Shown: positions 1-64,000 of the stretch, one piece after another | Layout of the letters: each line of letters begins with the position of its first letter | Position numbering within the stretch: the stretch's first letter is position 1 | Assembly: GCA_039934355.1 (NCBI GenBank) | Contig: JBDTMI010000014.1 | Location: forward strand, 9,141 to 73,140 | Direction of reading: 5' to 3' | Length of the DNA: 64,000 bases | DNA from: Gemmatimonadales bacterium | Lineage (GTDB): Bacteria; Gemmatimonadota; Gemmatimonadetes; Gemmatimonadales; GWC2-71-9 | The notes under the pieces: model-generated | The model's database searches: none | What the model was told of the DNA's origin: nothing | What the model saw: the letters and a program-made list of their open reading frames with translations, nothing else | Translations under genes and position numbers: made by a program

Positions 1-1
1 A

Positions 2-601
2 CTCCGACCGGTCACTCTCGAACGCTACGGCATCCGTCTCGAGCCGCTGGTGCCGGAGCACCTCGACGGGCTCCTGGGAGCCGCGGCTGATGGCCGGCTC
101 TGGGATCTCTGGTACACCTCGGTGCCGCAACCCGGCCAGACGGCGGAGTACATCGCCACCGCGCTCGTCGGCCAGGGTGAGGGCCACATGCTGCCGTGGG
201 CCGTGCGGGAGCTCTCCAGCGGCGCCATCGTCGGATCTACGCGGTATCACGATATCGTGGCACCGGCGGATCGGGTGGAGATCGGCTACACCTGGTACGC
301 CACCAGCCGGCAACGCAGTCACGTCAACACCGCCTGCAAGCTCGCCCTCCTCGAGCATGCATTCGATACGCTCGGCTGCAAGGTGGTCGGTCTGCGGACC
401 GACAATTTCAATTTCCGCTCGCAGCGGGCCATCGAAGCGCTGGGCGCCAAGAAGGACGGCGTGATCCGGCATCACTTCCCCCGTCCGAATGGAACGGTCC
501 GTGATTCCGTGGTCTACAGCATCCTGGTCGCGGAGTGGCCTGATGTCCGCCGGCACCTGGAGAACCGCTTCATCCGGCATGCGTCGCAGGGCGATGCCTA
601 G
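2..601 (+). CDS. GNAT N-acetyltransferase, RimJ/RimL-like (5' end probably outside window)
   Basis: Frame is open back to base 2 (LRPVTLERYGIRLEPLVPEH...). Motifs VEIGYTW and N..SQRAIEALGAKKDGVIR. Confidence 0.85.
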   Translation, partial: LRPVTLERYGIRLEPLVPEHLDGLLGAAADGRLWDLWYTSVPQPGQTAEYIATALVGQGEGHMLPWAVRELSSGAIVGSTRYHDIVAPADRVEIGYTWYATSRQRSHVNTACKLALLEHAFDTLGCKVVGLRTDNFNFRSQRAIEALGAKKDGVIRHHFPRPNGTVRDSVVYSILVAEWPDVRRHLENRFIRHASQGDA

Positions 602-1061
602 GCAACGCTTCGCGCCGCGCGCCGCGCTGCTGGCGATCACGCTGCTCGCATGTGCCCCGCCACCGGCCTCGCCCTCGCCACTCGACCAGCCCGCCGCCCC
701 GCCCGAGCTGCTCGGCCGTTTTCAGGACGACTACGGCAATCACTACCGGGTGACGGCCACCGACTGGGTGCAATTGCCGCACGGGCGCTTTCACATCGCC
801 GCCTGGTGGCCGGATGAGCAGTACCTGATTGCGCAGAACGATGCGACCAACAGCTACGCGCCGGGGTTGTGGACCCGGATCGACTGGATGCGATTCGACG
901 GGATGGCGCCATACATCTGGGGCTATTGCCTCACGGCCTATGAGGCTCCCTCGGCATCGGCCGCAGCCGCGACACCCGCCCCCGATCGTGCCACCCCGCT
1001 CACCGGGTGCAACGGGTATCCCTTCTCCAGACTGCGCCGGGAGGCGGAGGATAGCGTGTAG
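594..1061 (+). CDS. hypothetical lipoprotein
   Basis: ATG at 594 overlaps the GNAT 3' end. Lipobox LLAC, Pro-rich linker, then a globular domain (WTRIDW, YCLT, GCNGYPFSRL). Confidence 0.7.
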   Translation: MPRQRFAPRAALLAITLLACAPPPASPSPLDQPAAPPELLGRFQDDYGNHYRVTATDWVQLPHGRFHIAAWWPDEQYLIAQNDATNSYAPGLWTRIDWMRFDGMAPYIWGYCLTAYEAPSASAAAATPAPDRATPLTGCNGYPFSRLRREAEDSV

Positions 1062-1080
1062 GTCGCCACCACACTCCATC

Positions 1081-1704
1081 ATGGTTACCGTGACCCCCGA
1101 GCTCATCACCCACTTCGGTCCGATCGACATCTACCTCTTCGACCAGCTGTTGCGTGGACGGATCACGCCGGCCATGCGGGTGCTCGACGCGGGCTCCGGT
1201 GCGGGCCGCAACCTGATCTACCTGCTGAAGGCCGGTTTCGAGGTGTTTGCCGCGGACGGGGATCCCGCAGCGATTGCATCATTGCATGACATGGCCGCCA
1301 CCCTCGCCCCTCATCTTCCTGCCGACAACTTCCGCGCCGAGCCGGTCGAGGGGATGTCGTTTCCTGCCGAATCTGTGGAGGTGGTGCTCAGCGTCGCCGT
1401 GCTGCACTTCGCCCGCGATACCCGGCATTTCGACGAGATGCTGCAGCGGATGTGGAAGATCCTGAAGCCCGGCGGGCTCTGCTTCTGCCGACTGGCGTCG
1501 TCGATCGGGATGGAGGAAAAGGTTACGCCCATCGAGGGTCGGTGGTTCAGGCTCCCCGATGGTTCGGAGCGCTTCCTGGTCGATGAGGCGATGTTACTCG
1601 ACCGCACCCGCGAGCTGGGCGCAGAACTGCTCGATCCCCTCAAGACCACGCTTGTCCAGGGTAAGCGCGCGATGACCACCTGGATCGTGCGCAAGCCCGC
1701 CTGA
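1081..1704 (+). CDS. class I SAM-dependent methyltransferase
   Basis: VLDAGSGAGRN motif I, AVLHF, LKPGG. Start trimmed to ATG 1081, after the upstream stop. Confidence 0.85.
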   Translation: MVTVTPELITHFGPIDIYLFDQLLRGRITPAMRVLDAGSGAGRNLIYLLKAGFEVFAADGDPAAIASLHDMAATLAPHLPADNFRAEPVEGMSFPAESVEVVLSVAVLHFARDTRHFDEMLQRMWKILKPGGLCFCRLASSIGMEEKVTPIEGRWFRLPDGSERFLVDEAMLLDRTRELGAELLDPLKTTLVQGKRAMTTWIVRKPA

Positions 1705-1719
1705 GACGGGCATTCGGCC

Positions 1720-2286
1720 ATGAGCTCGCCCTCCGTCCCGCGCAGCTTCAAGACTCCGGCCGCCTTTCGGGCCTGGCTGTCGAAACATCACGCCTCGAGG
1801 CAGGAGCTCGTGCTCCGGTTATTCAAGAAGCACGCGGCGTCGCAGGGCATGACCTATGTTCAGGCGCTTGATGAAGCCCTCTGCTTCGGCTGGATCGATG
1901 GAGTCGTCGGTGCGCTCGACGACATCAGCTATGCGCACCGGTTCACGCCCCGCAAACCGAAAAGCATCTGGAGCAACGTGAATGTGGCGAAGGTCGAAGC
2001 GTTGATCGCGGCGGGCCGGATGCAGCCGGCGGGGATGGCGGCCTACGCCGCGCGCGACGCAGCCCGGACCGGGATTTATTCGTTCGAGACCGAAGCCGCG
2101 ACGTTCGACCCGAGCTACCTGAAGCGCTTCCGCGCGGTTCGGGTGGCCTGGGCCTGGTTCGAGTCGCAGCCACCGGGATACCGGCGACTCATGACCCACC
2201 GCGTGATGCGCGCCAAACAGGAAGCGACTCGCGTGCGGCGGCTCGAACACTTGATTGCCGCCTCGGCGAAGCAGCTCAGGCTCTGA
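1720..2286 (+). CDS. YdeI/OmpD-associated family protein
   Basis: EALCFGWIDG, FTPRKPKSIWS and AKQEATRVRRL motifs. Confidence 0.85.
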   Translation: MSSPSVPRSFKTPAAFRAWLSKHHASRQELVLRLFKKHAASQGMTYVQALDEALCFGWIDGVVGALDDISYAHRFTPRKPKSIWSNVNVAKVEALIAAGRMQPAGMAAYAARDAARTGIYSFETEAATFDPSYLKRFRAVRVAWAWFESQPPGYRRLMTHRVMRAKQEATRVRRLEHLIAASAKQLRL

Positions 2287-2324
2287 AGGACAGGAAGATC
2301 TTCGCGACGATCCCGCCGGCTGAG

Positions 2325-3317
<993 letters not shown>

Positions 3318-3416
3318 CGCCATGCTCCCAAATCGTTCCAACCGTCCAACCGCCACTCCCTCGCGCCGAGTCGCAGCTGCGCTGCTCCTAAGGCGCTTCG
3401 GTCGCCGCCCAACCGC

Positions 3417-4274
3417 CTAACCGCCAATCCCTCCGCGCTCGCTCATGAATCGGGCCACCAGCCGCGCCGTCTCCGCGTCGCGCATGATCGCGTGATGACC
3501 CAGCCCTGCTGTGCGGTGGAACCGCGCCCCCGGCCACGCGGCGGCGATCGCCTCCCCCTCGGCGAGGGGGATATCCTCGTCATCCCGGTCGTGGATGACG
3601 AGCACCGGCGTGCTGAGCTGCTTCACCAGGTCGGCAATGATGAAATCGCTGAAGTGGAAGCCAAGCCGCCGCTCCAGGTTCACCACCATCTGCTGCTGGG
3701 CCGCCGCCGGCAACCCGATCAATTCCGCGAAGCGGTCGACGAAATCCGCGGCGGCGCCAAACGGCGCGATCAGCACCGCGCGCCGTATCGTGAGACCGCG
3801 AAAGAGCGCGACCGCGATCGCAGCTCCGCCCAGTGAATGACCGGCAACCGCCTCCAGCGGGCCGAGTTGCTCGGTGACTTCCTGCAGGACCGTGGCGTAC
3901 TCCGGCAGATTGGTCTCCGTTCCGGGTGAGAGACCGTGGCCCGGCCCATCGTACGCGACGACGCGCATGCCCGCCGAGACCAGTGCCGGCGCCAGCACCC
4001 GGAAACGCGCGGCGCGGCTGCCCCAACCATGCACCAGCAGTGCGACTGGTCCCGCGCCCCAGCTCCACCCGGCGAGTGTGCCCGCGCAGGTCTTGAAGCT
4101 GAGCGGCGTGCCGGTGGCCAGGAATTCCGCCTCACTCGGTCGGGGCCGTGCCGCCGGTGGTCGGCAGAAGATTCGCTCCGCCACTCGCGCCGCCTGTCCC
4201 GGTGCGGCCCGTCCCGCCGTCTGAAAGGCGGCCCGCAGGGCGAGCAGTTGCATCTGCTTGCGCAGGCTCGCCAT
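3417..4274 (-). CDS. alpha/beta hydrolase
   Basis: LVHGW, GHSLGG nucleophile elbow, HDRDD acid, GLGH histidine. Confidence 0.88.
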   Translation of the reverse strand: MASLRKQMQLLALRAAFQTAGRAAPGQAARVAERIFCRPPAARPRPSEAEFLATGTPLSFKTCAGTLAGWSWGAGPVALLVHGWGSRAARFRVLAPALVSAGMRVVAYDGPGHGLSPGTETNLPEYATVLQEVTEQLGPLEAVAGHSLGGAAIAVALFRGLTIRRAVLIAPFGAAADFVDRFAELIGLPAAAQQQMVVNLERRLGFHFSDFIIADLVKQLSTPVLVIHDRDDEDIPLAEGEAIAAAWPGARFHRTAGLGHHAIMRDAETARLVARFMSERGGIGG

Positions 4275-4275
4275 G

Positions 4276-5181
4276 TCAGGGCGCGCTGTCTGGCAGCAGC
4301 GAATCCACCGGTGCCGGGTCGATCTCCTGCACGGTGGAGTCGATCATGGCGGCGGAGTCGATCGCCTCTGGTGACGGAGGCGGAGGGAGTGTGCTGTCCG
4401 CCTCCTCCGTCTCCTCTTCCGCCCTTGGCACCTCGAGCACCTCGCCCCGCATCCGGCGCAGGATCAGGTTCTGCCGCCAGCGCATGCGGCCCGGGCGGAG
4501 CCCGGGGTTGGACCGGAGCGGGAAGGGGAGCGACCCGGCAAGCGCCGCGGCCTGATCCCGGGTGAGTGTGCGCGCGCTGCGATGAAAATACTTCTGGCTC
4601 GCCGCCTCCACTCCCCAGACGCCGTCGCCCAGCTCCACCACGTTGAGATAGAGCTCCATGATCCGTGACTTGCCGAGCGCCGCTTCCAGACGCCAGGTGA
4701 TCACCGCCTCCTTGACCTTGCGCAACGGATTCCGCGAGGCGGAGAGGTAGAGATTCTTGGCGAGTTGCTGGGAGATGGTGCTCGCACCGCGGAGCTTGTC
4801 TCGCCGTTCCCAGGCCTTTGGGAGCACGGTGAGTAGCTCCCGCCGGTCACGCTCGGAGCTGAAGTCGAGCTCCGCGCGACGATACCCCAGCGCCCGGGCC
4901 AGCGAGAGATAGTCGATGCCGCCGTGGGAGAGGAACAGATTGTCCTCCCCGATGATCACCGCTTGTTCCATCGCGGGCGCGATCGAATCCAGCGGCACGG
5001 GATGGTAGAGGATGCCGGGTGCCTCGGACCGTCGGGTTGCCGGATCGCCGGACCGCATCGCCATGAACGCGGTTCGCGCCGGCCAATGGGTGCGATACCA
5101 GCTCGGTGGGGGCCAGACGGCGAAGAGCCAGAAGACGAAGGCGGCGGCGAGAGCGCCGACGCCGAGGAGCGCCCGCCGCAT
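4276..5181 (-). CDS. mtgA: monofunctional peptidoglycan transglycosylase (GT51)
   Basis: EDxxF motif 1, GASTISQQLAKNLYL, RKVKEA, ELYLN. N-terminal TM anchor, no transpeptidase domain. Confidence 0.88.
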   Translation of the reverse strand: MRRALLGVGALAAAFVFWLFAVWPPPSWYRTHWPARTAFMAMRSGDPATRRSEAPGILYHPVPLDSIAPAMEQAVIIGEDNLFLSHGGIDYLSLARALGYRRAELDFSSERDRRELLTVLPKAWERRDKLRGASTISQQLAKNLYLSASRNPLRKVKEAVITWRLEAALGKSRIMELYLNVVELGDGVWGVEAASQKYFHRSARTLTRDQAAALAGSLPFPLRSNPGLRPGRMRWRQNLILRRMRGEVLEVPRAEEETEEADSTLPPPPSPEAIDSAAMIDSTVQEIDPAPVDSLLPDSAP

Positions 5182-5184
5182 CGA

Positions 5185-6057
5185 TCAGCGGAGCAGGGTC
5201 ATCACGAGCAGCGAAGATTCGCGGGCGGTCACCTGCTGTCCGATCGAGGGCAGCACGACCGTCACCTCGGTGAGGCGCCGGCCTTCCACGTGCCTGACCA
5301 GGGCATCCGCCCCCAGCTCATAGGTGAGACTGTCCACGCCCGACCCGGAGACGGTGATTGCCTGACCGAACTGCCTGCCCTGCCCCGACGCGGTCCGGTT
5401 GCGGGTGACGTCGATCAACAGCGTTCCTGCCGTCGTCGGCTCCGACTCCGCTTGCGCCGTGATCAGGGCTCGTTCAATGGCATCGAACGCGCTGACTCGC
5501 GCCGGTCCCGACGTGGAGTCGGTCCACGATGCGTTCGGCGTGGCCCCGGTGAGTGGCAATGGCGGGAAGAGCAGGGCGAGCTGGTCGCGTACCTGGTCGC
5601 CCACCAGCGACCCGCTCCCTCCGGTAAAGTTCTGCACCCGTCCGTTCGGCAGTCGCAAGGCAGTCCAGCGCGCTCCGCGGGCGCTGTCCAGCGCGGCCGA
5701 AGGCAGACCCTGCATGGTGTCAGCGCGGACCGAATCAACCTGGGCGGTGAGTCGGGTGCCGGAGTCGCTGGCGATCCAAGTGATCGTCACGTACGCAGTG
5801 CGCCCCAGCACCGTGGTCTGCGACTCTCCGCTCGGCATCACCGCGACGACTGAATCCCGGCGCTGGAGGGCATAGCGCTGGATCCCTGCGCCTCCCCGCG
5901 GATAGTGGATCGGAGCGGTGCCCACCGGATCGGTGTGCATCGGGTCCATGGTGGCGCGGGGTGGCGCGGGATGCGGCCGGGGGGAAGACGCAGGAGGGCC
6001 GCCCGAGGAGCATCCTGCCAGGAGCAGGAGCAAGGCGACCCACTGTGGACTGCGCAT
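5185..6057 (-). CDS. hypothetical beta-rich lipoprotein
   Basis: Lipobox LLAGC. Similar to the neighbouring ORF (LFPP...WTD). Confidence 0.75.
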   Translation of the reverse strand: MRSPQWVALLLLLAGCSSGGPPASSPRPHPAPPRATMDPMHTDPVGTAPIHYPRGGAGIQRYALQRRDSVVAVMPSGESQTTVLGRTAYVTITWIASDSGTRLTAQVDSVRADTMQGLPSAALDSARGARWTALRLPNGRVQNFTGGSGSLVGDQVRDQLALLFPPLPLTGATPNASWTDSTSGPARVSAFDAIERALITAQAESEPTTAGTLLIDVTRNRTASGQGRQFGQAITVSGSGVDSLTYELGADALVRHVEGRRLTEVTVVLPSIGQQVTARESSLLVMTLLR

Positions 6058-6068
6058 CAATCGCTCGA

Positions 6069-6842
6069 TTACTTCAGCAGGCTGGACGTGCCCTCGACCA
6101 GCACCTTCACCGGAATCGGCTCCGCCGAGAAGGACCCGCTGATCGCCAGGTTCTGGGTGCCGTTGTACACGGCGCGGAGCGTCGTGCCGTCAGGGCCGAG
6201 GTACCAGGTCCCGGTGCCGCCGCCGGTGCCTTCGATTGCCATGGAGCCCTGGGGCCCTTCCTGTGTGCCCGACATCGCCAGACTGGACGCCCCCGCCACC
6301 TGCAGCACCTTGGCGCCGTCGAGCATGCCGCTGGACGCGGCGTAGTTGGTCACCGTGCGCACCGCGAGGCCATTCTTGGTGTTCGATTCCGTCGTGTCGG
6401 TCCAGGTCGCGCCTTCGCGGGTCCCCGGCTTCACCGGCGGGAACAGCGAACGGATCAGGCTCTCGAGGCCCGAGGCAATGGCATTCTCCGTCGAGGAGGT
6501 CAACTCGCCCACCTTGCCGTTGGGCGCCTGATATCCGTGCCAGGTTGTGCCCTTGGCTCCCGCGGTGAGTTCCGGCGGAATCGGTGACCCTTCACCGACC
6601 AGCAGCGAATCCAGCACCGCGGTCAGCGCCTTGCCGCCGGCGCTGTCGATCGTCGTCACCGAAACGAAACCAGTGGTGGAGAGCTCGTTCTTCTGTTCCC
6701 CCTGGCCCAGCGCTGACAGGTCGACCGTCTGACTGGTCTTCAGGTCGATACGATATCGCTTGACTGCTGGCGGCGCGCTCGGCGACCAGGCGGCCAGGGC
6801 AACTACCGTCAGCGATGCGGCGATCCAGGGACGAATCGTCAT
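6069..6842 (-). CDS. hypothetical secreted beta-rich protein
   Basis: ATG 6842 with a GAGGA RBS and a signal peptide. Paralogous to 5185..6057. Confidence 0.75.
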   Translation of the reverse strand: MTIRPWIAASLTVVALAAWSPSAPPAVKRYRIDLKTSQTVDLSALGQGEQKNELSTTGFVSVTTIDSAGGKALTAVLDSLLVGEGSPIPPELTAGAKGTTWHGYQAPNGKVGELTSSTENAIASGLESLIRSLFPPVKPGTREGATWTDTTESNTKNGLAVRTVTNYAASSGMLDGAKVLQVAGASSLAMSGTQEGPQGSMAIEGTGGGTGTWYLGPDGTTLRAVYNGTQNLAISGSFSAEPIPVKVLVEGTSSLLK

Positions 6843-6885
6843 GACTTCCTCTGTGAGTTGGGTACGGGAGGGAGGCCCGCGGGGG

Positions 6886-7119
6886 TCAGGTGCCCGCCGA
6901 CTGGCGCCCCACCTTGGTCTTGCCGAATACGGCGACGAGTTCCACGTCATCGCTGGTCACCTTCAACAGCTTCCAGCCACGCTTGCGCATGTCCTGACGC
7001 CAGCTGATGAGCCGGTCCCAGTCGCTAGCGCTGGTCCGGAAGACCCGGAGATCAGCGACCTGTTCCCATGATTCCGGATAGGGCTTCGTCCGGTCCTGCG
7101 ATGAGGTGTGACGTGACAT
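6886..7119 (-). CDS. small hypothetical protein (77 aa)
   Basis: Protein-like composition (GWKLLKV...LVAVF), same strand as the downstream genes, fills the gap after rnpB. Confidence 0.6.
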   Translation of the reverse strand: MSRHTSSQDRTKPYPESWEQVADLRVFRTSASDWDRLISWRQDMRKRGWKLLKVTSDDVELVAVFGKTKVGRQSAGT

Positions 7120-7192
7120 TTTGACATTTCCGGCAGCGATAACATCGGGAAAGTACCCCCCCGATCGGGGCAGCGGGAGGGGGAGAATGGGA

Positions 7193-7229
7193 GCCGCCCC
7201 CTCCCCGCCAGGGGCGGGGAGGGGGCGGC
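7193..7229 (-). terminator. 17-bp GC hairpin at the 3' end of rnpB
   Basis: GCCGCCCCCTCCCCGCC-agg-GGCGGGGAGGGGGCGGC is a perfect inverted repeat. Confidence 0.6.
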
Positions 7230-7635
7230 GCAGGCCAGACCGTAAGCCGAGTTCTGTTCCGAGCGCACCGACGCAAGCATCGGCACGCTGGGACGGTCAT
7301 CTGTCTGGGACGGCCGTCGCCGGCCGCCTCGAGCAGCCTACCCGCGGCTCGGACGGTGTGGGTCACACCTCGCCGCTTATTTGGCCTTGCTCCGACTGGG
7401 GGTTACCGTGCCACCGCTGTTGCCAGCGGCGCGGTGGGCTCTTACCCCACCATTTCACCCTTACCGCGAGCGGATTTGACCCCGAAGGGCTGCCATCCGG
7501 CACGAGGCGGTTTGCTTTCTGTTGCCCTGTCCGTCGCCTTGCGGCGCCCAGGCGTTACCTGGCAGTCTACCCGATGGAGCTCGGACTTTCCTCGAGCCGG
7601 TTGCCCGACCCGCGACCATCACGTCCGACCTGCGC
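7228..7635 (-). ncRNA. rnpB: RNase P RNA (bacterial type A)
   Basis: Minus strand has GAGGAAAGTCCGAGCT (5' side of P4) and ACAGAACTCGGCTTA (3' side of P4). P1 ends pair (GCGCAGGTCGGAC / GTCTGGCCTGCGC). A -10-like TATGTT lies at 7640-7645. Confidence 0.95.
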
Positions 7636-7651
7636 CGGGAACATACCCCCC

Positions 7652-10600
7652 TCAGCCCGCCCCTTCCACCTGGGCCAGGCGAGCCCGCACCCGGTCGATC
7701 AGCGGGGCGAGCGCACTGTCGGCCTCGGCCCACTGCTGCAGCGCGTCGCGGTACTCCTGCCGGGCCAGATCCTTGTGCCCCTGGCCTTCGAGAATCCTGC
7801 CCCGGAGCAACCGCGCCTGCCCCAGGAGCAGCCAGCGGATGTCGGGTGACTGGGAGGAGAAGTACACCGGGTTGAATCCCTCGAGCACCTTGAGCGCCCG
7901 CGCGTCGTCCCCCAGCTCATGCCAGGTATTGGCGGCGATCAGCATCCGGAAGCCCCACCACTGCGGTCGCATGAAATAGATCTTGTCAACGGCGCTGTCC
8001 GGCAACTGCAGCAGCGCCCTGGCCGCGGCCGAGTCCCCCCGGCTGAGCGCACTCATCGCCCGCAGCTCGGGCGGGGTCTCGCCACCATCGAGCGCCTCGA
8101 GTTCGGTCAGTGGCCCGGCGTCGGCCGGATTCTGCAGGAAGATTCCGATCGCCGCGGCCCAGCCAAAGTTGGCAATGGAACCGCGCTTGGTGCGCGGCGT
8201 CTTCCGCGCGCTGTCGGCGACGGCCGTCCAAATCTGTCGCAGCACCGGACCCTGGGCGCCGAGGGCGGTGTACAGGTGGCTGCGATAGAGCTGGCCCAGC
8301 AGGGTGGAGCCGTCGAGCGGTTGAGAACCGAGCGCTTCGGGAAACCAGGCGGCGCGTACCTCGGCGGAGAGTTCCATCGCCTGGCGGGCACGGTTCACCT
8401 GGCCGGCCCAGCCCAGGACGTTTGCGCCATTGGAGATCTCCTCGACCGTCTCGAAGGGCAGTCGCCCGCCGTCGAATTGCGCCGCCTTCAGGCTGTCCAC
8501 CGCTTCTGCCACCGCGCGCGCCGCTTCCAGATAGTTGCCCTGCTGGGTAAGCACCCGGGCCCGGACGAACGGGAGGTCGGGTCGGGCCGCCCCGCCCGTG
8601 GCGTGCGTCAGCCGGTCGATTTCGTTGAATGCGGCGTCGTACTGCTTGCCGGTGGAGAGGGCGTAGATCAGCGCGTTCTGCGCGTGAATATTGTCCGGCT
8701 GGTGCGCCAGCCACTCATGCGCGCTGGCGACGCCTTCCTCCCGCGCCCGGCGGGTGGCCGCCGCGAGGCGGAGGGAATCGAGACCGAGGTAGTGGCTCGC
8801 CTCCGAGGTGGCCGTGCTGCCGGCGCCCGCGCCGTTCGATCGTCGCTGCACCAGTGAGTCGCCGGGGAGCAACGCGATGCCCGGCCGGTCCTCGGCCGCC
8901 CACCGGTAGATCTGGGCCACATGTTCGTACGCGAGGTAGTAACCGGGATCGAGCGCGATCGCCCGCTTGAAGGCGCGGAGGCTGGTGGTGAATCGGTTGC
9001 TCATGGTGGCCGGCGTCGGATCGTGGAAGCTCACGTCCGCCAGCCCGTACCAGGCATCCGCGTCGGTCGAATCCTTGCTCAGCAGCGCGCGATACAGCGT
9101 CTGTCCCCGGGCATAGTCACCCTCGAGGAAGTGCCGGTACGCCTCGATCATCGCCCGGTCGTGTTCCGGCAGCCGGTCCACGAACGCCGTCGCCCGCTGA
9201 ATGGCAAAAAGGCCGATCGAATCGTGCTCGCCCGCAATCCAGCCGCGCGCCAGCGAGAGTTTGTAGTACGCCAGGCCGAAGGTGGAGTCGAGCTCGACGG
9301 CGTGTCGCAGCAGTTGCTCCGCCCCCGAGAGGTTCCACCGGCTCAGCTCTTCGATGCCGCGCAGGTACGTGCGATACGCCTCGAGCGATCCGGTGGTGGA
9401 TGATGCGATGCTGGCGGTGACGCCGCTCGGCGCCCCCGAGAGATTCAGCAGCCGTGCCGCCAGCTGATCGAACAGCGGCCGCACATCGGCCCCGGACTGG
9501 CCTTCGACCTGGGCCCCCTCGATCCGCGCACCGCTGGCCACGTCGTAGACCCGCGCGACGAGCTGCAGCGAATCGCCGATCCGGGTGTACTCGCCCATCA
9601 CGACCGTCCACACGCCCGCGTCACGGGCGAGCTGGCGCGCCATGCTGAGACCGACGGAAGAATCGGCATCGAGGTGGCGCCGCTCGAGCAGGTCATGCAG
9701 CCGTTCGTGGTCCACCACGGCGAGGTCACGCCACTGGGAAAGATTGAGCGCGAGCATGCTCACGCTGCCGTCGCGCAGCCACGCCACCGCAGGATCGGCC
9801 CGCACATTGGTGAAGGGCAGGACCAGCATCGAATGCCGTGGATTGACACCCGCCGGCGGGCCGCTCGGCGTGAGCGCGACCACGGCGGTCACCAGCAGCG
9901 CCAGCACGGCAATCGTGGCACCGAAGAGCCGTCCTCTGCGCCGGGTGGGAGCCGCCGGGCTGGGCAGCGGCGACGCGCCGAGCAGCATGGCGCGCAGGTC
10001 GGCCCCGCTCTGCCACCGGATGGAGGGATCTTTTTCCAGGGCCCGCATCACGACGTGCGCCAGCGGCCCCGGGGTCTCCGGCCGGTGCGAGAGGATCGGC
10101 GCCGGCGCCTCCGCGAGATGCATCGAGGCCACCGCGGCGGCGGTCGGGGCGCGAAACGGCGGCCGACCGGCGAGCATCTCGTACGCGACCACGCCGAGGG
10201 CGTAGAGATCACTGCGCGCGTCGACGGTGTCCCCGGCCGACTGTTCCGGGCTCATGTATGTCGGGGTGCCGACTGCTATGCCTGCCGCGGTCCGCAGGCC
10301 GCTGCTCTCCACCGCCATCGCCCGGGCGATCCCGAAGTCGGCCAGCATGGCACGTCCGGTCGCTTCATCGAGCAGAATATTTTCCGGCTTCACGTCGCGG
10401 TGCACCAGGCCGGCGGCTCCGGCGGCGTGCAGGGCGTCCGCCAGATCCAGCACGATCCGGGTCACGTCCGCCACCGGCAGCTGCCCGTCGCGCAGGAGGC
10501 GCTGGCGCAGGCTCACTCCCGGTACGTAGTCCATCACGTAGTAAAAAAGCCCGGTGGACTCCCCCGCCGTGTGAACTGCAACGATGTTCGGATGGCGCAG

Positions 10601-10819
10601 CCGAGCGATCATGCGCGCTTCGGCGAGAAAACGCTCCGTGATGCTGTTGTGGATCGCCAATTCGGGATGGACGACCTTTACGGCGACCGGGCGGTCGAGG
10701 GTGGTGTCCCGTGCGAGGAAGACCACGCCCATGCCACCATGCCCCAGCTCCCGCTCGATGCGATACTGGGCACCGAGCACCACCTGCAGCCGGCTGAGGA
10801 GTTCCGAGGGTGCGGTCAC
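7652..10819 (-). CDS. membrane Ser/Thr protein kinase (Hanks type) with TolB-N-like and TPR-like C-terminal region
   Basis: LGHGGMGVV, VAVK, HRDVKPEN, DFG, GTPTYMSPEQ, one TM helix, then helical repeats. GTG 10819 chosen because TAACTT lies 7 nt upstream; the ORF track starts at TTG 10828. Confidence 0.9.
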   Translation of the reverse strand: MTAPSELLSRLQVVLGAQYRIERELGHGGMGVVFLARDTTLDRPVAVKVVHPELAIHNSITERFLAEARMIARLRHPNIVAVHTAGESTGLFYYVMDYVPGVSLRQRLLRDGQLPVADVTRIVLDLADALHAAGAAGLVHRDVKPENILLDEATGRAMLADFGIARAMAVESSGLRTAAGIAVGTPTYMSPEQSAGDTVDARSDLYALGVVAYEMLAGRPPFRAPTAAAVASMHLAEAPAPILSHRPETPGPLAHVVMRALEKDPSIRWQSGADLRAMLLGASPLPSPAAPTRRRGRLFGATIAVLALLVTAVVALTPSGPPAGVNPRHSMLVLPFTNVRADPAVAWLRDGSVSMLALNLSQWRDLAVVDHERLHDLLERRHLDADSSVGLSMARQLARDAGVWTVVMGEYTRIGDSLQLVARVYDVASGARIEGAQVEGQSGADVRPLFDQLAARLLNLSGAPSGVTASIASSTTGSLEAYRTYLRGIEELSRWNLSGAEQLLRHAVELDSTFGLAYYKLSLARGWIAGEHDSIGLFAIQRATAFVDRLPEHDRAMIEAYRHFLEGDYARGQTLYRALLSKDSTDADAWYGLADVSFHDPTPATMSNRFTTSLRAFKRAIALDPGYYLAYEHVAQIYRWAAEDRPGIALLPGDSLVQRRSNGAGAGSTATSEASHYLGLDSLRLAAATRRAREEGVASAHEWLAHQPDNIHAQNALIYALSTGKQYDAAFNEIDRLTHATGGAARPDLPFVRARVLTQQGNYLEAARAVAEAVDSLKAAQFDGGRLPFETVEEISNGANVLGWAGQVNRARQAMELSAEVRAAWFPEALGSQPLDGSTLLGQLYRSHLYTALGAQGPVLRQIWTAVADSARKTPRTKRGSIANFGWAAAIGIFLQNPADAGPLTELEALDGGETPPELRAMSALSRGDSAAARALLQLPDSAVDKIYFMRPQWWGFRMLIAANTWHELGDDARALKVLEGFNPVYFSSQSPDIRWLLLGQARLLRGRILEGQGHKDLARQEYRDALQQWAEADSALAPLIDRVRARLAQVEGAG

Positions 10820-10992
10820 GGTAGACAAGTTAGGCCTGTGGTCCGGAGACGGCCAATCACTCCAGCGGGCGCACGTCCGATCCTGAGAGACGCTTTGGGT
10901 ACCGCGAAGGTTGCAGGACGCGCCGCCGCCTGCTTGACCCCCAGTTGAGCCTCAGGGGCTAGTCTGCCCGCGACCCCTCCCGCGAGCCCCGC

Positions 10993-11853
10993 ATGCCCGG
11001 ACCCCTTGCCCTCCCCACCGCCGTCGAACCGGTCATCGCTGCCGTCCTGCGACCGGAGGAACGCTCCCGAGTCGAGGCCGCGGGCTCGGGCTGGTTTTCC
11101 CTGGTCCACCGCGAATCCATCCCCGATGCTATCCGGGCGGTCCGGGAGCGCCCCGTCGACGCCGTGCTGATCTCGGTACACCAGTGCGGCGATCGCGCCC
11201 TCGAGGCGCTGCCCGGCCTGGTGGCCGGCTTCCCCGGCATTCCCACGGTCGCCCTGGTTAGTCGGCATGATTCGCAGGGCTCGGAGGCGCTGCTCCAGCT
11301 GGGGGCGGGCGGCGTGCGGCAGGTGGTCGATGTGACCGGTCCCGAGGGCTGGCAGCGGCTGCGCCAGGTGCTGGGTCAGCCGGCCACGCGCGACGCGGCA
11401 CGGATTCAGGGTCCCGTCCTCCTGGCGCTGGGCCCCATCGCACCCGATGCCCAGCTCTTTTTCGAGGTCCTTATCCGCCTCGCGCCCGACCTGTCCACCG
11501 CGCTGCAGCTCTCCGATCGGCTGGCGGTCCGCTGTACCACGCTGATGTCGCGCTTCATGCGGGCCGAACTACCGTCGCCCAAGAGCTACCTTGCCGCCAT
11601 GCGGCTGCTGCATGCGACGCTGCTGTTCGAGCGGCCGGGACACACAATTGCGGATGTGGCGTACCGGCTGGACTACTCCTCACCCCAGAGTTTTGGTCGC
11701 CACGTCCGCGCCCTGCTCGGCATCACGACCTCCGAACTGCGCCGGCGTTTCCCATTTGACCTTGCACTGGAGCGGTTTATTGCGTTGATGGTGGAGCCGT
11801 ACCGGGCCGAATGGGCCGGATTCCGGCCGTTGGGAAACAAGGATGAGCGGTAG
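10993..11853 (+). CDS. AraC-family regulator with degenerate receiver-like N-terminal domain
   Basis: C-terminal AraC HTH (IADVAYRLDYSSPQSFGRHVRALLGIT). N-terminus follows the REC beta/alpha pattern. Confidence 0.85.
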   Translation: MPGPLALPTAVEPVIAAVLRPEERSRVEAAGSGWFSLVHRESIPDAIRAVRERPVDAVLISVHQCGDRALEALPGLVAGFPGIPTVALVSRHDSQGSEALLQLGAGGVRQVVDVTGPEGWQRLRQVLGQPATRDAARIQGPVLLALGPIAPDAQLFFEVLIRLAPDLSTALQLSDRLAVRCTTLMSRFMRAELPSPKSYLAAMRLLHATLLFERPGHTIADVAYRLDYSSPQSFGRHVRALLGITTSELRRRFPFDLALERFIALMVEPYRAEWAGFRPLGNKDER

Positions 11854-11869
11854 CACAGGGCCACAGCAA

Positions 11870-11891
11870 CGGGGGCCCGACCGGGCCCCCG
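11870..11891. terminator. GC hairpin between the convergent AraC gene and pyrE
   Basis: CGGGGGCCCG-ac-CGGGCCCCCG; no clear U tract. Confidence 0.4.
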
Positions 11892-11959
11892 CAGGGTATC
11901 CCGTTCGTGCCCCCGACTCGCAGGTCGAACAGCTATCGCCTACCGCACACCACCCGGAG

Positions 11960-12514
11960 TTACTTCAGTCCCAACCGCGTGGCAGTAGTGAGCACAACCA
12001 CCCGATGCCCTGCCTTCTCCAGCGCCGCCCGGCCCCCCTCTTCCCGGTCGACCACCGCCAGGATGCCGACCACCTGACCGCCAGCTTCCCGGATCGCGTC
12101 GATGGCCTTGAGCGCCGAGCCACCGGAGGTGATCACGTCCTCGACTACCAGGACCTTGTCGCCCGTACGGAAGTTGCCTTCCACTCGGCGCGCGGTGCCG
12201 TGTGCCTTGGTTTCCTTGCGGACGCTGAACGCGTCCAGAATTGGCGGGGCGGCGACACTGGCGGCGGCGATCGCGTAGGCGACCGGGTCCGCGCCCATGG
12301 TGAGCCCGCCGACGGTGTTCGGGGCCCAGCCTGCGTCGCGGAGGGCGGCGAGGCCGAGTCGGCCGATCAGGATCAGACCCTCGGCCGACATCGTCGTGAG
12401 GCGGGCATCCACATAGAATTCGGAGGTCCGGCCGGAGGCCAGCACGAAATGGCCGGTCCGGACCGAGCGCGCGAGCAGCAGTCGGTCGAGGGCGGCGCTG
12501 TCGGTGCTGGTCAT
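11960..12514 (-). CDS. pyrE: orotate phosphoribosyltransferase
   Basis: GHFVLASGRTSEFYVD, RKETKAHG, VVEDVITSGGS, VVDREEGG. ATG 12514 overlaps the kinase stop (ATGA). Confidence 0.93.
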   Translation of the reverse strand: MTSTDSAALDRLLLARSVRTGHFVLASGRTSEFYVDARLTTMSAEGLILIGRLGLAALRDAGWAPNTVGGLTMGADPVAYAIAAASVAAPPILDAFSVRKETKAHGTARRVEGNFRTGDKVLVVEDVITSGGSALKAIDAIREAGGQVVGILAVVDREEGGRAALEKAGHRVVVLTTATRLGLK

Positions 12515-13398
12515 CGGCCAAAAATGTTCTGGAGGAAGCTCTTCCGTTCGCCGGTCTGGCGGAGTGCGGTGCACAGACCGGCGCAGAACTCGTCCATTGT
12601 CTTACTGCGGACAGCCAGGTCCCGCGCCAGCCCGGCGGTGATCGCCTCTTCCACCGGGTTGGGGAAGCGCAGACCCTTCACCGCCTGGTTGATAGGCACC
12701 GGCGGTTCGGTCAGCAGCTGCTGGAAGAGCTCGCGCGGCGAGCGGCCGGTATAGGGCAGGGTGCCGGTCAGCAGGTAGTAGGCGATGGTGGCGAGGCTGT
12801 AGACGTCGGCCTGGGCGCTCACCAGCTCCCCGGACAGTGCTTCCGGGGCGACATATTGCAGCGTCCCGACGAAGAACCCGGTGCGCGTCAACCGCTCCTC
12901 CGGCTTGACGTCGGTGTCCCGGGCGATCCCGAAGTCCAGCAGCACCGCCCGCTGGCTTTCCGGGTTGTACATGATGTTCGCCGGCTTGAGGTCGCGATGA
13001 ATGATATTCAGGGCGTGGGCCGCCGAGAGCGCCCCGCCAATCTGCTCGATGATCGAGGCGACCAGCGCTGGCGCGAGCCGGCCGGAGCGGCTGGCAAAGC
13101 GTTCGAGCGATTCGCCGTCGACCCATTCCATGGCGAGGTAGTACAGATCCTCGGTCTGGCCGTAGTCGTAGGTCTTGACGATGTTCGGATGGTCGAACCG
13201 CGTGCCGAATTCCGCCTCCCGCAGGAAGCGCTTGATCGCGACCGGGTCCTGCGCCAGTCGGGTGCGCAGCACCTTCATGGCCGCGAGGCCGCGGTCGGGG
13301 TGTTCGGCTTTGTATACCGTGGCCGTCCCGCCTTCACCGACGTGCTGCAGAAGGCGGTAGCCGGCGACGGTGCGGCCGATCAGACTGTCATCGCTCAT
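12511..13398 (-). CDS. stand-alone cytoplasmic Ser/Thr protein kinase
   Basis: GEGGTATVY, AMK, HRDLKPAN, DFG, GTLQYVAPE. No TM or accessory domain. Confidence 0.92.
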   Translation of the reverse strand: MSDDSLIGRTVAGYRLLQHVGEGGTATVYKAEHPDRGLAAMKVLRTRLAQDPVAIKRFLREAEFGTRFDHPNIVKTYDYGQTEDLYYLAMEWVDGESLERFASRSGRLAPALVASIIEQIGGALSAAHALNIIHRDLKPANIMYNPESQRAVLLDFGIARDTDVKPEERLTRTGFFVGTLQYVAPEALSGELVSAQADVYSLATIAYYLLTGTLPYTGRSPRELFQQLLTEPPVPINQAVKGLRFPNPVEEAITAGLARDLAVRSKTMDEFCAGLCTALRQTGERKSFLQNIFGR

Positions 13399-13483
13399 GG
13401 AAAGTCCAAGCTATCCTTCCCCCGAAGCCCGAGCAAGCAGCGGCTGCTCGACGCTCGTTCGCCCTGACCGCTAGTTCAGGTCC

Positions 13484-14839
13484 ATGTCCCTACGTTTTCG
13501 TCTGACCGGCGCCTGCGCCGTCGTGTTGCTCGCCGGTTGCGGATCCTGGGGCCGGGTCGGATCCCAGCCCGGAACCAAGCCGGGCGAGACGCTCTCTCAA
13601 GTCCTCGATCTGAACGCGGTCTACCGCAAACTCGGTCGGCTCACCGCCGGCGCGCCCCTGCCCTTCGTCGCCGACGTGGCCTTCCTCGCCGGTGCCGGCG
13701 ATTCGACCGTTGCGATCGTGGGACTGTCGCTGGAGAATCGGGCCCTCGCCTTCCAGCGGGAGGGCGAGGGTTTTGCCGCGCGCTACCGGGTGCAGCTATC
13801 GGCGGAGCCGGCGGCCGGCGGGACCGCCATTCAGCGCACCAAGGACCAGGTCGTCCGGGTGACCGTCTTCCAGGAAACCCAGCGGAACGATGAGAGCATT
13901 CTGTACCAGGATGGTCTCACGCTGCCGCCTGGCTCCTGGCGGATTTCCCTGCAGCTCACCGATCAGGTGGCCGGCGCGAGCAAGACCAGCCGGGCGACGG
14001 CGCTGTACGACGTCCCCGCCTACACCGCGGGGACGGTCAGCCCCCCCTACCTCGCCTATCAGTCGCGCGGCCGGGGCACGCGCGCGGCCCCGATCGGCCT
14101 CATCCTGAATCCCCGGGGCTCGCTGGCGTACGGCGGCGACACCGCGACAGCCTATGTCGAGGCCTACGCCATGCCCGGCCCGACGGCGGTGCCCATCTCG
14201 CTCGTCGATGCGCGCGACAGCGTGATCCTGACCGACACGCTGCGCTTCGTTGGCGGGCGCGAAGTCGAGAGTGCCGCCCTGCGCTTCGCTCCCGACAGCG
14301 CGCCCCTCGGCGAGTTGCGCATCCGTCAGGGGATCGGTGCCGCCGCCGAAAGCACCACCGCGATCGTCTCATTCTCGAACAACTGGGTGGTCACCAACTT
14401 CGATGACATGGTCGCGCTGCTGCGCTACTTCCCCGACTCACCCCAGCTCGACTCGCTGCGCAAGGCACCGGTGGCCGAGCGCTCCCGGCTGTGGAAGGCC
14501 TTCTGGCGCGCCAGCGACCCGAACACCGCCACCCCGTCCAACGAACGGCTCGACCGCTATTTCAAGCTGCTGGCCACCGCCAACCAGCGGTATCGTGACG
14601 AGGGGGTTCCCGGCTGGCGCACCGATCGCGGCGAAGTCCTGATCCGTCTCGGCGACGCCGACGAGGTGTTCGACGCCAGTCCCCAGAGCCAGGGGCGGCT
14701 GATCCGGTGGACCTACACCCAGTACCAGCTGGTGATCTACTTCGTGGACGAGACCGGCTTCGGGCGCTACCGCCTGACACCGGCATCGCGCGCGGAATTT
14801 GAGCGGGTTTACGCCCGGGTCAGCCGCATGGTCGAGTAG
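13484..14839 (+). CDS. GWxTD domain lipoprotein
   Basis: Lipobox LLAGC; C-terminal FW..DP...N and GWRTDRG motifs. Confidence 0.88.
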   Translation: MSLRFRLTGACAVVLLAGCGSWGRVGSQPGTKPGETLSQVLDLNAVYRKLGRLTAGAPLPFVADVAFLAGAGDSTVAIVGLSLENRALAFQREGEGFAARYRVQLSAEPAAGGTAIQRTKDQVVRVTVFQETQRNDESILYQDGLTLPPGSWRISLQLTDQVAGASKTSRATALYDVPAYTAGTVSPPYLAYQSRGRGTRAAPIGLILNPRGSLAYGGDTATAYVEAYAMPGPTAVPISLVDARDSVILTDTLRFVGGREVESAALRFAPDSAPLGELRIRQGIGAAAESTTAIVSFSNNWVVTNFDDMVALLRYFPDSPQLDSLRKAPVAERSRLWKAFWRASDPNTATPSNERLDRYFKLLATANQRYRDEGVPGWRTDRGEVLIRLGDADEVFDASPQSQGRLIRWTYTQYQLVIYFVDETGFGRYRLTPASRAEFERVYARVSRMVE

Positions 14840-14928
14840 CCACCCGCCGCTTCCCTGCGAACGGGGGCCAGGTCACGCTGCCGCGTGACCCTACCCCGTC
14901 CCCGCGAGGGGCGCCATCTTGTTCCGCC

Positions 14929-17769
14929 ATGGCTCCCCCCCGTCTCTTCCTCATCGATGGCTACGCGCTGATCTATCGCGCGTTTTTCGCCCTGATCACG
15001 CGCCCCCTGCGCACCGCTCGCGGCGAGAACACCTCGGCCGCCTGGGGGGTCGTCAACTTTCTCCTGCGGCTGCGCGACAAACATCATCCCGACTACCTCG
15101 CCTGGGTCAACGACGCCGGCGACTCCTTTCGGACCGAGCTCTATCCCGAGTACAAGTCGACCCGGGAAAAACTGGATGATCAGCTCCAGGTCGAGTTCGA
15201 CCGCTCGGTCGAGCGCATCAACGATCTTCTCGCCGCGTTCCGGGTCCCGGTGATCACACTGCCCGGCTATGAAGCGGACGACGTGATTGGCAGCCTCGCG
15301 GCCATCGGCGTCGAACGCGGCTACGAGGTCGTCGTCGTGTCGGGCGACAAAGACTTCTACCAGCTTATCCGTCCTGGAGTGGCCCTGCTGAATCCCGGTC
15401 GCGGCGGGCCGGCATCGGTCGAGGAGCTCTGGGTCGGTGTGTCGAACGCCTCCGAGCGGCTCGGCGTCCCACCAACGCAGGTGGTGGACTATCTCGCCCT
15501 TGTGGGGGACAGCTCGGACAATGTCCCCGGCGTGAAGGGCATCGGCCCCAAGGGTGCGGTGGAGTTGCTGACGGAGTTCGGCTCGCTGGAGGCACTGCTG
15601 GAGCGGAGCGCGGAGGTAAAGAGCAAGCGCTCCCGCGAGGCGTTACAGCAGCATGCGGCGGCAGCGCGACTTTCCCGGACCCTGGTCACCATCAAGACCG
15701 ACCTGCCGGTGCCGTTCGATCCCGAGGCGCTCCGTGAGGTGGACCCGGATCTGCCGACCCTGCTCCGGCTGTGCACCGAACTCGAGTTCTATTCGCTGGT
15801 CAAGAAGCTTGAGGCTGCCGCCCGGGCTGCGAGTGTCGTCGCGCCGGCACCTGAGGCGCGGCCTCTCGATGCTCCAGGTGCCGTTGACCTGACGGGCGAG
15901 GCGGTGGCGGTGGTGCGGGTGAGCGAACCGCCGCTTGATGGTCCGTCAGTCACGGTGATCGACGACCCGGCCGCACTGCCGGCGCTCATCGCCCGGCTGC
16001 GGCAGGCGCCGCTGGTGGCGCTCGACACCGAGACCTCCTCGCTCGAGCCGCACGACGCGGAATTGATCGGGTTGTCGCTCGCCGCCAGTCCCACGGAGGT
16101 GTGGTACCTGCCGTTTGGTCACCGGCCCCCGGCGGGAGAACTGGCCGCCCCCGCCCCGGTGCGAAACCTCCCCCCGATCACCACGCTCCAGCCGCTGGTG
16201 GACCTGCTGTGCGATCCGGACGTGGTGAAGGCCGGTCACAATCTCAAATACGACTGGCAGGTGCTGCGCCGTGCCGGCGTGGAGCTGGCGGGGGCGGCGT
16301 ATGACTCGATGCTCGCGAGCTTCGTCCTCGATCCGGGGCGCCGGTCCCACGGCATCGACACGCTCGCCCTGGAGCATCTAGGCCAGCAGATGCGACTCTA
16401 CACCGACCTCACCGGCAAGGGGAAGCAACAAATTCCCTTCGCCGAAGTGCCGGTGTCCATCGCGGCAGCATATTGTGGGGCGGACAGCGCCACGGTGCTG
16501 GCGTTGCACGAGTTCTTCGCGCCCTCGCTCAGGGACCATGGCCTGGAGCCCCTCCTCAAGACCATGGAGATGCCGCTGGTACCGGTCCTGGTCGACATGG
16601 AGTGGGAAGGCATTGCGATCGATCCGGCCGTCTTCGCGCGCATTTCCATCGAGCTGACCCGGGATCTGGTCGCACTGGAGGCGAAGATCGCCACCGCCGC
16701 CGGCGCCACGCTGAATCTCAACAGTCCGAGGCAGCTCGCCGTGCTCCTGTTCGAGAAGCTGCAGTTGCCGGTGCTGAAGAAGACCAAGACCGGACCTTCG
16801 ACTGATGCGGACGTGCTGGACCAGCTCGCGGCGATGGGTCACGAGGTGCCGACGCTGATTCTCGAGTATCGCGAGGCGCAGAAACTCAAGTCGACCTATG
16901 TCGATGTCCTGCCGAGCCGGGTGAACGCCGGAACCGGGCGGATTCACACCAGCTTCAACCAGACCGGGGCCGCGACGGGACGGCTGAGTTCCTCCGATCC
17001 CAACCTGCAGAACATCCCGGTCCGCACGCCCCGCGGCGAGGAGATCCGGCGCGGCTTCGTGCCCCGGCCGGGTTACCGCTTCATCAAAGCAGACTACTCC
17101 CAGATCGAGCTGCGCCTGATGGCGCATCTCTCGGAGGACCCGGCGTTCATCACGGCGTTTCGGGAGGGCGGGGATATCCACCGGCAAACGGCGTCAGTGA
17201 TCTTCGGGGTGCCGCTGGCGGGCGTGACATCGGAGATGCGGTCGCGGGCCAAGACGATCAACTTCGGCACGATCTACGGCCAGGGGCCCTTCGCCCTGTC
17301 CCGCCAGCTCGGCATCACGCAGGATGAGGCGAAGTCTTTCATCCAGCAGTATTTTGAGCGATTTTCCGGGGTCCGGGCCTTCCTCGATCTCCAGGTGAAG
17401 CTGGCCCGGGACCATGGCTATGTCGAGACGCTGTTCGGCCGCCGCCGATATATCCCCGAGATCAATGACAAGAATTTCAATCTCCGGGCCTTCGCGGAGC
17501 GGACGGCACAAAACTCGCCCTTGCAGGGTTCCGCCGCCGACCTCATCAAGATCGCCATGATTCGGATTCACTCCGCACTGGCCCAGGGTGGGACCGGGGG
17601 CCGGCTGCTGCTGCAGGTGCACGACGAACTGGTGCTTGAGGCCCCCGAGGCCGCCGTCGACCAGGTCGCTACGCTGGTGAAGAGCTACATGGAATCCGCC
17701 GCTCGCCTGAAGGTGCCACTCGTCGTCGACGTTGGCACCGGTCTCAACTGGCTCGACGCCAAGGGCTGA
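14929..17769 (+). CDS. polA: DNA polymerase I
   Basis: 5'-3' exonuclease (LIDG, EADD, GDKD, GDSSDN), 3'-5' exonuclease (DTET, HNLKYD) and polymerase motifs (TGRLSSSDPNLQNIP, DYSQIELR, QVHDEL). Confidence 0.98.
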   Translation: MAPPRLFLIDGYALIYRAFFALITRPLRTARGENTSAAWGVVNFLLRLRDKHHPDYLAWVNDAGDSFRTELYPEYKSTREKLDDQLQVEFDRSVERINDLLAAFRVPVITLPGYEADDVIGSLAAIGVERGYEVVVVSGDKDFYQLIRPGVALLNPGRGGPASVEELWVGVSNASERLGVPPTQVVDYLALVGDSSDNVPGVKGIGPKGAVELLTEFGSLEALLERSAEVKSKRSREALQQHAAAARLSRTLVTIKTDLPVPFDPEALREVDPDLPTLLRLCTELEFYSLVKKLEAAARAASVVAPAPEARPLDAPGAVDLTGEAVAVVRVSEPPLDGPSVTVIDDPAALPALIARLRQAPLVALDTETSSLEPHDAELIGLSLAASPTEVWYLPFGHRPPAGELAAPAPVRNLPPITTLQPLVDLLCDPDVVKAGHNLKYDWQVLRRAGVELAGAAYDSMLASFVLDPGRRSHGIDTLALEHLGQQMRLYTDLTGKGKQQIPFAEVPVSIAAAYCGADSATVLALHEFFAPSLRDHGLEPLLKTMEMPLVPVLVDMEWEGIAIDPAVFARISIELTRDLVALEAKIATAAGATLNLNSPRQLAVLLFEKLQLPVLKKTKTGPSTDADVLDQLAAMGHEVPTLILEYREAQKLKSTYVDVLPSRVNAGTGRIHTSFNQTGAATGRLSSSDPNLQNIPVRTPRGEEIRRGFVPRPGYRFIKADYSQIELRLMAHLSEDPAFITAFREGGDIHRQTASVIFGVPLAGVTSEMRSRAKTINFGTIYGQGPFALSRQLGITQDEAKSFIQQYFERFSGVRAFLDLQVKLARDHGYVETLFGRRRYIPEINDKNFNLRAFAERTAQNSPLQGSAADLIKIAMIRIHSALAQGGTGGRLLLQVHDELVLEAPEAAVDQVATLVKSYMESAARLKVPLVVDVGTGLNWLDAKG

Positions 17770-17820
17770 GCACTTTTCGCCGGGGTGACCGCCGGTGTCG
17801 CCCGCGTCAGGAGATGAACC

Positions 17821-18216
17821 ATGGAAACGGAAATCCGCAGGCACCACCGCGCTGGCTTCACCATCATCGAAATGCTGGCGGTGCTGGTGGTCCTCGGCAT
17901 CCTCGCGACGATGGCCTTCGCGCGGCTGCAATTCACCAAGGACAAGGCGACGGTCGCGAGTCTCAGCTCCGATCTGCACGGGATCGCCGAGGAGCAGGAG
18001 GCTTACTACTTCCAGAATCGCGCGTATAGCCCGACGGTCGATTCGCTGAATCCCAAGCTCAGCCCTGGCAACGTCGTCACGATTCTCGAGGCCACCGCCT
18101 CCGGCTGGTCGGGGCAGGCCACCAATCCGAATGTCGCGAAGCAGTGCTGGATTGTGATCGGATCGGCGACGGCGGTGGGGTCGGCACTCCCGGATGGCGG
18201 GACCAGTTGTTCGTAA
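17821..18216 (+). CDS. type IV pilin-like protein
   Basis: Prepilin cleavage site G/FTIIEML, hydrophobic helix, C-terminal Cys pair, AGGAG RBS. Confidence 0.88.
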   Translation: METEIRRHHRAGFTIIEMLAVLVVLGILATMAFARLQFTKDKATVASLSSDLHGIAEEQEAYYFQNRAYSPTVDSLNPKLSPGNVVTILEATASGWSGQATNPNVAKQCWIVIGSATAVGSALPDGGTSCS

Positions 18217-18269
18217 GCTAGCGCCGCATCGGTCTGGGCCGCGTCGTGAGGGCGGCATGCATGGGGCCC

Positions 18270-20519
18270 TTACTTGCGCCGGACCCCCGGCCACCAGTTC
18301 CACTCCCCCGCCAACGTCATGATCGCCGGCACCAGCACCATGCGGATGATCGTGGCATCCAGCAGGACCGCGACGGCGAGTCCGAAGCCGAGAAACTGCA
18401 TCGCCAGCACCCGCGCAAACGCGAAGACGCCGAAGACCAGGATCATGATGAGCGCCGCCGAGGTGATCACCGACGCGGTCGCGGACAGCCCTTCCTCCGT
18501 CGCACGGTTGTTGTCGCCGGTCTTGTCGAACGCCTCCTTGACGCGCGCCAGCAGGAACACTTCGTAGTCCATGCTCAGGCCGAACACTACGGCGAACACG
18601 AGCACCGGGATCACTACGAAGATCGCCGAGGTGGGGCCGCCCAGCCCGAAAAGGCTGGCGCCGAAGCCGTACTGGAACACCAGCACGATCAGTCCGAAGG
18701 TGGCGCTCACCGAGAGGGTATTCATGATGATCGCCTTGATCGGCACCAGCACCGACCGGAACACGATCGCGAGCATGATGCCGGTACAGGCGAGAATCAG
18801 TGCCACCAGCATCGGAAACCGGTGGAGCAGCAGGTCCTGCAGATCGAGCGACGCGGCGGTGTAGCCGCCCACCAGAATGCGGGCCTCCCTGAGCTGCTTG
18901 GGTGGTGCGGCGGCGAGGCGGCGGGCCAGACGCGAGACATCCATGCCGGACGTCAGGCTGGTCGTGTCGCGCAGCACGGCGTCGATCAGCGCGATCCGGC
19001 CATCTCCGCTCAGGTAGGCGTCGAGGAATGCGGCATACTGGGCGCGCGCATCCTCGAGATTGCTGTACAGCAGGGAGTACTGCAGGATCGAGGTCCCGGG
19101 TTCGAGATCCACGACGCTTCGCACCTGAAAGACGCGCGGATCGGCGCGGAGCGAATCCGAGATCGCCCGCAGGCCGCGCAGACTTGCCGCCGAGACGACG
19201 CTCTGACCCTCCGGGACCTCCACGATCACGCGCACCGGCAGGATGATGTTCGACACACCCATCGACTCGAGCGTCAGGACCCCCTGCCCCGCTTCCGTCG
19301 CCGAGGGCCACCAGTTGCGCGAGGGGAGCCCGATCTTGATCCAGAACACCGGTGCCGTCAGCAGGGCGATGACCGCACCGCCGATCACCAGCGCACGGAT
19401 CGGGTTGCGCGACAGCCCGCGGGCCCAGCGTTCCCACGCGGTCGGCGCGTGGTACCAGGTGAGGCGTCGGGCCAGCCAGCGCGGCCGGTCGATCTGTCGC
19501 CCCAGCACGGCGAGGAGCGACGGCAGCAGCGTGGTGGAGAGGGCGACGGCCACCGCCACCACCACCAGCCCGCCGATGCCCACGCTCTGGGTCTCGATGA
19601 GCGGCGTGAGGAGCAGCGCCGCAAAGCCCACCACCACGGTCATGCCCGACGTCAGCACCGCCACGCCGGCCGTACTCAGCGCCCGCGCGGCCGCCTCCTG
19701 GCGCCGCAGTCCGCGATTCAACTCCTCGCGGAACCGGGTGACAATGAGCAGCGAATAGTCAATCCCGACCCCGAGGCCGAGCATCGTGGTCATGTTCAGC
19801 ACAAAGACCGACATCGGCGTGTACTTGCTGAGAATCACGATCACCGCCAGCGTCACGGTGATCGCCATGAATCCGACGATGAGCGGCAGGATGGCGGCGA
19901 CCAGCGCGCCGAAGGCCAGGAGGAGAATGCCAGCGGTGAGCGGCAGCAGGCGGAGTTCTCCGCGACGGCTGTCGCTGGCGACGACGCTGCGCACATCGAG
20001 GTCGAGCGCTGAGCGGCCGGTCACCCGCACTTTGTGGGTGAGGCTGTCGAGTCCCGTCGCCAGCATGGCGGCATGCACCACTGCACGCACCGGAACCACC
20101 AGCTTTGACGTGCTGTCCGCGGACGCGGTGTCGATGCCGACAATCAGGAAGGTGCGGTGCCCATCCGGGCTGATGAAGGTCGAGTCACCGGTCGACCGGA
20201 AGCTGGCGACTCCCGAGATGTACCGCTGTTGCTGCAGCCGGGTGATGAGCGTGTCGAGCAGGGTCCGCGTCGGAGCACTATCCACGAGTCCCGGCGATTC
20301 CACCGTGATCGCAAAGAAATCGCTGAGCGGCTTGCTGAACCGGTCACGGAGCAGTTGGTCCACCCGACCCGCTTCGGTGGGTTCCCGGCTGCCACCGCGC
20401 ACGTTCAGCGCCTGCACCACCTCGGGAGATTTCTGCGCCGCGAGGTAACCCAGCACCGTCCAGAACAGGATGATGCCCCAGCGCCAGCGGATCAGCGCCT
20501 GCGAAAAAGGGGAAGCCAC
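18270..20519 (-). CDS. MMPL family (RND) transporter
   Basis: GLGVGIDYSLL and GLSMDYEVFLL motifs in two TM halves. GTG 20519 has a GGAGA RBS. Confidence 0.9.
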   Translation of the reverse strand: MASPFSQALIRWRWGIILFWTVLGYLAAQKSPEVVQALNVRGGSREPTEAGRVDQLLRDRFSKPLSDFFAITVESPGLVDSAPTRTLLDTLITRLQQQRYISGVASFRSTGDSTFISPDGHRTFLIVGIDTASADSTSKLVVPVRAVVHAAMLATGLDSLTHKVRVTGRSALDLDVRSVVASDSRRGELRLLPLTAGILLLAFGALVAAILPLIVGFMAITVTLAVIVILSKYTPMSVFVLNMTTMLGLGVGIDYSLLIVTRFREELNRGLRRQEAAARALSTAGVAVLTSGMTVVVGFAALLLTPLIETQSVGIGGLVVVAVAVALSTTLLPSLLAVLGRQIDRPRWLARRLTWYHAPTAWERWARGLSRNPIRALVIGGAVIALLTAPVFWIKIGLPSRNWWPSATEAGQGVLTLESMGVSNIILPVRVIVEVPEGQSVVSAASLRGLRAISDSLRADPRVFQVRSVVDLEPGTSILQYSLLYSNLEDARAQYAAFLDAYLSGDGRIALIDAVLRDTTSLTSGMDVSRLARRLAAAPPKQLREARILVGGYTAASLDLQDLLLHRFPMLVALILACTGIMLAIVFRSVLVPIKAIIMNTLSVSATFGLIVLVFQYGFGASLFGLGGPTSAIFVVIPVLVFAVVFGLSMDYEVFLLARVKEAFDKTGDNNRATEEGLSATASVITSAALIMILVFGVFAFARVLAMQFLGFGLAVAVLLDATIIRMVLVPAIMTLAGEWNWWPGVRRK

Positions 20520-20639
20520 GTGCCAGGGATCTCCGGGGAAATGGACTGCGGTATGCTGGGCGGAAAGTCTAGGTGGCCGGGTGCAGCCACGCCAGCGGTG
20601 GCGCACCCCGGCATGGCGCGCTGATATTCCGCCTACACT

Positions 20640-21434
20640 ATGCTGCGTCGCGTTCTGGTCCTCGCACTGCTGATACTTGCGGGCTTCATCGTCGTCGCCC
20701 AACTGCGACTCCTCCGGCGTTCCGCGTCGTCGGGCGCGGTCGCGGCCGGGGAGGCCGATCTCACTCGCGATGCGGGTGGTGATCACCGGACCGGGTCACC
20801 GCTGGATCTCGCCGGGGCGCTCATCCCGCCGCTCGACTCCCTCACCCGACTGACCGCGCGGGTCCGGCTCACCACTGAACCCGAGCGGCACTACCTCGAC
20901 TCACTCCTCGGCGGCAACGACTCCACCATCCGGCGCTGGCCCACCGATACCGGCATTCTCGGCGTGATGATCACGCCGGGTGGGGGCGAGGGATTTCGGC
21001 CCGACATGGTGCACGATGTCCGCTGGGCACTCGATGCCTGGAGCCCGGCGGGGATCGGCCTCCGCTTCGTCGAAGTGACCGACATCGACGAGGCGGTTCT
21101 GCGGGTACGCTGGACCGACACCCTCGAGGGCGATCGCGCCGGGGTCACCGATGTGACCTGGGACCGCACGGGACGCATCAAGCGTGTCGATGTCACCCTC
21201 GCCACTCGCTCGCCCGCCACCGGTCACCCGCTGACGCTCGAGGCGCGGCACGCCGTCGCCCTGCACGAACTGGGTCATGCTCTCGGCCTGCCGCATTCCG
21301 GGCTTTCCAGCGACGTCATGTTCCCCATCGCCACCGTGCTGGCGCCGACCGACCGGGACCGTTTCTCCCTGCGGCTGCTCTATCAGTTGCCGGCGGGCTG
21401 GGTCGGCGAGACTCGAGCGGGCGCGCCGCCATGA
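20640..21434 (+). CDS. matrixin (M10-like) zinc metalloprotease
   Basis: HELGHALGLPH zinc motif and DVMFP Met-turn; N-terminal anchor. Confidence 0.88.
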   Translation: MLRRVLVLALLILAGFIVVAQLRLLRRSASSGAVAAGEADLTRDAGGDHRTGSPLDLAGALIPPLDSLTRLTARVRLTTEPERHYLDSLLGGNDSTIRRWPTDTGILGVMITPGGGEGFRPDMVHDVRWALDAWSPAGIGLRFVEVTDIDEAVLRVRWTDTLEGDRAGVTDVTWDRTGRIKRVDVTLATRSPATGHPLTLEARHAVALHELGHALGLPHSGLSSDVMFPIATVLAPTDRDRFSLRLLYQLPAGWVGETRAGAPP

Positions 21435-22570
21435 CAGGCCGCACTGACGCGATACTTCTCGCCGCATTCGCCGTGCTCGCGCGTCCCGCGCATGCCCAGC
21501 GGTTCGCCACCGCCGACTCCATCGTACGTTCCGGCGTCACTCGCGGGATCTATCCCGGCGCGGTCCTGCTCATTGGCCGGCATGACGGGGTGATCCACGC
21601 CGAACCCTTCGGACATCTGACCTGGCGTGCGAGCGCACCGGTCCCCTCCCCCGACTCCACCTTGTGGGATCTGGCCTCGCTCACCAAGGTCGTTGGCACC
21701 ATGCCGGCGGTACTGCAGCTCCTCGCGACCGGCCAGCTCGCGCTCGACGCACCGGTCGCGCGGTACCTGCCCCGGTATGCCGGGGGCGGTCGCGAACTGA
21801 TCACCGTGCGCATGCTGCTCGACCACAGCAGTGGACTGGCGAGCTACCTGCCGTTCTTCAAGCTGACGCCAACCCGCGACAGTGCGATCGCGCTGCTCGA
21901 CCGTCAGACGCCGCGGCGGACGCCAGGCACTCGCGCCGAATACAGTGACCTCAATTTTCTCCTGCTGGGTCAGATCATCGAGACGGTGACCGGCCAGTCG
22001 CTCGAGGACATCGTGCGCCACCGGGTGCTTGAGCCCGCCGGCCTCGTCCCGATGCTGTACCGACCCCCGCCGACGCTGGCCGACCACACCGCGCCCACCG
22101 CCCAGTATCGCGGCACGCCGCTGTGCTGCCAGGTGAACGATCAGAATGCGGCCCGCTGGGGTGGCGTCGCCGGCCACGCCGGGCTCTTCGCCAGTGGCTC
22201 CGCCGTGGCGCGCTACGCCCGGCTCTGGCTCAATGGCGGGGCGTTGGATGGCCGACAGCTGCTGGACAGCTCTCTCGTTCGTCTCTTCCTCACCCCGGCT
22301 GGGCCGGGCGCAACCCGCCTCCTCGGCTGGGAGCGCCCCGACCCGAGGAATCGCGACGATTCCGCCTACGGTCACCTGCTCTCTGATCGGGCATACGGTC
22401 ACACCGGCTGGACCGGTACGTTGCTGTGGATCGATCCGGCGCGGGACCTGTTCCTGATCCTGCTGACCAATCGCAGCTTTGGTTCGAAGGTGCCGCATTC
22501 GATTCGCGCGCTGCGCGGCGTTCGCGGTGCGCTGGCCGATGCGGTGGTGCGGGAGATCGACAGGAGGTAG
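21431..22570 (+). CDS. serine hydrolase, beta-lactamase class C/AmiE-like
   Basis: SLTK, YSD, GHAGLF, GHTG motifs; signal peptide; ATGA overlap with the matrixin gene. Confidence 0.88.
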   Translation: MTGRTDAILLAAFAVLARPAHAQRFATADSIVRSGVTRGIYPGAVLLIGRHDGVIHAEPFGHLTWRASAPVPSPDSTLWDLASLTKVVGTMPAVLQLLATGQLALDAPVARYLPRYAGGGRELITVRMLLDHSSGLASYLPFFKLTPTRDSAIALLDRQTPRRTPGTRAEYSDLNFLLLGQIIETVTGQSLEDIVRHRVLEPAGLVPMLYRPPPTLADHTAPTAQYRGTPLCCQVNDQNAARWGGVAGHAGLFASGSAVARYARLWLNGGALDGRQLLDSSLVRLFLTPAGPGATRLLGWERPDPRNRDDSAYGHLLSDRAYGHTGWTGTLLWIDPARDLFLILLTNRSFGSKVPHSIRALRGVRGALADAVVREIDRR

Positions 22571-22573
22571 AGC

Positions 22574-22668
22574 GGCGTTCAGCGTTCAGCGTTGAGCGTT
22601 GAGCGTTCAGCATTCAGCATTCAGCAGCAAGCCGACCGCGGACCGCTCAATGCTGACCGCTGACCGCT
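22574..22668. repeat. heptamer tandem arrays in inverted arrangement
   Basis: About 7 x AGC(G/A)TT(C/G) at 22574-22622, then about 5 x GCTGACC-like units at 22631-22668. Confidence 0.8.
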
Positions 22669-22710
22669 CCCACCTCCCGGTCTTTCCCTGCCCTCGCTAT
22701 CTTCCACCCC

Positions 22711-23010
22711 ATGCAGACCGACGAATCCATCCGCAAAGCCCTCCGCGGGGTCAAGGACCCGGAGCTCAATCTCAACTTGATCGATATCGGGCTCATTTAC
22801 GATGTCGCCATCAGTGATGAGGGGGATGTCCACGTCAAAATGACGCTCACGTCGCCGGGTTGTCCCTCCGGACCGGAGATTGTGGGCGACGTCAAGCACA
22901 CCATCGAGGAACTCGAGGGTGTCCGCTCTGCCGAAATCGAAATCGTGTGGGAGCCCTACTGGACACCCGAGAAGATGGATCCCCGGATCCGCGCGTTTCT
23001 CGGCGGCTGA
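22711..23010 (+). CDS. metal-sulfur cluster assembly factor (DUF59/SufT-like)
   Basis: DPEL..LIDIGLIY, MTLTSPGCP, VWEPYWT. Confidence 0.9.
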   Translation: MQTDESIRKALRGVKDPELNLNLIDIGLIYDVAISDEGDVHVKMTLTSPGCPSGPEIVGDVKHTIEELEGVRSAEIEIVWEPYWTPEKMDPRIRAFLGG

Positions 23011-23030
23011 TTCATCTAATCGGTGGCACT

Positions 23031-23086
23031 GTCGGGGCGGATCACGTAGGGGCGGATCTCAGATCCGCCCCTACAAGATCCGCCCT
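23031..23086. repeat. GTAG-type REP-like nested palindrome
   Basis: GTAGGGGCGGATCT-c-AGATCCGCCCCTAC (23046-23074), flanked by GGGCGGATC and GATCCGCCC. Confidence 0.7.
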
Positions 23087-23089
23087 CTT

Positions 23090-24253
23090 TCATTGTCCGG
23101 GCTTTCCCAGCGACGCCCGCACCAGCGCTTCACCCACAACCTCCCGCTGCCACCGACGCATCTCGGGAATCTCGTCAAGCTGTGCCATCGTCTTCGGCTC
23201 CAGTCGGGCGACCGCTTCGAGGTGCCCATTGGGGCACAAGACGCCGGGCGCCAGCCCGATCCGTTCGGCGATCGCGTTGCGCTCGGTCTTCATCCGGTCA
23301 AGTCGAGCTTCGTACGCGACGTCTGGGGCCACTCGCTTCCCCCGCTCGAACACCGGGAGACTCTCCCGTGGCGCGGCGGCGCCGCGGGCGACTGCGGCCA
23401 GGATCTCATCTCCGCGCCGCCGCATTTGGTCAGGTGAGAGCGCCTTCAGGTCACGCAGCGCGTTGGCATCCGTCGGCATCCCCTTCGCGATCGCGAGCAT
23501 CGCCTCGTTCATCAGGACCCGGAACGGGGCGCGGTCCAGCTCACTCGCGATGAGTTCTCGAAGCGCAAACAGCTCCCGGAGCACCGCAAGCTGGTGGCCC
23601 CGCAGCGTGCGAGCCCCTTTCATCCGGAGATACGCTTCCTCCGCCGGGCCGGTCAGATTCCACCGCATCTTTTCGATCAGCCCGAATTCCTCTTCCGCCC
23701 AGCTCCAACGGCCCATCTCCTCCAACCGCCCCTGCATGATGTCCCGCAGCGTCGGCAGGTAGCGCGTATCGTTCGCGGCATATTCCAGCATGCCCGGGAG
23801 CAGCGGCCGCATCGACCAGTCAGCCCGCTGGAATTTCTTGTCGATCTTGACGCTGAGATACTTCTCCAGCAGCGCCGCCAGCCCGATGCCGGGCTCGTTC
23901 AGCAACTGCGCCGCGACCCGGGTGTCAAAGAGGTGGGAGGCGTGAAATCCGTAGTCACGGTCCAGGATGCGAAGATCGTAGTCCGCATCATGAAACAGCA
24001 CCTCGACCGCCGGGTTCGCCATGAGCGCGCCGAGGGCGGAGAGATCCGGCACCGCAAGTGGATCCACCACGGCGGTATCGGTCCGGGTGGAGAGCTGGAC
24101 CAGGTAGACTCGGTCGCGATACCGATGGAAGCTGGCCGCTTCCGTGTCGATTGCCAGCAGCGGCGTCCCGCGTAATGTGGCGGCGAAGCGATCGAAGGCA
24201 GGCTGCGAATCGAGATAGAGCATCGGTAACGCCGCCGACACCGCGTCACTCAC
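23090..24253 (-). CDS. rnd: ribonuclease D
   Basis: DEDDy exonuclease motifs (IDTE, HDADYD, FDT, QRADWS.RPL, YAANDT) plus an HRDC region. Confidence 0.92.
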   Translation of the reverse strand: MSDAVSAALPMLYLDSQPAFDRFAATLRGTPLLAIDTEAASFHRYRDRVYLVQLSTRTDTAVVDPLAVPDLSALGALMANPAVEVLFHDADYDLRILDRDYGFHASHLFDTRVAAQLLNEPGIGLAALLEKYLSVKIDKKFQRADWSMRPLLPGMLEYAANDTRYLPTLRDIMQGRLEEMGRWSWAEEEFGLIEKMRWNLTGPAEEAYLRMKGARTLRGHQLAVLRELFALRELIASELDRAPFRVLMNEAMLAIAKGMPTDANALRDLKALSPDQMRRRGDEILAAVARGAAAPRESLPVFERGKRVAPDVAYEARLDRMKTERNAIAERIGLAPGVLCPNGHLEAVARLEPKTMAQLDEIPEMRRWQREVVGEALVRASLGKPGQ

Positions 24254-24416
24254 GTGGACTCACCATTTCAAGCCCGACGGCAATCTCCTCCAGCGCCTTG
24301 GCGAGCGTCTTGTAGAAATCGGCGTCCGGCTGGGGAGTGCCACCCATCGCGGCATCCATCTGGATCTTGCGCGCCAGACGCGCGGCATGGCGGATATAGT
24401 CAGTCGGTGGTTTCAT
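24246..24416 (-). CDS. small protein, 56 aa (absent from the ORF track)
   Basis: MKPPTDYIRHAARLARKIQMDAAMGGTPQPDADFYKTLAKALEEIAVGLEMVSPRE*. GC3-rich codons; stop overlaps the rnd GTG start. Confidence 0.65.
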   Translation of the reverse strand: MKPPTDYIRHAARLARKIQMDAAMGGTPQPDADFYKTLAKALEEIAVGLEMVSPRE

Positions 24417-24505
24417 GGGGCACAATCAACCCTCGAGGTGGACCTGCCCGGACGACCCGATCGGGCTCCCGGTGCTGCAATCTAGCCGCCCCGCACGTCC
24501 GTCCC

Positions 24506-24590
24506 ACTTTTCCTTTTCACCCAGTCGCCCTTTCCCCTTTCCCTTTTCCCCTTCCCCTTTCGCATTTCCCCGTTCTCCTTCTTCCCAACT
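24506..24590. repeat. polypyrimidine TTTCCCC-like heptamer tract
   Basis: tttcccc tttccct tttcccc ttcccc tttcgca tttcccc at 24531-24571. Confidence 0.7.
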
Positions 24591-24591
24591 C

Positions 24592-25629
24592 ATGTCGCTC
24601 CCCCTCATCGCACTCCTGCCGCGTCCGCCCCTCTGGCGCAGCCTCGGGAAGTTTCCCTCCCCGGTGCAGCTGCTGCCCGATCTCGCCCGGCAGATCGGGG
24701 CCCACTCGCTGAGCGTCAAGCGGGAGGACCTCAACGGGACCCCGTTCGGCGGCAACAAGCTGCGTGCCCTGGAGTGGCTGCTGCCCACCGCAGGGCGCTC
24801 GATCGCTTCGCTCGGCGGCTTCGGCTCGACCTGGTGTGCCGCGCTCGCAACGGCCGCCAGAGTCACCGGCCGGGAGGCGCACCTGGCCCTCTTCCCCCAG
24901 CCGTGGACTGACACCGTCGCTGGCGCGCTGAATACGACGCTCGCCAACGGCCATGTCCATCTGGCCCGCACCCCTGCCTGCCTGCCGTTCGCGGTCATCC
25001 GGGCTTGGTTCGCCGCTCGGACCCAGGGGATTCCGACCTTCTTTGGACCGGGGGGTGCCGCGCCGCTCGGCGTGCTCGGCTCCGTGAACGCCGCACTTGA
25101 GCTCGCCTCTCAGATCGATGCCGGCGAACTCCCCCGCCCTGACGCCATCGTCGTTCCGCTCGGGTCCGGCGGAACCGCGGCCGGGTTGCTGCTGGGCTGT
25201 CAGATCGCTCGCCTCCCGCTCACCATCTGCGCAGTCCGGGTGGCCTCGCCCTTCTTCGCCTCCGAGCGCCGTGTCCGCGGGCTTGCGGGCCGGACGCGCC
25301 GCCTGCTTCGTCGGTGCGGTCTCGATCTGCCTGCCCTCGAAGCCCCATTGATCGTGATCAAGCATCATCTCGGCGCCGGGTATGGTCACCCGACGGCTGG
25401 AGCGAGTGCCGCGCTCGCCCGATTGTCGCTTGACGGAATCACGACGGATCTCACCTATACTGCCAAGGCAGCCGCGGCACTCGGAGACCTCGCCGCTTCC
25501 TTCCCGCACCTCTGCCTCTGGCATACCTTTGATCCACGACTCGCCCCGCCGTTGGTGGCCGAGCATTCCCTCCTGCGCCGAGCCCGGGCCTACTCGGAGT
25601 CGTTGTGGCCGCTCCCGAAATTGATCTGA
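24592..25629 (+). CDS. PLP enzyme, D-cysteine desulfhydrase/ACC deaminase family
   Basis: KREDL...GGNKLR (PLP lysine), GSGGTAAG, YG.P, DLTYTAKA. Confidence 0.85.
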   Translation: MSLPLIALLPRPPLWRSLGKFPSPVQLLPDLARQIGAHSLSVKREDLNGTPFGGNKLRALEWLLPTAGRSIASLGGFGSTWCAALATAARVTGREAHLALFPQPWTDTVAGALNTTLANGHVHLARTPACLPFAVIRAWFAARTQGIPTFFGPGGAAPLGVLGSVNAALELASQIDAGELPRPDAIVVPLGSGGTAAGLLLGCQIARLPLTICAVRVASPFFASERRVRGLAGRTRRLLRRCGLDLPALEAPLIVIKHHLGAGYGHPTAGASAALARLSLDGITTDLTYTAKAAAALGDLAASFPHLCLWHTFDPRLAPPLVAEHSLLRRARAYSESLWPLPKLI

Positions 25630-26819
25630 CGGTCTACCCCGATGAATGCGACGCCTACGGTCACCTCAACCAGGCCTCGTTTCACGCGCTCTTCGAGCGG
25701 GCCCGCTGGGAGGTGCTCGCCCGCGGGCCGGGCATGGATTTCTTCACGCGCCTGGGCGTCTGGCCCGCATTGAGGAAAACCACCATCGAGTTTCACGCAC
25801 AGGTATTTCCCGGCGACGTCCTCCGCTTCAGTCAACTGTTGCTGCACCTCGGGCGCACCAGCTTCACGCTCCGTCAGACCTGCCGTCGCCTTCGTGATGA
25901 CGCGCTGGTCGCGACGACCGAAATCGTGTTCGTCTGCGTCGACGCGCAGGGTCGTCCCGTCCCGGTGCCAGAGGCGGTCCCGCCTGCGATGGCCAATCGC
26001 GCCCTGCCCGATCATCTGCGACGCATCGCGGTCAACGGGGTCAACCTCGCCGCCGACGTGCGCGGCAAGGGGCCGGCAATCCTCTTTATCCATGGCTACC
26101 CGCTCGACCACACCATCTGGGAGCATACCCTCGGCTCGCTGGATGGCTGGATGCGGATTGCTCCCGACCTGCGCGGCATGGGACAGTCCGACGCCCCCGA
26201 CCTGGGCTACAGCATGACCACCTACGCCGAGGATCTCTTCGCGCTGCTGAACACACTCGGCGTGGACCAGGTGGTTCTCTGCGGGTTGTCGATGGGTGGG
26301 TATGTCGCCTTCGAGATGCTCCGGCGCGCCCCGGCGCGAGTCCGCGGCCTGATCCTGGTGGATACGCGGGCGGAAGCTGACTCACCCGACGCCCGGCGCG
26401 CACGAGAGACGGCGCTGGCCCAGGTGCGCGAGGGCGGCGCGGAAGCCATCGCCGCCGCGATGCTGCCGGTCGTCCTGGGACGCACCAGCGTCGAGGCCCA
26501 CCCGGCCCTGCGCGAACGCATCCAGCAGATGATGGCCGCGACGCCAGTGTCCGGAATCATCGGCGCGATCGGGGCGCTCCGCGATCGGCCGGACAGCCTC
26601 ACATTGCTTCCGACCCTTGGCCATCTCCCGGCGCTCGTCATCGTCGGCGCTGAGGACGTCATCACGCCCGCGGAGTGCGCCCAGACGATGGCCGATGCCC
26701 TGCCGGATGCCAGGCTTGTCATTCTCCCGGGGGCGGGCCACCTCACCCCGGTCGAACAGCCCGAGCGGGTCACCACCCTGATCGCAGATTTTCTGGCCCA
26801 GTTGGCCGCTCCGGCCTAG
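25605..26819 (+). CDS. 4HBT/YbgC-like thioesterase fused to an alpha/beta hydrolase
   Basis: N-terminal ECDAYGHLN..FERARW hotdog motif; C-terminal HGYP, GLSMGG, GAED, AGH. Confidence 0.85.
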   Translation: MAAPEIDLTVYPDECDAYGHLNQASFHALFERARWEVLARGPGMDFFTRLGVWPALRKTTIEFHAQVFPGDVLRFSQLLLHLGRTSFTLRQTCRRLRDDALVATTEIVFVCVDAQGRPVPVPEAVPPAMANRALPDHLRRIAVNGVNLAADVRGKGPAILFIHGYPLDHTIWEHTLGSLDGWMRIAPDLRGMGQSDAPDLGYSMTTYAEDLFALLNTLGVDQVVLCGLSMGGYVAFEMLRRAPARVRGLILVDTRAEADSPDARRARETALAQVREGGAEAIAAAMLPVVLGRTSVEAHPALRERIQQMMAATPVSGIIGAIGALRDRPDSLTLLPTLGHLPALVIVGAEDVITPAECAQTMADALPDARLVILPGAGHLTPVEQPERVTTLIADFLAQLAAPA

Positions 26820-26911
26820 TCTGCAACTTTCTCCCGCATTCGAGCGTCTTACACCCTGATGGCTTCACCTCCTGGTGCACGGCCGTCGCAGGTGCTGTCC
26901 CTCCTCAATGA

Positions 26912-26962
26912 ACGCTCCGGTGCCGCGGCCAAGCTAGTTCGGCACCGGGGCGTCTCTCCTTG
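26912..26962 (+). terminator. 14-bp hairpin with pyrimidine tail
   Basis: ACGCTCCGGTGCCG ... CGGCACCGGGGCGT followed by CTCTCCTT. Confidence 0.5.
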
Positions 26963-27036
26963 TCAGGTGGCGACTGATAGCTGACAGCTATCAGGTGATA
27001 GGGAGTGAAGTGCCCCGCTGCAAACCGGTTCGTCGA

Positions 27037-27072
27037 CAAAGCAAAGACCCCCGAGCATCAGCTCAGGGGTCT
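27037..27072 (-). terminator. intrinsic terminator of the ferredoxin gene
   Basis: Minus strand AGACCCCTGAGC-tgat-GCTCGGGGGTCT followed by TTGCTTTG. Confidence 0.65.
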
Positions 27073-27103
27073 CGTGTTGTTCCTGTAAGCTGCGCGCTGC
27101 CAG

Positions 27104-27367
27104 CTACTTCTTCGGCCGTCCCGGCGGCGTATCGCTGGTGAAGATCACTTTGTTCTTTTCGATGTAGCTCTGCATGTTCGCCGGCACATCCTCTTCGGGA
27201 AAGATGGCGTTCACCGGGCACTCCGGTTCGCAGGCACCGCAGTCAATGCATTCATCCGGGTGGATGTAGAGCATGTCCGCGCCCTCGTAGATGCAGTCCA
27301 CCGGGCACACATCCACACAGGCGCGATCCTTGACGCCGATACAGGCTTCAACGATCACGTAGGTCAT
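27104..27367 (-). CDS. fdxA: 7Fe ([3Fe-4S][4Fe-4S]) ferredoxin
   Basis: [17 protein letters not shown] and [12 protein letters not shown]; AAGGAG RBS. Confidence 0.93.
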
Positions 27368-27495
27368 GTGTTCTGCTCCTTCAAGTCAGGAATACCGGCT
27401 TGCGCCAGTCGAGGTTCGGTGTCGTGGGGGACGGAGGCTGCAAAGTATTGCGAAAGCCTCGGGCCCGGCGCAAGGGGGCGATTATGTTTTCGTCC

Positions 27496-29559
27496 ATGCA
27501 CCGTCCCTGCCGCACCCTGCTCCTCGTTGCATCACTGCTTCTGGGCTTGGGTTCCCCCGCGTCAGGCCAGACGTGTCCTGCCGGCCCCCTTGCGCTGGTC
27601 CTCTCCGGCGGCGGGGCCAAGGGACTCGCCCACATCGGCGTCCTCCGGGTGCTGGACAGCCTCGGCATTCACCCCGATCTCGTGATCGGCACGAGCATGG
27701 GTGCTATCGTCGGCGCCATGTACGCCAGCGGCTACGCCGGACGCGACATCGACTCACTCACCCGATCACTCCCCCTCGGCGGCCTGTTCCGCAAATACGA
27801 ACCGCGGACGCCCCACTCCCTCGGAGCCCGACTCCCGTTAGTCGTGTGGGAGCAGGGCGACGGCAGCTTCACACTGCAGCGTGCCGCCGTGCGCGAGTCG
27901 GAGGTCAACGGCCTGATCAACGCCGCCATGCTCCGCGGAAACCTCCGCGCACGCGGCAACTTCGATTCGCTCCCCATTCCGTTCCGGGCGATCGCGACCG
28001 ATCTGCTGGGACGCGACGAGGTGATCCTGCGGGCGGGTGATCTCGCCCGCGCGGTCCGGGCCAGCATGTCGATACCGCTGATCTTCGAACCGGAACGGCT
28101 GGACGGGCGCGATCTCGGCGACGGTGCCCTGGTCGCCAACGTTCCGGTCGAGGCAGCGCGGCGAGAAGGCGCCATGCGGGTCATCGTCTCCGATGCCACC
28201 GAGCATTTCGCAGACACGGTCAATCTTCGTTCACCCATTGCGCTCGCGGAACGTCTCCTCGGCTTCCTGTTCAACCAGCCTCGGGCCCTCCTCGGGCCGG
28301 CCGACCGCTACATCCGGCCCGATGTCGACGGATTCGCCAGCCTCGACTTCTCCGGAGCCACCATCTCCACGCTGATTGCCCGCGGCTACGATGCGGCCCG
28401 GGAGACTCTCCAAGGCGACACCTGCGCCCGCTCCCCACGGCTTCCCCTGCCGCCGGCTCCCCGGCTCCGGATCGCCCACATCACCAGCCACGGCGGCAGT
28501 CCGGCCGAACAGGCGTTCGTGCGCCAGCTGCTCCGGGTCGAGGAAGGCGACTCCATCGACCCGGCGGCGACCCGCGCCGGATTCCGGTTGCTCGAAACGA
28601 ACGATGGAATTGCGGCGGCCTGGCTGCAGCCCACCGGTCCGGCGGATTCGGTGGAGCTCAACCTGGAAGTGCGCCCCGCGAATCGACGCCTCACCGCGTT
28701 GGGCATCACCTACGACAATGACCTCGGCGGCCGGATGTGGGTTGGCGCATCGGACCGTCGTCTCGCCAACCGGCGATTGGAAGGCTCTGCCGTGCTCGGG
28801 CTGGGAGAATTACGGCAGGATCTCGAGCTCGGCCTCCGTACCTACACTCTGACGCACCAGCCCCTGCGCCCCGCCGTGGTTCTCACGCTGGCGCGGGAAC
28901 GGGTGCGATCGTTCGACTCCATCGGTGATGAAATACCCGGGGTCAAGATTCGCGAGGCGGTCGGCTTCGTTGGTTTGGAGCAGGAAATTGGAGGGGAAGT
29001 CAGCCTTTCGATCGGCGGACGGCTGCACATCTGGCATGAGGCGGCCCGCGGGGATCGTACGACACTCGGTGGTGTCGTCCGCTTGCAGCGGGACGTTCGG
29101 CATGGAGCGACCCATCTCCTGGCGGAGGCCGCTGTACTCGGCGCCTACAAGCGCTTCGCCGCGGAGTTATTCACCCCGATGAGAATCAACCGCCGATTCC
29201 GGCTGACGCCGTGGCTGCGCTATGGGTGGGCCAGTGGCCGTGTACCGCTCCAGTCGACGTTCATGCTGGGAGGCTACGACGGATTTCCCGGATTGCACGT
29301 GGGAGAACGACGGGGGACCCGCGAAGCCCTCGGCGGGCTGAGCGCGGCGGTGACGCTGGTCGGGCCGCTCGAGCTCCAGTTTGAAGGGGCGTTCGGGCAG
29401 GTAGCCACGGGCGGCTCCGCCTTCCCCACCAGTACCTGGGAATACGGCGGGCGCATCGGGCTCGGCGCGAAGACCCCGGTCGGACCGATTCGGGTGGAAT
29501 ACAGCCGGGCCCGGCGCGACCGGGACATGATGTTTGTGCGACTGGGAGAATGGTTCTAA
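27496..29559 (+). CDS. patatin-like phospholipase with POTRA-like and beta-barrel regions (PlpD/type Vd-like)
   Basis: Signal peptide, LSGGGAKG, GTSMG, DGA; beta-strand-rich C-terminus ending in LGEWF. Confidence 0.85.
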   Translation: MHRPCRTLLLVASLLLGLGSPASGQTCPAGPLALVLSGGGAKGLAHIGVLRVLDSLGIHPDLVIGTSMGAIVGAMYASGYAGRDIDSLTRSLPLGGLFRKYEPRTPHSLGARLPLVVWEQGDGSFTLQRAAVRESEVNGLINAAMLRGNLRARGNFDSLPIPFRAIATDLLGRDEVILRAGDLARAVRASMSIPLIFEPERLDGRDLGDGALVANVPVEAARREGAMRVIVSDATEHFADTVNLRSPIALAERLLGFLFNQPRALLGPADRYIRPDVDGFASLDFSGATISTLIARGYDAARETLQGDTCARSPRLPLPPAPRLRIAHITSHGGSPAEQAFVRQLLRVEEGDSIDPAATRAGFRLLETNDGIAAAWLQPTGPADSVELNLEVRPANRRLTALGITYDNDLGGRMWVGASDRRLANRRLEGSAVLGLGELRQDLELGLRTYTLTHQPLRPAVVLTLARERVRSFDSIGDEIPGVKIREAVGFVGLEQEIGGEVSLSIGGRLHIWHEAARGDRTTLGGVVRLQRDVRHGATHLLAEAAVLGAYKRFAAELFTPMRINRRFRLTPWLRYGWASGRVPLQSTFMLGGYDGFPGLHVGERRGTREALGGLSAAVTLVGPLELQFEGAFGQVATGGSAFPTSTWEYGGRIGLGAKTPVGPIRVEYSRARRDRDMMFVRLGEWF

Positions 29560-30110
29560 AGACCCAGCACGCCCTTCTTGAACCCCTCACCCGGGCCGGG
29601 CTTCGGCCCGATCCAGCAACGCAGCAGCGCGTCGGCGAAGTCCTTGCCCTGGATGGTGCCTCGATCGGTGCCTGCGATGTCGATCGTCGTCCCCGAGCCC
29701 GGGACGTAGCTGAGCGTCATCCGCTCACCGTTCTTGATATCCAGCATCATCCCGCAGAGCTCAGTGAACTGCTGTTTCAGCTCGGCCGATGCCCCGGGCG
29801 TGTTGTCCTTGAGCCCGTCGTTCCAGGCCCCGCAGATCTTGCCCTTGGTGCCGTGACCCGAGATGAAGTGCATGAGCATCTGCCGCGGCGCGTCGGCGGC
29901 GAGGATCTCATCGGCATTCCCGGACGGCGACGCGACGTACAGTCCCGCGACGTACACCTTGATCACGAATTTCTTGCGGAGTGCGGCGCCGTTGAGGCTC
30001 AGCGTGTGTCCACCGACTTCGATGGTCGCAGGCAGGGCGACTCCGTTGATGGTGCGGGCGGAATCGGCGACTGGAGCACCGGCGAGCAGGGTGGAGAGCA
30101 GGAGCAGCAT
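29556..30110 (-). CDS. periplasmic chalcone-isomerase-like protein
   Basis: LNGAALRKKFVIKVYVAGLY and FADALLRCWIG..P; signal peptide. Confidence 0.85.
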   Translation of the reverse strand: MLLLLSTLLAGAPVADSARTINGVALPATIEVGGHTLSLNGAALRKKFVIKVYVAGLYVASPSGNADEILAADAPRQMLMHFISGHGTKGKICGAWNDGLKDNTPGASAELKQQFTELCGMMLDIKNGERMTLSYVPGSGTTIDIAGTDRGTIQGKDFADALLRCWIGPKPGPGEGFKKGVLGL

Positions 30111-30778
30111 GGGTCGCCTCGGGTTGGGATGACATTGAAAGTGTCGTTCTGTGACCGCGCACGCAACCGGCGCTCCGACGGACCGATCAGGGCAACCATG
30201 CCTGGCAACAGCCTGATACTGGCCCCCGCCGGGATCTGGACCAGCAGATCGCGTCCGGTCGGAGTCAGCGCTGGGTAGTTGCGGCCGACATCAGCGAGCA
30301 TGGTCGCGAGAAACGCCTCCGGGACGGGGATACCCGAAACAGTGGCTCCGCGCAGCCGGAAGCGGGCGACCTCGGGACCGGCAGTGAGGAGTTCGATCTG
30401 CGCCTCGAGTTGCGTTTCCGGGGGGAGAATCATGACGAGTCCGGCGAGGGCCCGTCGCGCGTCGGGCGGCAGATCTGCGATCCGGCCTCCGATCCGCAGC
30501 AGCGTTGAATCCACCGTCACCCGGAAGCCAAAATCCGGGGGGAGCGCACGTGCGCCGAGCCGGGCCATCAGGTATGCGGCAAAGTCGCCGCCGTCGACTC
30601 TCGCGTTCGGCAGTTGCCGATCGACAAAGACCGAATCCACCAGCGCGGATGCCCGGAACACTCCGGCGGGAGTGATCTCGCGGGCACTGGTGTCCGATTG
30701 TCCCGCCAGCGGGATCGGGAGACCCCACAGCAGGCACAGGCAGGCCAGCAGGAGCATGCCGGCTTTCGCCCAGCGCAC
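29999..30778 (-). CDS. hypothetical secreted protein (possibly LmeA/DUF2993-like)
   Basis: Signal peptide and alternating beta pattern. GTG 30778 is preceded by CAATAT. The 3' end overlaps the next gene by 112 nt, so the end is uncertain. Confidence 0.55.
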   Translation of the reverse strand: MRWAKAGMLLLACLCLLWGLPIPLAGQSDTSAREITPAGVFRASALVDSVFVDRQLPNARVDGGDFAAYLMARLGARALPPDFGFRVTVDSTLLRIGGRIADLPPDARRALAGLVMILPPETQLEAQIELLTAGPEVARFRLRGATVSGIPVPEAFLATMLADVGRNYPALTPTGRDLLVQIPAGASIRLLPGMVALIGPSERRLRARSQNDTFNVIPTRGDPCCSCSPPCSPVLQSPIPPAPSTESPCLRPSKSVDTR

Positions 30779-30842
30779 ACGGCCCCATATTGGTGCCATC
30801 CCACCCACCGCAGCTGCGACGTCCCGTTCCGCCGGAGGGGTC

Positions 30843-31046
30843 ATGGAATGGTCGATCATCGGACTGAATATCCTGTATGCCGTCATCGGTGTCGTGCTCA
30901 TGTATGTCGCGTACCGGGTGATCGACTGGCTGACTCCTGAGGTCAATTTCGCCGAGGAGTTGCGACGGGGAAATGTTGCGGTGGGCATTTTTGTCGCGGC
31001 CATCTTTCTGTCGATCGCCATCATCATTGCCGGAGCTCTGAATTGA
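30843..31046 (+). CDS. DUF350 membrane protein
   Basis: GGAGG RBS; two TM helices with DWLTP...EELRRGNVAVG. Confidence 0.85.
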   Translation: MEWSIIGLNILYAVIGVVLMYVAYRVIDWLTPEVNFAEELRRGNVAVGIFVAAIFLSIAIIIAGALN

Positions 31047-31735
31047 GCTCGAGCGCAGCGAGGGGGTTCCCCAGGTCGTCGTCGCTCCCCGCCCGCCTGC
31101 TGGGCGGAGCCCGGCCTCACCTGTACGCGGTGCTGCACTCCCTGCTTCTCCTGACCGTGGCATCACCCCTCTGGTCACAGGCGAATACCAGTCGCTTCGA
31201 CGACACCTTTCAGAAGTACAGCAAGCGGTATTTTGGCGTCGGGTATGACTGGCGCACGTTCAAGGCCCAGGCGATCACCGAGAGCAACCTCGACCCGAAC
31301 GCCAGGAGCTGGGTGGGTGCCCGCGGCATCATGCAGCTGATGCCCTCCACCTTCGCGGAAATTCAGACCAAGAACAGCGCCTTCCAATCGGTAGATGATC
31401 AGGAATGGAATATCGCCGCGGGGATTTACTACGACCGGAGGCTCTGGCGCCTCTGGCGCGACTCCGTCGACCAGACCGACCACGATCGCTTCATGTTTGC
31501 AAGTTACAACGCGGGGCGGGTGCCGCTGCTCCGGGCGCAGACCCTTGCCCGTTTACGGGCGCTGGATCCACGCCTGTGGGGCAGCGTTGCGGCGGTGGCG
31601 TCGGAGGTGCCACGATGGCGGCATGCGGAGACGTTGACCTACGTGCAGCGTATCGGCGCAAATCTGCAGCGGATGGATCCGCGCGGTCGGGTACTGCCGA
31701 GCCCACCCGCCGATTCTGCTACAATAATCCGCTGA
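31043..31735 (+). CDS. lytic transglycosylase (SLT, MltF-like catalytic domain)
   Basis: QAITES, GARGIMQLMP, ASYNAG, ETLTYV. Start position uncertain. Confidence 0.85.
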   Translation: MSSSAARGFPRSSSLPARLLGGARPHLYAVLHSLLLLTVASPLWSQANTSRFDDTFQKYSKRYFGVGYDWRTFKAQAITESNLDPNARSWVGARGIMQLMPSTFAEIQTKNSAFQSVDDQEWNIAAGIYYDRRLWRLWRDSVDQTDHDRFMFASYNAGRVPLLRAQTLARLRALDPRLWGSVAAVASEVPRWRHAETLTYVQRIGANLQRMDPRGRVLPSPPADSATIIR

Positions 31736-32291
31736 GTGGAGTCGCGTAGCTGGCGCTCCTCACTTCCGGCTCGCCGTACCGCCCCTCGTGCGCGTGCTGC
31801 CGGGACCACTCCTCGCGCACACAGAACGAATCCAGTCCGTGGGGCCGGTCGACCGAAAGGACCCCATCGAGGTGATCGATTTCGTGCTGGAGCAGCTCCG
31901 CCCGGTCGCCTTCCAGTTCAACCGTGTGTGACTCCCCCTTCTGGTCCTCATAGCGCACCTTGATCCGGTACGCTCGCGAGACCCGCACCAGCAGGGTGGG
32001 CGAGGAAAAACAGTCGTCCCAGACCGTGAAGTCTTCGTTCCCGACGTCCACGATTTCGGGATTGATTAGAGCCCAGGGCTTGTCCATTTCCACGTAGACA
32101 ATGCGGACCGGCGCCCCAATTTGGGGCGCCGCGATCGCCCGGCCGTAGCCGAAGCGGGACTGGAAGTCACGCAGGGTCTCCCGCAAATCGTCGATGATAA
32201 CCCGGACGGCGGTCGACCCTGGCTTCGATATCGGTTCACATTGGGCGCGCAGTACCGGGTCGCCCAGCATGCGGATCCGATGAATGGTCAC
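31719..32291 (-). CDS. def: peptide deformylase (divergent motifs)
   Basis: GDPVLR, AAPQIG, LINPEI, DDCFS, QHEIDHLDG. GTG 32291 has a GAGGAG RBS. Confidence 0.85.
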   Translation of the reverse strand: MTIHRIRMLGDPVLRAQCEPISKPGSTAVRVIIDDLRETLRDFQSRFGYGRAIAAPQIGAPVRIVYVEMDKPWALINPEIVDVGNEDFTVWDDCFSSPTLLVRVSRAYRIKVRYEDQKGESHTVELEGDRAELLQHEIDHLDGVLSVDRPHGLDSFCVREEWSRQHAHEGRYGEPEVRSASYATPLSGLL

Positions 32292-32523
32292 GGCGGTGGC
32301 TCCTCGAGAAATTCCCCTCCCAATCTTGCGTCGGATCCTCTGACCCACAATAGCCCCTCCTGAGCCAGCCCCCGTCAGTCGATCTTCGGTCGATTTTCCG
32401 GGTCAGATTTAGGAGTTGCTTATACAACTATTATATGTACTGCCCAGAGTGCTGCAACGACCGTAGGCCATCGTATGCCGCTGTCGAACCCGCAATCTGC
32501 TCATGAATATTGAGTTAACCATT

Positions 32524-32575
32524 AATACCAAGAGTTTGGTGTTTAGTTGACAAATCCCGATAAGGGAGGTAGGAT
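32524..32575 (+). promoter_or_regulatory. sigma70-type suf promoter with adjacent inverted repeat
   Basis: TTGACA (32547-32552), 17-nt spacer, TAGGAT (32570-32575). AATACCAA-gagt-TTGGTGTT at 32524-32543. Confidence 0.75.
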
Positions 32576-32585
32576 CTGCCCCTCT

Positions 32586-33304
32586 ATGAGTGCACCGGTG
32601 ATCGCTCCCATCGACGAACAGCTGCTTCCCTCCGCCTACAAAGGAACAAGGGGCGCCGTGCTTGTCGCGCTCAAGCGGGCAGGGGCGCTCAGCAGCCGGT
32701 GCCTCGGGGAGCAGCTCGGGCTCTCCGCCAACGCCGTCCGACACCACCTTCGGGAGCTGGAATCCGAAGGATTGATCGGGTATCGCCGAGAGCGCCGCGG
32801 GGTGGGTGCACCGACATTTGCCTGGCACCTCGAGGCCTCCGGTGAGGCGCTGTTCCCCCAGCGATACAAGGAAGTGCTCACCGAGGTGTTGGATTGCGTG
32901 GCGGCGCTCGCCGGCCGACAGGCGGTGGTCGACGCCATCGAGTCCCGGTTTGTGGAGCTCGCGCGGGGGCTGCGGGCCGAATTGGCGGGCGCTCCGCCGT
33001 CGCGCCGCCGCGAGGTGGTACTCCGCGCACTGGCGGCGGGCGGCTTCATGGCCGAGTGGCAGCCGGAGCTGCAGGGATTCCGGCTGACCGAGCACCATTG
33101 CGCCATCCGCGCGGTGGCGGAGCGCTTCCCGGAAATCTGCGCGGCGGAAGCCCGCTTCCTCCAGGAGGTGCTGGGAGCGGAAGTGGAACGGGAAACCCAC
33201 ATGCTCGACGGGTGTATTGCCTGCGAGTACAAGGTTCACTTTCCCGACGGCGACGAATCGCACGAACGGACCCATCGGGACGCGGCGGTCCCTGAGGAGA
33301 ACCC

Positions 33305-33308
<4 letters not shown>
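32586..33308 (+). CDS. sufR: SufR-like HTH transcriptional regulator
   Basis: Winged HTH ([21 protein letters not shown]), C-terminal HCAI..ICAAE..C motif, and position at the head of the suf operon. Confidence 0.8.
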
Positions 33309-34744
<1,436 letters not shown>

Positions 34745-34758
34745 GGCAGGGCGGCATT

Positions 34759-34783
34759 GTAGGGGCGGCCGTGGTGGTCGTCC
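34759..34783 (+). repeat. REP-like GTAG hairpin between sufB and sufC
   Basis: GTAGGGGCGGCC-gtggt-GGTCGTCC shares GTAGGGGCGG with the element at 23046. Confidence 0.5.
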
Positions 34784-34804
34784 GTTCCCAGAGGAGAATC
34801 GCAC

Positions 34805-35560
34805 GTGCTCGAGATCAAGGACCTCCACGCGAAGGCGGGAGAGAAGCAGATCCTGAACGGGATCACCCTCAGCGTGAAGCCTGGTGAGGTTCATGCCATC
34901 ATGGGCCCCAACGGTTCCGGCAAGAGCACCCTCGCCCAGGTGCTGGCGGGCCATCCGGCCTACGCCGTCACCGGCGGGTCTGCCACGTACATGGGCAAGG
35001 ACCTGCTGGACATGGAACCGGAGGAACGGGCGCGGGCCGGTCTCTTCCTTGCGTTTCAGTATCCGGTGGAGATTCCGGGCGTCTCGAACGCCTACTTTCT
35101 CCGTGCCGCCTACAACGAGATCCGGAAGGCGCGGGGCGAAGAGGAAATCGATCCCATCGACTTTCTCGACCTGGTCGAGGAAAAGCTGAAGCTGGTCGAG
35201 TGGGGACCGGAAATCCTGTCGCGCGCCGTCAACTTCGGATTTTCCGGTGGCGAGAAGAAGCGCAATGAGATCCTGCAGATGGCGGTGCTTGCGCCACGGC
35301 TGGCGATTCTTGACGAAACCGACTCGGGTCTCGATATCGATGCCCTGCGCATCGTGGCGGGGGGCGTCAACAAGCTGCGCCGTCCGGACAACGCCACGAT
35401 CGTAGTGACGCACTATCAGCGTCTGCTCAACTACATCGTGCCGGACGTGGTGCACGTCCTGGCCAACGGGCGGATCGTCCGATCCGGGGGAAAAGAGCTC
35501 GCCCTCGAACTCGAGGCAAAGGGCTATGAGTGGCTGACAGAGGCGACGGTGGGCGCGTGA
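34805..35560 (+). CDS. sufC: Fe-S cluster assembly ATPase SufC
   Basis: [37 protein letters not shown]. Confidence 0.97.
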
Positions 35561-36867
35561 GCACCGCGTACCTGCAGGATCACGAGACCCTCCAGCAGCA
35601 TGACGGCAGCACGGCGCCGTGGCTGCAGGGTCTCCGCGCCACGGCGCTCGAGCGCTTCCGTACCACCGGCTTCCCGACGACCCGGGACGAGGACTGGCGG
35701 TTCACCAATCTCCAGCCGATCACCAGTCGAGAATTCCCGCTCGCCGCCGGTGACTCGGTCGATCTCGCCGCAGGCGTTCTGGAGCCGTTTCTCTACGATA
35801 TCCCCGGTGCGAGCACGCTGGTATTCCTTAATGGACGGTTCCTGCCCGCCCGCTCGACGCTGGCCTCGTTGCCCGCCGGCGTCACGATCCGGAATCTCGC
35901 CACCGCGCTCGGCACCGAATCGGCCCGGCTCGATGGCGAGCTCGGCCGGTACGCCCGGATCGAGCAGAATGGCTTCACCGCGCTCAACACCGCACTGGCC
36001 GGCGACGGCCTGTACCTGCACGTCGCACGCGACGTCGAGGTTGCAGCACCGATCCACGTGGTGTTCGCCACCGACAGCCGCGGGCGCGACGCCGCGAGCT
36101 ATCCTCGCAACTTCATCCGCCTGGAGCGCGGCAGCCGGGCCGCAGTCATCGAGAGCTACATCGGGCTGGTCGACGATTCCTACCTCACCAATGCCGTCAC
36201 CGAAGCGGTGGTCGAGGAGGGCGCACAGTTCGAGCATACCCGGATACAGCGGGAGAGCGAGAAGGCTTTCCATATAGGCACCACGCACCTGCACCAGGGC
36301 AGGGACAGCCGGGTGCTGTCCTATGCGGTGACTCTGGGAGGTCTCGTCGCCCGCAACACGATCGACATGGTGCTGGATGGTCCAGGCAGCCACGGTCAGA
36401 TGCTCGGCTTTTACTACGGGCGCGGTCAGCAGGAGATCGGGAATCACACCTCGATCCTGCACTCGCACCCCAACTGCGACACCCGGGAGATCTACAAGGG
36501 AATCCTGGACGACAAATCCCATGGAATCTTCAACGGAAAAATCTACGTCACGCCCGACGCCCAGAAGACCGACGCCAAGCAGACCAATCGGGCGCTGCTG
36601 CTCTCCGATCAGGCACGGATCAACACCAAGCCGCAGCTCGAGATCTTTGCCGACGACGTGAAGTGCACCCACGGCGCCACCGTCGGGGCGCTCGATGACG
36701 TCGCGGCCTTCTACCTCAAGAGCCGGGGGATCGGACCGGTCCTGGGGCGGAAGATTCTGACCTACGCGTTCGCCGCCGAAGTCCTGGAAGAGCTGCCGTA
36801 CGCCGCCATCCGCGAATCTCTCGAAGCCGTGGTCATGGCCCGGCTCGCCGGACTTGCCTCGCGCTGA
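35557..36867 (+). CDS. sufD: Fe-S cluster assembly protein SufD
   Basis: [24 protein letters not shown]; GTGA overlap with sufC. Confidence 0.95.
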
Positions 36868-36874
36868 TCCCGCC

Positions 36875-38140
36875 ATGACCACCTCGCTCACCGATCACGC
36901 CCCGGCCCGGACCCAGCCTCCGGTATTCGACGTGGCGCGGGCGCGACGGGACTTCCCGGTCCTGCAGGAACGAATCAACGGACGAGCGCTGGCCTATCTC
37001 GACAACGGGGCCAGCAGCCAGCGACCCCGCGCCGTGGTGGAGGCGGAGGCCGACTATGCGCTGCGCGAGCATGCCAACGTGCACCGCGGTGTGCACACCC
37101 TCAGCCAGCGGGCGACGACGCGGTACGACGCGGTGCGTGAATCCCTGCGCGCGTTCCTGAATGCGCCGGTGGCGGACGAGGTGATCTTCACCGCTGGAAC
37201 GACCGCGGGTCTCAATCTCGTCGCGTCCAGCTATGGACGAAGCACGCTCCAGCCGGGCGACGAGATTCTCCTCACCGAGATGGAGCATCACTCCAACATC
37301 GTGCCCTGGCAACTCACCGCCCAGGCCACGGGCGCGGTCATCCGGGTCATCCCCGTCACCGAAGCCGGCATCCTTGACCTCGGCGCGCTGGATCACCTGC
37401 TCAACACCCGGACCCGCATCGTCGCGCTGACGCACGTCTCCAACGTGCTCGGCACGGTCAATCCAGTGCGACGAATTGCGGATCGGGCCCATGCCGCGGG
37501 TGCGGCAGTTGTGGTCGATGGTGCACAGGCGACCGCGCATCTTCGGATCGACGTCCAGGCGCTCGGCTGCGATTTCTACGTCGCCTCAGCGCACAAGATG
37601 TATGGTCCCACCGGCGTCGGTTTCGTCTGGGGTCGTCAGGCTCTCCTCGACGCGATGCCGCCCTGGCAGGGTGGCGGAGGAATGATTCAGTCGGTCACGT
37701 TTGAGGAGACCACCTACGCGCCCGTCCCAGACCGTTTTGAGGCCGGCACGCCCCCGATCGCCCAGGTGATGGGGTTCGGTGCGGCGCTGGAGTATCTCAC
37801 GGGACTGGATCGCGCGCTGGTTGACGCGCACGAGGCGGATCTGCTGCTCTACGCCACGGAGCAACTCTTACGGTTGCCGGGGGTGCGCGTGTTTGGCGCG
37901 ACCGCCGAGCGGGTGAGTGTGGTGTCGTTCGTGCTCGACGGCATTCATCCCCATGACCTCGGGACGGTGCTCGACCTGCATGGCGTCGCCGTGAGGGCCA
38001 GCCACCACTGCGCCCAGCCACTCATGCGGCGCCTGGGTGTCCCGGGGACGGTCCGGGCGTCGTTCGCCCTCTACAACACCCGCGCTGAGGTCGATGCGTT
38101 GGTCGAGGGGCTGGTCGAGGCCCGAAAGGTGTTCAGCTGA
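36875..38140 (+). CDS. sufS: cysteine desulfurase SufS
   Basis: YLDNGA, EHHSN, SAHKMYGP, RASHHCA (group II catalytic Cys). Confidence 0.95.
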   Translation: MTTSLTDHAPARTQPPVFDVARARRDFPVLQERINGRALAYLDNGASSQRPRAVVEAEADYALREHANVHRGVHTLSQRATTRYDAVRESLRAFLNAPVADEVIFTAGTTAGLNLVASSYGRSTLQPGDEILLTEMEHHSNIVPWQLTAQATGAVIRVIPVTEAGILDLGALDHLLNTRTRIVALTHVSNVLGTVNPVRRIADRAHAAGAAVVVDGAQATAHLRIDVQALGCDFYVASAHKMYGPTGVGFVWGRQALLDAMPPWQGGGGMIQSVTFEETTYAPVPDRFEAGTPPIAQVMGFGAALEYLTGLDRALVDAHEADLLLYATEQLLRLPGVRVFGATAERVSVVSFVLDGIHPHDLGTVLDLHGVAVRASHHCAQPLMRRLGVPGTVRASFALYNTRAEVDALVEGLVEARKVFS

Positions 38141-38586
38141 TGTCCGAGGCGAATGAGCTCTACCAGAGTCTGATCCTCGATCACAACCGGTCGCCCCGGA
38201 ATTTTCGCGTCCTGGAACATGCCAATCGCTGCGCCGAGGGATACAACCCGCTCTGCGGCGACCAGTTCACATTCTGGCTCAAGCTGGATGGTGATCGGAT
38301 CACCGACGTCTCCTTCCAGGGTTCCGGGTGCGCCATCTCAAAGGCGTCGGCCTCGCTCATGACGACGGCGGTCAAGGGCAAGACGGTGGAGGAGGTCGAG
38401 CGGATGTTTGGCAGTTTTCACCGGATGGTAACGGGGCAGGGTGGGCCGGATGCCGATCTTCCCCCGAAGCTGGCGGTATTTGCCGGCGTACGGGAGTTCC
38501 CCGCCCGAGTGAAGTGTGCGAGCCTTTCCTGGCACGCGCTCAAGAGTGCCATTGATGGTGAAGCGAAGGAACCAGTGTCAGCGTGA
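38140..38586 (+). CDS. sufU: SUF system NifU-family protein SufU
   Basis: NPLCGD, GCAIS, ARVKCA. Confidence 0.93.
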   Translation: MSEANELYQSLILDHNRSPRNFRVLEHANRCAEGYNPLCGDQFTFWLKLDGDRITDVSFQGSGCAISKASASLMTTAVKGKTVEEVERMFGSFHRMVTGQGGPDADLPPKLAVFAGVREFPARVKCASLSWHALKSAIDGEAKEPVSA

Positions 38587-38661
38587 GACGGGCGGGACAA
38601 TCCCGTCGCGCCGCCCGCGCAATCTGTGCTGGTACACGAATACTCATGGAGTTGCCCGACA

Positions 38662-39093
38662 ATGCCCTACGATCCCCGAATGGTTCAGCCGATGCGCGAG
38701 GAAATGGTCCGCATGGGCGTACGTGAGCTTCCGACCGTCCCCGACGTCGATGCGGCAATGAGCGATAGCCAGGGCACAACCCTCGTGTTCGTCAATTCCG
38801 TCTGCGGCTGCGCCGCGGGAACCGCGCGCCCCGGATTGTCGCTTGCGCTGAAGCACGGGACCCGACCGCGAAACATCGTGACCGTCTTCGCCGGGCAGGA
38901 TCTCGATGCCACCGCACGAGCCCGGCAATTTTTCAGCGACTACGCGCCGAGCAGCCCCTCGATGGCGCTGCTGCGCGACGGCGAGGTCGTGCACTTCGTT
39001 CACCGGCACATGATTGAGGGCCGTTCCCCGCAGCAGATCGCGGCGGATCTCACGGCAGCCTTCGATCAATATTGCACTCCCTCTACGGTATGA
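38662..39093 (+). CDS. BrxA/BrxB family bacilliredoxin
   Basis: NSVCGCAAG.ARP, TVFAGQD, PSSPS, RHMIEGR. Confidence 0.9.
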   Translation: MPYDPRMVQPMREEMVRMGVRELPTVPDVDAAMSDSQGTTLVFVNSVCGCAAGTARPGLSLALKHGTRPRNIVTVFAGQDLDATARARQFFSDYAPSSPSMALLRDGEVVHFVHRHMIEGRSPQQIAADLTAAFDQYCTPSTV

Positions 39094-39437
39094 GCGCCGC
39101 CCAGTCACACGACCACGACACCCCGGCGCACGAGACCGGTCCCCACGGCACCGGTCACGTCTTTCACCCCGGTCATTCGGAGCTTCACGGCATCACGGTT
39201 GTCGTGGAGCTCGGGACGGGTGAGCTCTACGTCGGGCGCTACCACGAGGAAACCCCGGCCGGATTGTTACTGCACGACGCCGCCCAGTTCACACCCGGCG
39301 CCTCCGCCACCACCTCCGCGGAGTTTGTGGCGCGAATGCTCAAATTCGGGGTGCGGACGGACCACCAACACGTCGTCGTGCCGGGGGCAGCGGTGCGTCG
39401 CGTGACCCGTCTGGTCGAGTGGAGCGGGGGACAGTAG
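39090..39437 (+). CDS. His-rich hypothetical protein, possible Sm-like fold
   Basis: ATGA overlap with the brx gene; 8 His in the first 33 aa; VVVELGTGELYVGR...LLLHDA...VVVPGAAVRRV. Confidence 0.75.
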   Translation: MSAAQSHDHDTPAHETGPHGTGHVFHPGHSELHGITVVVELGTGELYVGRYHEETPAGLLLHDAAQFTPGASATTSAEFVARMLKFGVRTDHQHVVVPGAAVRRVTRLVEWSGGQ

Positions 39438-39473
39438 GCGGTCAGGTCGCTCCCAGCCCCTTTCCGCCTGACC

Positions 39474-39689
39474 TCAGGGCCAGATCTGTTCCCCGTCGGA
39501 AGCGATGAGCGTGATTGCGTCGACGGGGCAGGCCCGGGCGGCATCCAGAATCCGCTTGTCCTTGGCTCCCTCAGGGTCGATCACCACACAGAAATCCTCA
39601 TCGTCCAGCTCGAACACCTCGGGCGCCATCGACACGCATTCCGCGTTGCTTGCGCACAGTTCTCGATTGACGCTGATCTTGTATGGCAT
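39474..39689 (-). CDS. small [3Fe-4S]-type ferredoxin
   Basis: CASNAEC...APEVF...ACPVDAI (CxxNxxC...CP). Confidence 0.88.
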   Translation of the reverse strand: MPYKISVNRELCASNAECVSMAPEVFELDDEDFCVVIDPEGAKDKRILDAARACPVDAITLIASDGEQIWP

Positions 39690-39885
39690 AGGCGCCTATA
39701 ATAGGGGTCTCCCGTTCGCACGCCAGAGTCTCCCGGAGACTGCTGCGGTCAGCCCTGCCCGCCTGGCGGGACTCCCCTCAGTACCGGGCGCACCTGGTCG
39801 GGACAGTTCGTTGTCGTCCGGGTCGAAACAGCACCCGCGCCCCCGGCGTACAGCCGCCCACGCCAAGCCACCCTCCGGAGCCTAG

Positions 39886-40839
39886 ATGACTACACCAGTC
39901 GTTGTAGCCGATCACATTACCAAGCGGTATGCCGGGCATACCGCAGTTCGGGCGCTGTCGCTGCAGGTGTCCCGCGGAGGAATTTTCGGCTTGCTTGGAC
40001 CCAACGGGGCGGGTAAGACGACGACGATCCGAATGCTCCTCGGTATCATCACCCCCGATGAGGGCAACGTCACGCTGCTCGGTCAGGTCGGAACTGGTCG
40101 GGATCTTTCCGCGCGCATCGGGTACCTCCCGGAAGAGCGGGGTCTCTACCCCAAGATGCGGGTGCTGGACCAGCTCGCGTTCCTCGGCGAAGCCAAGGGG
40201 CTCGGCCGGTGGGATGCCCGGAAGCGGGCCGGAGTCTGGCTGGAGCGGCTGGGGTTGGGCGACTGGGCACTCAAGAAGGTGTCGGATCTCTCCAAGGGGA
40301 TGCAGCAGAAGGTCCAGTTCGCCGGTGCTCTTCAACATGATCCTGAACTGGTCATCCTGGATGAGCCGTTCAGCGGGCTCGATCCGGTCAACAGTCAAGT
40401 CATGCGCGATGTCGTGGTGGATGTCGCCCGAAGCGGCCGGACGGTGCTGTTCTCCACCCACATCATGGAGCACGCCGAAAAGATGTGCGATCATGTGGTG
40501 ATCATCGCACGGGGGGAGAAGGTGGTCGACGGGACGATGGCGGAAGTCAAGCGCGAAGGTGGGAAAACCCATGTCGCCCTCACCTTTACACGGAATGCGC
40601 AGGCGGCCAGGGGTATCCTCGCGGATCGTTCCCTCGTGGCGACGGTCGACGATGCCGGAGCGACGGCGGAGGTCGGGCTGGTTCCCGGTGCGGATCCCGA
40701 ACGGTTGCTGAAGGCGCTGGTCATGCAGGACGTCGGGCTGTCACGGTTCGAGGTGGTGGAGCCTTCGCTCCAGTCGATCTTCATTGCCAAGGTCGGACCC
40801 GAGGCCGCCCACCCCGTGGCCCGATCGGAGGTCGCATGA
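39886..40839 (+). CDS. ABC-2 type ATP-binding protein (YhaQ/NatA-like)
   Basis: GPNGAGKTT, GYLPEERGLY, LSKGMQQK, LDEPFSGLDP. Confidence 0.92.
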   Translation: MTTPVVVADHITKRYAGHTAVRALSLQVSRGGIFGLLGPNGAGKTTTIRMLLGIITPDEGNVTLLGQVGTGRDLSARIGYLPEERGLYPKMRVLDQLAFLGEAKGLGRWDARKRAGVWLERLGLGDWALKKVSDLSKGMQQKVQFAGALQHDPELVILDEPFSGLDPVNSQVMRDVVVDVARSGRTVLFSTHIMEHAEKMCDHVVIIARGEKVVDGTMAEVKREGGKTHVALTFTRNAQAARGILADRSLVATVDDAGATAEVGLVPGADPERLLKALVMQDVGLSRFEVVEPSLQSIFIAKVGPEAAHPVARSEVA

Positions 40840-42131
40840 ACAAGATCATCGCGGTCATCCGGCGGGAGTTCATCGAACGGGTCCGGACCAAGGCATTCAT
40901 CATCGGTACCGTGCTTGTCCCGGTGCTTTGGATCGGGTTCGGACTTCTTCCGCGTCTTCTCCTGGAGCGCGAGACCGGTGCGCAGCGTCTGGTGGTCCTG
41001 GACCGGACCCAGAGCGATGTCGGGGCGAGAATCGCTGCTGCCCTGGAGGCAGTCAAGGCGGGGGAAGGCGACGCGACCCAGTTTGCCGTCGAGCACATGG
41101 CGGTCGGGTCGGACTGGGAGTCAGTCCGAGATTCGTTGGTGCGACTCACTGGCCTCTCCGAGGCCCCGCCCTCGGCGCCCCACGGCATCCTGATTCTTGA
41201 CGAATTCTCCGTCGATAGCGGCAGAGCTTCATATCTCGGGTCGAATGTCGCGAGCCCCCGGCTCACCAACGCGATCGAGCACGCCATCGAACCTGTCCTC
41301 CTGGCGATCAGGCTAGAGCGGAAGCAGCTCGACTCGAGCGTCGTGGCGGCGGCGATGATCCGGTTGTCGCTCCAGACCACGAGGGTGACCGAAGGTCATG
41401 TGACCGGCCAGAGCGGCGAGCAGACGTTCTTTCTCGCCTATTTCATTGACATGCTCATGTACTTCGCGCTCCTGTTTTACGGCATCCAGGTCAGCAGCGC
41501 CGTCATGGAGGAGAAGACCAACCGCATCGTGGAGATTCTGGTGTCGAGCCTGCGGCCGTTTGAACTCCTGATGGGCAAGGTGATCGGAGTCGGCGCGGCC
41601 GGGCTGATGCAGATGGGGATCTGGCTGGGGACCGGGTTATTCGTGAGCACGATCCTCAGTCGACCCGGCCCCGCAGGCGCGGCCCCGACGGGATTCCAGC
41701 TCCCCGAAGTGTCCCTCGCGCTCGTGGCCATCATTCTGATCTGCTTCCTGCTCGGGTTTTTCTTTTATGCCAGCCTGTACGCCGCCATCGGCTCCATGTG
41801 CAACACCCAGCAGGAAGCTCAGCAGACCGCAACACCGGTCACCATGCTCGTGGTGGCTGGCATGATCCTGATGTTCGGGCTGGTGAATGATCCGAACTCC
41901 ACACTCGCCCGGGTCGTCACCTTCATTCCCTTCTTCACCGCGCTGGTCTTGCCCGTGCGATATGCACTGACACCGCTGCCGCTGCCGGAGGTGCTTGGCG
42001 GTATCCTGGCGCTCCTCCTCGGCATTCTTGGGGTCGTATGGCTCGCGGGCAGGATCTACCGCGTTGGCATTCTGTCGTATGGCAAAAAGCCGTCATTGCG
42101 TGAACTGTGGCGCTGGGTTCGAACAGACTGA
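40836..42131 (+). CDS. ABC-2 type permease (YhaP/NatB-like)
   Basis: IRREF.ERVRTK and EEKTNRIVEILVSS; multiple TM helices; GGAGG RBS with ATGA overlap. Confidence 0.9.
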   Translation: MNKIIAVIRREFIERVRTKAFIIGTVLVPVLWIGFGLLPRLLLERETGAQRLVVLDRTQSDVGARIAAALEAVKAGEGDATQFAVEHMAVGSDWESVRDSLVRLTGLSEAPPSAPHGILILDEFSVDSGRASYLGSNVASPRLTNAIEHAIEPVLLAIRLERKQLDSSVVAAAMIRLSLQTTRVTEGHVTGQSGEQTFFLAYFIDMLMYFALLFYGIQVSSAVMEEKTNRIVEILVSSLRPFELLMGKVIGVGAAGLMQMGIWLGTGLFVSTILSRPGPAGAAPTGFQLPEVSLALVAIILICFLLGFFFYASLYAAIGSMCNTQQEAQQTATPVTMLVVAGMILMFGLVNDPNSTLARVVTFIPFFTALVLPVRYALTPLPLPEVLGGILALLLGILGVVWLAGRIYRVGILSYGKKPSLRELWRWVRTD

Positions 42132-42148
42132 GACCTGGGCCAATGCAG

Positions 42149-42191
42149 GGACGACGGGGTGGGCCCAGCGGGCCCACCCCGTCGTCCGTTT
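42149..42191 (+). terminator. 18-bp hairpin terminator
   Basis: GGACGACGGGGTGGGCCC-agc-GGGCCCACCCCGTCGTCC followed by GTTT. Confidence 0.65.
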
Positions 42192-42251
42192 GCGGCCCTC
42201 CGTGAAGCCTCGGCGTACCGCATCGATGTCCCCCGAAGTAGGTTCTGATCC

Positions 42252-44123
42252 ATGGAATGCTATGACGTCGTCGTGATCGGTGGCGGCCACGCCGGAAGCG
42301 AGGCGGCCCGTGCGGCGGCCCGGCTTGGCGCCCGCACGCTCCTCCTGACCCAGAATCTGGAGACCATCGGTCAACTGTCCTGCAACCCGGCGATCGGTGG
42401 GATCGCCAAGGGTACCGTCGTGCGCGAGGTCGACGCGCTCGGGGGGATCATGGGCCGCGCGACTGACCGCGCCATGATCCAGTTCCGAATGCTCAATCGC
42501 TCCAAGGGTCCTGCCGTTCGCTCGCCACGCGCTCAGTGCGATCGCGGACTCTACCGGCGAGCGGTGCGTACGCTGCTCGAACAGGAACCAGGTTTGGATT
42601 TCGCGCAGGGCACGGTCGCCGGTCTTGTCATCCGTGCGGGTAGGGTCGAGGCGGTCGTTACTCGCGAGGGGACTCGCATCGCCACTCGAGCGCTTGTGGT
42701 CACCGCCGGCACGTTTTTGCGAGGCCAGATTCATGTTGGCAGAGATGCAGCGATTCCGGGAGGGCGCGCCGGTGATGCTTCCTCGGTTGAACTCTCACAA
42801 GCTATTGCAGCACAAGGCATTACAGTAGAACGATTCAAGACAGGTACTCCCCCACGCCTGGACGGACGGAGCATCGATCTCGAGCGACTTCCGCGACAGG
42901 ACGGGGACACCGAGCCTTACTGGTTTTCCGTTCACGCGCGTGCGCCTCGCCTTCCCCAACTCCCCTGCTACCTCGCGTGGGCAGGGAGCGAGGTGAAGGC
43001 GATTGTCGAGCGTGAACTGCACCACTCGGCTCTCTATGGGGGCATGATCAGTGGTCGTGGTCCTCGCTACTGCCCTTCGATCGAGGACAAGATCGTCAAG
43101 TTCCGCGAGGCAGAGCGCCACCAGTTATTTCTGGAGCCGGAGGGACTGGAGACGAGCGAGCTCTACCTCAACGGTCTTTCCACCTCTCTCCCTGCAGCCA
43201 CACAACTGGAGCTCGTGCGGGCCGTTCCGGGATTGGAGCGGGCACTCATAACTCGGCCCGGCTACGCCATCGAGTACGATTACTTCCCGCCAACGCAACT
43301 GCTTCCGACGCTCCAACTCAGGGACTGCGCCGGGCTCTACTTCGCCGGACAGGTCAACGGGACGACTGGCTACGAGGAAGCCGCCGCACAGGGGATCATG
43401 GCGGGGATGAATGCCGCGCTCACTGCTTCCGGCCGTGCGGCAGTCGTGCTGCGGCGCGATCAGGCGATGATCGGAGTATTGATCGATGACCTGGTGACAC
43501 GTGGTGTCGACGAGCCGTATCGGCTCTTCACCTCGCGCTCCGAATTTCGACTCCTTCTGCGTCAGGATAATGCGCTCAGGCGCCTGCTGCCGCTGGCTGA
43601 GCAAATCAACCTGCTCGATCAGGCGGAGCTGGAGGCCGGGCGAGAGCGACTATCCCAGGAGGAGCAGGTGCGTCGGGAGGCTGACGATATCACCCTTACG
43701 CCTGAAGATGTTAACGCATTTCTCGAGGCTAGTGATTCGACCCTGATAACGGAGCCGGTCCGGATTTCCGACTTGGCTCGCCGCCCGTCGGTCCCACTCC
43801 GAGGACTGCTTGAGGTCGCTGGTTGGCGAGGTGAACCGGACGCTGCGGAATGGCCGGATATCGAGTTCAAGTACGAAGGCTATCTCAAGCGGGAACAAGC
43901 GGCCGCAGCGCGCTTGGCCGCGCAGGAGGACTTCCTCCTTCCGATCGAGCTACCGGTCATGTCCTTTCAGACCATCTCAAATGAGGCCCGCGAAAAGCTC
44001 CTGGCTCGGCGGCCGCCCACGATTGCGAGCGCAGGTCGCATCCCCGGAATCTCACCCAGCGACCTCCAGAATCTTGTCCGTGAGACGCTCAAGTGGAGGG
44101 CCGGGAAGGCCGCTTCGAAATAG
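42252..44123 (+). CDS. mnmG: tRNA U34 carboxymethylaminomethyl modification enzyme MnmG (GidA)
   Basis: GGGHAG, SCNPAIGG, RFKTGTPPR, GPRYCPSIEDK, GQVNGTTGYEEAAAQG, EPYRLFTSRSE. Confidence 0.97.
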   Translation: MECYDVVVIGGGHAGSEAARAAARLGARTLLLTQNLETIGQLSCNPAIGGIAKGTVVREVDALGGIMGRATDRAMIQFRMLNRSKGPAVRSPRAQCDRGLYRRAVRTLLEQEPGLDFAQGTVAGLVIRAGRVEAVVTREGTRIATRALVVTAGTFLRGQIHVGRDAAIPGGRAGDASSVELSQAIAAQGITVERFKTGTPPRLDGRSIDLERLPRQDGDTEPYWFSVHARAPRLPQLPCYLAWAGSEVKAIVERELHHSALYGGMISGRGPRYCPSIEDKIVKFREAERHQLFLEPEGLETSELYLNGLSTSLPAATQLELVRAVPGLERALITRPGYAIEYDYFPPTQLLPTLQLRDCAGLYFAGQVNGTTGYEEAAAQGIMAGMNAALTASGRAAVVLRRDQAMIGVLIDDLVTRGVDEPYRLFTSRSEFRLLLRQDNALRRLLPLAEQINLLDQAELEAGRERLSQEEQVRREADDITLTPEDVNAFLEASDSTLITEPVRISDLARRPSVPLRGLLEVAGWRGEPDAAEWPDIEFKYEGYLKREQAAAARLAAQEDFLLPIELPVMSFQTISNEAREKLLARRPPTIASAGRIPGISPSDLQNLVRETLKWRAGKAASK

Positions 44124-44152
44124 CTTACGGCCCTTCTGCGGTGCCATGAGGG

Positions 44153-44168
44153 TGTTTCACGTGAAACA
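44153..44168. promoter_or_regulatory. parS centromere site (perfect palindrome)
   Basis: TGTTTCACGTGAAACA matches the bacterial parS consensus and lies upstream of parAB. Confidence 0.93.
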
Positions 44169-44210
44169 CCTCCGCCAAGGAACCACGTTTCAGCACCGCC
44201 TCGCGCCCGC

Positions 44211-44226
44211 TGTTGCACGTGAAACA
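44211..44226. promoter_or_regulatory. parS site (second copy)
   Basis: TGTTGCACGTGAAACA differs from the first site at one base. Confidence 0.85.
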
Positions 44227-44360
44227 CCCCCAATTGTCGACTCGCCATTTCGCCGCTGGGCCTGCAAAGCTATATTCAAACGTTTCGAACTTTGGTGCAA
44301 TACCGATGGATAATAACCAAGTTCTAATATTGTAAGTCACACAACAACAAAGACTTATAA

Positions 44361-45170
44361 ATGGCTAGAATCATCGCCATCGCGAATCAGAAGGGTGGCG
44401 TCGGCAAGACCACGACGGCGGTGAATCTTGCGGCCTCTCTGGCGATCGCGGAGCGGAAGACCCTGCTGGTGGACGCCGATCCGCAGGGCAATGCGACGAG
44501 CGGGGTTGGAGTTCGACGCGACCAGGTGCGCCTTTCGCTCTACGATGTGATGATCGATGGCCGTCCGGTCCACGATGTATTGCTGAACGATCCCAATCTT
44601 CCCTTCCTTGACGTCCTCCCCGCAACCCAGGACCTCGTCGGGGCTGAACTGGAGTTAGTCGAGCGTCGCGATCGAGAGCACGCCCTCGCACGTGCCCTTG
44701 AGCCGGCGCGCGCGACGCACGAATACATTCTCGTGGATTGTCCGCCGTCCCTCGGCCTCATCACATTGAATGTGCTCGCGGCGGCCGATGGCGTGATCAT
44801 CCCGATTCAGTGCGAGTACTACGCACTCGAGGGGATCTCTCAGCTCCTCAACACCGTCAAGCTGGTGCAGCAGAATTTCAACCCCCGTCTCGCGATCGAC
44901 GGCGTGCTGCTGACGATGTACGACTCTCGGGTGAATCTCTGCCGGCAGGTCGCCGCAGACGCCAAGGAATATTTCGGTGCCCGAATGTTCCCGACCGTCA
45001 TTCCCCGGAACGTCCGGCTCGCCGAGGCGCCGAGCTACGGCAAACCGATCCTGCTGTATGACATTCAATCCGTCGGAGCGAAGAGCTATCTGGCCGTCGC
45101 GCAGGAACTCGTGCGGCGAGCGGAAGCGCACACCACGGAGGAGTCCGCACTCCCTGAGGTGACCCAATGA
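44361..45170 (+). CDS. parA: chromosome partitioning ATPase ParA/Soj
   Basis: NQKGGVGKTT, DPQGNAT, DCPPSLG, QCEYYALEG, PRNVRLAEAPS. Confidence 0.96.
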   Translation: MARIIAIANQKGGVGKTTTAVNLAASLAIAERKTLLVDADPQGNATSGVGVRRDQVRLSLYDVMIDGRPVHDVLLNDPNLPFLDVLPATQDLVGAELELVERRDREHALARALEPARATHEYILVDCPPSLGLITLNVLAAADGVIIPIQCEYYALEGISQLLNTVKLVQQNFNPRLAIDGVLLTMYDSRVNLCRQVAADAKEYFGARMFPTVIPRNVRLAEAPSYGKPILLYDIQSVGAKSYLAVAQELVRRAEAHTTEESALPEVTQ

Positions 45171-46036
45171 GTGAATCCAAGCGACTGGGGCGTGGGCTGG
45201 AAGCGCTGCTCGGCCCCGTCTCGCGTCGGGACGCCGATGCGGGTGGGTCGCTTCAGGAGCTCCCGGTTTCAGCGATCCGGCCCAATCCGTACCAGCCGCG
45301 CGCTCGAATTGACGAGCCGCAGTTCCAGGAACTGGTAGCGTCCCTCGAATCCGCCGGCTTGCTCCAGCCGATTGTCGTCCGACGCCACCTCGACGGCTAC
45401 CAATTGATCGCAGGGGAGCGCCGCTGGCGCGCGGCGCAGAGGCTCGGGTGGGAGAAAATCCCCGCCGTCATCAAGGAGGCCGACGACCGAACCCTCCTCA
45501 CCCTCGCGCTGGTCGAGAACCTCCAGCGCGACAATCTGTCGGCGATCGAGGAGGCTACCAGTTACCAGCGGCTTATCGACGAGTTTCACGTCTCGCAGAC
45601 CGAGGTGGCGCGACTGGTCGGACGGGACCGTTCAACGGTGGCGAATGCGCTGCGTCTCCTGAAGCTGCCCTCAGAGGTCACCGTCATGGTGGATGACGGT
45701 CGCCTCTCCGAAGGGCATGCGCGTGCCCTCCTCGGGCTGGGCGACCGGACTCAAATTCTGCGGCTGGCGCAGGATGCGGCAACGCAAGGCTGGTCGGTGC
45801 GAGACCTGGAGGTCAAGGTGCGCGGCGCGCGGCCCGCTACGGCACGGCGCCCCGCCGTGCGACAGCAGGCGCCAGAGCACCGTCGCGTCGAGGATGCCCT
45901 GCGCAAGCGACTTGGCACCGACGTGCGCGTCACGGCCCGCCGTCGCGGGCGAGGGATGCTTGCGATCAGCTACTACTCCGAAGACGACTTGTCCCGGGTG
46001 CTCGATATGATCCTGGGCGAACCGTTCGGGGGGTGA
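45167..46036 (+). CDS. parB: chromosome partitioning protein ParB/Spo0J
   Basis: LGRGLEAL, NPYQPR, IAGERRWRA, ENLQR, HTH with RSTVAN.LRL. Confidence 0.96.
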   Translation: MSESKRLGRGLEALLGPVSRRDADAGGSLQELPVSAIRPNPYQPRARIDEPQFQELVASLESAGLLQPIVVRRHLDGYQLIAGERRWRAAQRLGWEKIPAVIKEADDRTLLTLALVENLQRDNLSAIEEATSYQRLIDEFHVSQTEVARLVGRDRSTVANALRLLKLPSEVTVMVDDGRLSEGHARALLGLGDRTQILRLAQDAATQGWSVRDLEVKVRGARPATARRPAVRQQAPEHRRVEDALRKRLGTDVRVTARRRGRGMLAISYYSEDDLSRVLDMILGEPFGG

Positions 46037-46839
46037 CTGTGGACCGTCGCCACGTAACAATCGTGGTGCATCAGGATGGCACCCCCGTCTCTCGCACCTG
46101 GCGGCTGCCGGTCTGGGGCGTCCGCGCCATTTTCACCTCCACTGCGGTGATCGGCGCCCTCCTGCTTCTTGGGACAGCGCTGTACCTACCCGTTGCGACA
46201 CAGGCGGCGCGGGTTCCCGGGCTGGTTCGGGAACGGGATCGCCTGCAAGCCGAAAGCAAGCGCATCGGCGAACTCGTCGCGGCACTGGATAGCGCCGAAC
46301 GCCGGTACGACCGCATTCGGAGCATGATGGGGGCGGACGTCGTTCCGGACCCGATTCGCCGCAGCGGGTCGCTCCCGATTGCGCCAACGATTACCGCGCG
46401 GGTGGCCGGTTCGACAAACCGCTACGAATCAGGCGGGTCAGTGCCAAGTCACTGGCCATTGGAGGAAGCGGGCTTCGTGACGCGTGGCCAGACAAGCAGC
46501 GTTGCCGGTGAAGATCGGGGTGGGGAAGCGCATCCCGGCATTGATATCGCGCTTCCCATTGGGACGGCGGTCCGGGCTGCCGGCGGTGGGAAGGTGCTGG
46601 AGGCCAGCGAACAGGCGGAATACGGTCGCTATGTGCTGGTCGAGCATCCGGACGGCTTTCAAACCGTTTACGGCCATCTCAGCCGAATTGCTGTCGCACC
46701 GGGAAGTATCGTCGAAGCGGGTCAGGTGGTTGGCCTGACCGGAAACACCGGGAATTCAAGCGCCCCACACCTCCACTTCGAAATTCGTCAAAACGGAACT
46801 TCAATCGATCCCCGTACCCTCCTGAAGGAGCCACGCTGA
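46033..46839 (+). CDS. M23 family metallopeptidase
   Basis: TM helix plus coiled coil; HPGIDI, YGHLS, GNTGNSSAPHLHFEI. Confidence 0.92.
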   Translation: MTVDRRHVTIVVHQDGTPVSRTWRLPVWGVRAIFTSTAVIGALLLLGTALYLPVATQAARVPGLVRERDRLQAESKRIGELVAALDSAERRYDRIRSMMGADVVPDPIRRSGSLPIAPTITARVAGSTNRYESGGSVPSHWPLEEAGFVTRGQTSSVAGEDRGGEAHPGIDIALPIGTAVRAAGGGKVLEASEQAEYGRYVLVEHPDGFQTVYGHLSRIAVAPGSIVEAGQVVGLTGNTGNSSAPHLHFEIRQNGTSIDPRTLLKEPR

Positions 46840-47273
46840 TGGCGCTCTTTTCCCGCCCCTCACAATCAAATCGTCCCGACTCGCCCACCCGCCGAGGCGA
46901 GGGCGCGGGGCTGACCATTATTGCAAGCGGCACAACGGTGGCCGGTGACGTCGTTAGCGACGGTATTGTGAAAATCGAGGGAGCCGTCGAAGGGACAATC
47001 CGGGCAGGGACCCAGCTCCTGATCGCTCCAGGAGCACAGGTCCGTGGGGATGTTTTCGCGCTGGAAGTCATCGTCGGCGGGGACATCCGCGGTGGAGTGC
47101 ACGCCGACGAACGGGTTGAGATCCAGGCGGGGGCGATCGTCGATGGCGACATTCGCACCCAGCGGATCCACGTGGTCGACGGTGGACGGGTTAACGGTCA
47201 CATTGTGATGGAGCCGGAGGGCGTCGGCCGGGGAACCGAGGTATTCGGGTCGCAGGGGCTAACGAATGCCTGA
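46839..47273 (+). CDS. bactofilin (polymer-forming cytoskeletal protein)
   Basis: Beta-helix repeats TIIASGTTVAGDV..IEGAVEGTI..V.GDV..GDI..GGRVNGHI. Confidence 0.92.
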   Translation: MALFSRPSQSNRPDSPTRRGEGAGLTIIASGTTVAGDVVSDGIVKIEGAVEGTIRAGTQLLIAPGAQVRGDVFALEVIVGGDIRGGVHADERVEIQAGAIVDGDIRTQRIHVVDGGRVNGHIVMEPEGVGRGTEVFGSQGLTNA

Positions 47274-47285
47274 CGCGAGGCCGGA

Positions 47286-47326
47286 CTACCCACATTCGTT
47301 GATAAGCCGGTCGAAGTTGTGGAAAT
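47286..47326. promoter_or_regulatory. cluster of three degenerate DnaA-box-like 9-mers
   Basis: CTACCCACA (+, 47286), TTATCAACG (-, 47297-47305), ATTTCCACA (-, 47318-47326), compared with TTWTNCACA. Confidence 0.35.
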
Positions 47327-47382
47327 CAACTCGGAACTGACGGTCGATTTTCGCGCTGCCTCGTTACTGTCGAGTTAATATC

Positions 47383-48360
47383 GTGAAACTGTTTGTAACC
47401 ATACCATGTGCGCTCGGCCTCCTGGTCCTCGCCGGTTGCGGCAACAAACCGACCGCTGCGGTTGGTTTCCGGGCGGGGCTTGTCACGCCCGGCTCGATCG
47501 CGGACGCAGCCTGGAACTCGGGGGCATATAAAGGACTGGAGCAGATCCGGGATTCGTTGCACGTCCTGGTGAGTCAAGTCGAAGCGCGTACCCCGGCCGA
47601 ACAGGAAGAAGCGCTCCGCACATATGCCGCGCAGGGGTATGAGCTCGTCTTCGGGCACGGCTTCGAATTCCAGGGGGCGGCGGAGCGAGTCTCGGCCCAA
47701 TACCCCAAGACCGTATTCGTCGTCACCAGCGGCGAACGAGTTCAGGGTAACGTGTCGCCCCTCATCTTCCGGCTCCATGAAGCGAGCTATCTCGCCGGGA
47801 TGGTGGCCGGCGGGATGACGAAAACCAACACCATCGGATTCGTGGGCGGAATCGAACTCCCGCCGATCAAGGAGGCCGAAGCCGCCTGGGTTGCCGGGGC
47901 ACGTGCCGTCAATCCAAAGGTCACATCGCGCTCCACCTACCTCAACACCTTTGACGACGTGGCAGCCGGCAGGGAGGCGGCGATTGCGCTGCTGCAGGCT
48001 GGCGTGGACATGTTCCATCACAACGCCGATCAGGCGGCACTGGGAGTGTTTCAGGCTGTGAAGGAGTCGCCCTCGGCGTTCATCCTGGGCGCGAATCTCG
48101 ATCAGACGGCCCTGGCTCCAAGCCGGGTCCTTGGTTCAGCGATCATCGACCTGCCCCGCGCCTTCCTCGCGATCGCGCGAGAGGTGAAGTCCGGCAACTT
48201 CCAGCCGAGAGTCGAATCGTTTGGATTGAAGAGCGGGGTAATCCGGTATGAATCGAATCCGGCGCTCGAGTCAACCCTGCCCGAGGCGCTGCGGCAACGG
48301 GTCAACGAGGCGCGAGACTCGATCAGCGCCGCAGATCCGGGCCCGCCTGCAGCTCCGTGA
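47383..48360 (+). CDS. BMP family ABC substrate-binding lipoprotein (nucleoside type)
   Basis: Lipobox LAGC; D.AWN..AY.G, GHGFEF, EASYLAG, IGFVGG. Confidence 0.9.
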   Translation: MKLFVTIPCALGLLVLAGCGNKPTAAVGFRAGLVTPGSIADAAWNSGAYKGLEQIRDSLHVLVSQVEARTPAEQEEALRTYAAQGYELVFGHGFEFQGAAERVSAQYPKTVFVVTSGERVQGNVSPLIFRLHEASYLAGMVAGGMTKTNTIGFVGGIELPPIKEAEAAWVAGARAVNPKVTSRSTYLNTFDDVAAGREAAIALLQAGVDMFHHNADQAALGVFQAVKESPSAFILGANLDQTALAPSRVLGSAIIDLPRAFLAIAREVKSGNFQPRVESFGLKSGVIRYESNPALESTLPEALRQRVNEARDSISAADPGPPAAP

Positions 48361-49163
48361 CACACCAGACTGTTCCACTCGCAGAAATTACGGAATACCT
48401 CGATGGGTACCTCCGGACCCGGGATGTGCCGGATGATCCGTCGGCCCTCAACGGATTGCAGGTTGAGAATGCGGGCCGGGTAGGGTGTATCATCGCAGCT
48501 GTCGATGCATCGCAGGCCACCATTGACGGGCTCCGCGGCAACACCGAGGGACTGAATGCGCCGACCTCGCCACTGCTGATCGTTCATCATGGGCTGTTCT
48601 GGGACGGGAACTTGCCAGTGACCGGACGCCGCTACCGGCGTCTCCGTGCGCTGCTCGCGCAGGATGCCGCACTCTATTCCGCCCACATCCCGCTGGACGT
48701 TCATCCGGAGGTGGGCAACAATCAGGTGCTCGCGCGCCGTCTCGGGCTGAATGACCTCGCGCCGTTCGGCCACCACAAGGGGATCCAGATCGGGATCGCC
48801 GGGACCGCTCCGCCCACCATTCGCACCCGCGATGCGCTGGTCGCCGCTTTGGCCGGTACGCTAGGAGTGACTGCGGCCGCGATCAAGGTCATCGCCGGTG
48901 GTCCGGAACAGCTGAACCGCATCGGCGTCATCACTGGCGGCGCCGGCAGCGCCATCCTCCAGGCGCGAGACGCCGGTTGCGACACATTTATCACGGGGGA
49001 AGGCGCGGCGCATACGTATTTCGATGCGATGGAGGGTGGAATCACCGTCCTGTACGCGGGACACTACGCGACAGAAACCGTGGGGGTGCAGGCGCTCGCG
49101 GCTCATCTCAGTACCCGATTCCACCTGCCCTGGGCATTTCACGACCACCCCACGGGACTCTAG
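48357..49163 (+). CDS. Nif3/DUF34 dinuclear metal-centre protein
   Basis: NGLQV, VHHGLFW, HIPLD.HPEVGNN, ITGE, AGHYATE. Confidence 0.92.
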   Translation: MTHQTVPLAEITEYLDGYLRTRDVPDDPSALNGLQVENAGRVGCIIAAVDASQATIDGLRGNTEGLNAPTSPLLIVHHGLFWDGNLPVTGRRYRRLRALLAQDAALYSAHIPLDVHPEVGNNQVLARRLGLNDLAPFGHHKGIQIGIAGTAPPTIRTRDALVAALAGTLGVTAAAIKVIAGGPEQLNRIGVITGGAGSAILQARDAGCDTFITGEGAAHTYFDAMEGGITVLYAGHYATETVGVQALAAHLSTRFHLPWAFHDHPTGL

Positions 49164-49206
49164 CCGAGCCCCGGCCGGACTACCGCCGTCACGGCCGCCC
49201 TCCCCG

Positions 49207-50664
49207 ATGCCTTCCGCCCTCTCGCTTCGGAACATCTCCAGGCAATTCGGCACCGTTACCGCCCTTCGTGCGGTGACCTTCGAACTGGCTGTCGGCGAAG
49301 TTCATGCCCTGCTGGGCGAGAACGGAGCTGGCAAGTCGACGCTGATGAAGGTTGCATTCGGGCTCGTGCGACCAGACTCCGGATCGATCGCTGTCGACGG
49401 AATCCCGGTGCAGCTCCGTTCACCGGTGGAGGCGCGCCGCGCCGGCATCGGCATGGTGCACCAGCATTTCACCTCGATCTCCGCGCTCACTGTCTGGGAG
49501 AATGTCGCGCTCACCGCGGGCTGGTCGGTGCGCCGTCCAGGGGTCGTGGCGGAACGGGTGCATGCGCTGGCGCAACACGCCGGCCTCGCCCTCGACCCCC
49601 GAAGCATCGTGCGCGACTTGACCGCCGGGCTCAAGCAGCGCCTCGAAGTGCTGAAGGCCATCGCCGCCGACGCACGGATTCTGCTCCTCGACGAACCGTC
49701 GTCGGTCCTGTCACCCGCAGAAGCCGAACAGTTTCTCGGCCAGATCACCGCATTCAAGGCCCTTGGCATTTCCACGGTCTTGATCACTCACAAGCTGTCC
49801 GAAGCCCTCGGGGTCGCAGACACGGTGACGGTGTTGCGGCACGGAAGCGTGGTCCACCACGGGCCGATCCGCGAGACCAACGCGAGGACACTGGCCCGCC
49901 ATCTGCTCGGCGAGGTCTCGATCGACCGGCCGCAACTCCCGCCGCCGGTGCCTGGCAACATTGTGGTTCGGGCGAGTCAACTCTCGGTAGACCGGCTGGG
50001 CGTGGGTGGCACCGGTCTTCGTCGCGCGACATTCTCGGCCCGCGCGGGGGAAGTAATCGGGATCGCGGCGATCGAGGGAAACGGCCAGCGCGAACTGTTG
50101 CGGGCTATCGCCGGGCTGGTGCGTGTGGCGGGCGGGAGTCTCGAGGTCACCGCCCCGGTCGCCCTCGTCCCCGAGGACCGGACCAGTGAAGCCCTGATTG
50201 GCGACTTCACCCTGGCCGAGAACCTGGTGCTCAGCCAGGGTCGATCCGCCCCGTGGATTCACGGGCCATGGATCGATTGGCCTGACGTCCATGCCCGCAC
50301 CCGCGAATTGATCGAGCGCTTCGAGGTGCGCGCGTCGGGAAGCGCGATGCTGGCGCGGGAGTTGAGTGGAGGGAATCAGCAGCGACTGGTCATCGCGGCC
50401 GCGCTCGAGCGGCGCCCCGCAGTCCTGGTTGCCGAAAATCCCACCCGTGGGCTCGACTTCAAGGCTTCTGCTGACGTCCATGAACGACTCCGGGCGACCG
50501 CAGCTGCGGGCGTCGCGGTGATTGTCTATCTCGCCGATCTCGACGAACTGCTGGCGGTCGCGGATCGGGTCGTTGTGCTGACGGCCGGCATTGCCCATGA
50601 GATGACCCCGGGCGCGTCTCGAACGGCGATTGGCCGGCTGATGCTTGCCGGGCCTGAGGAGTGA
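49207..50664 (+). CDS. CUT2-type ABC ATP-binding protein (two NBDs)
   Basis: GENGAGKST, GMVHQHF, VPEDR, LSGGNQQ, NPTRGLD. Confidence 0.9.
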   Translation: MPSALSLRNISRQFGTVTALRAVTFELAVGEVHALLGENGAGKSTLMKVAFGLVRPDSGSIAVDGIPVQLRSPVEARRAGIGMVHQHFTSISALTVWENVALTAGWSVRRPGVVAERVHALAQHAGLALDPRSIVRDLTAGLKQRLEVLKAIAADARILLLDEPSSVLSPAEAEQFLGQITAFKALGISTVLITHKLSEALGVADTVTVLRHGSVVHHGPIRETNARTLARHLLGEVSIDRPQLPPPVPGNIVVRASQLSVDRLGVGGTGLRRATFSARAGEVIGIAAIEGNGQRELLRAIAGLVRVAGGSLEVTAPVALVPEDRTSEALIGDFTLAENLVLSQGRSAPWIHGPWIDWPDVHARTRELIERFEVRASGSAMLARELSGGNQQRLVIAAALERRPAVLVAENPTRGLDFKASADVHERLRATAAAGVAVIVYLADLDELLAVADRVVVLTAGIAHEMTPGASRTAIGRLMLAGPEE

Positions 50665-51737
50665 CGGATGCAAGGGTGGTGACGCGCACCCTGCTCTCGA
50701 CCGGTGCCGCGATTGTCATTGGGCTCGGTGTTCTCGCGATCGGGCTCACGCTCAGCGGGTATGACGCCGGCGCGGCGCTGGCCGCGATGGGCACCGGCGC
50801 CTTCGGTTCCACCGATGCGATGCTGTCGGCGGTCCTCCCGCGCGCGATTCCCCTCATCCTGATCGGCCTCGGGATCGGATTGGCGTTCCGGGGCGGCGCG
50901 CTCAACATCGGCGCGGAAGGGCAGTTTTACGCCGGCGCGATCACGGCGACCTGGGTGGGTCTCCAGCTCGGCGCACGGGTCGGTGCGCTGGGCGAACCCT
51001 GGGCCCGCATCGTTGTCCTGCCACTGGTCCTGCTGGCGGCGGTGGGGGCAGGGATAGTGTGGGCCGGTATCCCGGTCCTCCTCAAGCTGCGGTTCGGCGT
51101 CCTCGAAGTCATCAGTACGCTCCTGCTCAATTTTGTCGCCGAGGCGCTGGTGAGCCTGATGGTGCAGGGACCGCTGCAGGAATCCAAACACATCTACCCG
51201 CAGAGCGATCTCCTCCCCGCGGCGGCTCGACTCCCGCAATGGCCCGGGACACGCCTTCATCTGGGTCTCGCACTCGCGCTCCTCCTCGCCCTGGGGCTCT
51301 GGGTGTTTGGGCGACGGACGCTCGCCGGCTTTGCATTGCGGGCCACCGGCGTCGGTCCCACCGCGGCAGCTGTCGCGGGTCGCATTGACACGCGACGAGT
51401 ATTCGCCCTCGCCCTGCTGGGGTCGGGTGCCCTGGCCGGGCTGGCGGGGGGGGCGGAGATCAGCGGAACCACCTACGCCCTGTTCCAGAATCTCTCGCCG
51501 GGCTACGGCTTCACCGGTATTGCTGTGGCGCTGCTCGCCAAACTCAATCCGCTGGCAATAATCGGCACGGGCCTGATGTTCGCGGCGCTGGAGGCGGGGG
51601 CGAGTGCCATGCAACGGGATGCCGGTGTCCCGGCGATCGCAGTTTATGTCGTGGAGGCGACGATCATCATCGTTGTACTCCTGGCCGACGCCAGACGACG
51701 CCACCTGGCGATGCGTGCCGCGGGCGGCGAGGGCTGA
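50661..51737 (+). CDS. ABC permease (nucleoside type)
   Basis: NIGAEGQ, EVISTLLLN, GYGFTGIAVALL. Confidence 0.9.
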   Translation: MTDARVVTRTLLSTGAAIVIGLGVLAIGLTLSGYDAGAALAAMGTGAFGSTDAMLSAVLPRAIPLILIGLGIGLAFRGGALNIGAEGQFYAGAITATWVGLQLGARVGALGEPWARIVVLPLVLLAAVGAGIVWAGIPVLLKLRFGVLEVISTLLLNFVAEALVSLMVQGPLQESKHIYPQSDLLPAAARLPQWPGTRLHLGLALALLLALGLWVFGRRTLAGFALRATGVGPTAAAVAGRIDTRRVFALALLGSGALAGLAGGAEISGTTYALFQNLSPGYGFTGIAVALLAKLNPLAIIGTGLMFAALEAGASAMQRDAGVPAIAVYVVEATIIIVVLLADARRRHLAMRAAGGEG

Positions 51738-51738
51738 C

Positions 51739-52644
51739 GTGACCGAGAGCCTCATCACCGCCTTCCTCGCCGCGACTGTGCGTATCGCGACGCCGCTCCT
51801 TTTCGCGGCGTTGGGCGAGACCGTGACGGAGCGTGGCGGCGTGATCAACCTTGGCATCGAGGGCGCGATGCTCGCCGGCGCCCTCGGCGCGGCCCTCGGC
51901 GCGACCGCGGGTGGGCCCTGGGCAGGTGTCCTGGCGGCGATCGGGGGTGGGCTGCTTGTCTCGGGGATCTTTGCGGCCATCACGGTGGGTGCGGGCGCCG
52001 AACAAATCATCACCGGGACGGCAATGACACTGGCCTCGATCGGATTGACCGGGGCGATCTATCGATCAGCGTATGGACCGAGTGGCGTCGGCCTGACGCT
52101 GCCGACGCTGGCCCCGCTGGCCGTTCCTGGCCTGGCGGGCATTCCTGTCATCGGGCCAGCGTTCTTCCAGCAGAGTGCCCTCACATATATCGGATTCGCC
52201 CTGGTCCCGCTGCTCTGGTGGGGGCTCTTTCGCACTCGATTTGGATTGGCGCTTCGGGCGAGTGGGGAGTCCGCGGACCATGCCCGGGCCGCTGGCGTGC
52301 GGGTGAAGCGGATCCGGGTGATTGGTGTCCTCATCGGCGGCGCGCTCTCCGGCCTGGCCGGAGCCAGTCTGGTGCTGGCGCAGGTAGGCACCTTCGCAGA
52401 GAAGATGACGGCCGGGCGTGGCTTCATCGCGATCGCCATCGTGGTGCTGGGTGCCTGGCATCCTGGTCGGGTGCTCGGAGCCGCGCTGTTCTTCGGTGCG
52501 GCGATGGCGCTGCAGTTCCTCTTTCAGTCGTTCATGCCTGACATGCCCTACCAGGTGTTTCTCCTGCTTCCCTATCTGCTCACCCTGCTCGTGCTCGCTG
52601 GAGTGGTCGGGAAGGTGAGGGCGCCGGCAGATCTGGGGCGGTGA
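51739..52644 (+). CDS. ABC permease (nucleoside type)
   Basis: TPLLFAALGE..ERGGVINLGIEG and GRGFIAIA; GTG start at 51739. Confidence 0.9.
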   Translation: MTESLITAFLAATVRIATPLLFAALGETVTERGGVINLGIEGAMLAGALGAALGATAGGPWAGVLAAIGGGLLVSGIFAAITVGAGAEQIITGTAMTLASIGLTGAIYRSAYGPSGVGLTLPTLAPLAVPGLAGIPVIGPAFFQQSALTYIGFALVPLLWWGLFRTRFGLALRASGESADHARAAGVRVKRIRVIGVLIGGALSGLAGASLVLAQVGTFAEKMTAGRGFIAIAIVVLGAWHPGRVLGAALFFGAAMALQFLFQSFMPDMPYQVFLLLPYLLTLLVLAGVVGKVRAPADLGR

Positions 52645-52688
52645 CCGGGGCACCCGAGCCGACCGTTCGACCCTGGTGCCCGGGGCGC

Positions 52689-52720
52689 AAACTCTCCCGT
52701 CAGGCGGCGACGGGAGGTTT
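52689..52720. terminator. bidirectional hairpin terminator
   Basis: AAACTCTCCCGTC-aggcggc-GACGGGAGGTTT between convergent genes. Confidence 0.55.
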
Positions 52721-52759
52721 CGGGTGCGACGTCAGGGCGCGTCACGGGCGGGTGGCGTG

Positions 52760-53533
52760 TCAGGTGGGCATCTCCGCGCGGGCGCTCGCAATCAGGTCGC
52801 GCACCCGATCACGCAATGCGGGGACATCGGCACTGGTGAGCCCGGTCGTTTCAATCGGTTCGAGGACGCGCACCTCCGCCCGCGCGGGATTCACCCGCCA
52901 GTCGTGCTTCCGCAGCGCGGTGGCGGTTCCACACACCACCAGCGGCAGGATCGGAACTCCGGCGTCAACCGCCAGGCGGAAGGCGCCATCCTTGAACGGC
53001 AGCATCTGGCCGTCGACCGAGCGGGTGCCCTCGGGGAAGAAGATGACCGACACGCGCCGGGCCAGAATGGTTCGGCAGCGTCGCATCGCTTCGACGGCAC
53101 TCCGCCGGTCACCCCGTAGAATCGGAATATCCCCCGCGAGCCACATATCCCATCCCATTATCGGAATGCGCATCAGCTCGACTTTGGAAAACCACTTCAT
53201 TTCCCACGGCAGGTGACTGATCAGGAGAATGTCCACAAAGGACTCGTGATTGGCGACGACGACATACGGTCGGCGCGGATCCCGTGGCAGTGTCCCCGTG
53301 AACCTGAAATCCCACAGCGGGTTCAGGGCCGTCATCACGACGGCGATCTTGCGAAAGAAGAGCCCGACCCAGTAACGCCCGGGATCGAACGGGGCTGCCA
53401 TGAGCCGAAGAACGAGCATCAGGGGGAACCAGATCACGAGGCAGGCGACGAGCACGGTCCAGATCCAGATGGAGACCAGAGAAATCCAGAGACGTGACAG
53501 GACGTGCCGTTCCGGGGCCTGAAGCTCAGCCAT
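52760..53533 (-). CDS. lysophospholipid/1-acyl-G3P acyltransferase (PlsC family)
   Basis: NHESFVD (HxxxxD), FPEGTRS, PFKDGAF. Confidence 0.9.
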   Translation of the reverse strand: MAELQAPERHVLSRLWISLVSIWIWTVLVACLVIWFPLMLVLRLMAAPFDPGRYWVGLFFRKIAVVMTALNPLWDFRFTGTLPRDPRRPYVVVANHESFVDILLISHLPWEMKWFSKVELMRIPIMGWDMWLAGDIPILRGDRRSAVEAMRRCRTILARRVSVIFFPEGTRSVDGQMLPFKDGAFRLAVDAGVPILPLVVCGTATALRKHDWRVNPARAEVRVLEPIETTGLTSADVPALRDRVRDLIASARAEMPT

Positions 53534-53903
53534 GGGTGTGTTCATCAGGAATCTGGTCATCCCACAGAGCGAACACATTGCCATCCGGATCCGCGATCAT
53601 CGCCATGACGCCGAAGGATTGGCGGGTGGGTTCAGCCAGGAACCGCACTCCGCGTTCGTGCAGATGTTCACAGAAATTCAGAATGCCATCGATGTGGAAG
53701 GTGATGCCGGTGTGCCGGCCGACGAGGGCCTTCGCGTCGGGGTGCACGGCGGGATGGATACCCAGGTTCATGGCGCCGCCAACGAACTCCGCACCGAATG
53801 ATCCCTCACGGATGAGCGGAAGTTCCAGGTCGTCACGGTAGAAGCGCTTGGCGCGATCAATGTCCGTCACAAAGATGGCGACGGAATGGAGTGTTGGCGG
53901 CAT
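53526..53903 (-). CDS. VOC/glyoxalase family protein
   Basis: V.DIDRAKRFY.D.L, GITFHI, DPDGN. Confidence 0.88.
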   Translation of the reverse strand: MPPTLHSVAIFVTDIDRAKRFYRDDLELPLIREGSFGAEFVGGAMNLGIHPAVHPDAKALVGRHTGITFHIDGILNFCEHLHERGVRFLAEPTRQSFGVMAMIADPDGNVFALWDDQIPDEHTHG

Positions 53904-53945
53904 GCGGGGAAGTTAGATCGTGGCGGGGGGAGGGAGAAGGGAGAT

Positions 53946-54935
53946 TCACTCCTCTTTCGGGCCCAGAGTCTGATAAGCCGCGCGCCAATTTCGCCGCATT
54001 CGCTCGAGCCCAGGTCGCGAAAGAGCAGTATCTCCGAACCGTTGTTCGAACTCTGCCTCGTCCATCGCCTCAAAGAACTCGGCGCCCGCGCCCTCGAACG
54101 CCCGACGAGGCTGAAACTCCGCAATCTGGCTCGAGACGGCGAACCGCTCATTCCAGGGACAGACTTCGTTGCAGATGTCGCAGCCGAATGCCCAGCCTCC
54201 GAGACGCTCCCCGACCTCCGGCGGGATGGGCCCCTTCTGCTCAATGGTCACATAGGAAATGCACCGCGTCGCGTCCAGCAGCCGAGGCTCGACGAACGCC
54301 TGGGTGGGGCAGGCGTCGAGGCATCGGGTACAACTGCCGCAGTGGTCGGTCTGGAATGGTTCGTCGGTTGGGAGCAGGAGATCGGTTAAGATGGTTCCGA
54401 TGAAGAACCACGACCCGACGCCAGGACGGATCAGCATCGTGTTCTTGCCAATCCATCCGAGGCCTGCACGCTGGGCGAGCTCGCGCTCCGCAATCGGTCC
54501 GGTGTCCACGTAGGGCCGGGCTGTCTCGGCGCCATTCTGTCGGAGAAAATCTGCCAGAAGCTCCAGTCTCCGAAGGGTCACACGATGGTAGTCCTCGCCC
54601 CGGGCGTAGCGGGCAACCTTGGGCACCGATGTGGATGTCAGGTCTGAGGGCGCCCTGCTGATCCGACCGTCAACAACGACCCCAGCCGAGTCGCGCTCGC
54701 CATAGTAGTAGTTATCTACAACGACTATGGCTCGGTTCGCTGTTTGATCGGCCAGCTGGGGATTCTTTCGCTTCTTCGCCTGTCGATGGAGGTACCGCAT
54801 GTTTCCGGCGAATCCATCCGCCAGCCAGCGGGTCAACGCGTCGTTGTGGGGCAGCGGATCCAGGGTGGTGATGCCACAGGCCAGGAAGCCGAGGCGGAGC
54901 GCCTCGACTTTGACACGGGCGGCAACATTCTGCAT
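53946..54935 (-). CDS. queG: epoxyqueuosine reductase
   Basis: ARYARGEDYH, VDTGP..ERELA..AGLGWIGKN, CGSCTRCLDACPT, GCDICNEVCPWN. Start may be TTG 54944. Confidence 0.93.
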   Translation of the reverse strand: MQNVAARVKVEALRLGFLACGITTLDPLPHNDALTRWLADGFAGNMRYLHRQAKKRKNPQLADQTANRAIVVVDNYYYGERDSAGVVVDGRISRAPSDLTSTSVPKVARYARGEDYHRVTLRRLELLADFLRQNGAETARPYVDTGPIAERELAQRAGLGWIGKNTMLIRPGVGSWFFIGTILTDLLLPTDEPFQTDHCGSCTRCLDACPTQAFVEPRLLDATRCISYVTIEQKGPIPPEVGERLGGWAFGCDICNEVCPWNERFAVSSQIAEFQPRRAFEGAGAEFFEAMDEAEFEQRFGDTALSRPGLERMRRNWRAAYQTLGPKEE

Positions 54936-54940
54936 CGGTG

Positions 54941-56263
54941 TCAACCGGGGAGGGTTGATGTCGACTCGGGAGTCGGAATCGGACCGGATGGTCGGGTTCC
55001 GGGCGGTCTGCCAGTAGCGCTCCAGTTGCCGAGGATCAGCCGCGCCCCGCGCTGATAGGTAAAGTAGGACCAGCCCCACTCGAGCATGACCCGCACCCGG
55101 TTGCGAAAGCCGATCAGGAAAAAGATATGGACGAAAACCCAGGTGAGCCACGCGAAGAATCCACCGAAATGCACGTTCCAGATGTCCGCCACCGCATGCC
55201 CGCGACCGATGACGGCGAGCTGTCCCTTGTCCCAATAGACAAAGGGACGACGCGGGCGGCCGGCGAGGTCGCCCCGAATGGTGCGAGCAGTGAAGCTCCC
55301 CATCTGCACGGCGACCGGGCAGGTTCCCGGGAGAATTCCCTCCCGCCTATCGGCGAACGCCGCCGCATCCCCGAGGACAAACACCTCCGGATGACCGGGG
55401 ATGGTGCAATCGGGTTCCACGAGCACTCTACCTGCGCGATCGAGTGGCACGCCGAGGGTTCGGGTGAGAGGGCTCGCAACATTGCCCGCGGCCCAGACCA
55501 CCGTCTGGGTCGGGATCGTCCAGCCGCCCGCGATCACCAGGCCTGGGCGGATGTCACTGACCAGCGTCTGCTCGCGCACCTCGACACCGAGGCGTCGGAG
55601 TTCGCGCTTGGCGCGTTCAGAAAGCTCCTTGGGATATGTCGAAAGAATCCGCTCTCCACCTTCGAGCAGCATGACCGTCGCTTCCCCAGGGTCGATGTGC
55701 CGGAAATCCCGGCGGAGCGCGTAGCGGCGGATTTCCGCAAGCGCTCCGGCTACCTCAACGCCGGTCGGCCCACCCCCGACCACGACGAAGGTGAGGTTTG
55801 CGTGGCGTTTGACCGGGTCATTCTCCCGCTCCGCGCGTTCGAAGGAGAGCAGGACCCGACGCCGAATCTCCTGTGCGTCCTCGAGACTTTTCAAGCCGGG
55901 TGCCAACGGCTCCCAGTCATCCCGGCCAAAGTAGGAATGGCGCACCCCGGTTGCGAGTATCAGGTAGTCGTATACAATACTACTGCCGTCTGTCAGGATG
56001 ATTTGGCGATGCTCCGGGACGATGTCTACGACTTCGCCGAGCACGACCTCGGCATTCGGTTGATCGCGGAGAATTGAGCGAATCGGGGAGGCGATATCGT
56101 GCGGGGAGAGTGCAGCCGTCGCCACCTGGTACAGCATTGGCTGGAAGAGATGGTAGTTCTCCCGGTCGACCACGGTAATGCGGACCGGGACATCGGCCAG
56201 GTCTTGAGCGGTGTAGAGTCCTGCGAAACCTGCGCCCACGATGACAACATGCGGCTCAGACAC
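54941..56263 (-). CDS. ndh: type II NADH dehydrogenase-like FAD oxidoreductase
   Basis: GAGFAG, FQPMLYQVAT, GGGPTGVE.AG, WAAG, LGD. Confidence 0.88.
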   Translation of the reverse strand: MSEPHVVIVGAGFAGLYTAQDLADVPVRITVVDRENYHLFQPMLYQVATAALSPHDIASPIRSILRDQPNAEVVLGEVVDIVPEHRQIILTDGSSIVYDYLILATGVRHSYFGRDDWEPLAPGLKSLEDAQEIRRRVLLSFERAERENDPVKRHANLTFVVVGGGPTGVEVAGALAEIRRYALRRDFRHIDPGEATVMLLEGGERILSTYPKELSERAKRELRRLGVEVREQTLVSDIRPGLVIAGGWTIPTQTVVWAAGNVASPLTRTLGVPLDRAGRVLVEPDCTIPGHPEVFVLGDAAAFADRREGILPGTCPVAVQMGSFTARTIRGDLAGRPRRPFVYWDKGQLAVIGRGHAVADIWNVHFGGFFAWLTWVFVHIFFLIGFRNRVRVMLEWGWSYFTYQRGARLILGNWSATGRPPGTRPSGPIPTPESTSTLPG

Positions 56264-56522
56264 TCAATATTCTCCTGCGCCATCGGGCAAACCGCAGCAC
56301 ATCGCTGACCGACGGAAGCGTGCGCTCCTCCCCGTAGGCGGTGTGGAGCCGCCAGGCCAGGTACTCGGAGTCCGGCCGGGGAAGGAAGGGCGGGATGTGC
56401 CACCAGTGGCGCCGGCGGAATGCCCACAGCATCGTCAGCAGGTCCCACGCGACGAGGGGATTGAGGATGGCATGCCCCGTCAGGCGCGCCAGCAGCCCTG
56501 CCCACCCGCTCGTTTCGTCCAT
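56256..56522 (-). CDS. small hypothetical protein (88 aa)
   Basis: WW..PPFLPRPD..YLAWRL.TAYG motif; overlaps the ndh start; TATCTT 7 nt upstream. Confidence 0.7.
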   Translation of the reverse strand: MDETSGWAGLLARLTGHAILNPLVAWDLLTMLWAFRRRHWWHIPPFLPRPDSEYLAWRLHTAYGEERTLPSVSDVLRFARWRRRILSV

Positions 56523-56582
56523 GGGAACGAAGATAACCACCCCCGGTGCCACGCCGAGAGCGGGGGTGTATTCTTTTGCTCG

Positions 56583-57731
56583 ATGACGGCGACGATCCCC
56601 ACGACACTCGCGCTGCGGTATCGGGACCAGTTCCCGATTTTCCAGCACGCGGTTTATCTCAACAGCTGTTCCCTTGGCGCGCTTGCGGTCCGGGTCCGTG
56701 CGGCGGTGGGTGACTACCTCGATCAATGGGAGCGGCGTGGCGCATCGGCCTGGTATGACACCTGGCTGCCGGCGGTGGAGCGGCTGAGGGCGGGATACGG
56801 CCAGGTCGTCGGGGCGGAGGCCGGCAGCATTTCGATTCACCCATCGATTTCGTCGGCGCTGTCCATCGTGGGCGAGTCGCTCGACTATCGTCGTCGGCCG
56901 AAGGTGGTGACGACCAGCCTCGATTTCCCGACGGTGCCGTACCAATGGCTGGCCAAGGCCGGTGAGGGCGTCCGGCTGGAGATCATCGAGAGTCCTGATG
57001 GCATCACGGTGCCACTGGAACGGTTCGCCGCGGCGATCGATGAATCCACGGCGCTGGTGGCAACCAGCCAGGTGTATTTCGCCAGCGGAGCGATCCAGGA
57101 TGTCGGGGCGCTGGCCGACCTGGCGCACGCGCGCGGGGCGCGGGTGCTCATCGACGGCTACCAGGGCGCGGGCCAGGTCCCGACCGATGTCGCCGCCACC
57201 GATCTCGACTTCTACTGCGCTGGTGGACTGAAGTGGCTGCTCGGCGGTTCGGGGATCGCGTTTCTATACGTGCGTCCCGCCCTGATCCCCGAGCTCAATC
57301 CGCGAATCACGGGCTGGTTCGGCCATGCGGCACCGTTCACATTCGACCCAAGGGTGCTCGACCGCGCGTCGGATGCGCACCGCTTCGACGTCGGGACACC
57401 TTCGGTCGCATCCGTCTACGCGCAGCTCGCCGGACTGTCGCTGCTGCAGGAGATCGGTCTGCCGGACGTCCACGCCACCACGCGCGCACTCGCGGAAGAG
57501 TTCATCGCTCTCGCCACAGACCGCGGGCTCCGCCCGAAAGTGCATCCGGACCCGACACGTCGCAGTGCGATCATCATGGTGCCTCGTCGTGAGCCCGCGG
57601 CGGATGTGAAGCGCCTGGCGGCCGCGGGATTCATCGTCGACGCCCGGCCGGGCCATGTGCGGGTGTCGCCCTATTTCTACAACCTGCCCGAGGACCATCG
57701 GGCTCTGCTGGAGCATCTCCCCCGTGAGTAA
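56583..57731 (+). CDS. class V PLP aminotransferase (kynureninase-like)
   Basis: YLNSCSLG, IDGYQGAG, GGLKWLLGG (PLP lysine), RVSPYFYN. Confidence 0.85.
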   Translation: MTATIPTTLALRYRDQFPIFQHAVYLNSCSLGALAVRVRAAVGDYLDQWERRGASAWYDTWLPAVERLRAGYGQVVGAEAGSISIHPSISSALSIVGESLDYRRRPKVVTTSLDFPTVPYQWLAKAGEGVRLEIIESPDGITVPLERFAAAIDESTALVATSQVYFASGAIQDVGALADLAHARGARVLIDGYQGAGQVPTDVAATDLDFYCAGGLKWLLGGSGIAFLYVRPALIPELNPRITGWFGHAAPFTFDPRVLDRASDAHRFDVGTPSVASVYAQLAGLSLLQEIGLPDVHATTRALAEEFIALATDRGLRPKVHPDPTRRSAIIMVPRREPAADVKRLAAAGFIVDARPGHVRVSPYFYNLPEDHRALLEHLPRE

Positions 57732-58476
57732 CCGCGAGATCCGTCACAAGGACCGTCCCAGCGGCCCGACTGCCGATGAACAGCTGCTCGAGAGCGTGGC
57801 GATTCCCGAGCGACCCGACGCCCTCCGCAAGACAGATCCGTGGCGGGTCCTCCGCATCATGGGCGAATTTGTCGAAGGCTTCGAGAAGCTGGGCGACATC
57901 CAGGATGCGGTGGCCATCTTCGGCTCAGCGCGGACCGGCACCACCGATCCGCAGTACCTGCTTGCGGTGGAAACCGCGCGGCTGCTGGCCGAAGCGGGAT
58001 TTCCGGTCATTACCGGAGGCGGGCCGGGCATCATGGAGGCGGCGAACAAGGGCGCCGTCCTCGGAGAGGGGCTGTCGATCGGTTGCAACATCGAGCTGCC
58101 CCACGAGCAGGGGACCAACACCTACGTGCGCCGGAGCATGTTCTTCCGGTTCTTCTTTGTCCGCAAGACGATGTTTGCGAAATATTCGATGGCATTCGTG
58201 GTGTTTCCCGGTGGATTTGGCACGCTGGACGAGCTGTTCGAAGCGCTCACGCTCATCCAGACCGGCAAGGTGAGCAGCTTCCCGGTGGTGCTGGTGGGGA
58301 AGGCGTACTGGCAGGGGCTGGTGGACTGGCTCAGTACGACAATGGTGGGAGAAGGCAAGATCGCCCGGGCCGATCTCAATCTGTTCCACGTGACCGATGA
58401 TCCGGCGGAAGTATTGCGCCTCATTCAGGAGGCCAAGGGCAACGGCACGCGCAATGCGGGCGAGTTGGAACGGTAA
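57724..58476 (+). CDS. LOG family (TIGR00730) nucleotide phosphoribohydrolase
   Basis: [34 protein letters not shown]. Confidence 0.92.
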
Positions 58477-58535
58477 CCAGGGCCAGATCCCCAGGACGGA
58501 TCATCCCCATTCACATCCACCGGCAAGACGATCAG

Positions 58536-59666
58536 ATGACCCGACCCAGCGACAACTACCTCCGGGGCAAGCGGATCGATCCGCAGGCGATCACCGGCCG
58601 GGAATCCGCCGCCGATCTGCTGGACAACGCGTTCCTCGCGTATAACGCGGGACGGTTGCGCGAGGGATGCCAACTCTTCACCCAGCGCATGCTGGGCGAC
58701 GATTCCACCGTGGGCATGAGCCTGACGGGTGCGATGACGCCGGCCGGGCTCGGCATGAGCTGCCTCATCCCGCTGATGGAGGCCGGTTTCATCGACTGGA
58801 TCATTTCCACCGGGGCCAACCTCTATCACGATGCGCACTTCGCGCTGGGGCTGTCGCTGCACCAGGGCAGCCCGAGCGTGGATGATGTGGAATTGCGCGA
58901 CAAGGGTGTGGTCCGGATCTACGACATCTTCTTCGACTACAACGTGCTGCTGTCGACGGACGCTTTCGTGCGCGAGGTGTCGGCAGGGGCGGATTTCCAG
59001 CATTCGATGAGCACCGCCGAATATCACTACCTCCTGGGCGGGTACTTGCGGGAGCGGGAGCGGACCCTGGGCCTCTCCAAGCGATCGGTCCTCAGCACCG
59101 CGCACGAACTCGAGGTCCCGATCTATACCAGCTCACCGGGCGACAGCTCGATCGGCATGAACGTCGCGGAGCAGGCGCTGGCGGGATCCAAGCTGCGCTA
59201 CGACGTGAGCGCGGACGTGAACGAGACGGCGTCAATCGTGCTGGAGGCAAAGCGCACCGGCGGAAAGAGTGCGGCGTTCATTGTCGGCGGGGGCAGTCCC
59301 AAGAATTTTCTGCTGCAGACTGAGCCGCAAATCCAGGAAGTCCTGGGCATCGACGAACGCGGCCACGACTTTTTCCTCCAGATGACCGACGCGCGTCCGG
59401 ACACCGGTGGCTTGTCGGGCGCGACACCGAACGAGGCGGTGAGCTGGGGCAAGATCGATCCGGACATGCTGCCCGGGACGGTCGTGGTCTACCTCGACAA
59501 TTCGGTGGCGTTGCCGCTGCTCACGGCTTACGCACTGGCGCGTCACGCGCCGCGGCCGCTCAAGCGTCTCTATGCCAGGCGTCAGGCGATGATGGACCGC
59601 CTGGTGAGTGAGTACCGCAAAGCGCTCGCCTTCCGCGACGAACGGGCAGAGGCGTCCAAGGGCTGA
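58536..59666 (+). CDS. deoxyhypusine synthase-like protein (possible homospermidine synthase, SpeY-like)
   Basis: [34 protein letters not shown] (catalytic lysine retained). Confidence 0.9.
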
Positions 59667-59690
59667 GGCCAGGCGGCGGCGCACCAGCGC

Positions 59691-60026
59691 CTAGCGAGCA
59701 CCCCGATACATCAGGTCAACCAGCTCATCGTACATCGCCTCCGCGACCGCCGGATTCTCCGAGCGGATCGCGCTGGTGGCGCAGTGCTGCAAGTGGTTGC
59801 GGAGCAGGGTGCGGCTCAGCGAACGAAGCGCTTCCTGCACCGAACTGACCTGCGTGATGATGTCGGCGCAGTAGCGCTCCTCCTCCACCATGCGATGCAG
59901 GCCCCGCACCTGGCCCTCGATGCGACGCAGGCGCGTGAGCATGGCGGCCTTGAGCTCGGGGTCGACCGCGACCGCGTGACGATCGGGGGCGGCGCTGCCG
60001 CAGGCACAGGGTGCGGGGTCGGTCAT
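59691..60026 (-). CDS. csoR: CsoR/RcnR family metal-sensing repressor
   Basis: RLRRIEGQVRG, YCADI, HLQHC; located in the cop cluster. Confidence 0.9.
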   Translation of the reverse strand: MTDPAPCACGSAAPDRHAVAVDPELKAAMLTRLRRIEGQVRGLHRMVEEERYCADIITQVSSVQEALRSLSRTLLRNHLQHCATSAIRSENPAVAEAMYDELVDLMYRGAR

Positions 60027-60036
60027 GGAAGGCGCG

Positions 60037-62445
60037 TCATTTCGGAGAAAGGGGTGGGTGCGAAGTTGCGGTGCCGGGCGCGAGGCGAACTGCCGTTGGC
60101 CGGCCGGCGCCACGCAGCCGCAGACTGTTGGCGACCACGCACACTGAACTGAGTGCCATCGTCGCCGCGGCGATAGCCGGGCTGAGCCGGAGGCCCAGCA
60201 CCGGGTAGAGGACTCCGGCCGCCAGCGGAATGGCGACAACGTTATAGGCAAAGGCCCAGAAAAGATTCTGCCGGATGATGCGCAGCGTCTGGCGGCTCAG
60301 CAGAATCAACCGGGCCACGCCTTGCAGCTCTCCGCCAATCAGCGTCACCTGACCGGTGTGCATCGCGATGTCGCTGCCGGTCCCGATCGCGATTCCGACA
60401 TCCGCCTGGGCCAGCGCGGGCGCGTCATTGATCCCGTCGCCCACCATCGCGACTCCCCGCCCCTGCCGCTGCAGCGACACGATCTCCTCCCGTTTCCCCG
60501 CCGGCAACACTTCGGCCACCACCCGGTCCGCACCGATCTCACGTCCGACGCGTTCGGCGGCGTGACGGTTGTCGCCCGTGAGCAGCACGACCTCGAGTCC
60601 GAGGTGCTTGAGTTGCGCGACGGCGGCGGTGCTGCCCGGCTTGATGGGATCGGTGACCACGATGGCACCCTCGAAATGGCCGTCGACCGCGATGAGTGCC
60701 ACGGTCCCGCCAGCGCGCTCCGCGTCCTCCACTGCGGGGCTGGTCCACCCGATCCCAAGCTGTTCGAGCAGACGCAGGTTGCCCACGACGACGTCTCGTC
60801 CTGTCAGGCGACCCCGAACGCCGAGTCCGGCGATGTTGAGGAAGTCGGTGACCTCGGGCAGTGGCAGATCCCGACTGCGAGCGGCGGCGACGATGGCGGC
60901 ACCGATCGGGTGCTCGCTCTGACGCTCAAGTGCTGCGGCTGTGGTCAGGAGCGCGTTCTCCGCGGCCGACCCTGCGCCGCTGGCAAGAACAATTTGGGTG
61001 ACGATGGGACGGCCTTCGGTCACGGTTCCCGTCTTGTCGAGCACGACGATGCGAATGTCGCGGGAGCGTTCCAGTGCCTCGCCGCTGCGGATCAGGACCC
61101 CAAGTTCGGCGCCACGCCCGGTCGCCACCATGACCGCGGTGGGAACGGCGAGCCCCATGGCGCAGGGACAGGCGATGATCAAGACGGAGATGGCGGAGAT
61201 CACCCCCTGCATCAGGAAGCGATCGGGATCGATCAGCGCCCAGGTCGCAAAGGTGAGCAGCGCCAGCACCAGAACGACGGGGACGAATACGCGGGCGATA
61301 CGATCGGCCAGGCGCTGGACCGGCGGTCGGGTGCCCTGCGCGTCACGCACCATCTGGAGAATGCGGTCGAGGACCGAATCCCGGCCGACGCGGAGGGCCC
61401 GAACCCGCAGGGCGCCAGCGCCGTTGAGTGTGCCCCCGACCACATCATCACCGGGGCCCCGGGTGACGGGCATCGGTTCACCGGTAAGCATCGCTTCGTC
61501 GACGGCGCTGGTGCCGGAGAGGACGCGCCCGTCGACCGGGATGCGCTGTCCCGGGCGCACGAGGACGTCATCGCCCGCGAGGAGGGCGGCGAGCGGGATT
61601 TCCGTTTCGACATCGCCCCGGAGCACGACCGCCGAATCAGGTCTGAGGCCGGCAATCCGGCGGATGGCCTCGCCGGTCTGGTGCTTGGCGCGCTCCTCGA
61701 AGTAGTCGCCGAGGACCAGGAAGGCGACAATCCACAACACCGCCTCGTAGTACACATCCGGCGGCAGATGTCGGGCGACGAACCAGTCGTGATGCAGCGT
61801 CGTCGCGGCACTCAGCAGCATCGCGGCGCCGGTCCCGATGGCGATCAGCGTATTCATGTTCGTGCCGCCGTGCTTCAGCGCACGCCAGGCCCGCGCGTAG
61901 AACTGCCCACCGGAGAATGCCACTACGATGGGAGTGAGCAGGAGCATGCCGTACCGCAACCAATCGTGGCTGATGCGGAAGAGGCCGGGCCACAGCCGTT
62001 CGATTGGCGAGCTCACCAGCATCATGGCCTGCATGAAGGGATCGAAGACACCCGGGGCGGGGGTTCCCATCAGCGGGAGCGAGACGACCATCGCGAGGAC
62101 GGCTGCCACGAGCGAGACGCCTACCTTGCGACGAAGGGTTGTGATCTCGGCGGCGCGATGGGCCGTCTCCTCCAACAGCTCAGCCTCGACGGTCCGGTCG
62201 GGTGGCGGAATAAGGGCGCCGTAGCCGCTATGCTCCACGACTTCGGTGAGCGCATGGGGGGAGGTCGCCGCCGGGTTGTAGGAGACCGTCGCCGTATTGG
62301 TCATCAGGTTCACGCTGGCCTCCGATACCCCCGGCGACGATTCCAGCGCATGCTGGACCCGGGCGCTGCAGGCCGCACAGGTCATCCCGGAGATCGTGAG
62401 GGCGACGGCGGAATCCGGCACGGTAGCCTCGACACCGGTGGTCAT
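60037..62445 (-). CDS. copA: Cu(I)-translocating P1B-type ATPase
   Basis: [34 protein letters not shown] and MALSS. Confidence 0.95.
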
Positions 62446-62654
62446 GCCAGGATGCCTTCGACCTTGTAACCCGCCGCTTCGATGGCAGCGCGGGCCGGCG
62501 CCCCCCCGTCAGGTCCATCCGGGACCACGAGCTCGGCCCGACCGATCTGGACGGATTTCACCGAGATGCCAGGGACGACAGCCAAAGCCTTATTGACCGC
62601 ATTGAGGCAGTGGCCACAGGACATGCCAGAGATTGCTAGTGTGATGTTTTGCAT
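62442..62654 (-). CDS. copZ: copper chaperone (HMA domain)
   Basis: GMSCGHC...AIEAAGY; GGAG RBS; ATGA overlap with copA. Confidence 0.88.
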
Positions 62655-62709
62655 TGACTTATGTACTCCAGTCCGGATGGAAACATTCAGCAGAGTGTGG
62701 AGAAGGTAA

Positions 62710-62728
62710 TATAGGGGTGGGGGGTATA
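62710..62728. promoter_or_regulatory. putative CsoR operator
   Basis: TATA-GGGGTGGGGGG-TATA: a G/C tract flanked by an AT inverted repeat, upstream of copZ. Confidence 0.65.
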
Positions 62729-62810
62729 CAACCCGGGACTGGCGCAATCTGATCCCCGGGTGGACCATTATGCCGCGCGCGAAGGCACAGAGCCTGCCTA
62801 GAAAGACCGC

Positions 62811-64000
62811 ATGCCCCTGGGTAATGATGACTTCCGCCAACTGATTCCGCTGCTCCATCCCCGCACTCGCGTGCAGGACATGGACGTGCTGAAGGCGTGG
62901 TATGAAGCGGTGACGGGCGCGATGCGCCCCGAGCTGCCGGCGGATCTTTTCGCGCTCTGGATTTACGCTCCGGGTGGAGAACCGATCCTCATCGAACCGG
63001 AAGCGCTGGAAGCGGACCAACTCGACGTGCCGCGCGCCGAACCGATGGCCGACCAATTCATGCTCGACGAGCTTGAGGCTCGCATCCGTCGCGCGGGCTA
63101 TGGCTCCGTGCTGTTGCGCCCGATCCGCCATGGAGGTGAAGATGCGGGCCTCATCCTGCTGGCCTCGTTCACGCCGCACGTGTATGGGTTGCGCGCCGAG
63201 GGGTTGATGGACACGGCGACCGATGTGATGGGGCCGATGCTGGGGCGGGTGACGCGGGCGAGTGTGCCGGTCGAGGAGATTGCCGGGCATCACGTGTCGG
63301 CCCCGGAGCAGGAAGTCCCGCACACGGCGACCGATCTGGATAGCGATCACGCGCGTGAAGGCGAGTTGTTCGAGGCGCTGGCCAATGCGATCAGCGGGGC
63401 AGGTACCCCTCGCGACCTGATGCTCGCGTTGTCGTTCGCGCTGCAGCCGATCCTCCCGCACGACGCCTACGAGCTTCTGATCCCTGACTCCGCCGGCAAT
63501 CTGCACTACCGCCTGGGGCTGCATGGTCACGGGGTGCTCTGGGGCGAGCCGGAGCTGGTGGTGCCTCGCCACGTGCTCGATCCATTGCGGCTGATTGGCG
63601 AAGGCGGCGGCCGGCTGATCGCCGACGCGCAAGCCTCCGAGGACACGAGGGTCCCCCTCCTGGTGACGGTTCGCGGTGACGAGGTCCCGCCGCGCTCGCT
63701 GATCGCGGTGCCGCTCCGGGTGGTCGAACGACGCGTGGGATTCCTGCTGCTCGGCAGCAGCGGCCCCGATTTCTACCGCGACGATGACCTGGCGCTGCTC
63801 GACCGCGTCGGCGGGTTGCTCGCGACGCGAGTCGACAGCCTGGTGCTCTCATGGCAGCACAGTGTGTTGAAGAGCCAGTTCGACATGTTGCGCCACATCC
63901 CGATGCACCTTGCGCGTGTCGCTGAGGTGCTGGCGGGGACGCCATTGCTCGGCGAGGGGAGCAAACGATTCGTGGAGCTGGCGAGTGCCGTGCTGCCGAT
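62811..64000 (+). CDS. multi-GAF-like domain protein (3' truncated, not in the ORF track)
   Basis: Open frame from ATG 62811 to the window end. GAF-like segments SVLLRPIRHGGEDAGLILL and SLIAVPLRVVERRVGFLLLGS..FYRDDDLALL. Confidence 0.75.
   Translation, partial: MPLGNDDFRQLIPLLHPRTRVQDMDVLKAWYEAVTGAMRPELPADLFALWIYAPGGEPILIEPEALEADQLDVPRAEPMADQFMLDELEARIRRAGYGSVLLRPIRHGGEDAGLILLASFTPHVYGLRAEGLMDTATDVMGPMLGRVTRASVPVEEIAGHHVSAPEQEVPHTATDLDSDHAREGELFEALANAISGAGTPRDLMLALSFALQPILPHDAYELLIPDSAGNLHYRLGLHGHGVLWGEPELVVPRHVLDPLRLIGEGGGRLIADAQASEDTRVPLLVTVRGDEVPPRSLIAVPLRVVERRVGFLLLGSSGPDFYRDDDLALLDRVGGLLATRVDSLVLSWQHSVLKSQFDMLRHIPMHLARVAEVLAGTPLLGEGSKRFVELASAVLP

Follow-up and report, generated by a model that had tools for sequence, protein, structure and literature searches.

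AraC-type DNA-binding domains are found behind receiver domains in the YesN-type response regulators (Response_reg plus HTH_18), which carry a full Asp pocket and are served by a cognate histidine kinase. [quoted passage not shown] (PMC4395418). Most solved pseudo-receivers are described as dimerising without phosphorylation, via the α4-β5-α5 surface (PMC12632262). Ser/Thr kinases also feed such transcription factors: as reported in PMC4601284, VirS, an AraC regulator of Mycobacterium tuberculosis, gains promoter affinity when PknK phosphorylates it, the Asp-less RitR is a target of StkP, and CovR receives a phosphate from Stk1 at T65.

The window analysed here, a 64,000-nucleotide stretch of a Gemmatimonadales genome, contains in its ORF list a gene for a 286-aa AraC/XylS-type transcription factor (10993..11853, + strand). 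An earlier note on this DNA had called it an AraC regulator, and HTH_18 (PF12833) confirms this with a match over profile positions 1–80 of 80 (51.2 bits, cut-off 33.6; E 1.5e-13), placing the helix-turn-helix DNA-binding region at residues 173–252 (11509..11748, + strand). Ahead of it lie a variable N-terminal tail (residues 1–13), a receiver-like, CheY-clan domain (residues ~14–130, probable boundaries; 11032..11382, + strand) and a linker; a conserved C-terminal tail extends to residue ~282. PF12833 matched all 94 regulator-family members scanned, and in the PDB the family profile matches the DNA-binding domains of AdpA, SoxS, VirS and GadX. Homologues number 1139 representatives at E ≤ 1e-3 and 153 at E ≤ 1e-30, and members with source-given names are all Gemmatimonadales or Gemmatimonadaceae. 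Across 78 orthologs, the receiver-like domain and the HTH each average 0.72 identity to the window regulator; the N-terminal domain is under constraint equal to that of the HTH. Codon 61 (TCG, 11173..11175, + strand) encodes Ser, as the note had read it, and lies opposite the phospho-acceptor Asp57 of CheY in hhalign alignments.

Divergent from the regulator is the gene for a membrane Hanks-type Ser/Thr kinase, STK1 (7652..10819, − strand; 1055 aa from GTG 10819, a start supported by ATG in the same column in orthologs L001–L003 and L006). The claim of a membrane kinase with a TPR-like region held: Pkinase matches (E 4.5e-44, 151.2 bits, cut-off 31.7; domain at ~10013–10765), the catalytic motifs GHGGMG, VAVK, HRDVKPEN, DFG and SPE are all present, and there is one hydrophobic segment (residues 298–316, 9872–9928; Kyte-Doolittle peak 2.65). 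The C-terminal TPR-like region of ~735 aa, predicted to be extracytoplasmic, has Pfam TPR matches that all fall below cut-off and phmmer matches to designed TPR proteins in the PDB (E 7.4e-6), and residues 296–568 resemble TIGR04510 (61.9 bits, cut-off 400). No histidine kinase had been recognised in the window, and our scans agree: HisKA, HATPase_c, Response_reg, PP2C and FHA occur in none of the 74 other window ORFs of at least 180 aa, HisKA and HATPase_c in none of the genes at the regulator locus, and a receiver HMM from 11 E. coli receivers matched none of 434 window frames of at least 80 aa (positive control RcsC, 2.7e-29). A GAF-domain ORF (62811..63998) runs past the window end.

Judged from sequence, the regulator represents a real, undescribed family of AraC regulators with a probable, diverged pseudo-receiver, paired with a Hanks kinase. 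Our preferred reading, which we hold tentatively and put somewhat short of an even chance, is an orphan atypical response regulator whose receiver-like domain drives the AraC DNA-binding domain, with STK1 as the leading candidate for its input. The receiver-like domain would have diverged past accepting His-to-Asp phosphotransfer, and the regulator would dimerise through its α4-β5-α5 stretch and act on the 173-bp region it has in common with divergent STK1. As the leading hypothesis, the TPR-like region of STK1 would sense an extracytoplasmic cue and the kinase would phosphorylate the regulator on Ser/Thr, with a rebuilt pocket round S61 (R24, D/E28, S61, S90, W120) as the prime candidate site; STK2, a second kinase, would stand outside the module, in the pyrE operon. 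Control of the regulator by STK1 is plausible on several grounds. With its catalytic motifs intact, the kinase gene sits next to the regulator, in divergent orientation, in 78 of the 79 Gemmatimonadales loci open to testing. The downstream flank, by contrast, varies between loci: in L044, one of the two more distant loci given a Pfam scan, the genes after the regulator encode a Peptidase_S58 protein, convergent with it, and a DinB protein. Further support comes from the lack of a histidine kinase or canonical receiver in the window and from the precedents PknK–VirS, StkP–RitR and Stk1–CovR given in PMC4601284. Against it, no PP2C phosphatase or FHA protein turned up in the scan of window ORFs 180 aa or longer; moreover, PMC12632262 describes most characterised atypical response regulators as orphans and many pseudo-receivers as dimerising without phosphorylation.

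The rival that survives best, possible in our view yet somewhat more doubtful than not, is a phosphorylation-independent pseudo-receiver acting as a constitutive dimerisation or scaffold module that may also bind a small ligand or anion. S61 would then be kept since the β3 end needs a small residue, and STK1 would adjoin either since the regulator controls the kinase promoter or through conserved gene order. The conservation of position 61 bears directly on this choice. Ser occupies it in all 80 orthologs that cover the position and in 86 of 94 diverse family members, so that the Ser/Thr conservation proposed as a check holds for the orthologs; among 345 wider members, however, the count is S 307, G 25, A 6, E 3, C 1, H 1 and gap 2, with Thr and Asp in none and one whole subfamily carrying Gly. 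Ser, Gly or Ala thus fills 338 of 345 sequences, a small-residue pattern that a steric role would explain no less well than a phospho-acceptor role and that counts against STK1 control; a residue buried at a β-strand end would also make an awkward Hanks kinase substrate, and S61 itself would be a long shot as the phospho-acceptor.

A purely steric Ser is harder to reconcile with what accompanies its loss. Among the 11 sequences of the largest clade with Gly throughout (support 1.0), R24Q and E28N occur in 11/11, S90G in 9/11 and W120L/F/M in 9/11, while H39, G104, G107, D113 and R124 are retained. This joint loss suggests that R24, D/E28, S61, S90 and W120 act as one functional unit and argues for a functional pocket. 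S90 is the Thr/Ser site at the β4 end, a role assigned by pattern because hhalign sets it one residue off T87; it is Ser in all 80 orthologs covering the position and Ser or Thr in 241 of 345 wider members. The canonical pocket is otherwise hard to find, in agreement with the note, which had seen neither the acidic pocket nor the conserved Lys. No acidic pair is evident after β1, where, in an uncertain register, L19-R20-P21-E22-E23 of the window protein stands beside a family consensus of L-x-P-x-x-R. Nor does a Lys align at the receiver K site: a low-confidence extended alignment sets V112/D113 opposite K109/P110, and the family consensus around β5, again of uncertain register, is GVRxVVD, which has no Lys. 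The most conserved residues of the domain (G104, G107, D113, G119, W120, L123 and R124, with D113 kept in 332/345 members and R124 in 341/345) lie in the α4-β5-α5 segment, in the highly conserved stretch LLxLGxxGVRxVVDxxxPxGWxxLR. According to PMC12632262 this is the usual dimer surface of pseudo-receivers, which favours phosphorylation-independent action.

Gene order cuts both ways. The constancy of the STK1 flank (78/79) beside a changing other flank weighs against a phosphorylation-independent module, and the kinase synteny that the note had proposed to check is upheld on that side. The adjacency is, however, known within one order, Gemmatimonadales, at 62–90% regulator identity, and forms part of a longer syntenic run of genes (mtgA, two hypotheticals, rnpB, kinase), so that gene order passed on by descent, and not a functional link, may account for it. 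Species L072 has lost STK1 and keeps the regulator intact with S61, which supports the phosphorylation-independent reading and counts against STK1 control. In divergent AraC pairs, the usual logic is that the regulator controls its neighbour's promoter. Both promoters, and any operator, presumably lie in the divergent intergenic region (10820..10992, 173 bp). Its blocks GGTTGCA and TTGAcc-N-GGTTGAGC are kept in the 28 closest loci, a point for the phosphorylation-independent reading, with 34 nt from GTTGCA to GTTGAG in 22 loci; the motifs are not conserved across more distant loci. STK1 and STK2 match the PD-T4-6, mad6 and PglW models, in each case through the kinase domain alone, and for the regulator there was no match; the setting, a conserved block of housekeeping genes that includes rnpB, pyrE and polA, argues against a defence island.

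A further alternative, which we consider improbable, is that the N-terminal domain is some other flavodoxin-like or Rossmann-like α/β sensor or oligomerisation domain of a one-component AraC regulator and that the S61/D57 correspondence is coincidental. It is supported by the silence of PF00072: the model gave no match to the regulator at E ≤ 0.1, was absent among the best 25 of the 59 Pfam families matched by 94 family members, and matched only one of five isolated N-terminal domains, below threshold (E 0.17, 12.5 bits, cut-off 30.2). That match is nonetheless the sole sub-threshold Pfam match of an isolated N-terminal domain in a related fold class, and its register agrees with that of hhalign. 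In profile–profile comparison of the N-terminal domain with E. coli receivers, hhalign gave a probability of 76.4% against 9 receivers (P 2.2e-5, score 33.0), 78.3% against 11 (P 1.8e-5, score 33.5) and 59.1% in the tool's own run (P 9.2e-5). S61 fell on CheY D57 in all three runs, with residues 36–108 opposite CheY 32–106. The receiver domain that the note had aligned by eye is therefore backed at 59–78% over 73 columns, while the PF00072 cut-off is unmet and β1 and β5 have no confident alignment.

Controls set this signal well above background: the profile scored 14.5 when reversed, 60 column shuffles averaged 9.9 (sd 1.9, maximum 17.3) and 8 unrelated decoy families scored 10.6–21.5 (probability ≤1.5%). 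The wing domain OKR_DC_1_N scored 21.4 against the regulator domain (probability 8.5%), compared with 33.5 for receivers. Receivers and OKR_DC_1_N, two different CheY-clan families, nevertheless score 31.7 against each other, close to the 33.5 of the regulator domain against receivers, so that the resemblance is to be read at CheY-clan level only, a point in favour of the non-receiver reading. Atlas neighbours listed with names carry CheY-clan families (Response_reg in 20–29% of members, OKR_DC_1_N and Rv3660c_N), at scores of 0.82–0.86 that are leads only by the tool's own rating. Weak PDB profile matches of the domain are mixed (MurD 0.3, LacI 0.34, 4dad 0.51), and the strand order 2-1-3-4-5 did not emerge from coevolution analysis (Meff 164), both of which leave weight with the non-receiver reading. 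Receiver-like character at CheY-clan level is thus partly confirmed by these comparisons.

Convergent with the regulator, as described earlier, are pyrE (orotate phosphoribosyltransferase, 11960..12574, − strand; TIGR00336, 133.4 bits, cut-off 106.8; start probably ATG at 12514) and a stand-alone, soluble Hanks kinase, STK2 (12511..13398, − strand; 295 aa, kinase domain only; Pkinase E 3.2e-48, 164.9 bits, cut-off 31.7), with catalytic motifs intact and no hydrophobic segment. The note had set the regulator between two kinase genes in a possible signalling module, and the second kinase probably drops out of that picture: in the sequence ATGA the STK2 stop runs into the in-frame pyrE ATG at 12514, STK2 adjoins pyrE in 40 of the 42 loci holding pyrE, and STK2 probably belongs to the pyrE operon rather than to the regulator's module. 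That STK2 and not STK1 is the regulator's partner is very unlikely. In its favour are the position ~650 bp downstream, the intact motifs and the occurrence of pyrE–STK2 less than 1 kb from the regulator in 32 of 74 testable loci; against it stand the translational coupling of STK2 to pyrE, a distance of 1–8 kb in 8 loci and the lack of STK2 on the flank in 34.

Set beside the described systems, the regulator shares with YesN-type proteins an N-terminal receiver-type domain and a C-terminal AraC HTH, and differs in its Ser61, in having no Lys aligned and in the absence of a histidine kinase from the window. The OKR_DC_1_N wing domain of Orn/Lys/Arg decarboxylases, an Atlas neighbour, is likewise an Asp-less CheY-like domain, and AdiA has Ser opposite S61 in the hhalign alignment; it matches the regulator domain far more weakly than receivers do, sits in a different protein context and involves no phosphorylation. 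PknK–VirS, like the proposed pair of STK1 and the regulator, joins a Hanks kinase to an AraC-family regulator. The family profile matches VirS in the PDB at its HTH only (E 7.6e-6), leaving the VirS regulatory part unmatched, and PknK, unlike STK1, is soluble with a STAND-type C-terminus; phosphorylation is shown for PknK–VirS, whereas the STK1–regulator link is a candidate one, drawn from gene adjacency. CovR (T65), VraR, DosR, WalR and RitR are receiver-containing transcription factors fed by Ser/Thr kinases in the account of PMC4601284, as proposed for the regulator, with phosphosites, mostly Thr, elsewhere in the receiver or, for RitR, in the DNA-binding domain, and none at the phospho-Asp position. 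Closest overall are the ALR/pseudo-receivers (RitR, FrzS, HP1043, ChxR, AmiR). PMC12632262 and PMC4395418 define pseudo-receivers as identified receivers short of at least one of five pocket residues, and ALRs as those short of the Asp; the regulator's domain has neither the Asp nor the Lys, and its likeness to receivers is picked up by profile–profile comparison, at clan level, rather than by PF00072. As their texts describe it, both surveys start from PF00072 matches, and the regulator family would therefore fall outside them. In common with these proteins, the regulator has a receiver-like domain that is short of the phospho-Asp and of further pocket residues and is fused to an output domain, has no cognate histidine kinase in the window and conserves the α4-β5-α5 surface that PMC12632262 presents as typical of them.

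The AraC-type regulator (10993..11853, + strand) carries, ahead of its AraC DNA-binding domain, a constrained receiver-like domain without the phospho-acceptor Asp, and its divergent pairing with a membrane Hanks kinase (7652..10819, − strand; 1,055 aa) is conserved. We consider the observation overall to be real and non-trivial. A scan of genome contigs yielded the best 80 of 565 relatives, all Gemmatimonadales orthologs with 62–90% regulator identity. The membrane kinase is divergent, with its start 130–283 bp upstream of the regulator, in 76 loci; in L030 and L051 it is split into segments that lie in different frames, as it is in L067 (within the 76). Excluding one locus (L065) with only 271 bp of upstream sequence, the kinase is present in 78 of 79 testable loci. 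The three fragmented genes (~4600–7800 each) are pseudogenes or assembly indel errors.

The earlier note proposed that a Ser/Thr kinase controls a Ser-substituted receiver–AraC factor, and retention of this divergent neighbour makes the membrane kinase a reasonable partner for the regulator. The flank downstream is variable: among 74 loci testable for pyrE, the gene lies <1 kb from the regulator in 32, at 1–8 kb in 8 and nowhere in the flank in 34. Two more distant loci were scanned with Pfam, and in one of them, L044, the regulator is followed by a Peptidase_S58 gene in convergent orientation and by a DinB gene. The main rival reading is that the regulator is a phosphorylation-independent pseudo-receiver and that the neighbouring kinase is its target gene or reflects inherited gene order. 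The genes for mtgA, two hypothetical proteins and rnpB are also kept upstream in the same loci, so the kinase–regulator pair belongs to a longer conserved block. In a single locus (L072, 7257–8001), the 3.2-kb kinase gene is cleanly absent and the RNase P RNA directly adjoins an intact regulator of 293 aa that keeps Ser61; either the gene was truly deleted there or the assembly is at fault.

Both kinases near the regulator contain a Pkinase domain far over the cut-off and carry the catalytic Lys, HRD, DFG and APE/SPE motifs, and the membrane kinase is apparently catalytically active, judging from these motifs. It has one hydrophobic segment (residues 298–316) and a C-terminal region of ~735 aa whose similarities are TPR-like only, with every Pfam TPR match under the cut-off, a match to designed TPR proteins in the PDB (E = 7.4e-6) and a weak TIGR04510 match. 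As the kinase domain is N-terminal, the TPR-like part would be extracytoplasmic. The second kinase (12511..13398, − strand; 295 aa) has no hydrophobic segment and was wrongly included in the proposed module: it is a companion of pyrE (11960..12574, − strand) rather than of the regulator, adjoining pyrE in 40 of 42 loci. Its stop codon overlaps an in-frame pyrE ATG as ATGA (12511–12514), which suggests an operon. This places a Hanks kinase in translational coupling with a pyrimidine-biosynthesis gene.

Evidence that the N-terminal domain is related to receivers comes from profile–profile comparison. A Pfam scan of the regulator returned the AraC helix-turn-helix alone (PF12833, 51.2 bits). When 94 diverse family members were scanned, 59 families gave matches, and PF00072 was missing from the 25 matched most often. 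One of five isolated N-domains matched PF00072, at E = 0.17 and 12.5 bits (cut-off 30.2), and a home-built receiver HMM found no match in the window (RcsC control, 2.7e-29). A pattern search of the 80 loci detected no canonical receiver genes, so Escherichia coli K-12 receivers were taken for the profile and compared with the N-domain sub-alignment of the family. Against nine receivers (CheY, CheB, CreB, ArcA, RcsB, AtoC, PhoB, NarL and OmpR) the N-domain gave a probability of 76.4% (P or E 2.2e-5, score 33.0), rising to 78.3% (1.8e-5, 33.5) against 11 receivers with KdpE and DcuR added; the full family alignment gave 59.1% (9.2e-5, 36.2) against the nine. All three runs placed residues 36–108 on CheY 32–106, with S61 on D57. 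Controls scored lower, including a reversed receiver profile (0.8%, P or E 0.074, score 14.5), 60 column shuffles (mean score 9.9, s.d. 1.9, maximum 17.3) and eight unrelated locus families (≤1.5%, scores 10.6–21.5).

The comparison moderately supports receiver likeness. Five OKR_DC_1_N wing domains matched the N-domain at 8.5% (P or E 0.004, score 21.4), and as a yardstick, receivers matched OKR_DC_1_N at 60.2% (8.6e-5, 31.7). Because receivers and the OKR wing, both accepted members of the CheY clan, score about as well against each other as the N-domain does against receivers, the N-domain would be about as distant from receivers as another family of the clan is. Among Atlas neighbours, the named ones that were listed carry CheY-clan families, with scores that serve as leads only. 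Mean-field coevolution (420 sequences, Meff 164) was noisy; several of its top pairs (17–39, 88–114, 62–89, 19–115 and 27–59) are compatible with CheY topology, and a block test did not favour adjacent over non-adjacent strands (pairs above the 95th percentile, for example: six for b3–b5, two for b3–b4). Coevolution was set aside as evidence for or against strand order. From the alignments we conclude that the N-domain is very probably CheY-like, derived from or sister to receivers, and that the family is not a member of PF00072. The by-eye receiver alignment of the earlier note was correct over beta2–alpha4, as judged by hhalign; names of secondary-structure elements are inferred from the receiver alignment.

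The receiver phospho-Asp site is Ser61, encoded by TCG at 11173–11175 as previously read. The Thr/Ser pocket site was assigned by pattern to S90, with hhalign one residue off. At the end of beta5 there is no aligned Lys, the family motif being GVRxVVD with a nearly invariant D113, and no acidic pair is evident after beta1. Ser61 and the lack of both Lys and acidic pair exclude His-to-Asp chemistry, in agreement with the initial reading. Alignment of homologs likewise bore out the expected Ser conservation: Ser occupies position 61 in all 80 orthologous loci covering the site, in 86 of 94 full-length diverse members (otherwise A in four and G, E, Y and H in one each) and in 307 of 345 wider members (G 25, A 6, E 3, C 1, H 1, gap 2, Thr 0), the last set being proteins of 240–420 aa drawn from 387 fetched. 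A FastTree phylogeny of the 345 has Ser at the root and at least 15 changes at this position.

The Gly-61 subfamily (P0271–P0294, absent from the window) is informative about the pocket. In the largest of its clades with Gly in every member (11 sequences, support 1.0), R24 is replaced by Q and E28 by N in 11/11 members, S90 by G in 9/11 and W120 by L, F or M in 9/11, and H39, G104, G107, D113 and R124 are retained. This joint change suggests that S61, R24, D/E28, S90 and W120 function together, a point in favour of a genuine role for the pocket, and the clade provides a naturally occurring form of the N-domain that lacks the pocket, and a built-in control. The same data weaken the idea of S61 as phospho-acceptor, as Ser loss is tolerated and Thr is never used, unlike what is expected of a generic Hanks-kinase acceptor site; we consider S61 an improbable phosphorylation site. 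A fuller version of that idea, that the phospho-Asp pocket was rebuilt for phosphoserine, would have R24 supply positive charge, S61 the acceptor and S90 a hydroxyl ligand, with the kinase phosphorylating S61 directly to drive the receiver's allosteric switch by O-phosphorylation rather than His-to-Asp transfer, and the Gly-61 subfamily as a kinase-independent offshoot; we judge it very unlikely. A Ser–His–Asp triad of H39, S61 and D113, which occur together in 71 of 94 members, was rejected, as a 2-1-3-4-5 sheet would put S61 between the other two, an arrangement unsuited to a triad, and H39 is variable (L, Y or P in 5/94). An anti-phage defence role for the kinases was judged improbable on genomic context.

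The most conserved part of the N-domain is alpha4–beta5–alpha5 (D113 in 332/345, R124 in 341/345), the surface through which most solved pseudo-receivers dimerise according to a 2025 minireview (PMC12632262). We propose that the regulator would dimerise through alpha4–beta5–alpha5 and act on the intergenic region shared with the membrane kinase, which may provide input by Ser/Thr phosphorylation of the regulator. No two-component partner was found in the window. Phosphorylation of the regulator by this kinase is possible, and we advance it tentatively. The intergenic region (173 bp) contains, across the 28 closest loci, conserved GGTTGCA, TTGAcc-N-GGTTGAGC and TAnnnT blocks (10905–10965), with a fixed 34-nt spacing from GTTGCA to GTTGAG in 22 loci. 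The blocks are candidate promoter or operator elements; they are not retained in more distant loci, and no sigma-70-type promoter was called in the region. The sole internal repeat, CCCGCGAC/GCCC, did not stand out as conserved in a 29-sequence alignment, and an operator search with TTGACCNNNNNGTTGAGC, a query one base off that missed the locus itself, returned three matches, at chance level.

The window has a G+C content of ~62–70%, and the named relatives are Gemmatimonadales. Gene coordinates in the earlier note were correct, including 10819 as the large kinase's GTG start, a position at which orthologs L001–L003 and L006 have ATG. On the − strand lie an mtgA-like transglycosylase (4276..5181) and two hypothetical proteins of ~290 aa each (5185..6060 and 6069..6950), with no match in Pfam or PADLOC. 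Each of the two also matches the other's gene in related loci (~22–37% identity), so they appear to be tandem paralogs, and both are kept upstream of the membrane kinase across those loci. The class A bacterial RNase P RNA (rnpB; 7227..7632, − strand; 285.2 bits) follows the membrane kinase gene at a distance of 20 bp and in the same orientation, an arrangement implied in related loci too. A GWxTD-domain gene (13484..14839, + strand; TIGR04514, 68.9 bits) immediately precedes polA, is transcribed divergently from the soluble kinase and is conserved in position in closer loci. A GAF-domain ORF (62811..63998, + strand) runs past the window end and may continue into a kinase, cyclase or other output domain. 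The cumulative GC skew minimum at ~38–40 kb and mnmG (gidA), parA and parB (42252–46036) hint at a nearby replication origin (~38000–46100); a DnaA-box consensus search of the window gave only two matches, both elsewhere and at chance level.

The regulator family is large: clustered at 50%, it comprises 1,139 representatives with E ≤ 1e-3, of which 153 reach E ≤ 1e-30. The few members with a source name are all Gemmatimonadales or Gemmatimonadaceae. We found no description of the family in the literature; supplementary tables of PMC4395418 might list related architectures. A search for longer proteins with the N-domain fused in them gave none, which is weak evidence, tblastn against plasmids gave no match, and neither the window nor the best 80 loci contain a regulator paralog.

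Pseudo-receivers are common, and their switching is largely obscure. In Gemmatimonadales, the family is locked beside a sensor Hanks kinase; a large family invisible to PF00072 with an adjoining kinase offers a concrete, testable candidate for a Ser/Thr kinase wired directly to a receiver-type switch. Its value is that of a clean system with a natural control clade in which the pocket is dismantled, and should the kinase link fail, it would still add a new regulatory domain of the CheY clan to those of AraC factors, from a poorly studied soil phylum. In their Pfam-based survey of Asp-less receivers, Maule et al. 2015 found Ser in 15% and put forward the idea that the residue replacing the Asp could be phosphorylated, with no example known (PMC4395418); phosphorylated S61, if true, would be the first case of that mechanism. 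The 2025 minireview defines pseudo-receivers, with sequence analyses confined to PF00072, places covalent modification (GlnR) among the few known regulatory routes and describes activation and inactivation mechanisms as a mystery (PMC12632262). Wright and Ulijasz 2015 list PknK–VirS, StkP–RitR, Stk1–CovR T65 and others (PMC4601284), and general Hanks-kinase background is given in a 2025 review (PMC12189002). Unlike the surveyed pseudo-receivers, the present family is invisible to the PF00072 model that underlies the published surveys. We would class it as a new variation on atypical response regulators, in which a cryptic CheY-clan domain with AraC output is paired with a Hanks kinase.

Follow-up and report, generated by a model that had tools for sequence, protein, structure and literature searches.

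The window, the whole stretch of 64,000 nucleotides analyzed here, comes from a Gemmatimonadota bacterium and contains a suf operon on the forward strand with the gene order sufR-sufBCD-sufS-sufU-brx-X. The first gene (32547–33308) encodes a SufR-like winged-helix regulator that matched TIGR02702 with an E value of 3.2e-30 and a score of 105 bits, below the model's cut-off of 178.8. It is followed by the scaffold genes sufB (33305–34744), sufC (34805–35560), and sufD (35530–36867), across which SUFBD_core and ABC_tran matches were found, by the cysteine desulfurase gene sufS (36854–38140; PF00266, E 5.4e-143), and by sufU (38140–38586; PF01592, E 5.3e-22), which encodes a NifU_N-type sulfur transfer protein. 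The next gene, brx (38662–39093), encodes a BrxA/B-family bacilliredoxin with a CGC motif (PF06491, E 1.6e-58; TIGR04191, 199.9 bits with the cut-off at 100). The C48-G49-C50 motif was invariant in 56 sequences and, together with the profile scores, places Brx among the BrxA/BrxB proteins. The last gene encodes a small protein, here called X, and the end of the operon is marked by a convergent gene for a single-cluster ferredoxin on the reverse strand (39474–39689; Fer4_13, E 1.8e-11). A separate DUF59/SufT-like gene was observed elsewhere in the window, at 22711–23010.

The open reading frame (ORF) of X (39090–39437, forward strand, stop codon included) starts with ATG at 39090, ends with TAG at 39435–39437, and encodes 115 amino acids in translation. 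The start codon and the TGA that ends brx (39091–39093) overlap as ATGA. An alternative in-frame TTG is located upstream at 39072; we favored the ATG at 39090 as the start because the closest relatives begin with MSAA or MSPA. A protein search returned 285 relatives of X at E ≤ 1e-3, a set of 1.84 billion representatives contained 72 clusters of relatives at 50% identity, and 247 species genomes were found to encode one. The median dN/dS of X was 0.31, compared with 0.20 for brx, and the GC3 of the X frame was 0.82 in a window with a GC content of 66%. X is under purifying selection and is a real, conserved gene.

To describe the genomic context, 80 loci with X were fetched, of which 78 were labelled Gemmatimonadota, and each gene was counted over the loci with enough flanking sequence. 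Linkage of the homologs to suf had been set beforehand as a test of the original prediction, and it was borne out: brx was directly upstream of X in 80/80 loci, sufU was upstream of brx in 79/79, and sufS (78/78) and sufD (71/71) were always present. SufC was present in 68/70 loci, SufB in 68/69, and the SufR-like regulator in 50/68. Nearly all of the 80 loci belong to a single order, so common descent accounts for part of the perfect synteny. Locus L068 shows that the gene is present in the genus Gemmatimonas. The downstream side was variable, with a convergent ferredoxin gene within 400 nt in 45 of 76 loci and an ABC transporter in 57 of 71; the ferredoxin downstream of X is not a constant partner.

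Among the 68 loci that were delimited automatically, the start of X overlapped the brx stop codon in 27 and lay no more than 20 nt away in 59. Automatic calling flagged 12 loci in which a start or an intact ORF was missing and three with implausible starts; 13 of these 15 were re-read, and the usual M/V/L-SGHVFHPGH start of X was recovered in 12, the exception being L071, which was read in the wrong frame. Brx or X was cut or partial in loci L014, L029, L044, L055, and L056. A scan of positions 32200–39900 revealed no more promoter and terminator signals than shuffled sequence. In its strand, its coupling, its conserved position, and the lack of an intervening promoter or terminator signal, X behaves as a component of the SUF operon. 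The gene arrangement indicates that X is coupled to brx at the 3′ end of suf, transcriptionally in every locus examined and, in most cases, translationally.

X has His residues at positions 7, 9, 14, 19, 23, 26, 29, 33, 52, 62, 92, and 94, and no Cys. The original prediction had described a 115-residue ORF joined to the bacilliredoxin gene via ATGA with eight His in residues 1–33, and the sequence confirmed this description; against the His background of 2.2% in nine window proteins, the binomial probability of the eight His is about 5e-7. The His-rich N-terminus is real by this count, but residues 1–21 proved to be specific to a subclade, and most relatives, 90–99 residues long, start with M-S-G-H-V-F-H-P-G-H at what is residue 21 of the window protein. 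Residues 1–21 (39090–39152, forward strand) form a His/Asp-rich extension with H7, H9, H14, and H19, which was found only in the window protein and loci L001 and L002 (3 of 56 alignment rows), as well as in relatives P0002–P0008. The extension carries 4–7 His, varies in sequence while keeping its composition, and was modeled with a pLDDT of approximately 50.

Residues 24–34 (39159–39191, forward strand) carry the signature motif VFHPGHSELHG, with H26, H29, and H33, which was invariant in 56/56 Gemmatimonadales sequences. H26 was kept in 43/46 wide-family sequences and in 45/46 sequences fused to a carrier domain (see below), and H33 in 148/148. The polar residues conserved across the family were H26, H33, R50, D63, and H67; the window protein has F67 without the usual H67. 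H29, H52, and H62 were conserved in Gemmatimonadales and not outside, and position 51 was occupied by Cys in 45/46 of the carrier fusions. Residues 24–30 of the motif fall in the low-confidence part of the X model, which extends up to about residue 30. As judged from the alignments, the hallmark of the family is F-H-x6-L-H-G (H26 and H33), usually together with H67, rather than the His-rich tail.

AlphaFold2 predicted a five-stranded Sm-like barrel for residues 35–107 (39192–39410, forward strand), with a pLDDT of 90–96 over residues 31–110. The strands were b1 (36–41), b2 (46–55), b3 (58–67), b4 (92–97), and b5 (102–107), and helices were predicted in an insertion at 76–86 and in a short C-terminal segment at 108–114. 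A Foldseek search of the PDB with this model gave 46 matches at E ≤ 1e-3, and the matches listed (top 50) were all Sm, LSm, or SmAP proteins (E 2e-4 to 1e-3). The best among the matches listed were Sulfolobus SmAP (5mkl), Archaeoglobus Sm1 (1i4k), Pyrococcus abyssi Sm (1h64), and spliceosomal Sm proteins, with target-normalised TM scores of 0.6–0.73 against Sm proteins. An independent model of a 39%-identical Planctomycetota homolog gave the same assignment for its N-terminal domain (P. abyssi Sm, E 1.8e-4, TM 0.73). These models confidently predict a small Sm-like beta-barrel for X. The Sm-like fold had been proposed from the sequence beforehand, and the AlphaFold2 barrel, together with Foldseek matches listed that were all Sm, LSm, or SmAP, agrees with it: the Sm1-like and Sm2-like stretches correspond to b1–b3 and b4–b5 of the model, and the long linker noted between them is the insertion carrying helix 76–86.

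Searches with sequence profiles gave no assignment. X matched none of the Pfam families at E ≤ 0.1 and none of the NCBIfam families at E ≤ 1. When the members of the family were scanned individually against Pfam at E ≤ 10, the Sm family PF01423 was found in 0/46, and only chance-level matches to Lipocalin_8 (5/46) and SM-ATX (2/46, best E 0.055) were returned. A PDB profile search with X revealed nothing significant, the best scores being those of eIF6 (E 0.053), the Edc3 LSm domain (E 0.92), and SmAP (E 1.7). The ESM Atlas returned unnamed Gemmatimonadota and Planctomycetota clusters, and its named LSM (0.84) and phage Hfq (0.78) clusters were both below the lead threshold.

Sm proteins bind RNA via Asp/Asn in the b2-b3 loop and Arg-Gly in the b4-b5 loop, and the Sm fold has an N-terminal alpha-helix ahead of b1. 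The RNA-binding loop residues of Sm were absent from X, whose corresponding turns are T55-P56-A57-G58 and P98-G99-A100-A101; the absence of the usual Asn and Arg, remarked upon in the original prediction, thus holds for both turns (T-P-A-G and P-G-A-A). Only G58 and P98 of these turns were conserved, and only within Gemmatimonadales. A helix before b1 was predicted neither in X, in which residues 1–30 were modeled as low-confidence coil, nor in the model of a carrier fusion. X has the same predicted topology as Sm, LSm, SmAP, and Hfq proteins, with b1–b3 as Sm1 and b4–b5 as Sm2, but it differs from them in the lack of a significant profile match and of the N-terminal helix, in a 24-residue helix-bearing b3-b4 insertion and a C-terminal helix, in the conserved His motif ahead of b1, and in a genomic and fusion context of Fe-S biogenesis and not of RNA.

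The fusion context was found in Planctomycetota, in which the X domain is the N-terminal module of A-type Fe-S carriers (ErpA/IscA/SufA-like). At E ≤ 1e-3, the X domain was detected in 255 proteins of 126–403 residues, and PF01521 was also present in 114 of 120 listed. Alignment of the fused and free X domains by hhalign gave a probability of 99.7% and an E value of 9e-27 over 95 columns. Two fusions, P0192 and P0194, scored 109 and 107 bits against TIGR00049 (cut-off 58.8) and retained the three carrier Cys. In the model of the Planctomycetota homolog, the C-terminal domain matched IscA/SufA in Foldseek. The linker of the fusion model was disordered (pLDDT of approximately 41 over residues 100–120), and with a pTM of 0.45 the model predicted no fixed contact between the X domain and the carrier domain. 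X itself, which has no Cys and no PF01521 match, is not an A-type carrier as defined by PF01521/TIGR00049 and the three Cys. When the carrier domains of P0192 and P0194 were used in tblastn searches of the 80 loci and the window (E ≤ 1e-3), no A-type carrier gene was found within approximately 8 kb of X.

Longer fused forms were also sought. P0191 (364 residues), the sole protein returned by the wide-alignment search over 332–2000 residues, was rejected as a true fusion, as it reads as Brx, out-of-frame text, X, and unrelated text. P0191, P0188, P0133, and P0280 were all treated as read-through or frameshift calls of adjacent brx and X, so that they attest to adjacency only. P0280 also places an X of the Cys51 type next to brx.

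X is thus a bacilliredoxin-coupled suf-operon protein, and a second phylum has its domain joined to A-type carriers, a link that is new. The role in Fe-S assembly put forward in the original prediction gains independent support from these fusions. In our main reading, to which we give a probability of roughly 0.5, X is an Sm-like domain recruited from an RNA-binding fold that serves, together with Brx and the carriers, as a late-acting, His-based adaptor for metal or cluster hand-off. X would act late, at the hand-off from the SufBCD scaffold to carriers or targets. Fe or a [2Fe-2S] cluster would be bound transiently at a candidate site made up of H26, H33, and in most cases H67, to which Gemmatimonadales may add H29, H52, and H62, and the carrier fusions Cys51. 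The partner would contribute the thiols, either through the CGC motif of Brx, perhaps with bacillithiol, or through the Cys of the fused carrier. Because the proposed site would combine His of X with thiols of the partner, X would play a BolA-like or Grx-like part, comparable to that of the His-donating BolA for monothiol glutaredoxins or of Grx for A-type carriers. In the subclade of the window protein, the His/Asp-rich tail may be an added metal-capture arm. We infer metal binding by X solely from the conserved His and Cys residues of the family, and two features of the window protein speak against a hand-off site in it, namely that it has no Cys and that it carries F67 in place of H67.

A more specific and rather improbable version of this reading casts Brx and X as the equivalent, in the bacillithiol world, of glutaredoxin and BolA. 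Fe(II) or a [2Fe-2S] cluster would be bridged between the Brx CGC motif, possibly with bacillithiol, and the His motif of X and passed to A-type carriers, with both steps fused in one polypeptide in Planctomycetota. If this were true, bacilliredoxins would take part directly in Fe-S trafficking, and the Sm fold would have a metallocluster function unrelated to RNA. One review raises the question of whether a bacillithiol-containing Brx Fe-S center exists and serves iron or Fe-S trafficking (PMC5790435).

X may instead be a metallochaperone or Fe/Zn donor, which would hold mononuclear Fe(II) at the His-rich site and the tail, would pass it on to SufBCD, the Zn protein SufU, or an A-type carrier, and would ligate no formed cluster. 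The conserved H26, H33, and H67, along with the acidic D63 and D65, are consistent with such a function, as is the tail, which keeps its composition and not its sequence in the manner of metal-binding tails; the suf linkage and the carrier fusion fit equally. The iron source of SUF is called unidentified in a review (PMC5790435). However, the His-rich tail is absent from most members of the family, and Cys51 in 45/46 fusions and the tight pairing with a dithiol redoxin fit cluster or thiol chemistry at least equally. We regard this function as unlikely.

Equally doubtful, in our estimate, is a metal-free adaptor that would work through protein-protein contacts as the LSm domains of Edc3 and ataxin-2 do, docking Brx or the carrier onto the SUF scaffold or client apoproteins, with the His residues serving the interface or the structure. 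X is tethered to the carriers by a flexible linker, much like targeting domains, and the conserved N-terminal motif was unstructured in the monomer model, as would be the case for a stretch that acquires its structure upon binding. The profile searches also contained weak, non-significant echoes of protein-binding LSm domains (Edc3, E 0.92; SM-ATX, E 0.055, 2/46). Against this, invariant His residues, joined by Cys in the fusions, would be unusual for a pure interface, and one clade has gained a His-rich tail, which suggests metal chemistry.

We consider it very unlikely that X is an Sm- or Hfq-like RNA-binding protein acting as a post-transcriptional regulator of suf or of iron-responsive mRNAs. 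The predicted Sm-like fold would agree with this, and the nearest named ESM Atlas clusters were LSM (0.84) and phage Hfq (0.78), although both fell below the lead threshold. No Sm, LSm, or Hfq profile gave a significant match, the turns T-P-A-G and P-G-A-A lack the RNA-binding residues of Sm (of their residues, Pro98 is conserved), no Rfam RNA was found in 30000–42000, and an RNA chaperone would have no reason to be fused to an Fe-S carrier. The option of a regulator, left open in the original prediction, therefore finds no support, as no Sm or Hfq model was matched significantly and the RNA-binding loops are not conserved as such. Lastly, long spurious ORFs are numerous in GC-rich DNA (79 ORFs were found in 13 kb here, among them an antisense ORF of 101 residues at 39239–39544), but the notion that X is a chance open frame downstream of brx from which no protein is made is already in effect refuted by the amino acid sequence kept in 247 species genomes with a dN/dS of 0.31, the GC3 of 0.82, the confident AlphaFold2 fold prediction, and the occurrence of the X domain in frame inside more than 100 carrier proteins.

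The proposed hand-off adaptor was compared with known systems. HypC/HupF and FeoA are small beta-barrels of metal-center assembly or iron transport, and HypC has a conserved ligand residue at its extreme N-terminus, just ahead of the barrel. This N-terminal ligand recalls the M-G-T-F-H and M-S-G-H-V-F-H-P-G-H of X, but HypC/HupF and FeoA differ from X in ligands and pathway, and neither a sequence match nor a Foldseek match to them was present among the matches listed. Similar to SufA, SufE, SufT/DUF59, Nfu, and the frataxin-like Fra/CyaY, X is small and is encoded in or near suf, outside the SufBCD/SufS core; however, the Pfam and NCBIfam models of these proteins gave no match to it.

The likeness of X to BolA-type partners (BolA, YrbA/IbaG, Fra2/Bol2, BOLA1/3) is a functional analogy only, resting on a small size, a fold of nucleic-acid-binding type, and a conserved His. 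The BolA fold is alpha/beta, from which the fold of X differs, and X gave no BolA match in Pfam or NCBIfam. The partner of X is a CGC bacilliredoxin and not a CGFS glutaredoxin, and cluster bridging between Brx and X is hypothetical. In the analogy, the small protein is paired with a thiol protein of thioredoxin fold and feeds, or in the case of X would feed, into A-type carrier trafficking (PMC7538681, PMC7730481, PMC11327457). BolA and monothiol Grx form heterodimers that bridge a [2Fe-2S] cluster, and two conserved His allow a BolA-like protein to bind divalent metals (PMC7538681).

NfuA is a two-domain Fe-S carrier that joins a degenerate A-type domain with an Nfu domain (PMC2682760). The X-carrier proteins likewise combine a carrier with a small module thought to aid targeting or hand-off, but their added module is Sm-like and N-terminal, and their A-type domain keeps all three Cys. 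X differs further in also being free-standing, adjoining brx.

The exit of clusters from SufBCD, the origin of the iron, and the part played by low-molecular-weight thiols are unsettled in SUF biology, and the locus offers a testable trio of Brx, X, and carrier for expression and reconstitution. If the hand-off role holds, X would exemplify an Sm-like barrel that has been put to use in metallocofactor biogenesis.

X founds an undescribed family of approximately 95 residues. Searches of full-text literature (subscription journals excluded) and of two papers on A-type carrier phylogenomics returned no description of it. The original prediction had called X uncharacterised, in line with the absence of any matching Pfam or NCBIfam model and with source records that call its relatives only "hypothetical protein"; X thereby adds a family outside the coverage of both databases. 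The fusion proteins are named by NCBIfam and the source annotations after their carrier domain only.

The gene for the 115-aa protein X extends from an ATG at 39090 to a TAG at 39435–39437 (+), and the start codon shares bases with the TGA of the preceding bacilliredoxin gene (brx), which confirms the ATGA coupling originally read from the sequence. The frame could alternatively open at a TTG at 39072; the nearest relatives begin with MSAA or MSPA, which agrees with the ATG start. GC3 of the frame was 0.82, and GC content of the window was 66%. The protein is free of Cys and has 12 His, of which eight lie within the first 33 residues, as first counted (positions 7, 9, 14, 19, 23, 26, 29, and 33), an enrichment with a binomial probability of approximately 5e-7 against a background of 2.2% His measured on nine proteins of the window. 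The presumed position at the end of a suf operon was recovered: a SufR-like HTH gene (32547–33308; below the TIGR02702 cut-off), sufB, sufC, sufD, sufS, sufU, and a BrxA/B bacilliredoxin gene (38662–39093; PF06491, E 1.6e-58; TIGR04191, 199.9 bits vs a cut-off of 100) precede X. A single-cluster ferredoxin gene of the Fer4_13 type (39474–39689, −) converges on X and closes the unit. A consensus scan revealed no promoter- or terminator-like sites beyond the shuffled-sequence level, and no Rfam RNA family was found in 30000–42000.

Linkage was analyzed by tblastn of the window's own proteins against 80 related loci, with counts other than that of brx restricted to loci with enough flank. The brx gene was directly upstream of X in all 80 loci, and SufU (79/79), SufS (78/78), SufD (71/71), SufC (68/70), and SufB (68/69) were almost always present, bearing out the expected linkage of homologs to suf and brx. 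The SufR-like gene was detected in 50 of 68 loci, and downstream of X the convergent ferredoxin and the ABC transporter were found in 45 of 76 and 57 of 71 loci, respectively. The near-constant upstream genes and variable downstream genes indicate that X travels with suf-brx. In the 68 loci where both ORFs were delimited automatically, the X start lay within 20 nt of the brx stop in 59 and overlapped it in 27, by four bases in 13 of these and by one base in 14. Re-reading of 17 loci, including most of those mis-called automatically, revealed an M/V/L-SGHVFHPGH start just after brx in 16; the remaining one was a wrong-frame reading. X is conserved as the last gene of a suf-brx operon, and the perfect synteny is partly inherited, because nearly all genomes belong to one order. 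In the suf-linked Brx proteins themselves, the active-site CGC and H114, R115, and H116 were invariant, and Cys138, which lies five residues before the C-terminus and so borders on X, was nearly so.

Distant relatives of X include longer proteins with an A-type Fe-S carrier as the C-terminal part. Two examples are P0192 (230 aa; MEI6231823.1, annotated as "iron-sulfur cluster assembly accessory protein" in a Planctomycetota MAG) and P0194 (231 aa, found on 35 contigs). Both matched PF01521 (E 7e-17 and 1.8e-16, respectively) and, as ErpA/IscA/SufA-like proteins, TIGR00049 (109 and 107 bits; cut-off 58.8). When the search was restricted to 126–403 aa, the P0192 X domain retrieved 255 proteins at E ≤ 1e-3, and PF01521 was present in 114 of the 120 listed. 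The three carrier Cys were invariant in 46 aligned fusions. Profile–profile comparison aligned free Gemmatimonadales X with the fusions over 95 columns without gaps (probability 99.7%, E 9e-27). In the fusion model (pTM 0.45), both domains were confident and were joined by a disordered, Pro/Ala-rich linker (residues 100–120, pLDDT ~41); Foldseek ranked IscA/SufA at the top (E 7e-8 to 5e-6), followed by Sm proteins, which matched the N-terminal domain (P. abyssi Sm, E 1.8e-4, TM 0.73). The fusion sequences and model independently confirm the fold and the Fe-S connection, and strengthen the accessory role in Fe-S assembly that was first proposed. In another phylum, Fe-S carriers bear the X domain as a covalently attached module. 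A search of the whole window, and of the 80 loci up to ~8 kb from X, found no A-type carrier gene. Four gene calls resembling Brx–X fusions (P0133, P0188, P0191, and P0280) were chimeric and were taken as frameshift or read-through artefacts; they indicate brx–X adjacency only, P0280 for an X of the Cys51 type.

We consider X to be a dedicated Fe-S biogenesis accessory protein, with a probability of about 0.8. It would act at the transfer stage, where H26 and H33, together with H67, an extra His or Cys51, would transiently hold Fe or a [2Fe-2S] cluster, and the partner would supply thiols from the Brx CGC, possibly with bacillithiol, or from the carrier Cys. We give this specific His-based hand-off an even chance. 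The glutaredoxin, BolA, and A-type carrier network offers the closest functional parallel. According to PMC7538681, BolA and monothiol Grx form heterodimers bridging a [2Fe-2S] cluster, and two conserved His of a BolA-like protein bind divalent metals; PMC7730481 describes ISCA receiving clusters from plant Grx.

Among 56 Gemmatimonadales X sequences, V24, F25, H26, P27, G28, H29, L32, H33, G34, T36, V37, G49, R50, G58, F86, G87, and P98 were invariant. Polar residues persisting across the Gemmatimonadales (n = 56), wide-family (n = 46), and fusion (n = 46) alignments were H26 (56, 43, and 45 sequences, respectively), H33 (56, 46, and 46), R50 (56, 45, and 45), D63 (55, 35, and 45), and H67 (42, 34, and 46). 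H29, H52, and H62 were specific to Gemmatimonadales. At position 51, Gemmatimonadales have Tyr, Phe or Trp; Cys is found there in 19 of the 46 wide-family sequences and in 45 of the 46 fusions. The alignments point to F-H-x6-L-H-G plus His67 as the family signature. With such His conservation, X might instead be a mononuclear iron or zinc chaperone, which we regard as unlikely. The window protein has Phe at 67 (39288–39290) and lacks both Cys and H67. Its His/Asp-rich N-terminal extension of 21–23 residues (39090–39152) occurred only in three of the 56 sequences (the window protein and two loci, L001 and L002) and in the relatives P0002–P0008; it is therefore a clade-specific addition, variable in sequence with 4–7 His kept. 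All bearers have Phe or Trp at 67. His67 is present in most relatives, and it is missing from some tailless members as well. The His-rich tail may compensate for the lost ligand at 67.

The AlphaFold2 model of X (43-sequence alignment) had a mean pLDDT of 81.9, with 90–96 over residues 31–110 and ~50 over 1–30; the signature motif sits in the low-confidence part. Strands 36–41, 46–55, and 58–67, helix 76–86, strands 92–97 and 102–107, and helix 108–114 were predicted. Foldseek against PDB gave 46 matches at E ≤ 1e-3, and every listed match was an Sm, LSm or archaeal SmAP chain (e.g., 5mkl, 1i4k, 4xq3, 1loj, and spliceosomal Sm proteins; E 2e-4 to 1e-3, target-normalised TM 0.5 to 0.73, identity 10–22%), as the original prediction of an Sm-like fold had anticipated. 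The Sm1- and Sm2-like stretches correspond in the model to b1–b3 and b4–b5 of the barrel. X combines an invariant His motif at its N-terminus with a barrel predicted to be Sm-like. The Sm relationship is not detectable at the sequence level: Pfam and NCBIfam gave no match, a PDB profile search gave only non-significant echoes (Edc3 LSm, E 0.92; SmAP, E 1.7), and SM-ATX matched just 2 of 46 family members (E 0.055). The Sm-type N-terminal helix was not predicted in X. Such a fold could belong to a metal-free LSm-type protein–protein adaptor, an unlikely reading given the conserved His. Sm proteins bind RNA at the b2–b3 and b4–b5 turns. In X these turns are TPAG and PGAA, the usual RNA-binding residues being absent as first noted, and an RNA-binding regulator, for which the fold would speak, seems very improbable.

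A word-indexed search of 5.8 billion proteins yielded 285 relatives of X at E ≤ 1e-3 among 302 candidates, named, where a source name was given, as hypothetical proteins of Gemmatimonadota. Searching 1.84 billion cluster representatives in full with HMMER recovered 72 clusters at E ≤ 1e-3, and among genomes sampled at one per species, 247 encoded a relative. Median dN/dS from codon alignments of 56 loci, with dS near saturation, was 0.31 for X (288 of 300 sampled pairs usable) vs 0.20 for brx (294 of 300). X is a real gene, and a spurious ORF is scarcely conceivable. Of the 80 best loci, 78 were labelled Gemmatimonadota, Gemmatimonadales, Gemmatimonadaceae or Gemmatimonas, one Actinomycetota and one Chloroflexota. 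The latter two loci, L057 (CAWHNI010000007.1) and L074 (DASXTD010000412.1), come from MAGs and show the full Gemmatimonadales-type sufS-sufU-brx-X arrangement. The layout of L057 is nearly identical to that of L058, whose source is a MAG assigned to Gemmatimonadales and bearing a similar isolate name, which suggests mis-binned contigs rather than transfer.

The fold and the pathway are known, and the family and the pairing are undescribed. The X family was not described in the literature covered (subscription journals and supplements lay outside it) on Gemmatimonadetes suf/bacilliredoxin, A-type carrier/Planctomycetes/SufU fusions, DUF1094/YphP/bacilliredoxin Fe-S, or Sm fold/LSm domain/small beta-barrel with carriers; for Sm-like proteins with iron-sulfur clusters and suf operons, the single match concerned Hfq in Salmonella. 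The consulted portions of a phylogenomic study of A-type carriers give extra-domain forms only as NfuA-like and report that, among the genomes of 2009, PVC bacteria had almost no carriers (PMC2682760); in a later evolutionary study, fusion, Planctomycetes, and Gemmatimonadetes do not occur as terms (PMC7144353).

Other genes of the window were also observed. A 99-aa DUF59/SufT-like protein (22711–23010, +) is encoded ~10 kb upstream of the suf operon and matched TIGR02945, "SUF system Fe-S cluster assembly protein" (E 1.3e-28; 99.3 bits, below the cut-off of 143.4). Besides the Fer4_13 gene, an FdxA-type ferredoxin gene (27104–27367, −) lies 12 kb upstream. A second class-V aminotransferase, cysteine-desulfurase-like (56241–57731, +), reached 93 bits for the SufS subfamily, far short of the cut-off of 475; its gene is transcribed divergently from one of the pyridine nucleotide-disulfide oxidoreductase family (54941–56263, −). 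Downstream of an ABC transporter, mnmG (gidA), parA, and parB are consecutive at 42252–46036, an arrangement common near chromosomal replication origins. An ABC transporter operon (47383–52644, +) had "putative B6 ABC transporter" NCBIfam matches below cut-offs, with a Nif3-like dinuclear-metal-centre protein gene (48357–49163) inserted after its binding-protein gene. The stretch 60037–63632 (−) encodes a copper-type P1B ATPase, CopA-like (TIGR01511, E 1.6e-174), followed by a 396-aa protein with a CopZ-like metal-binding domain at its end.
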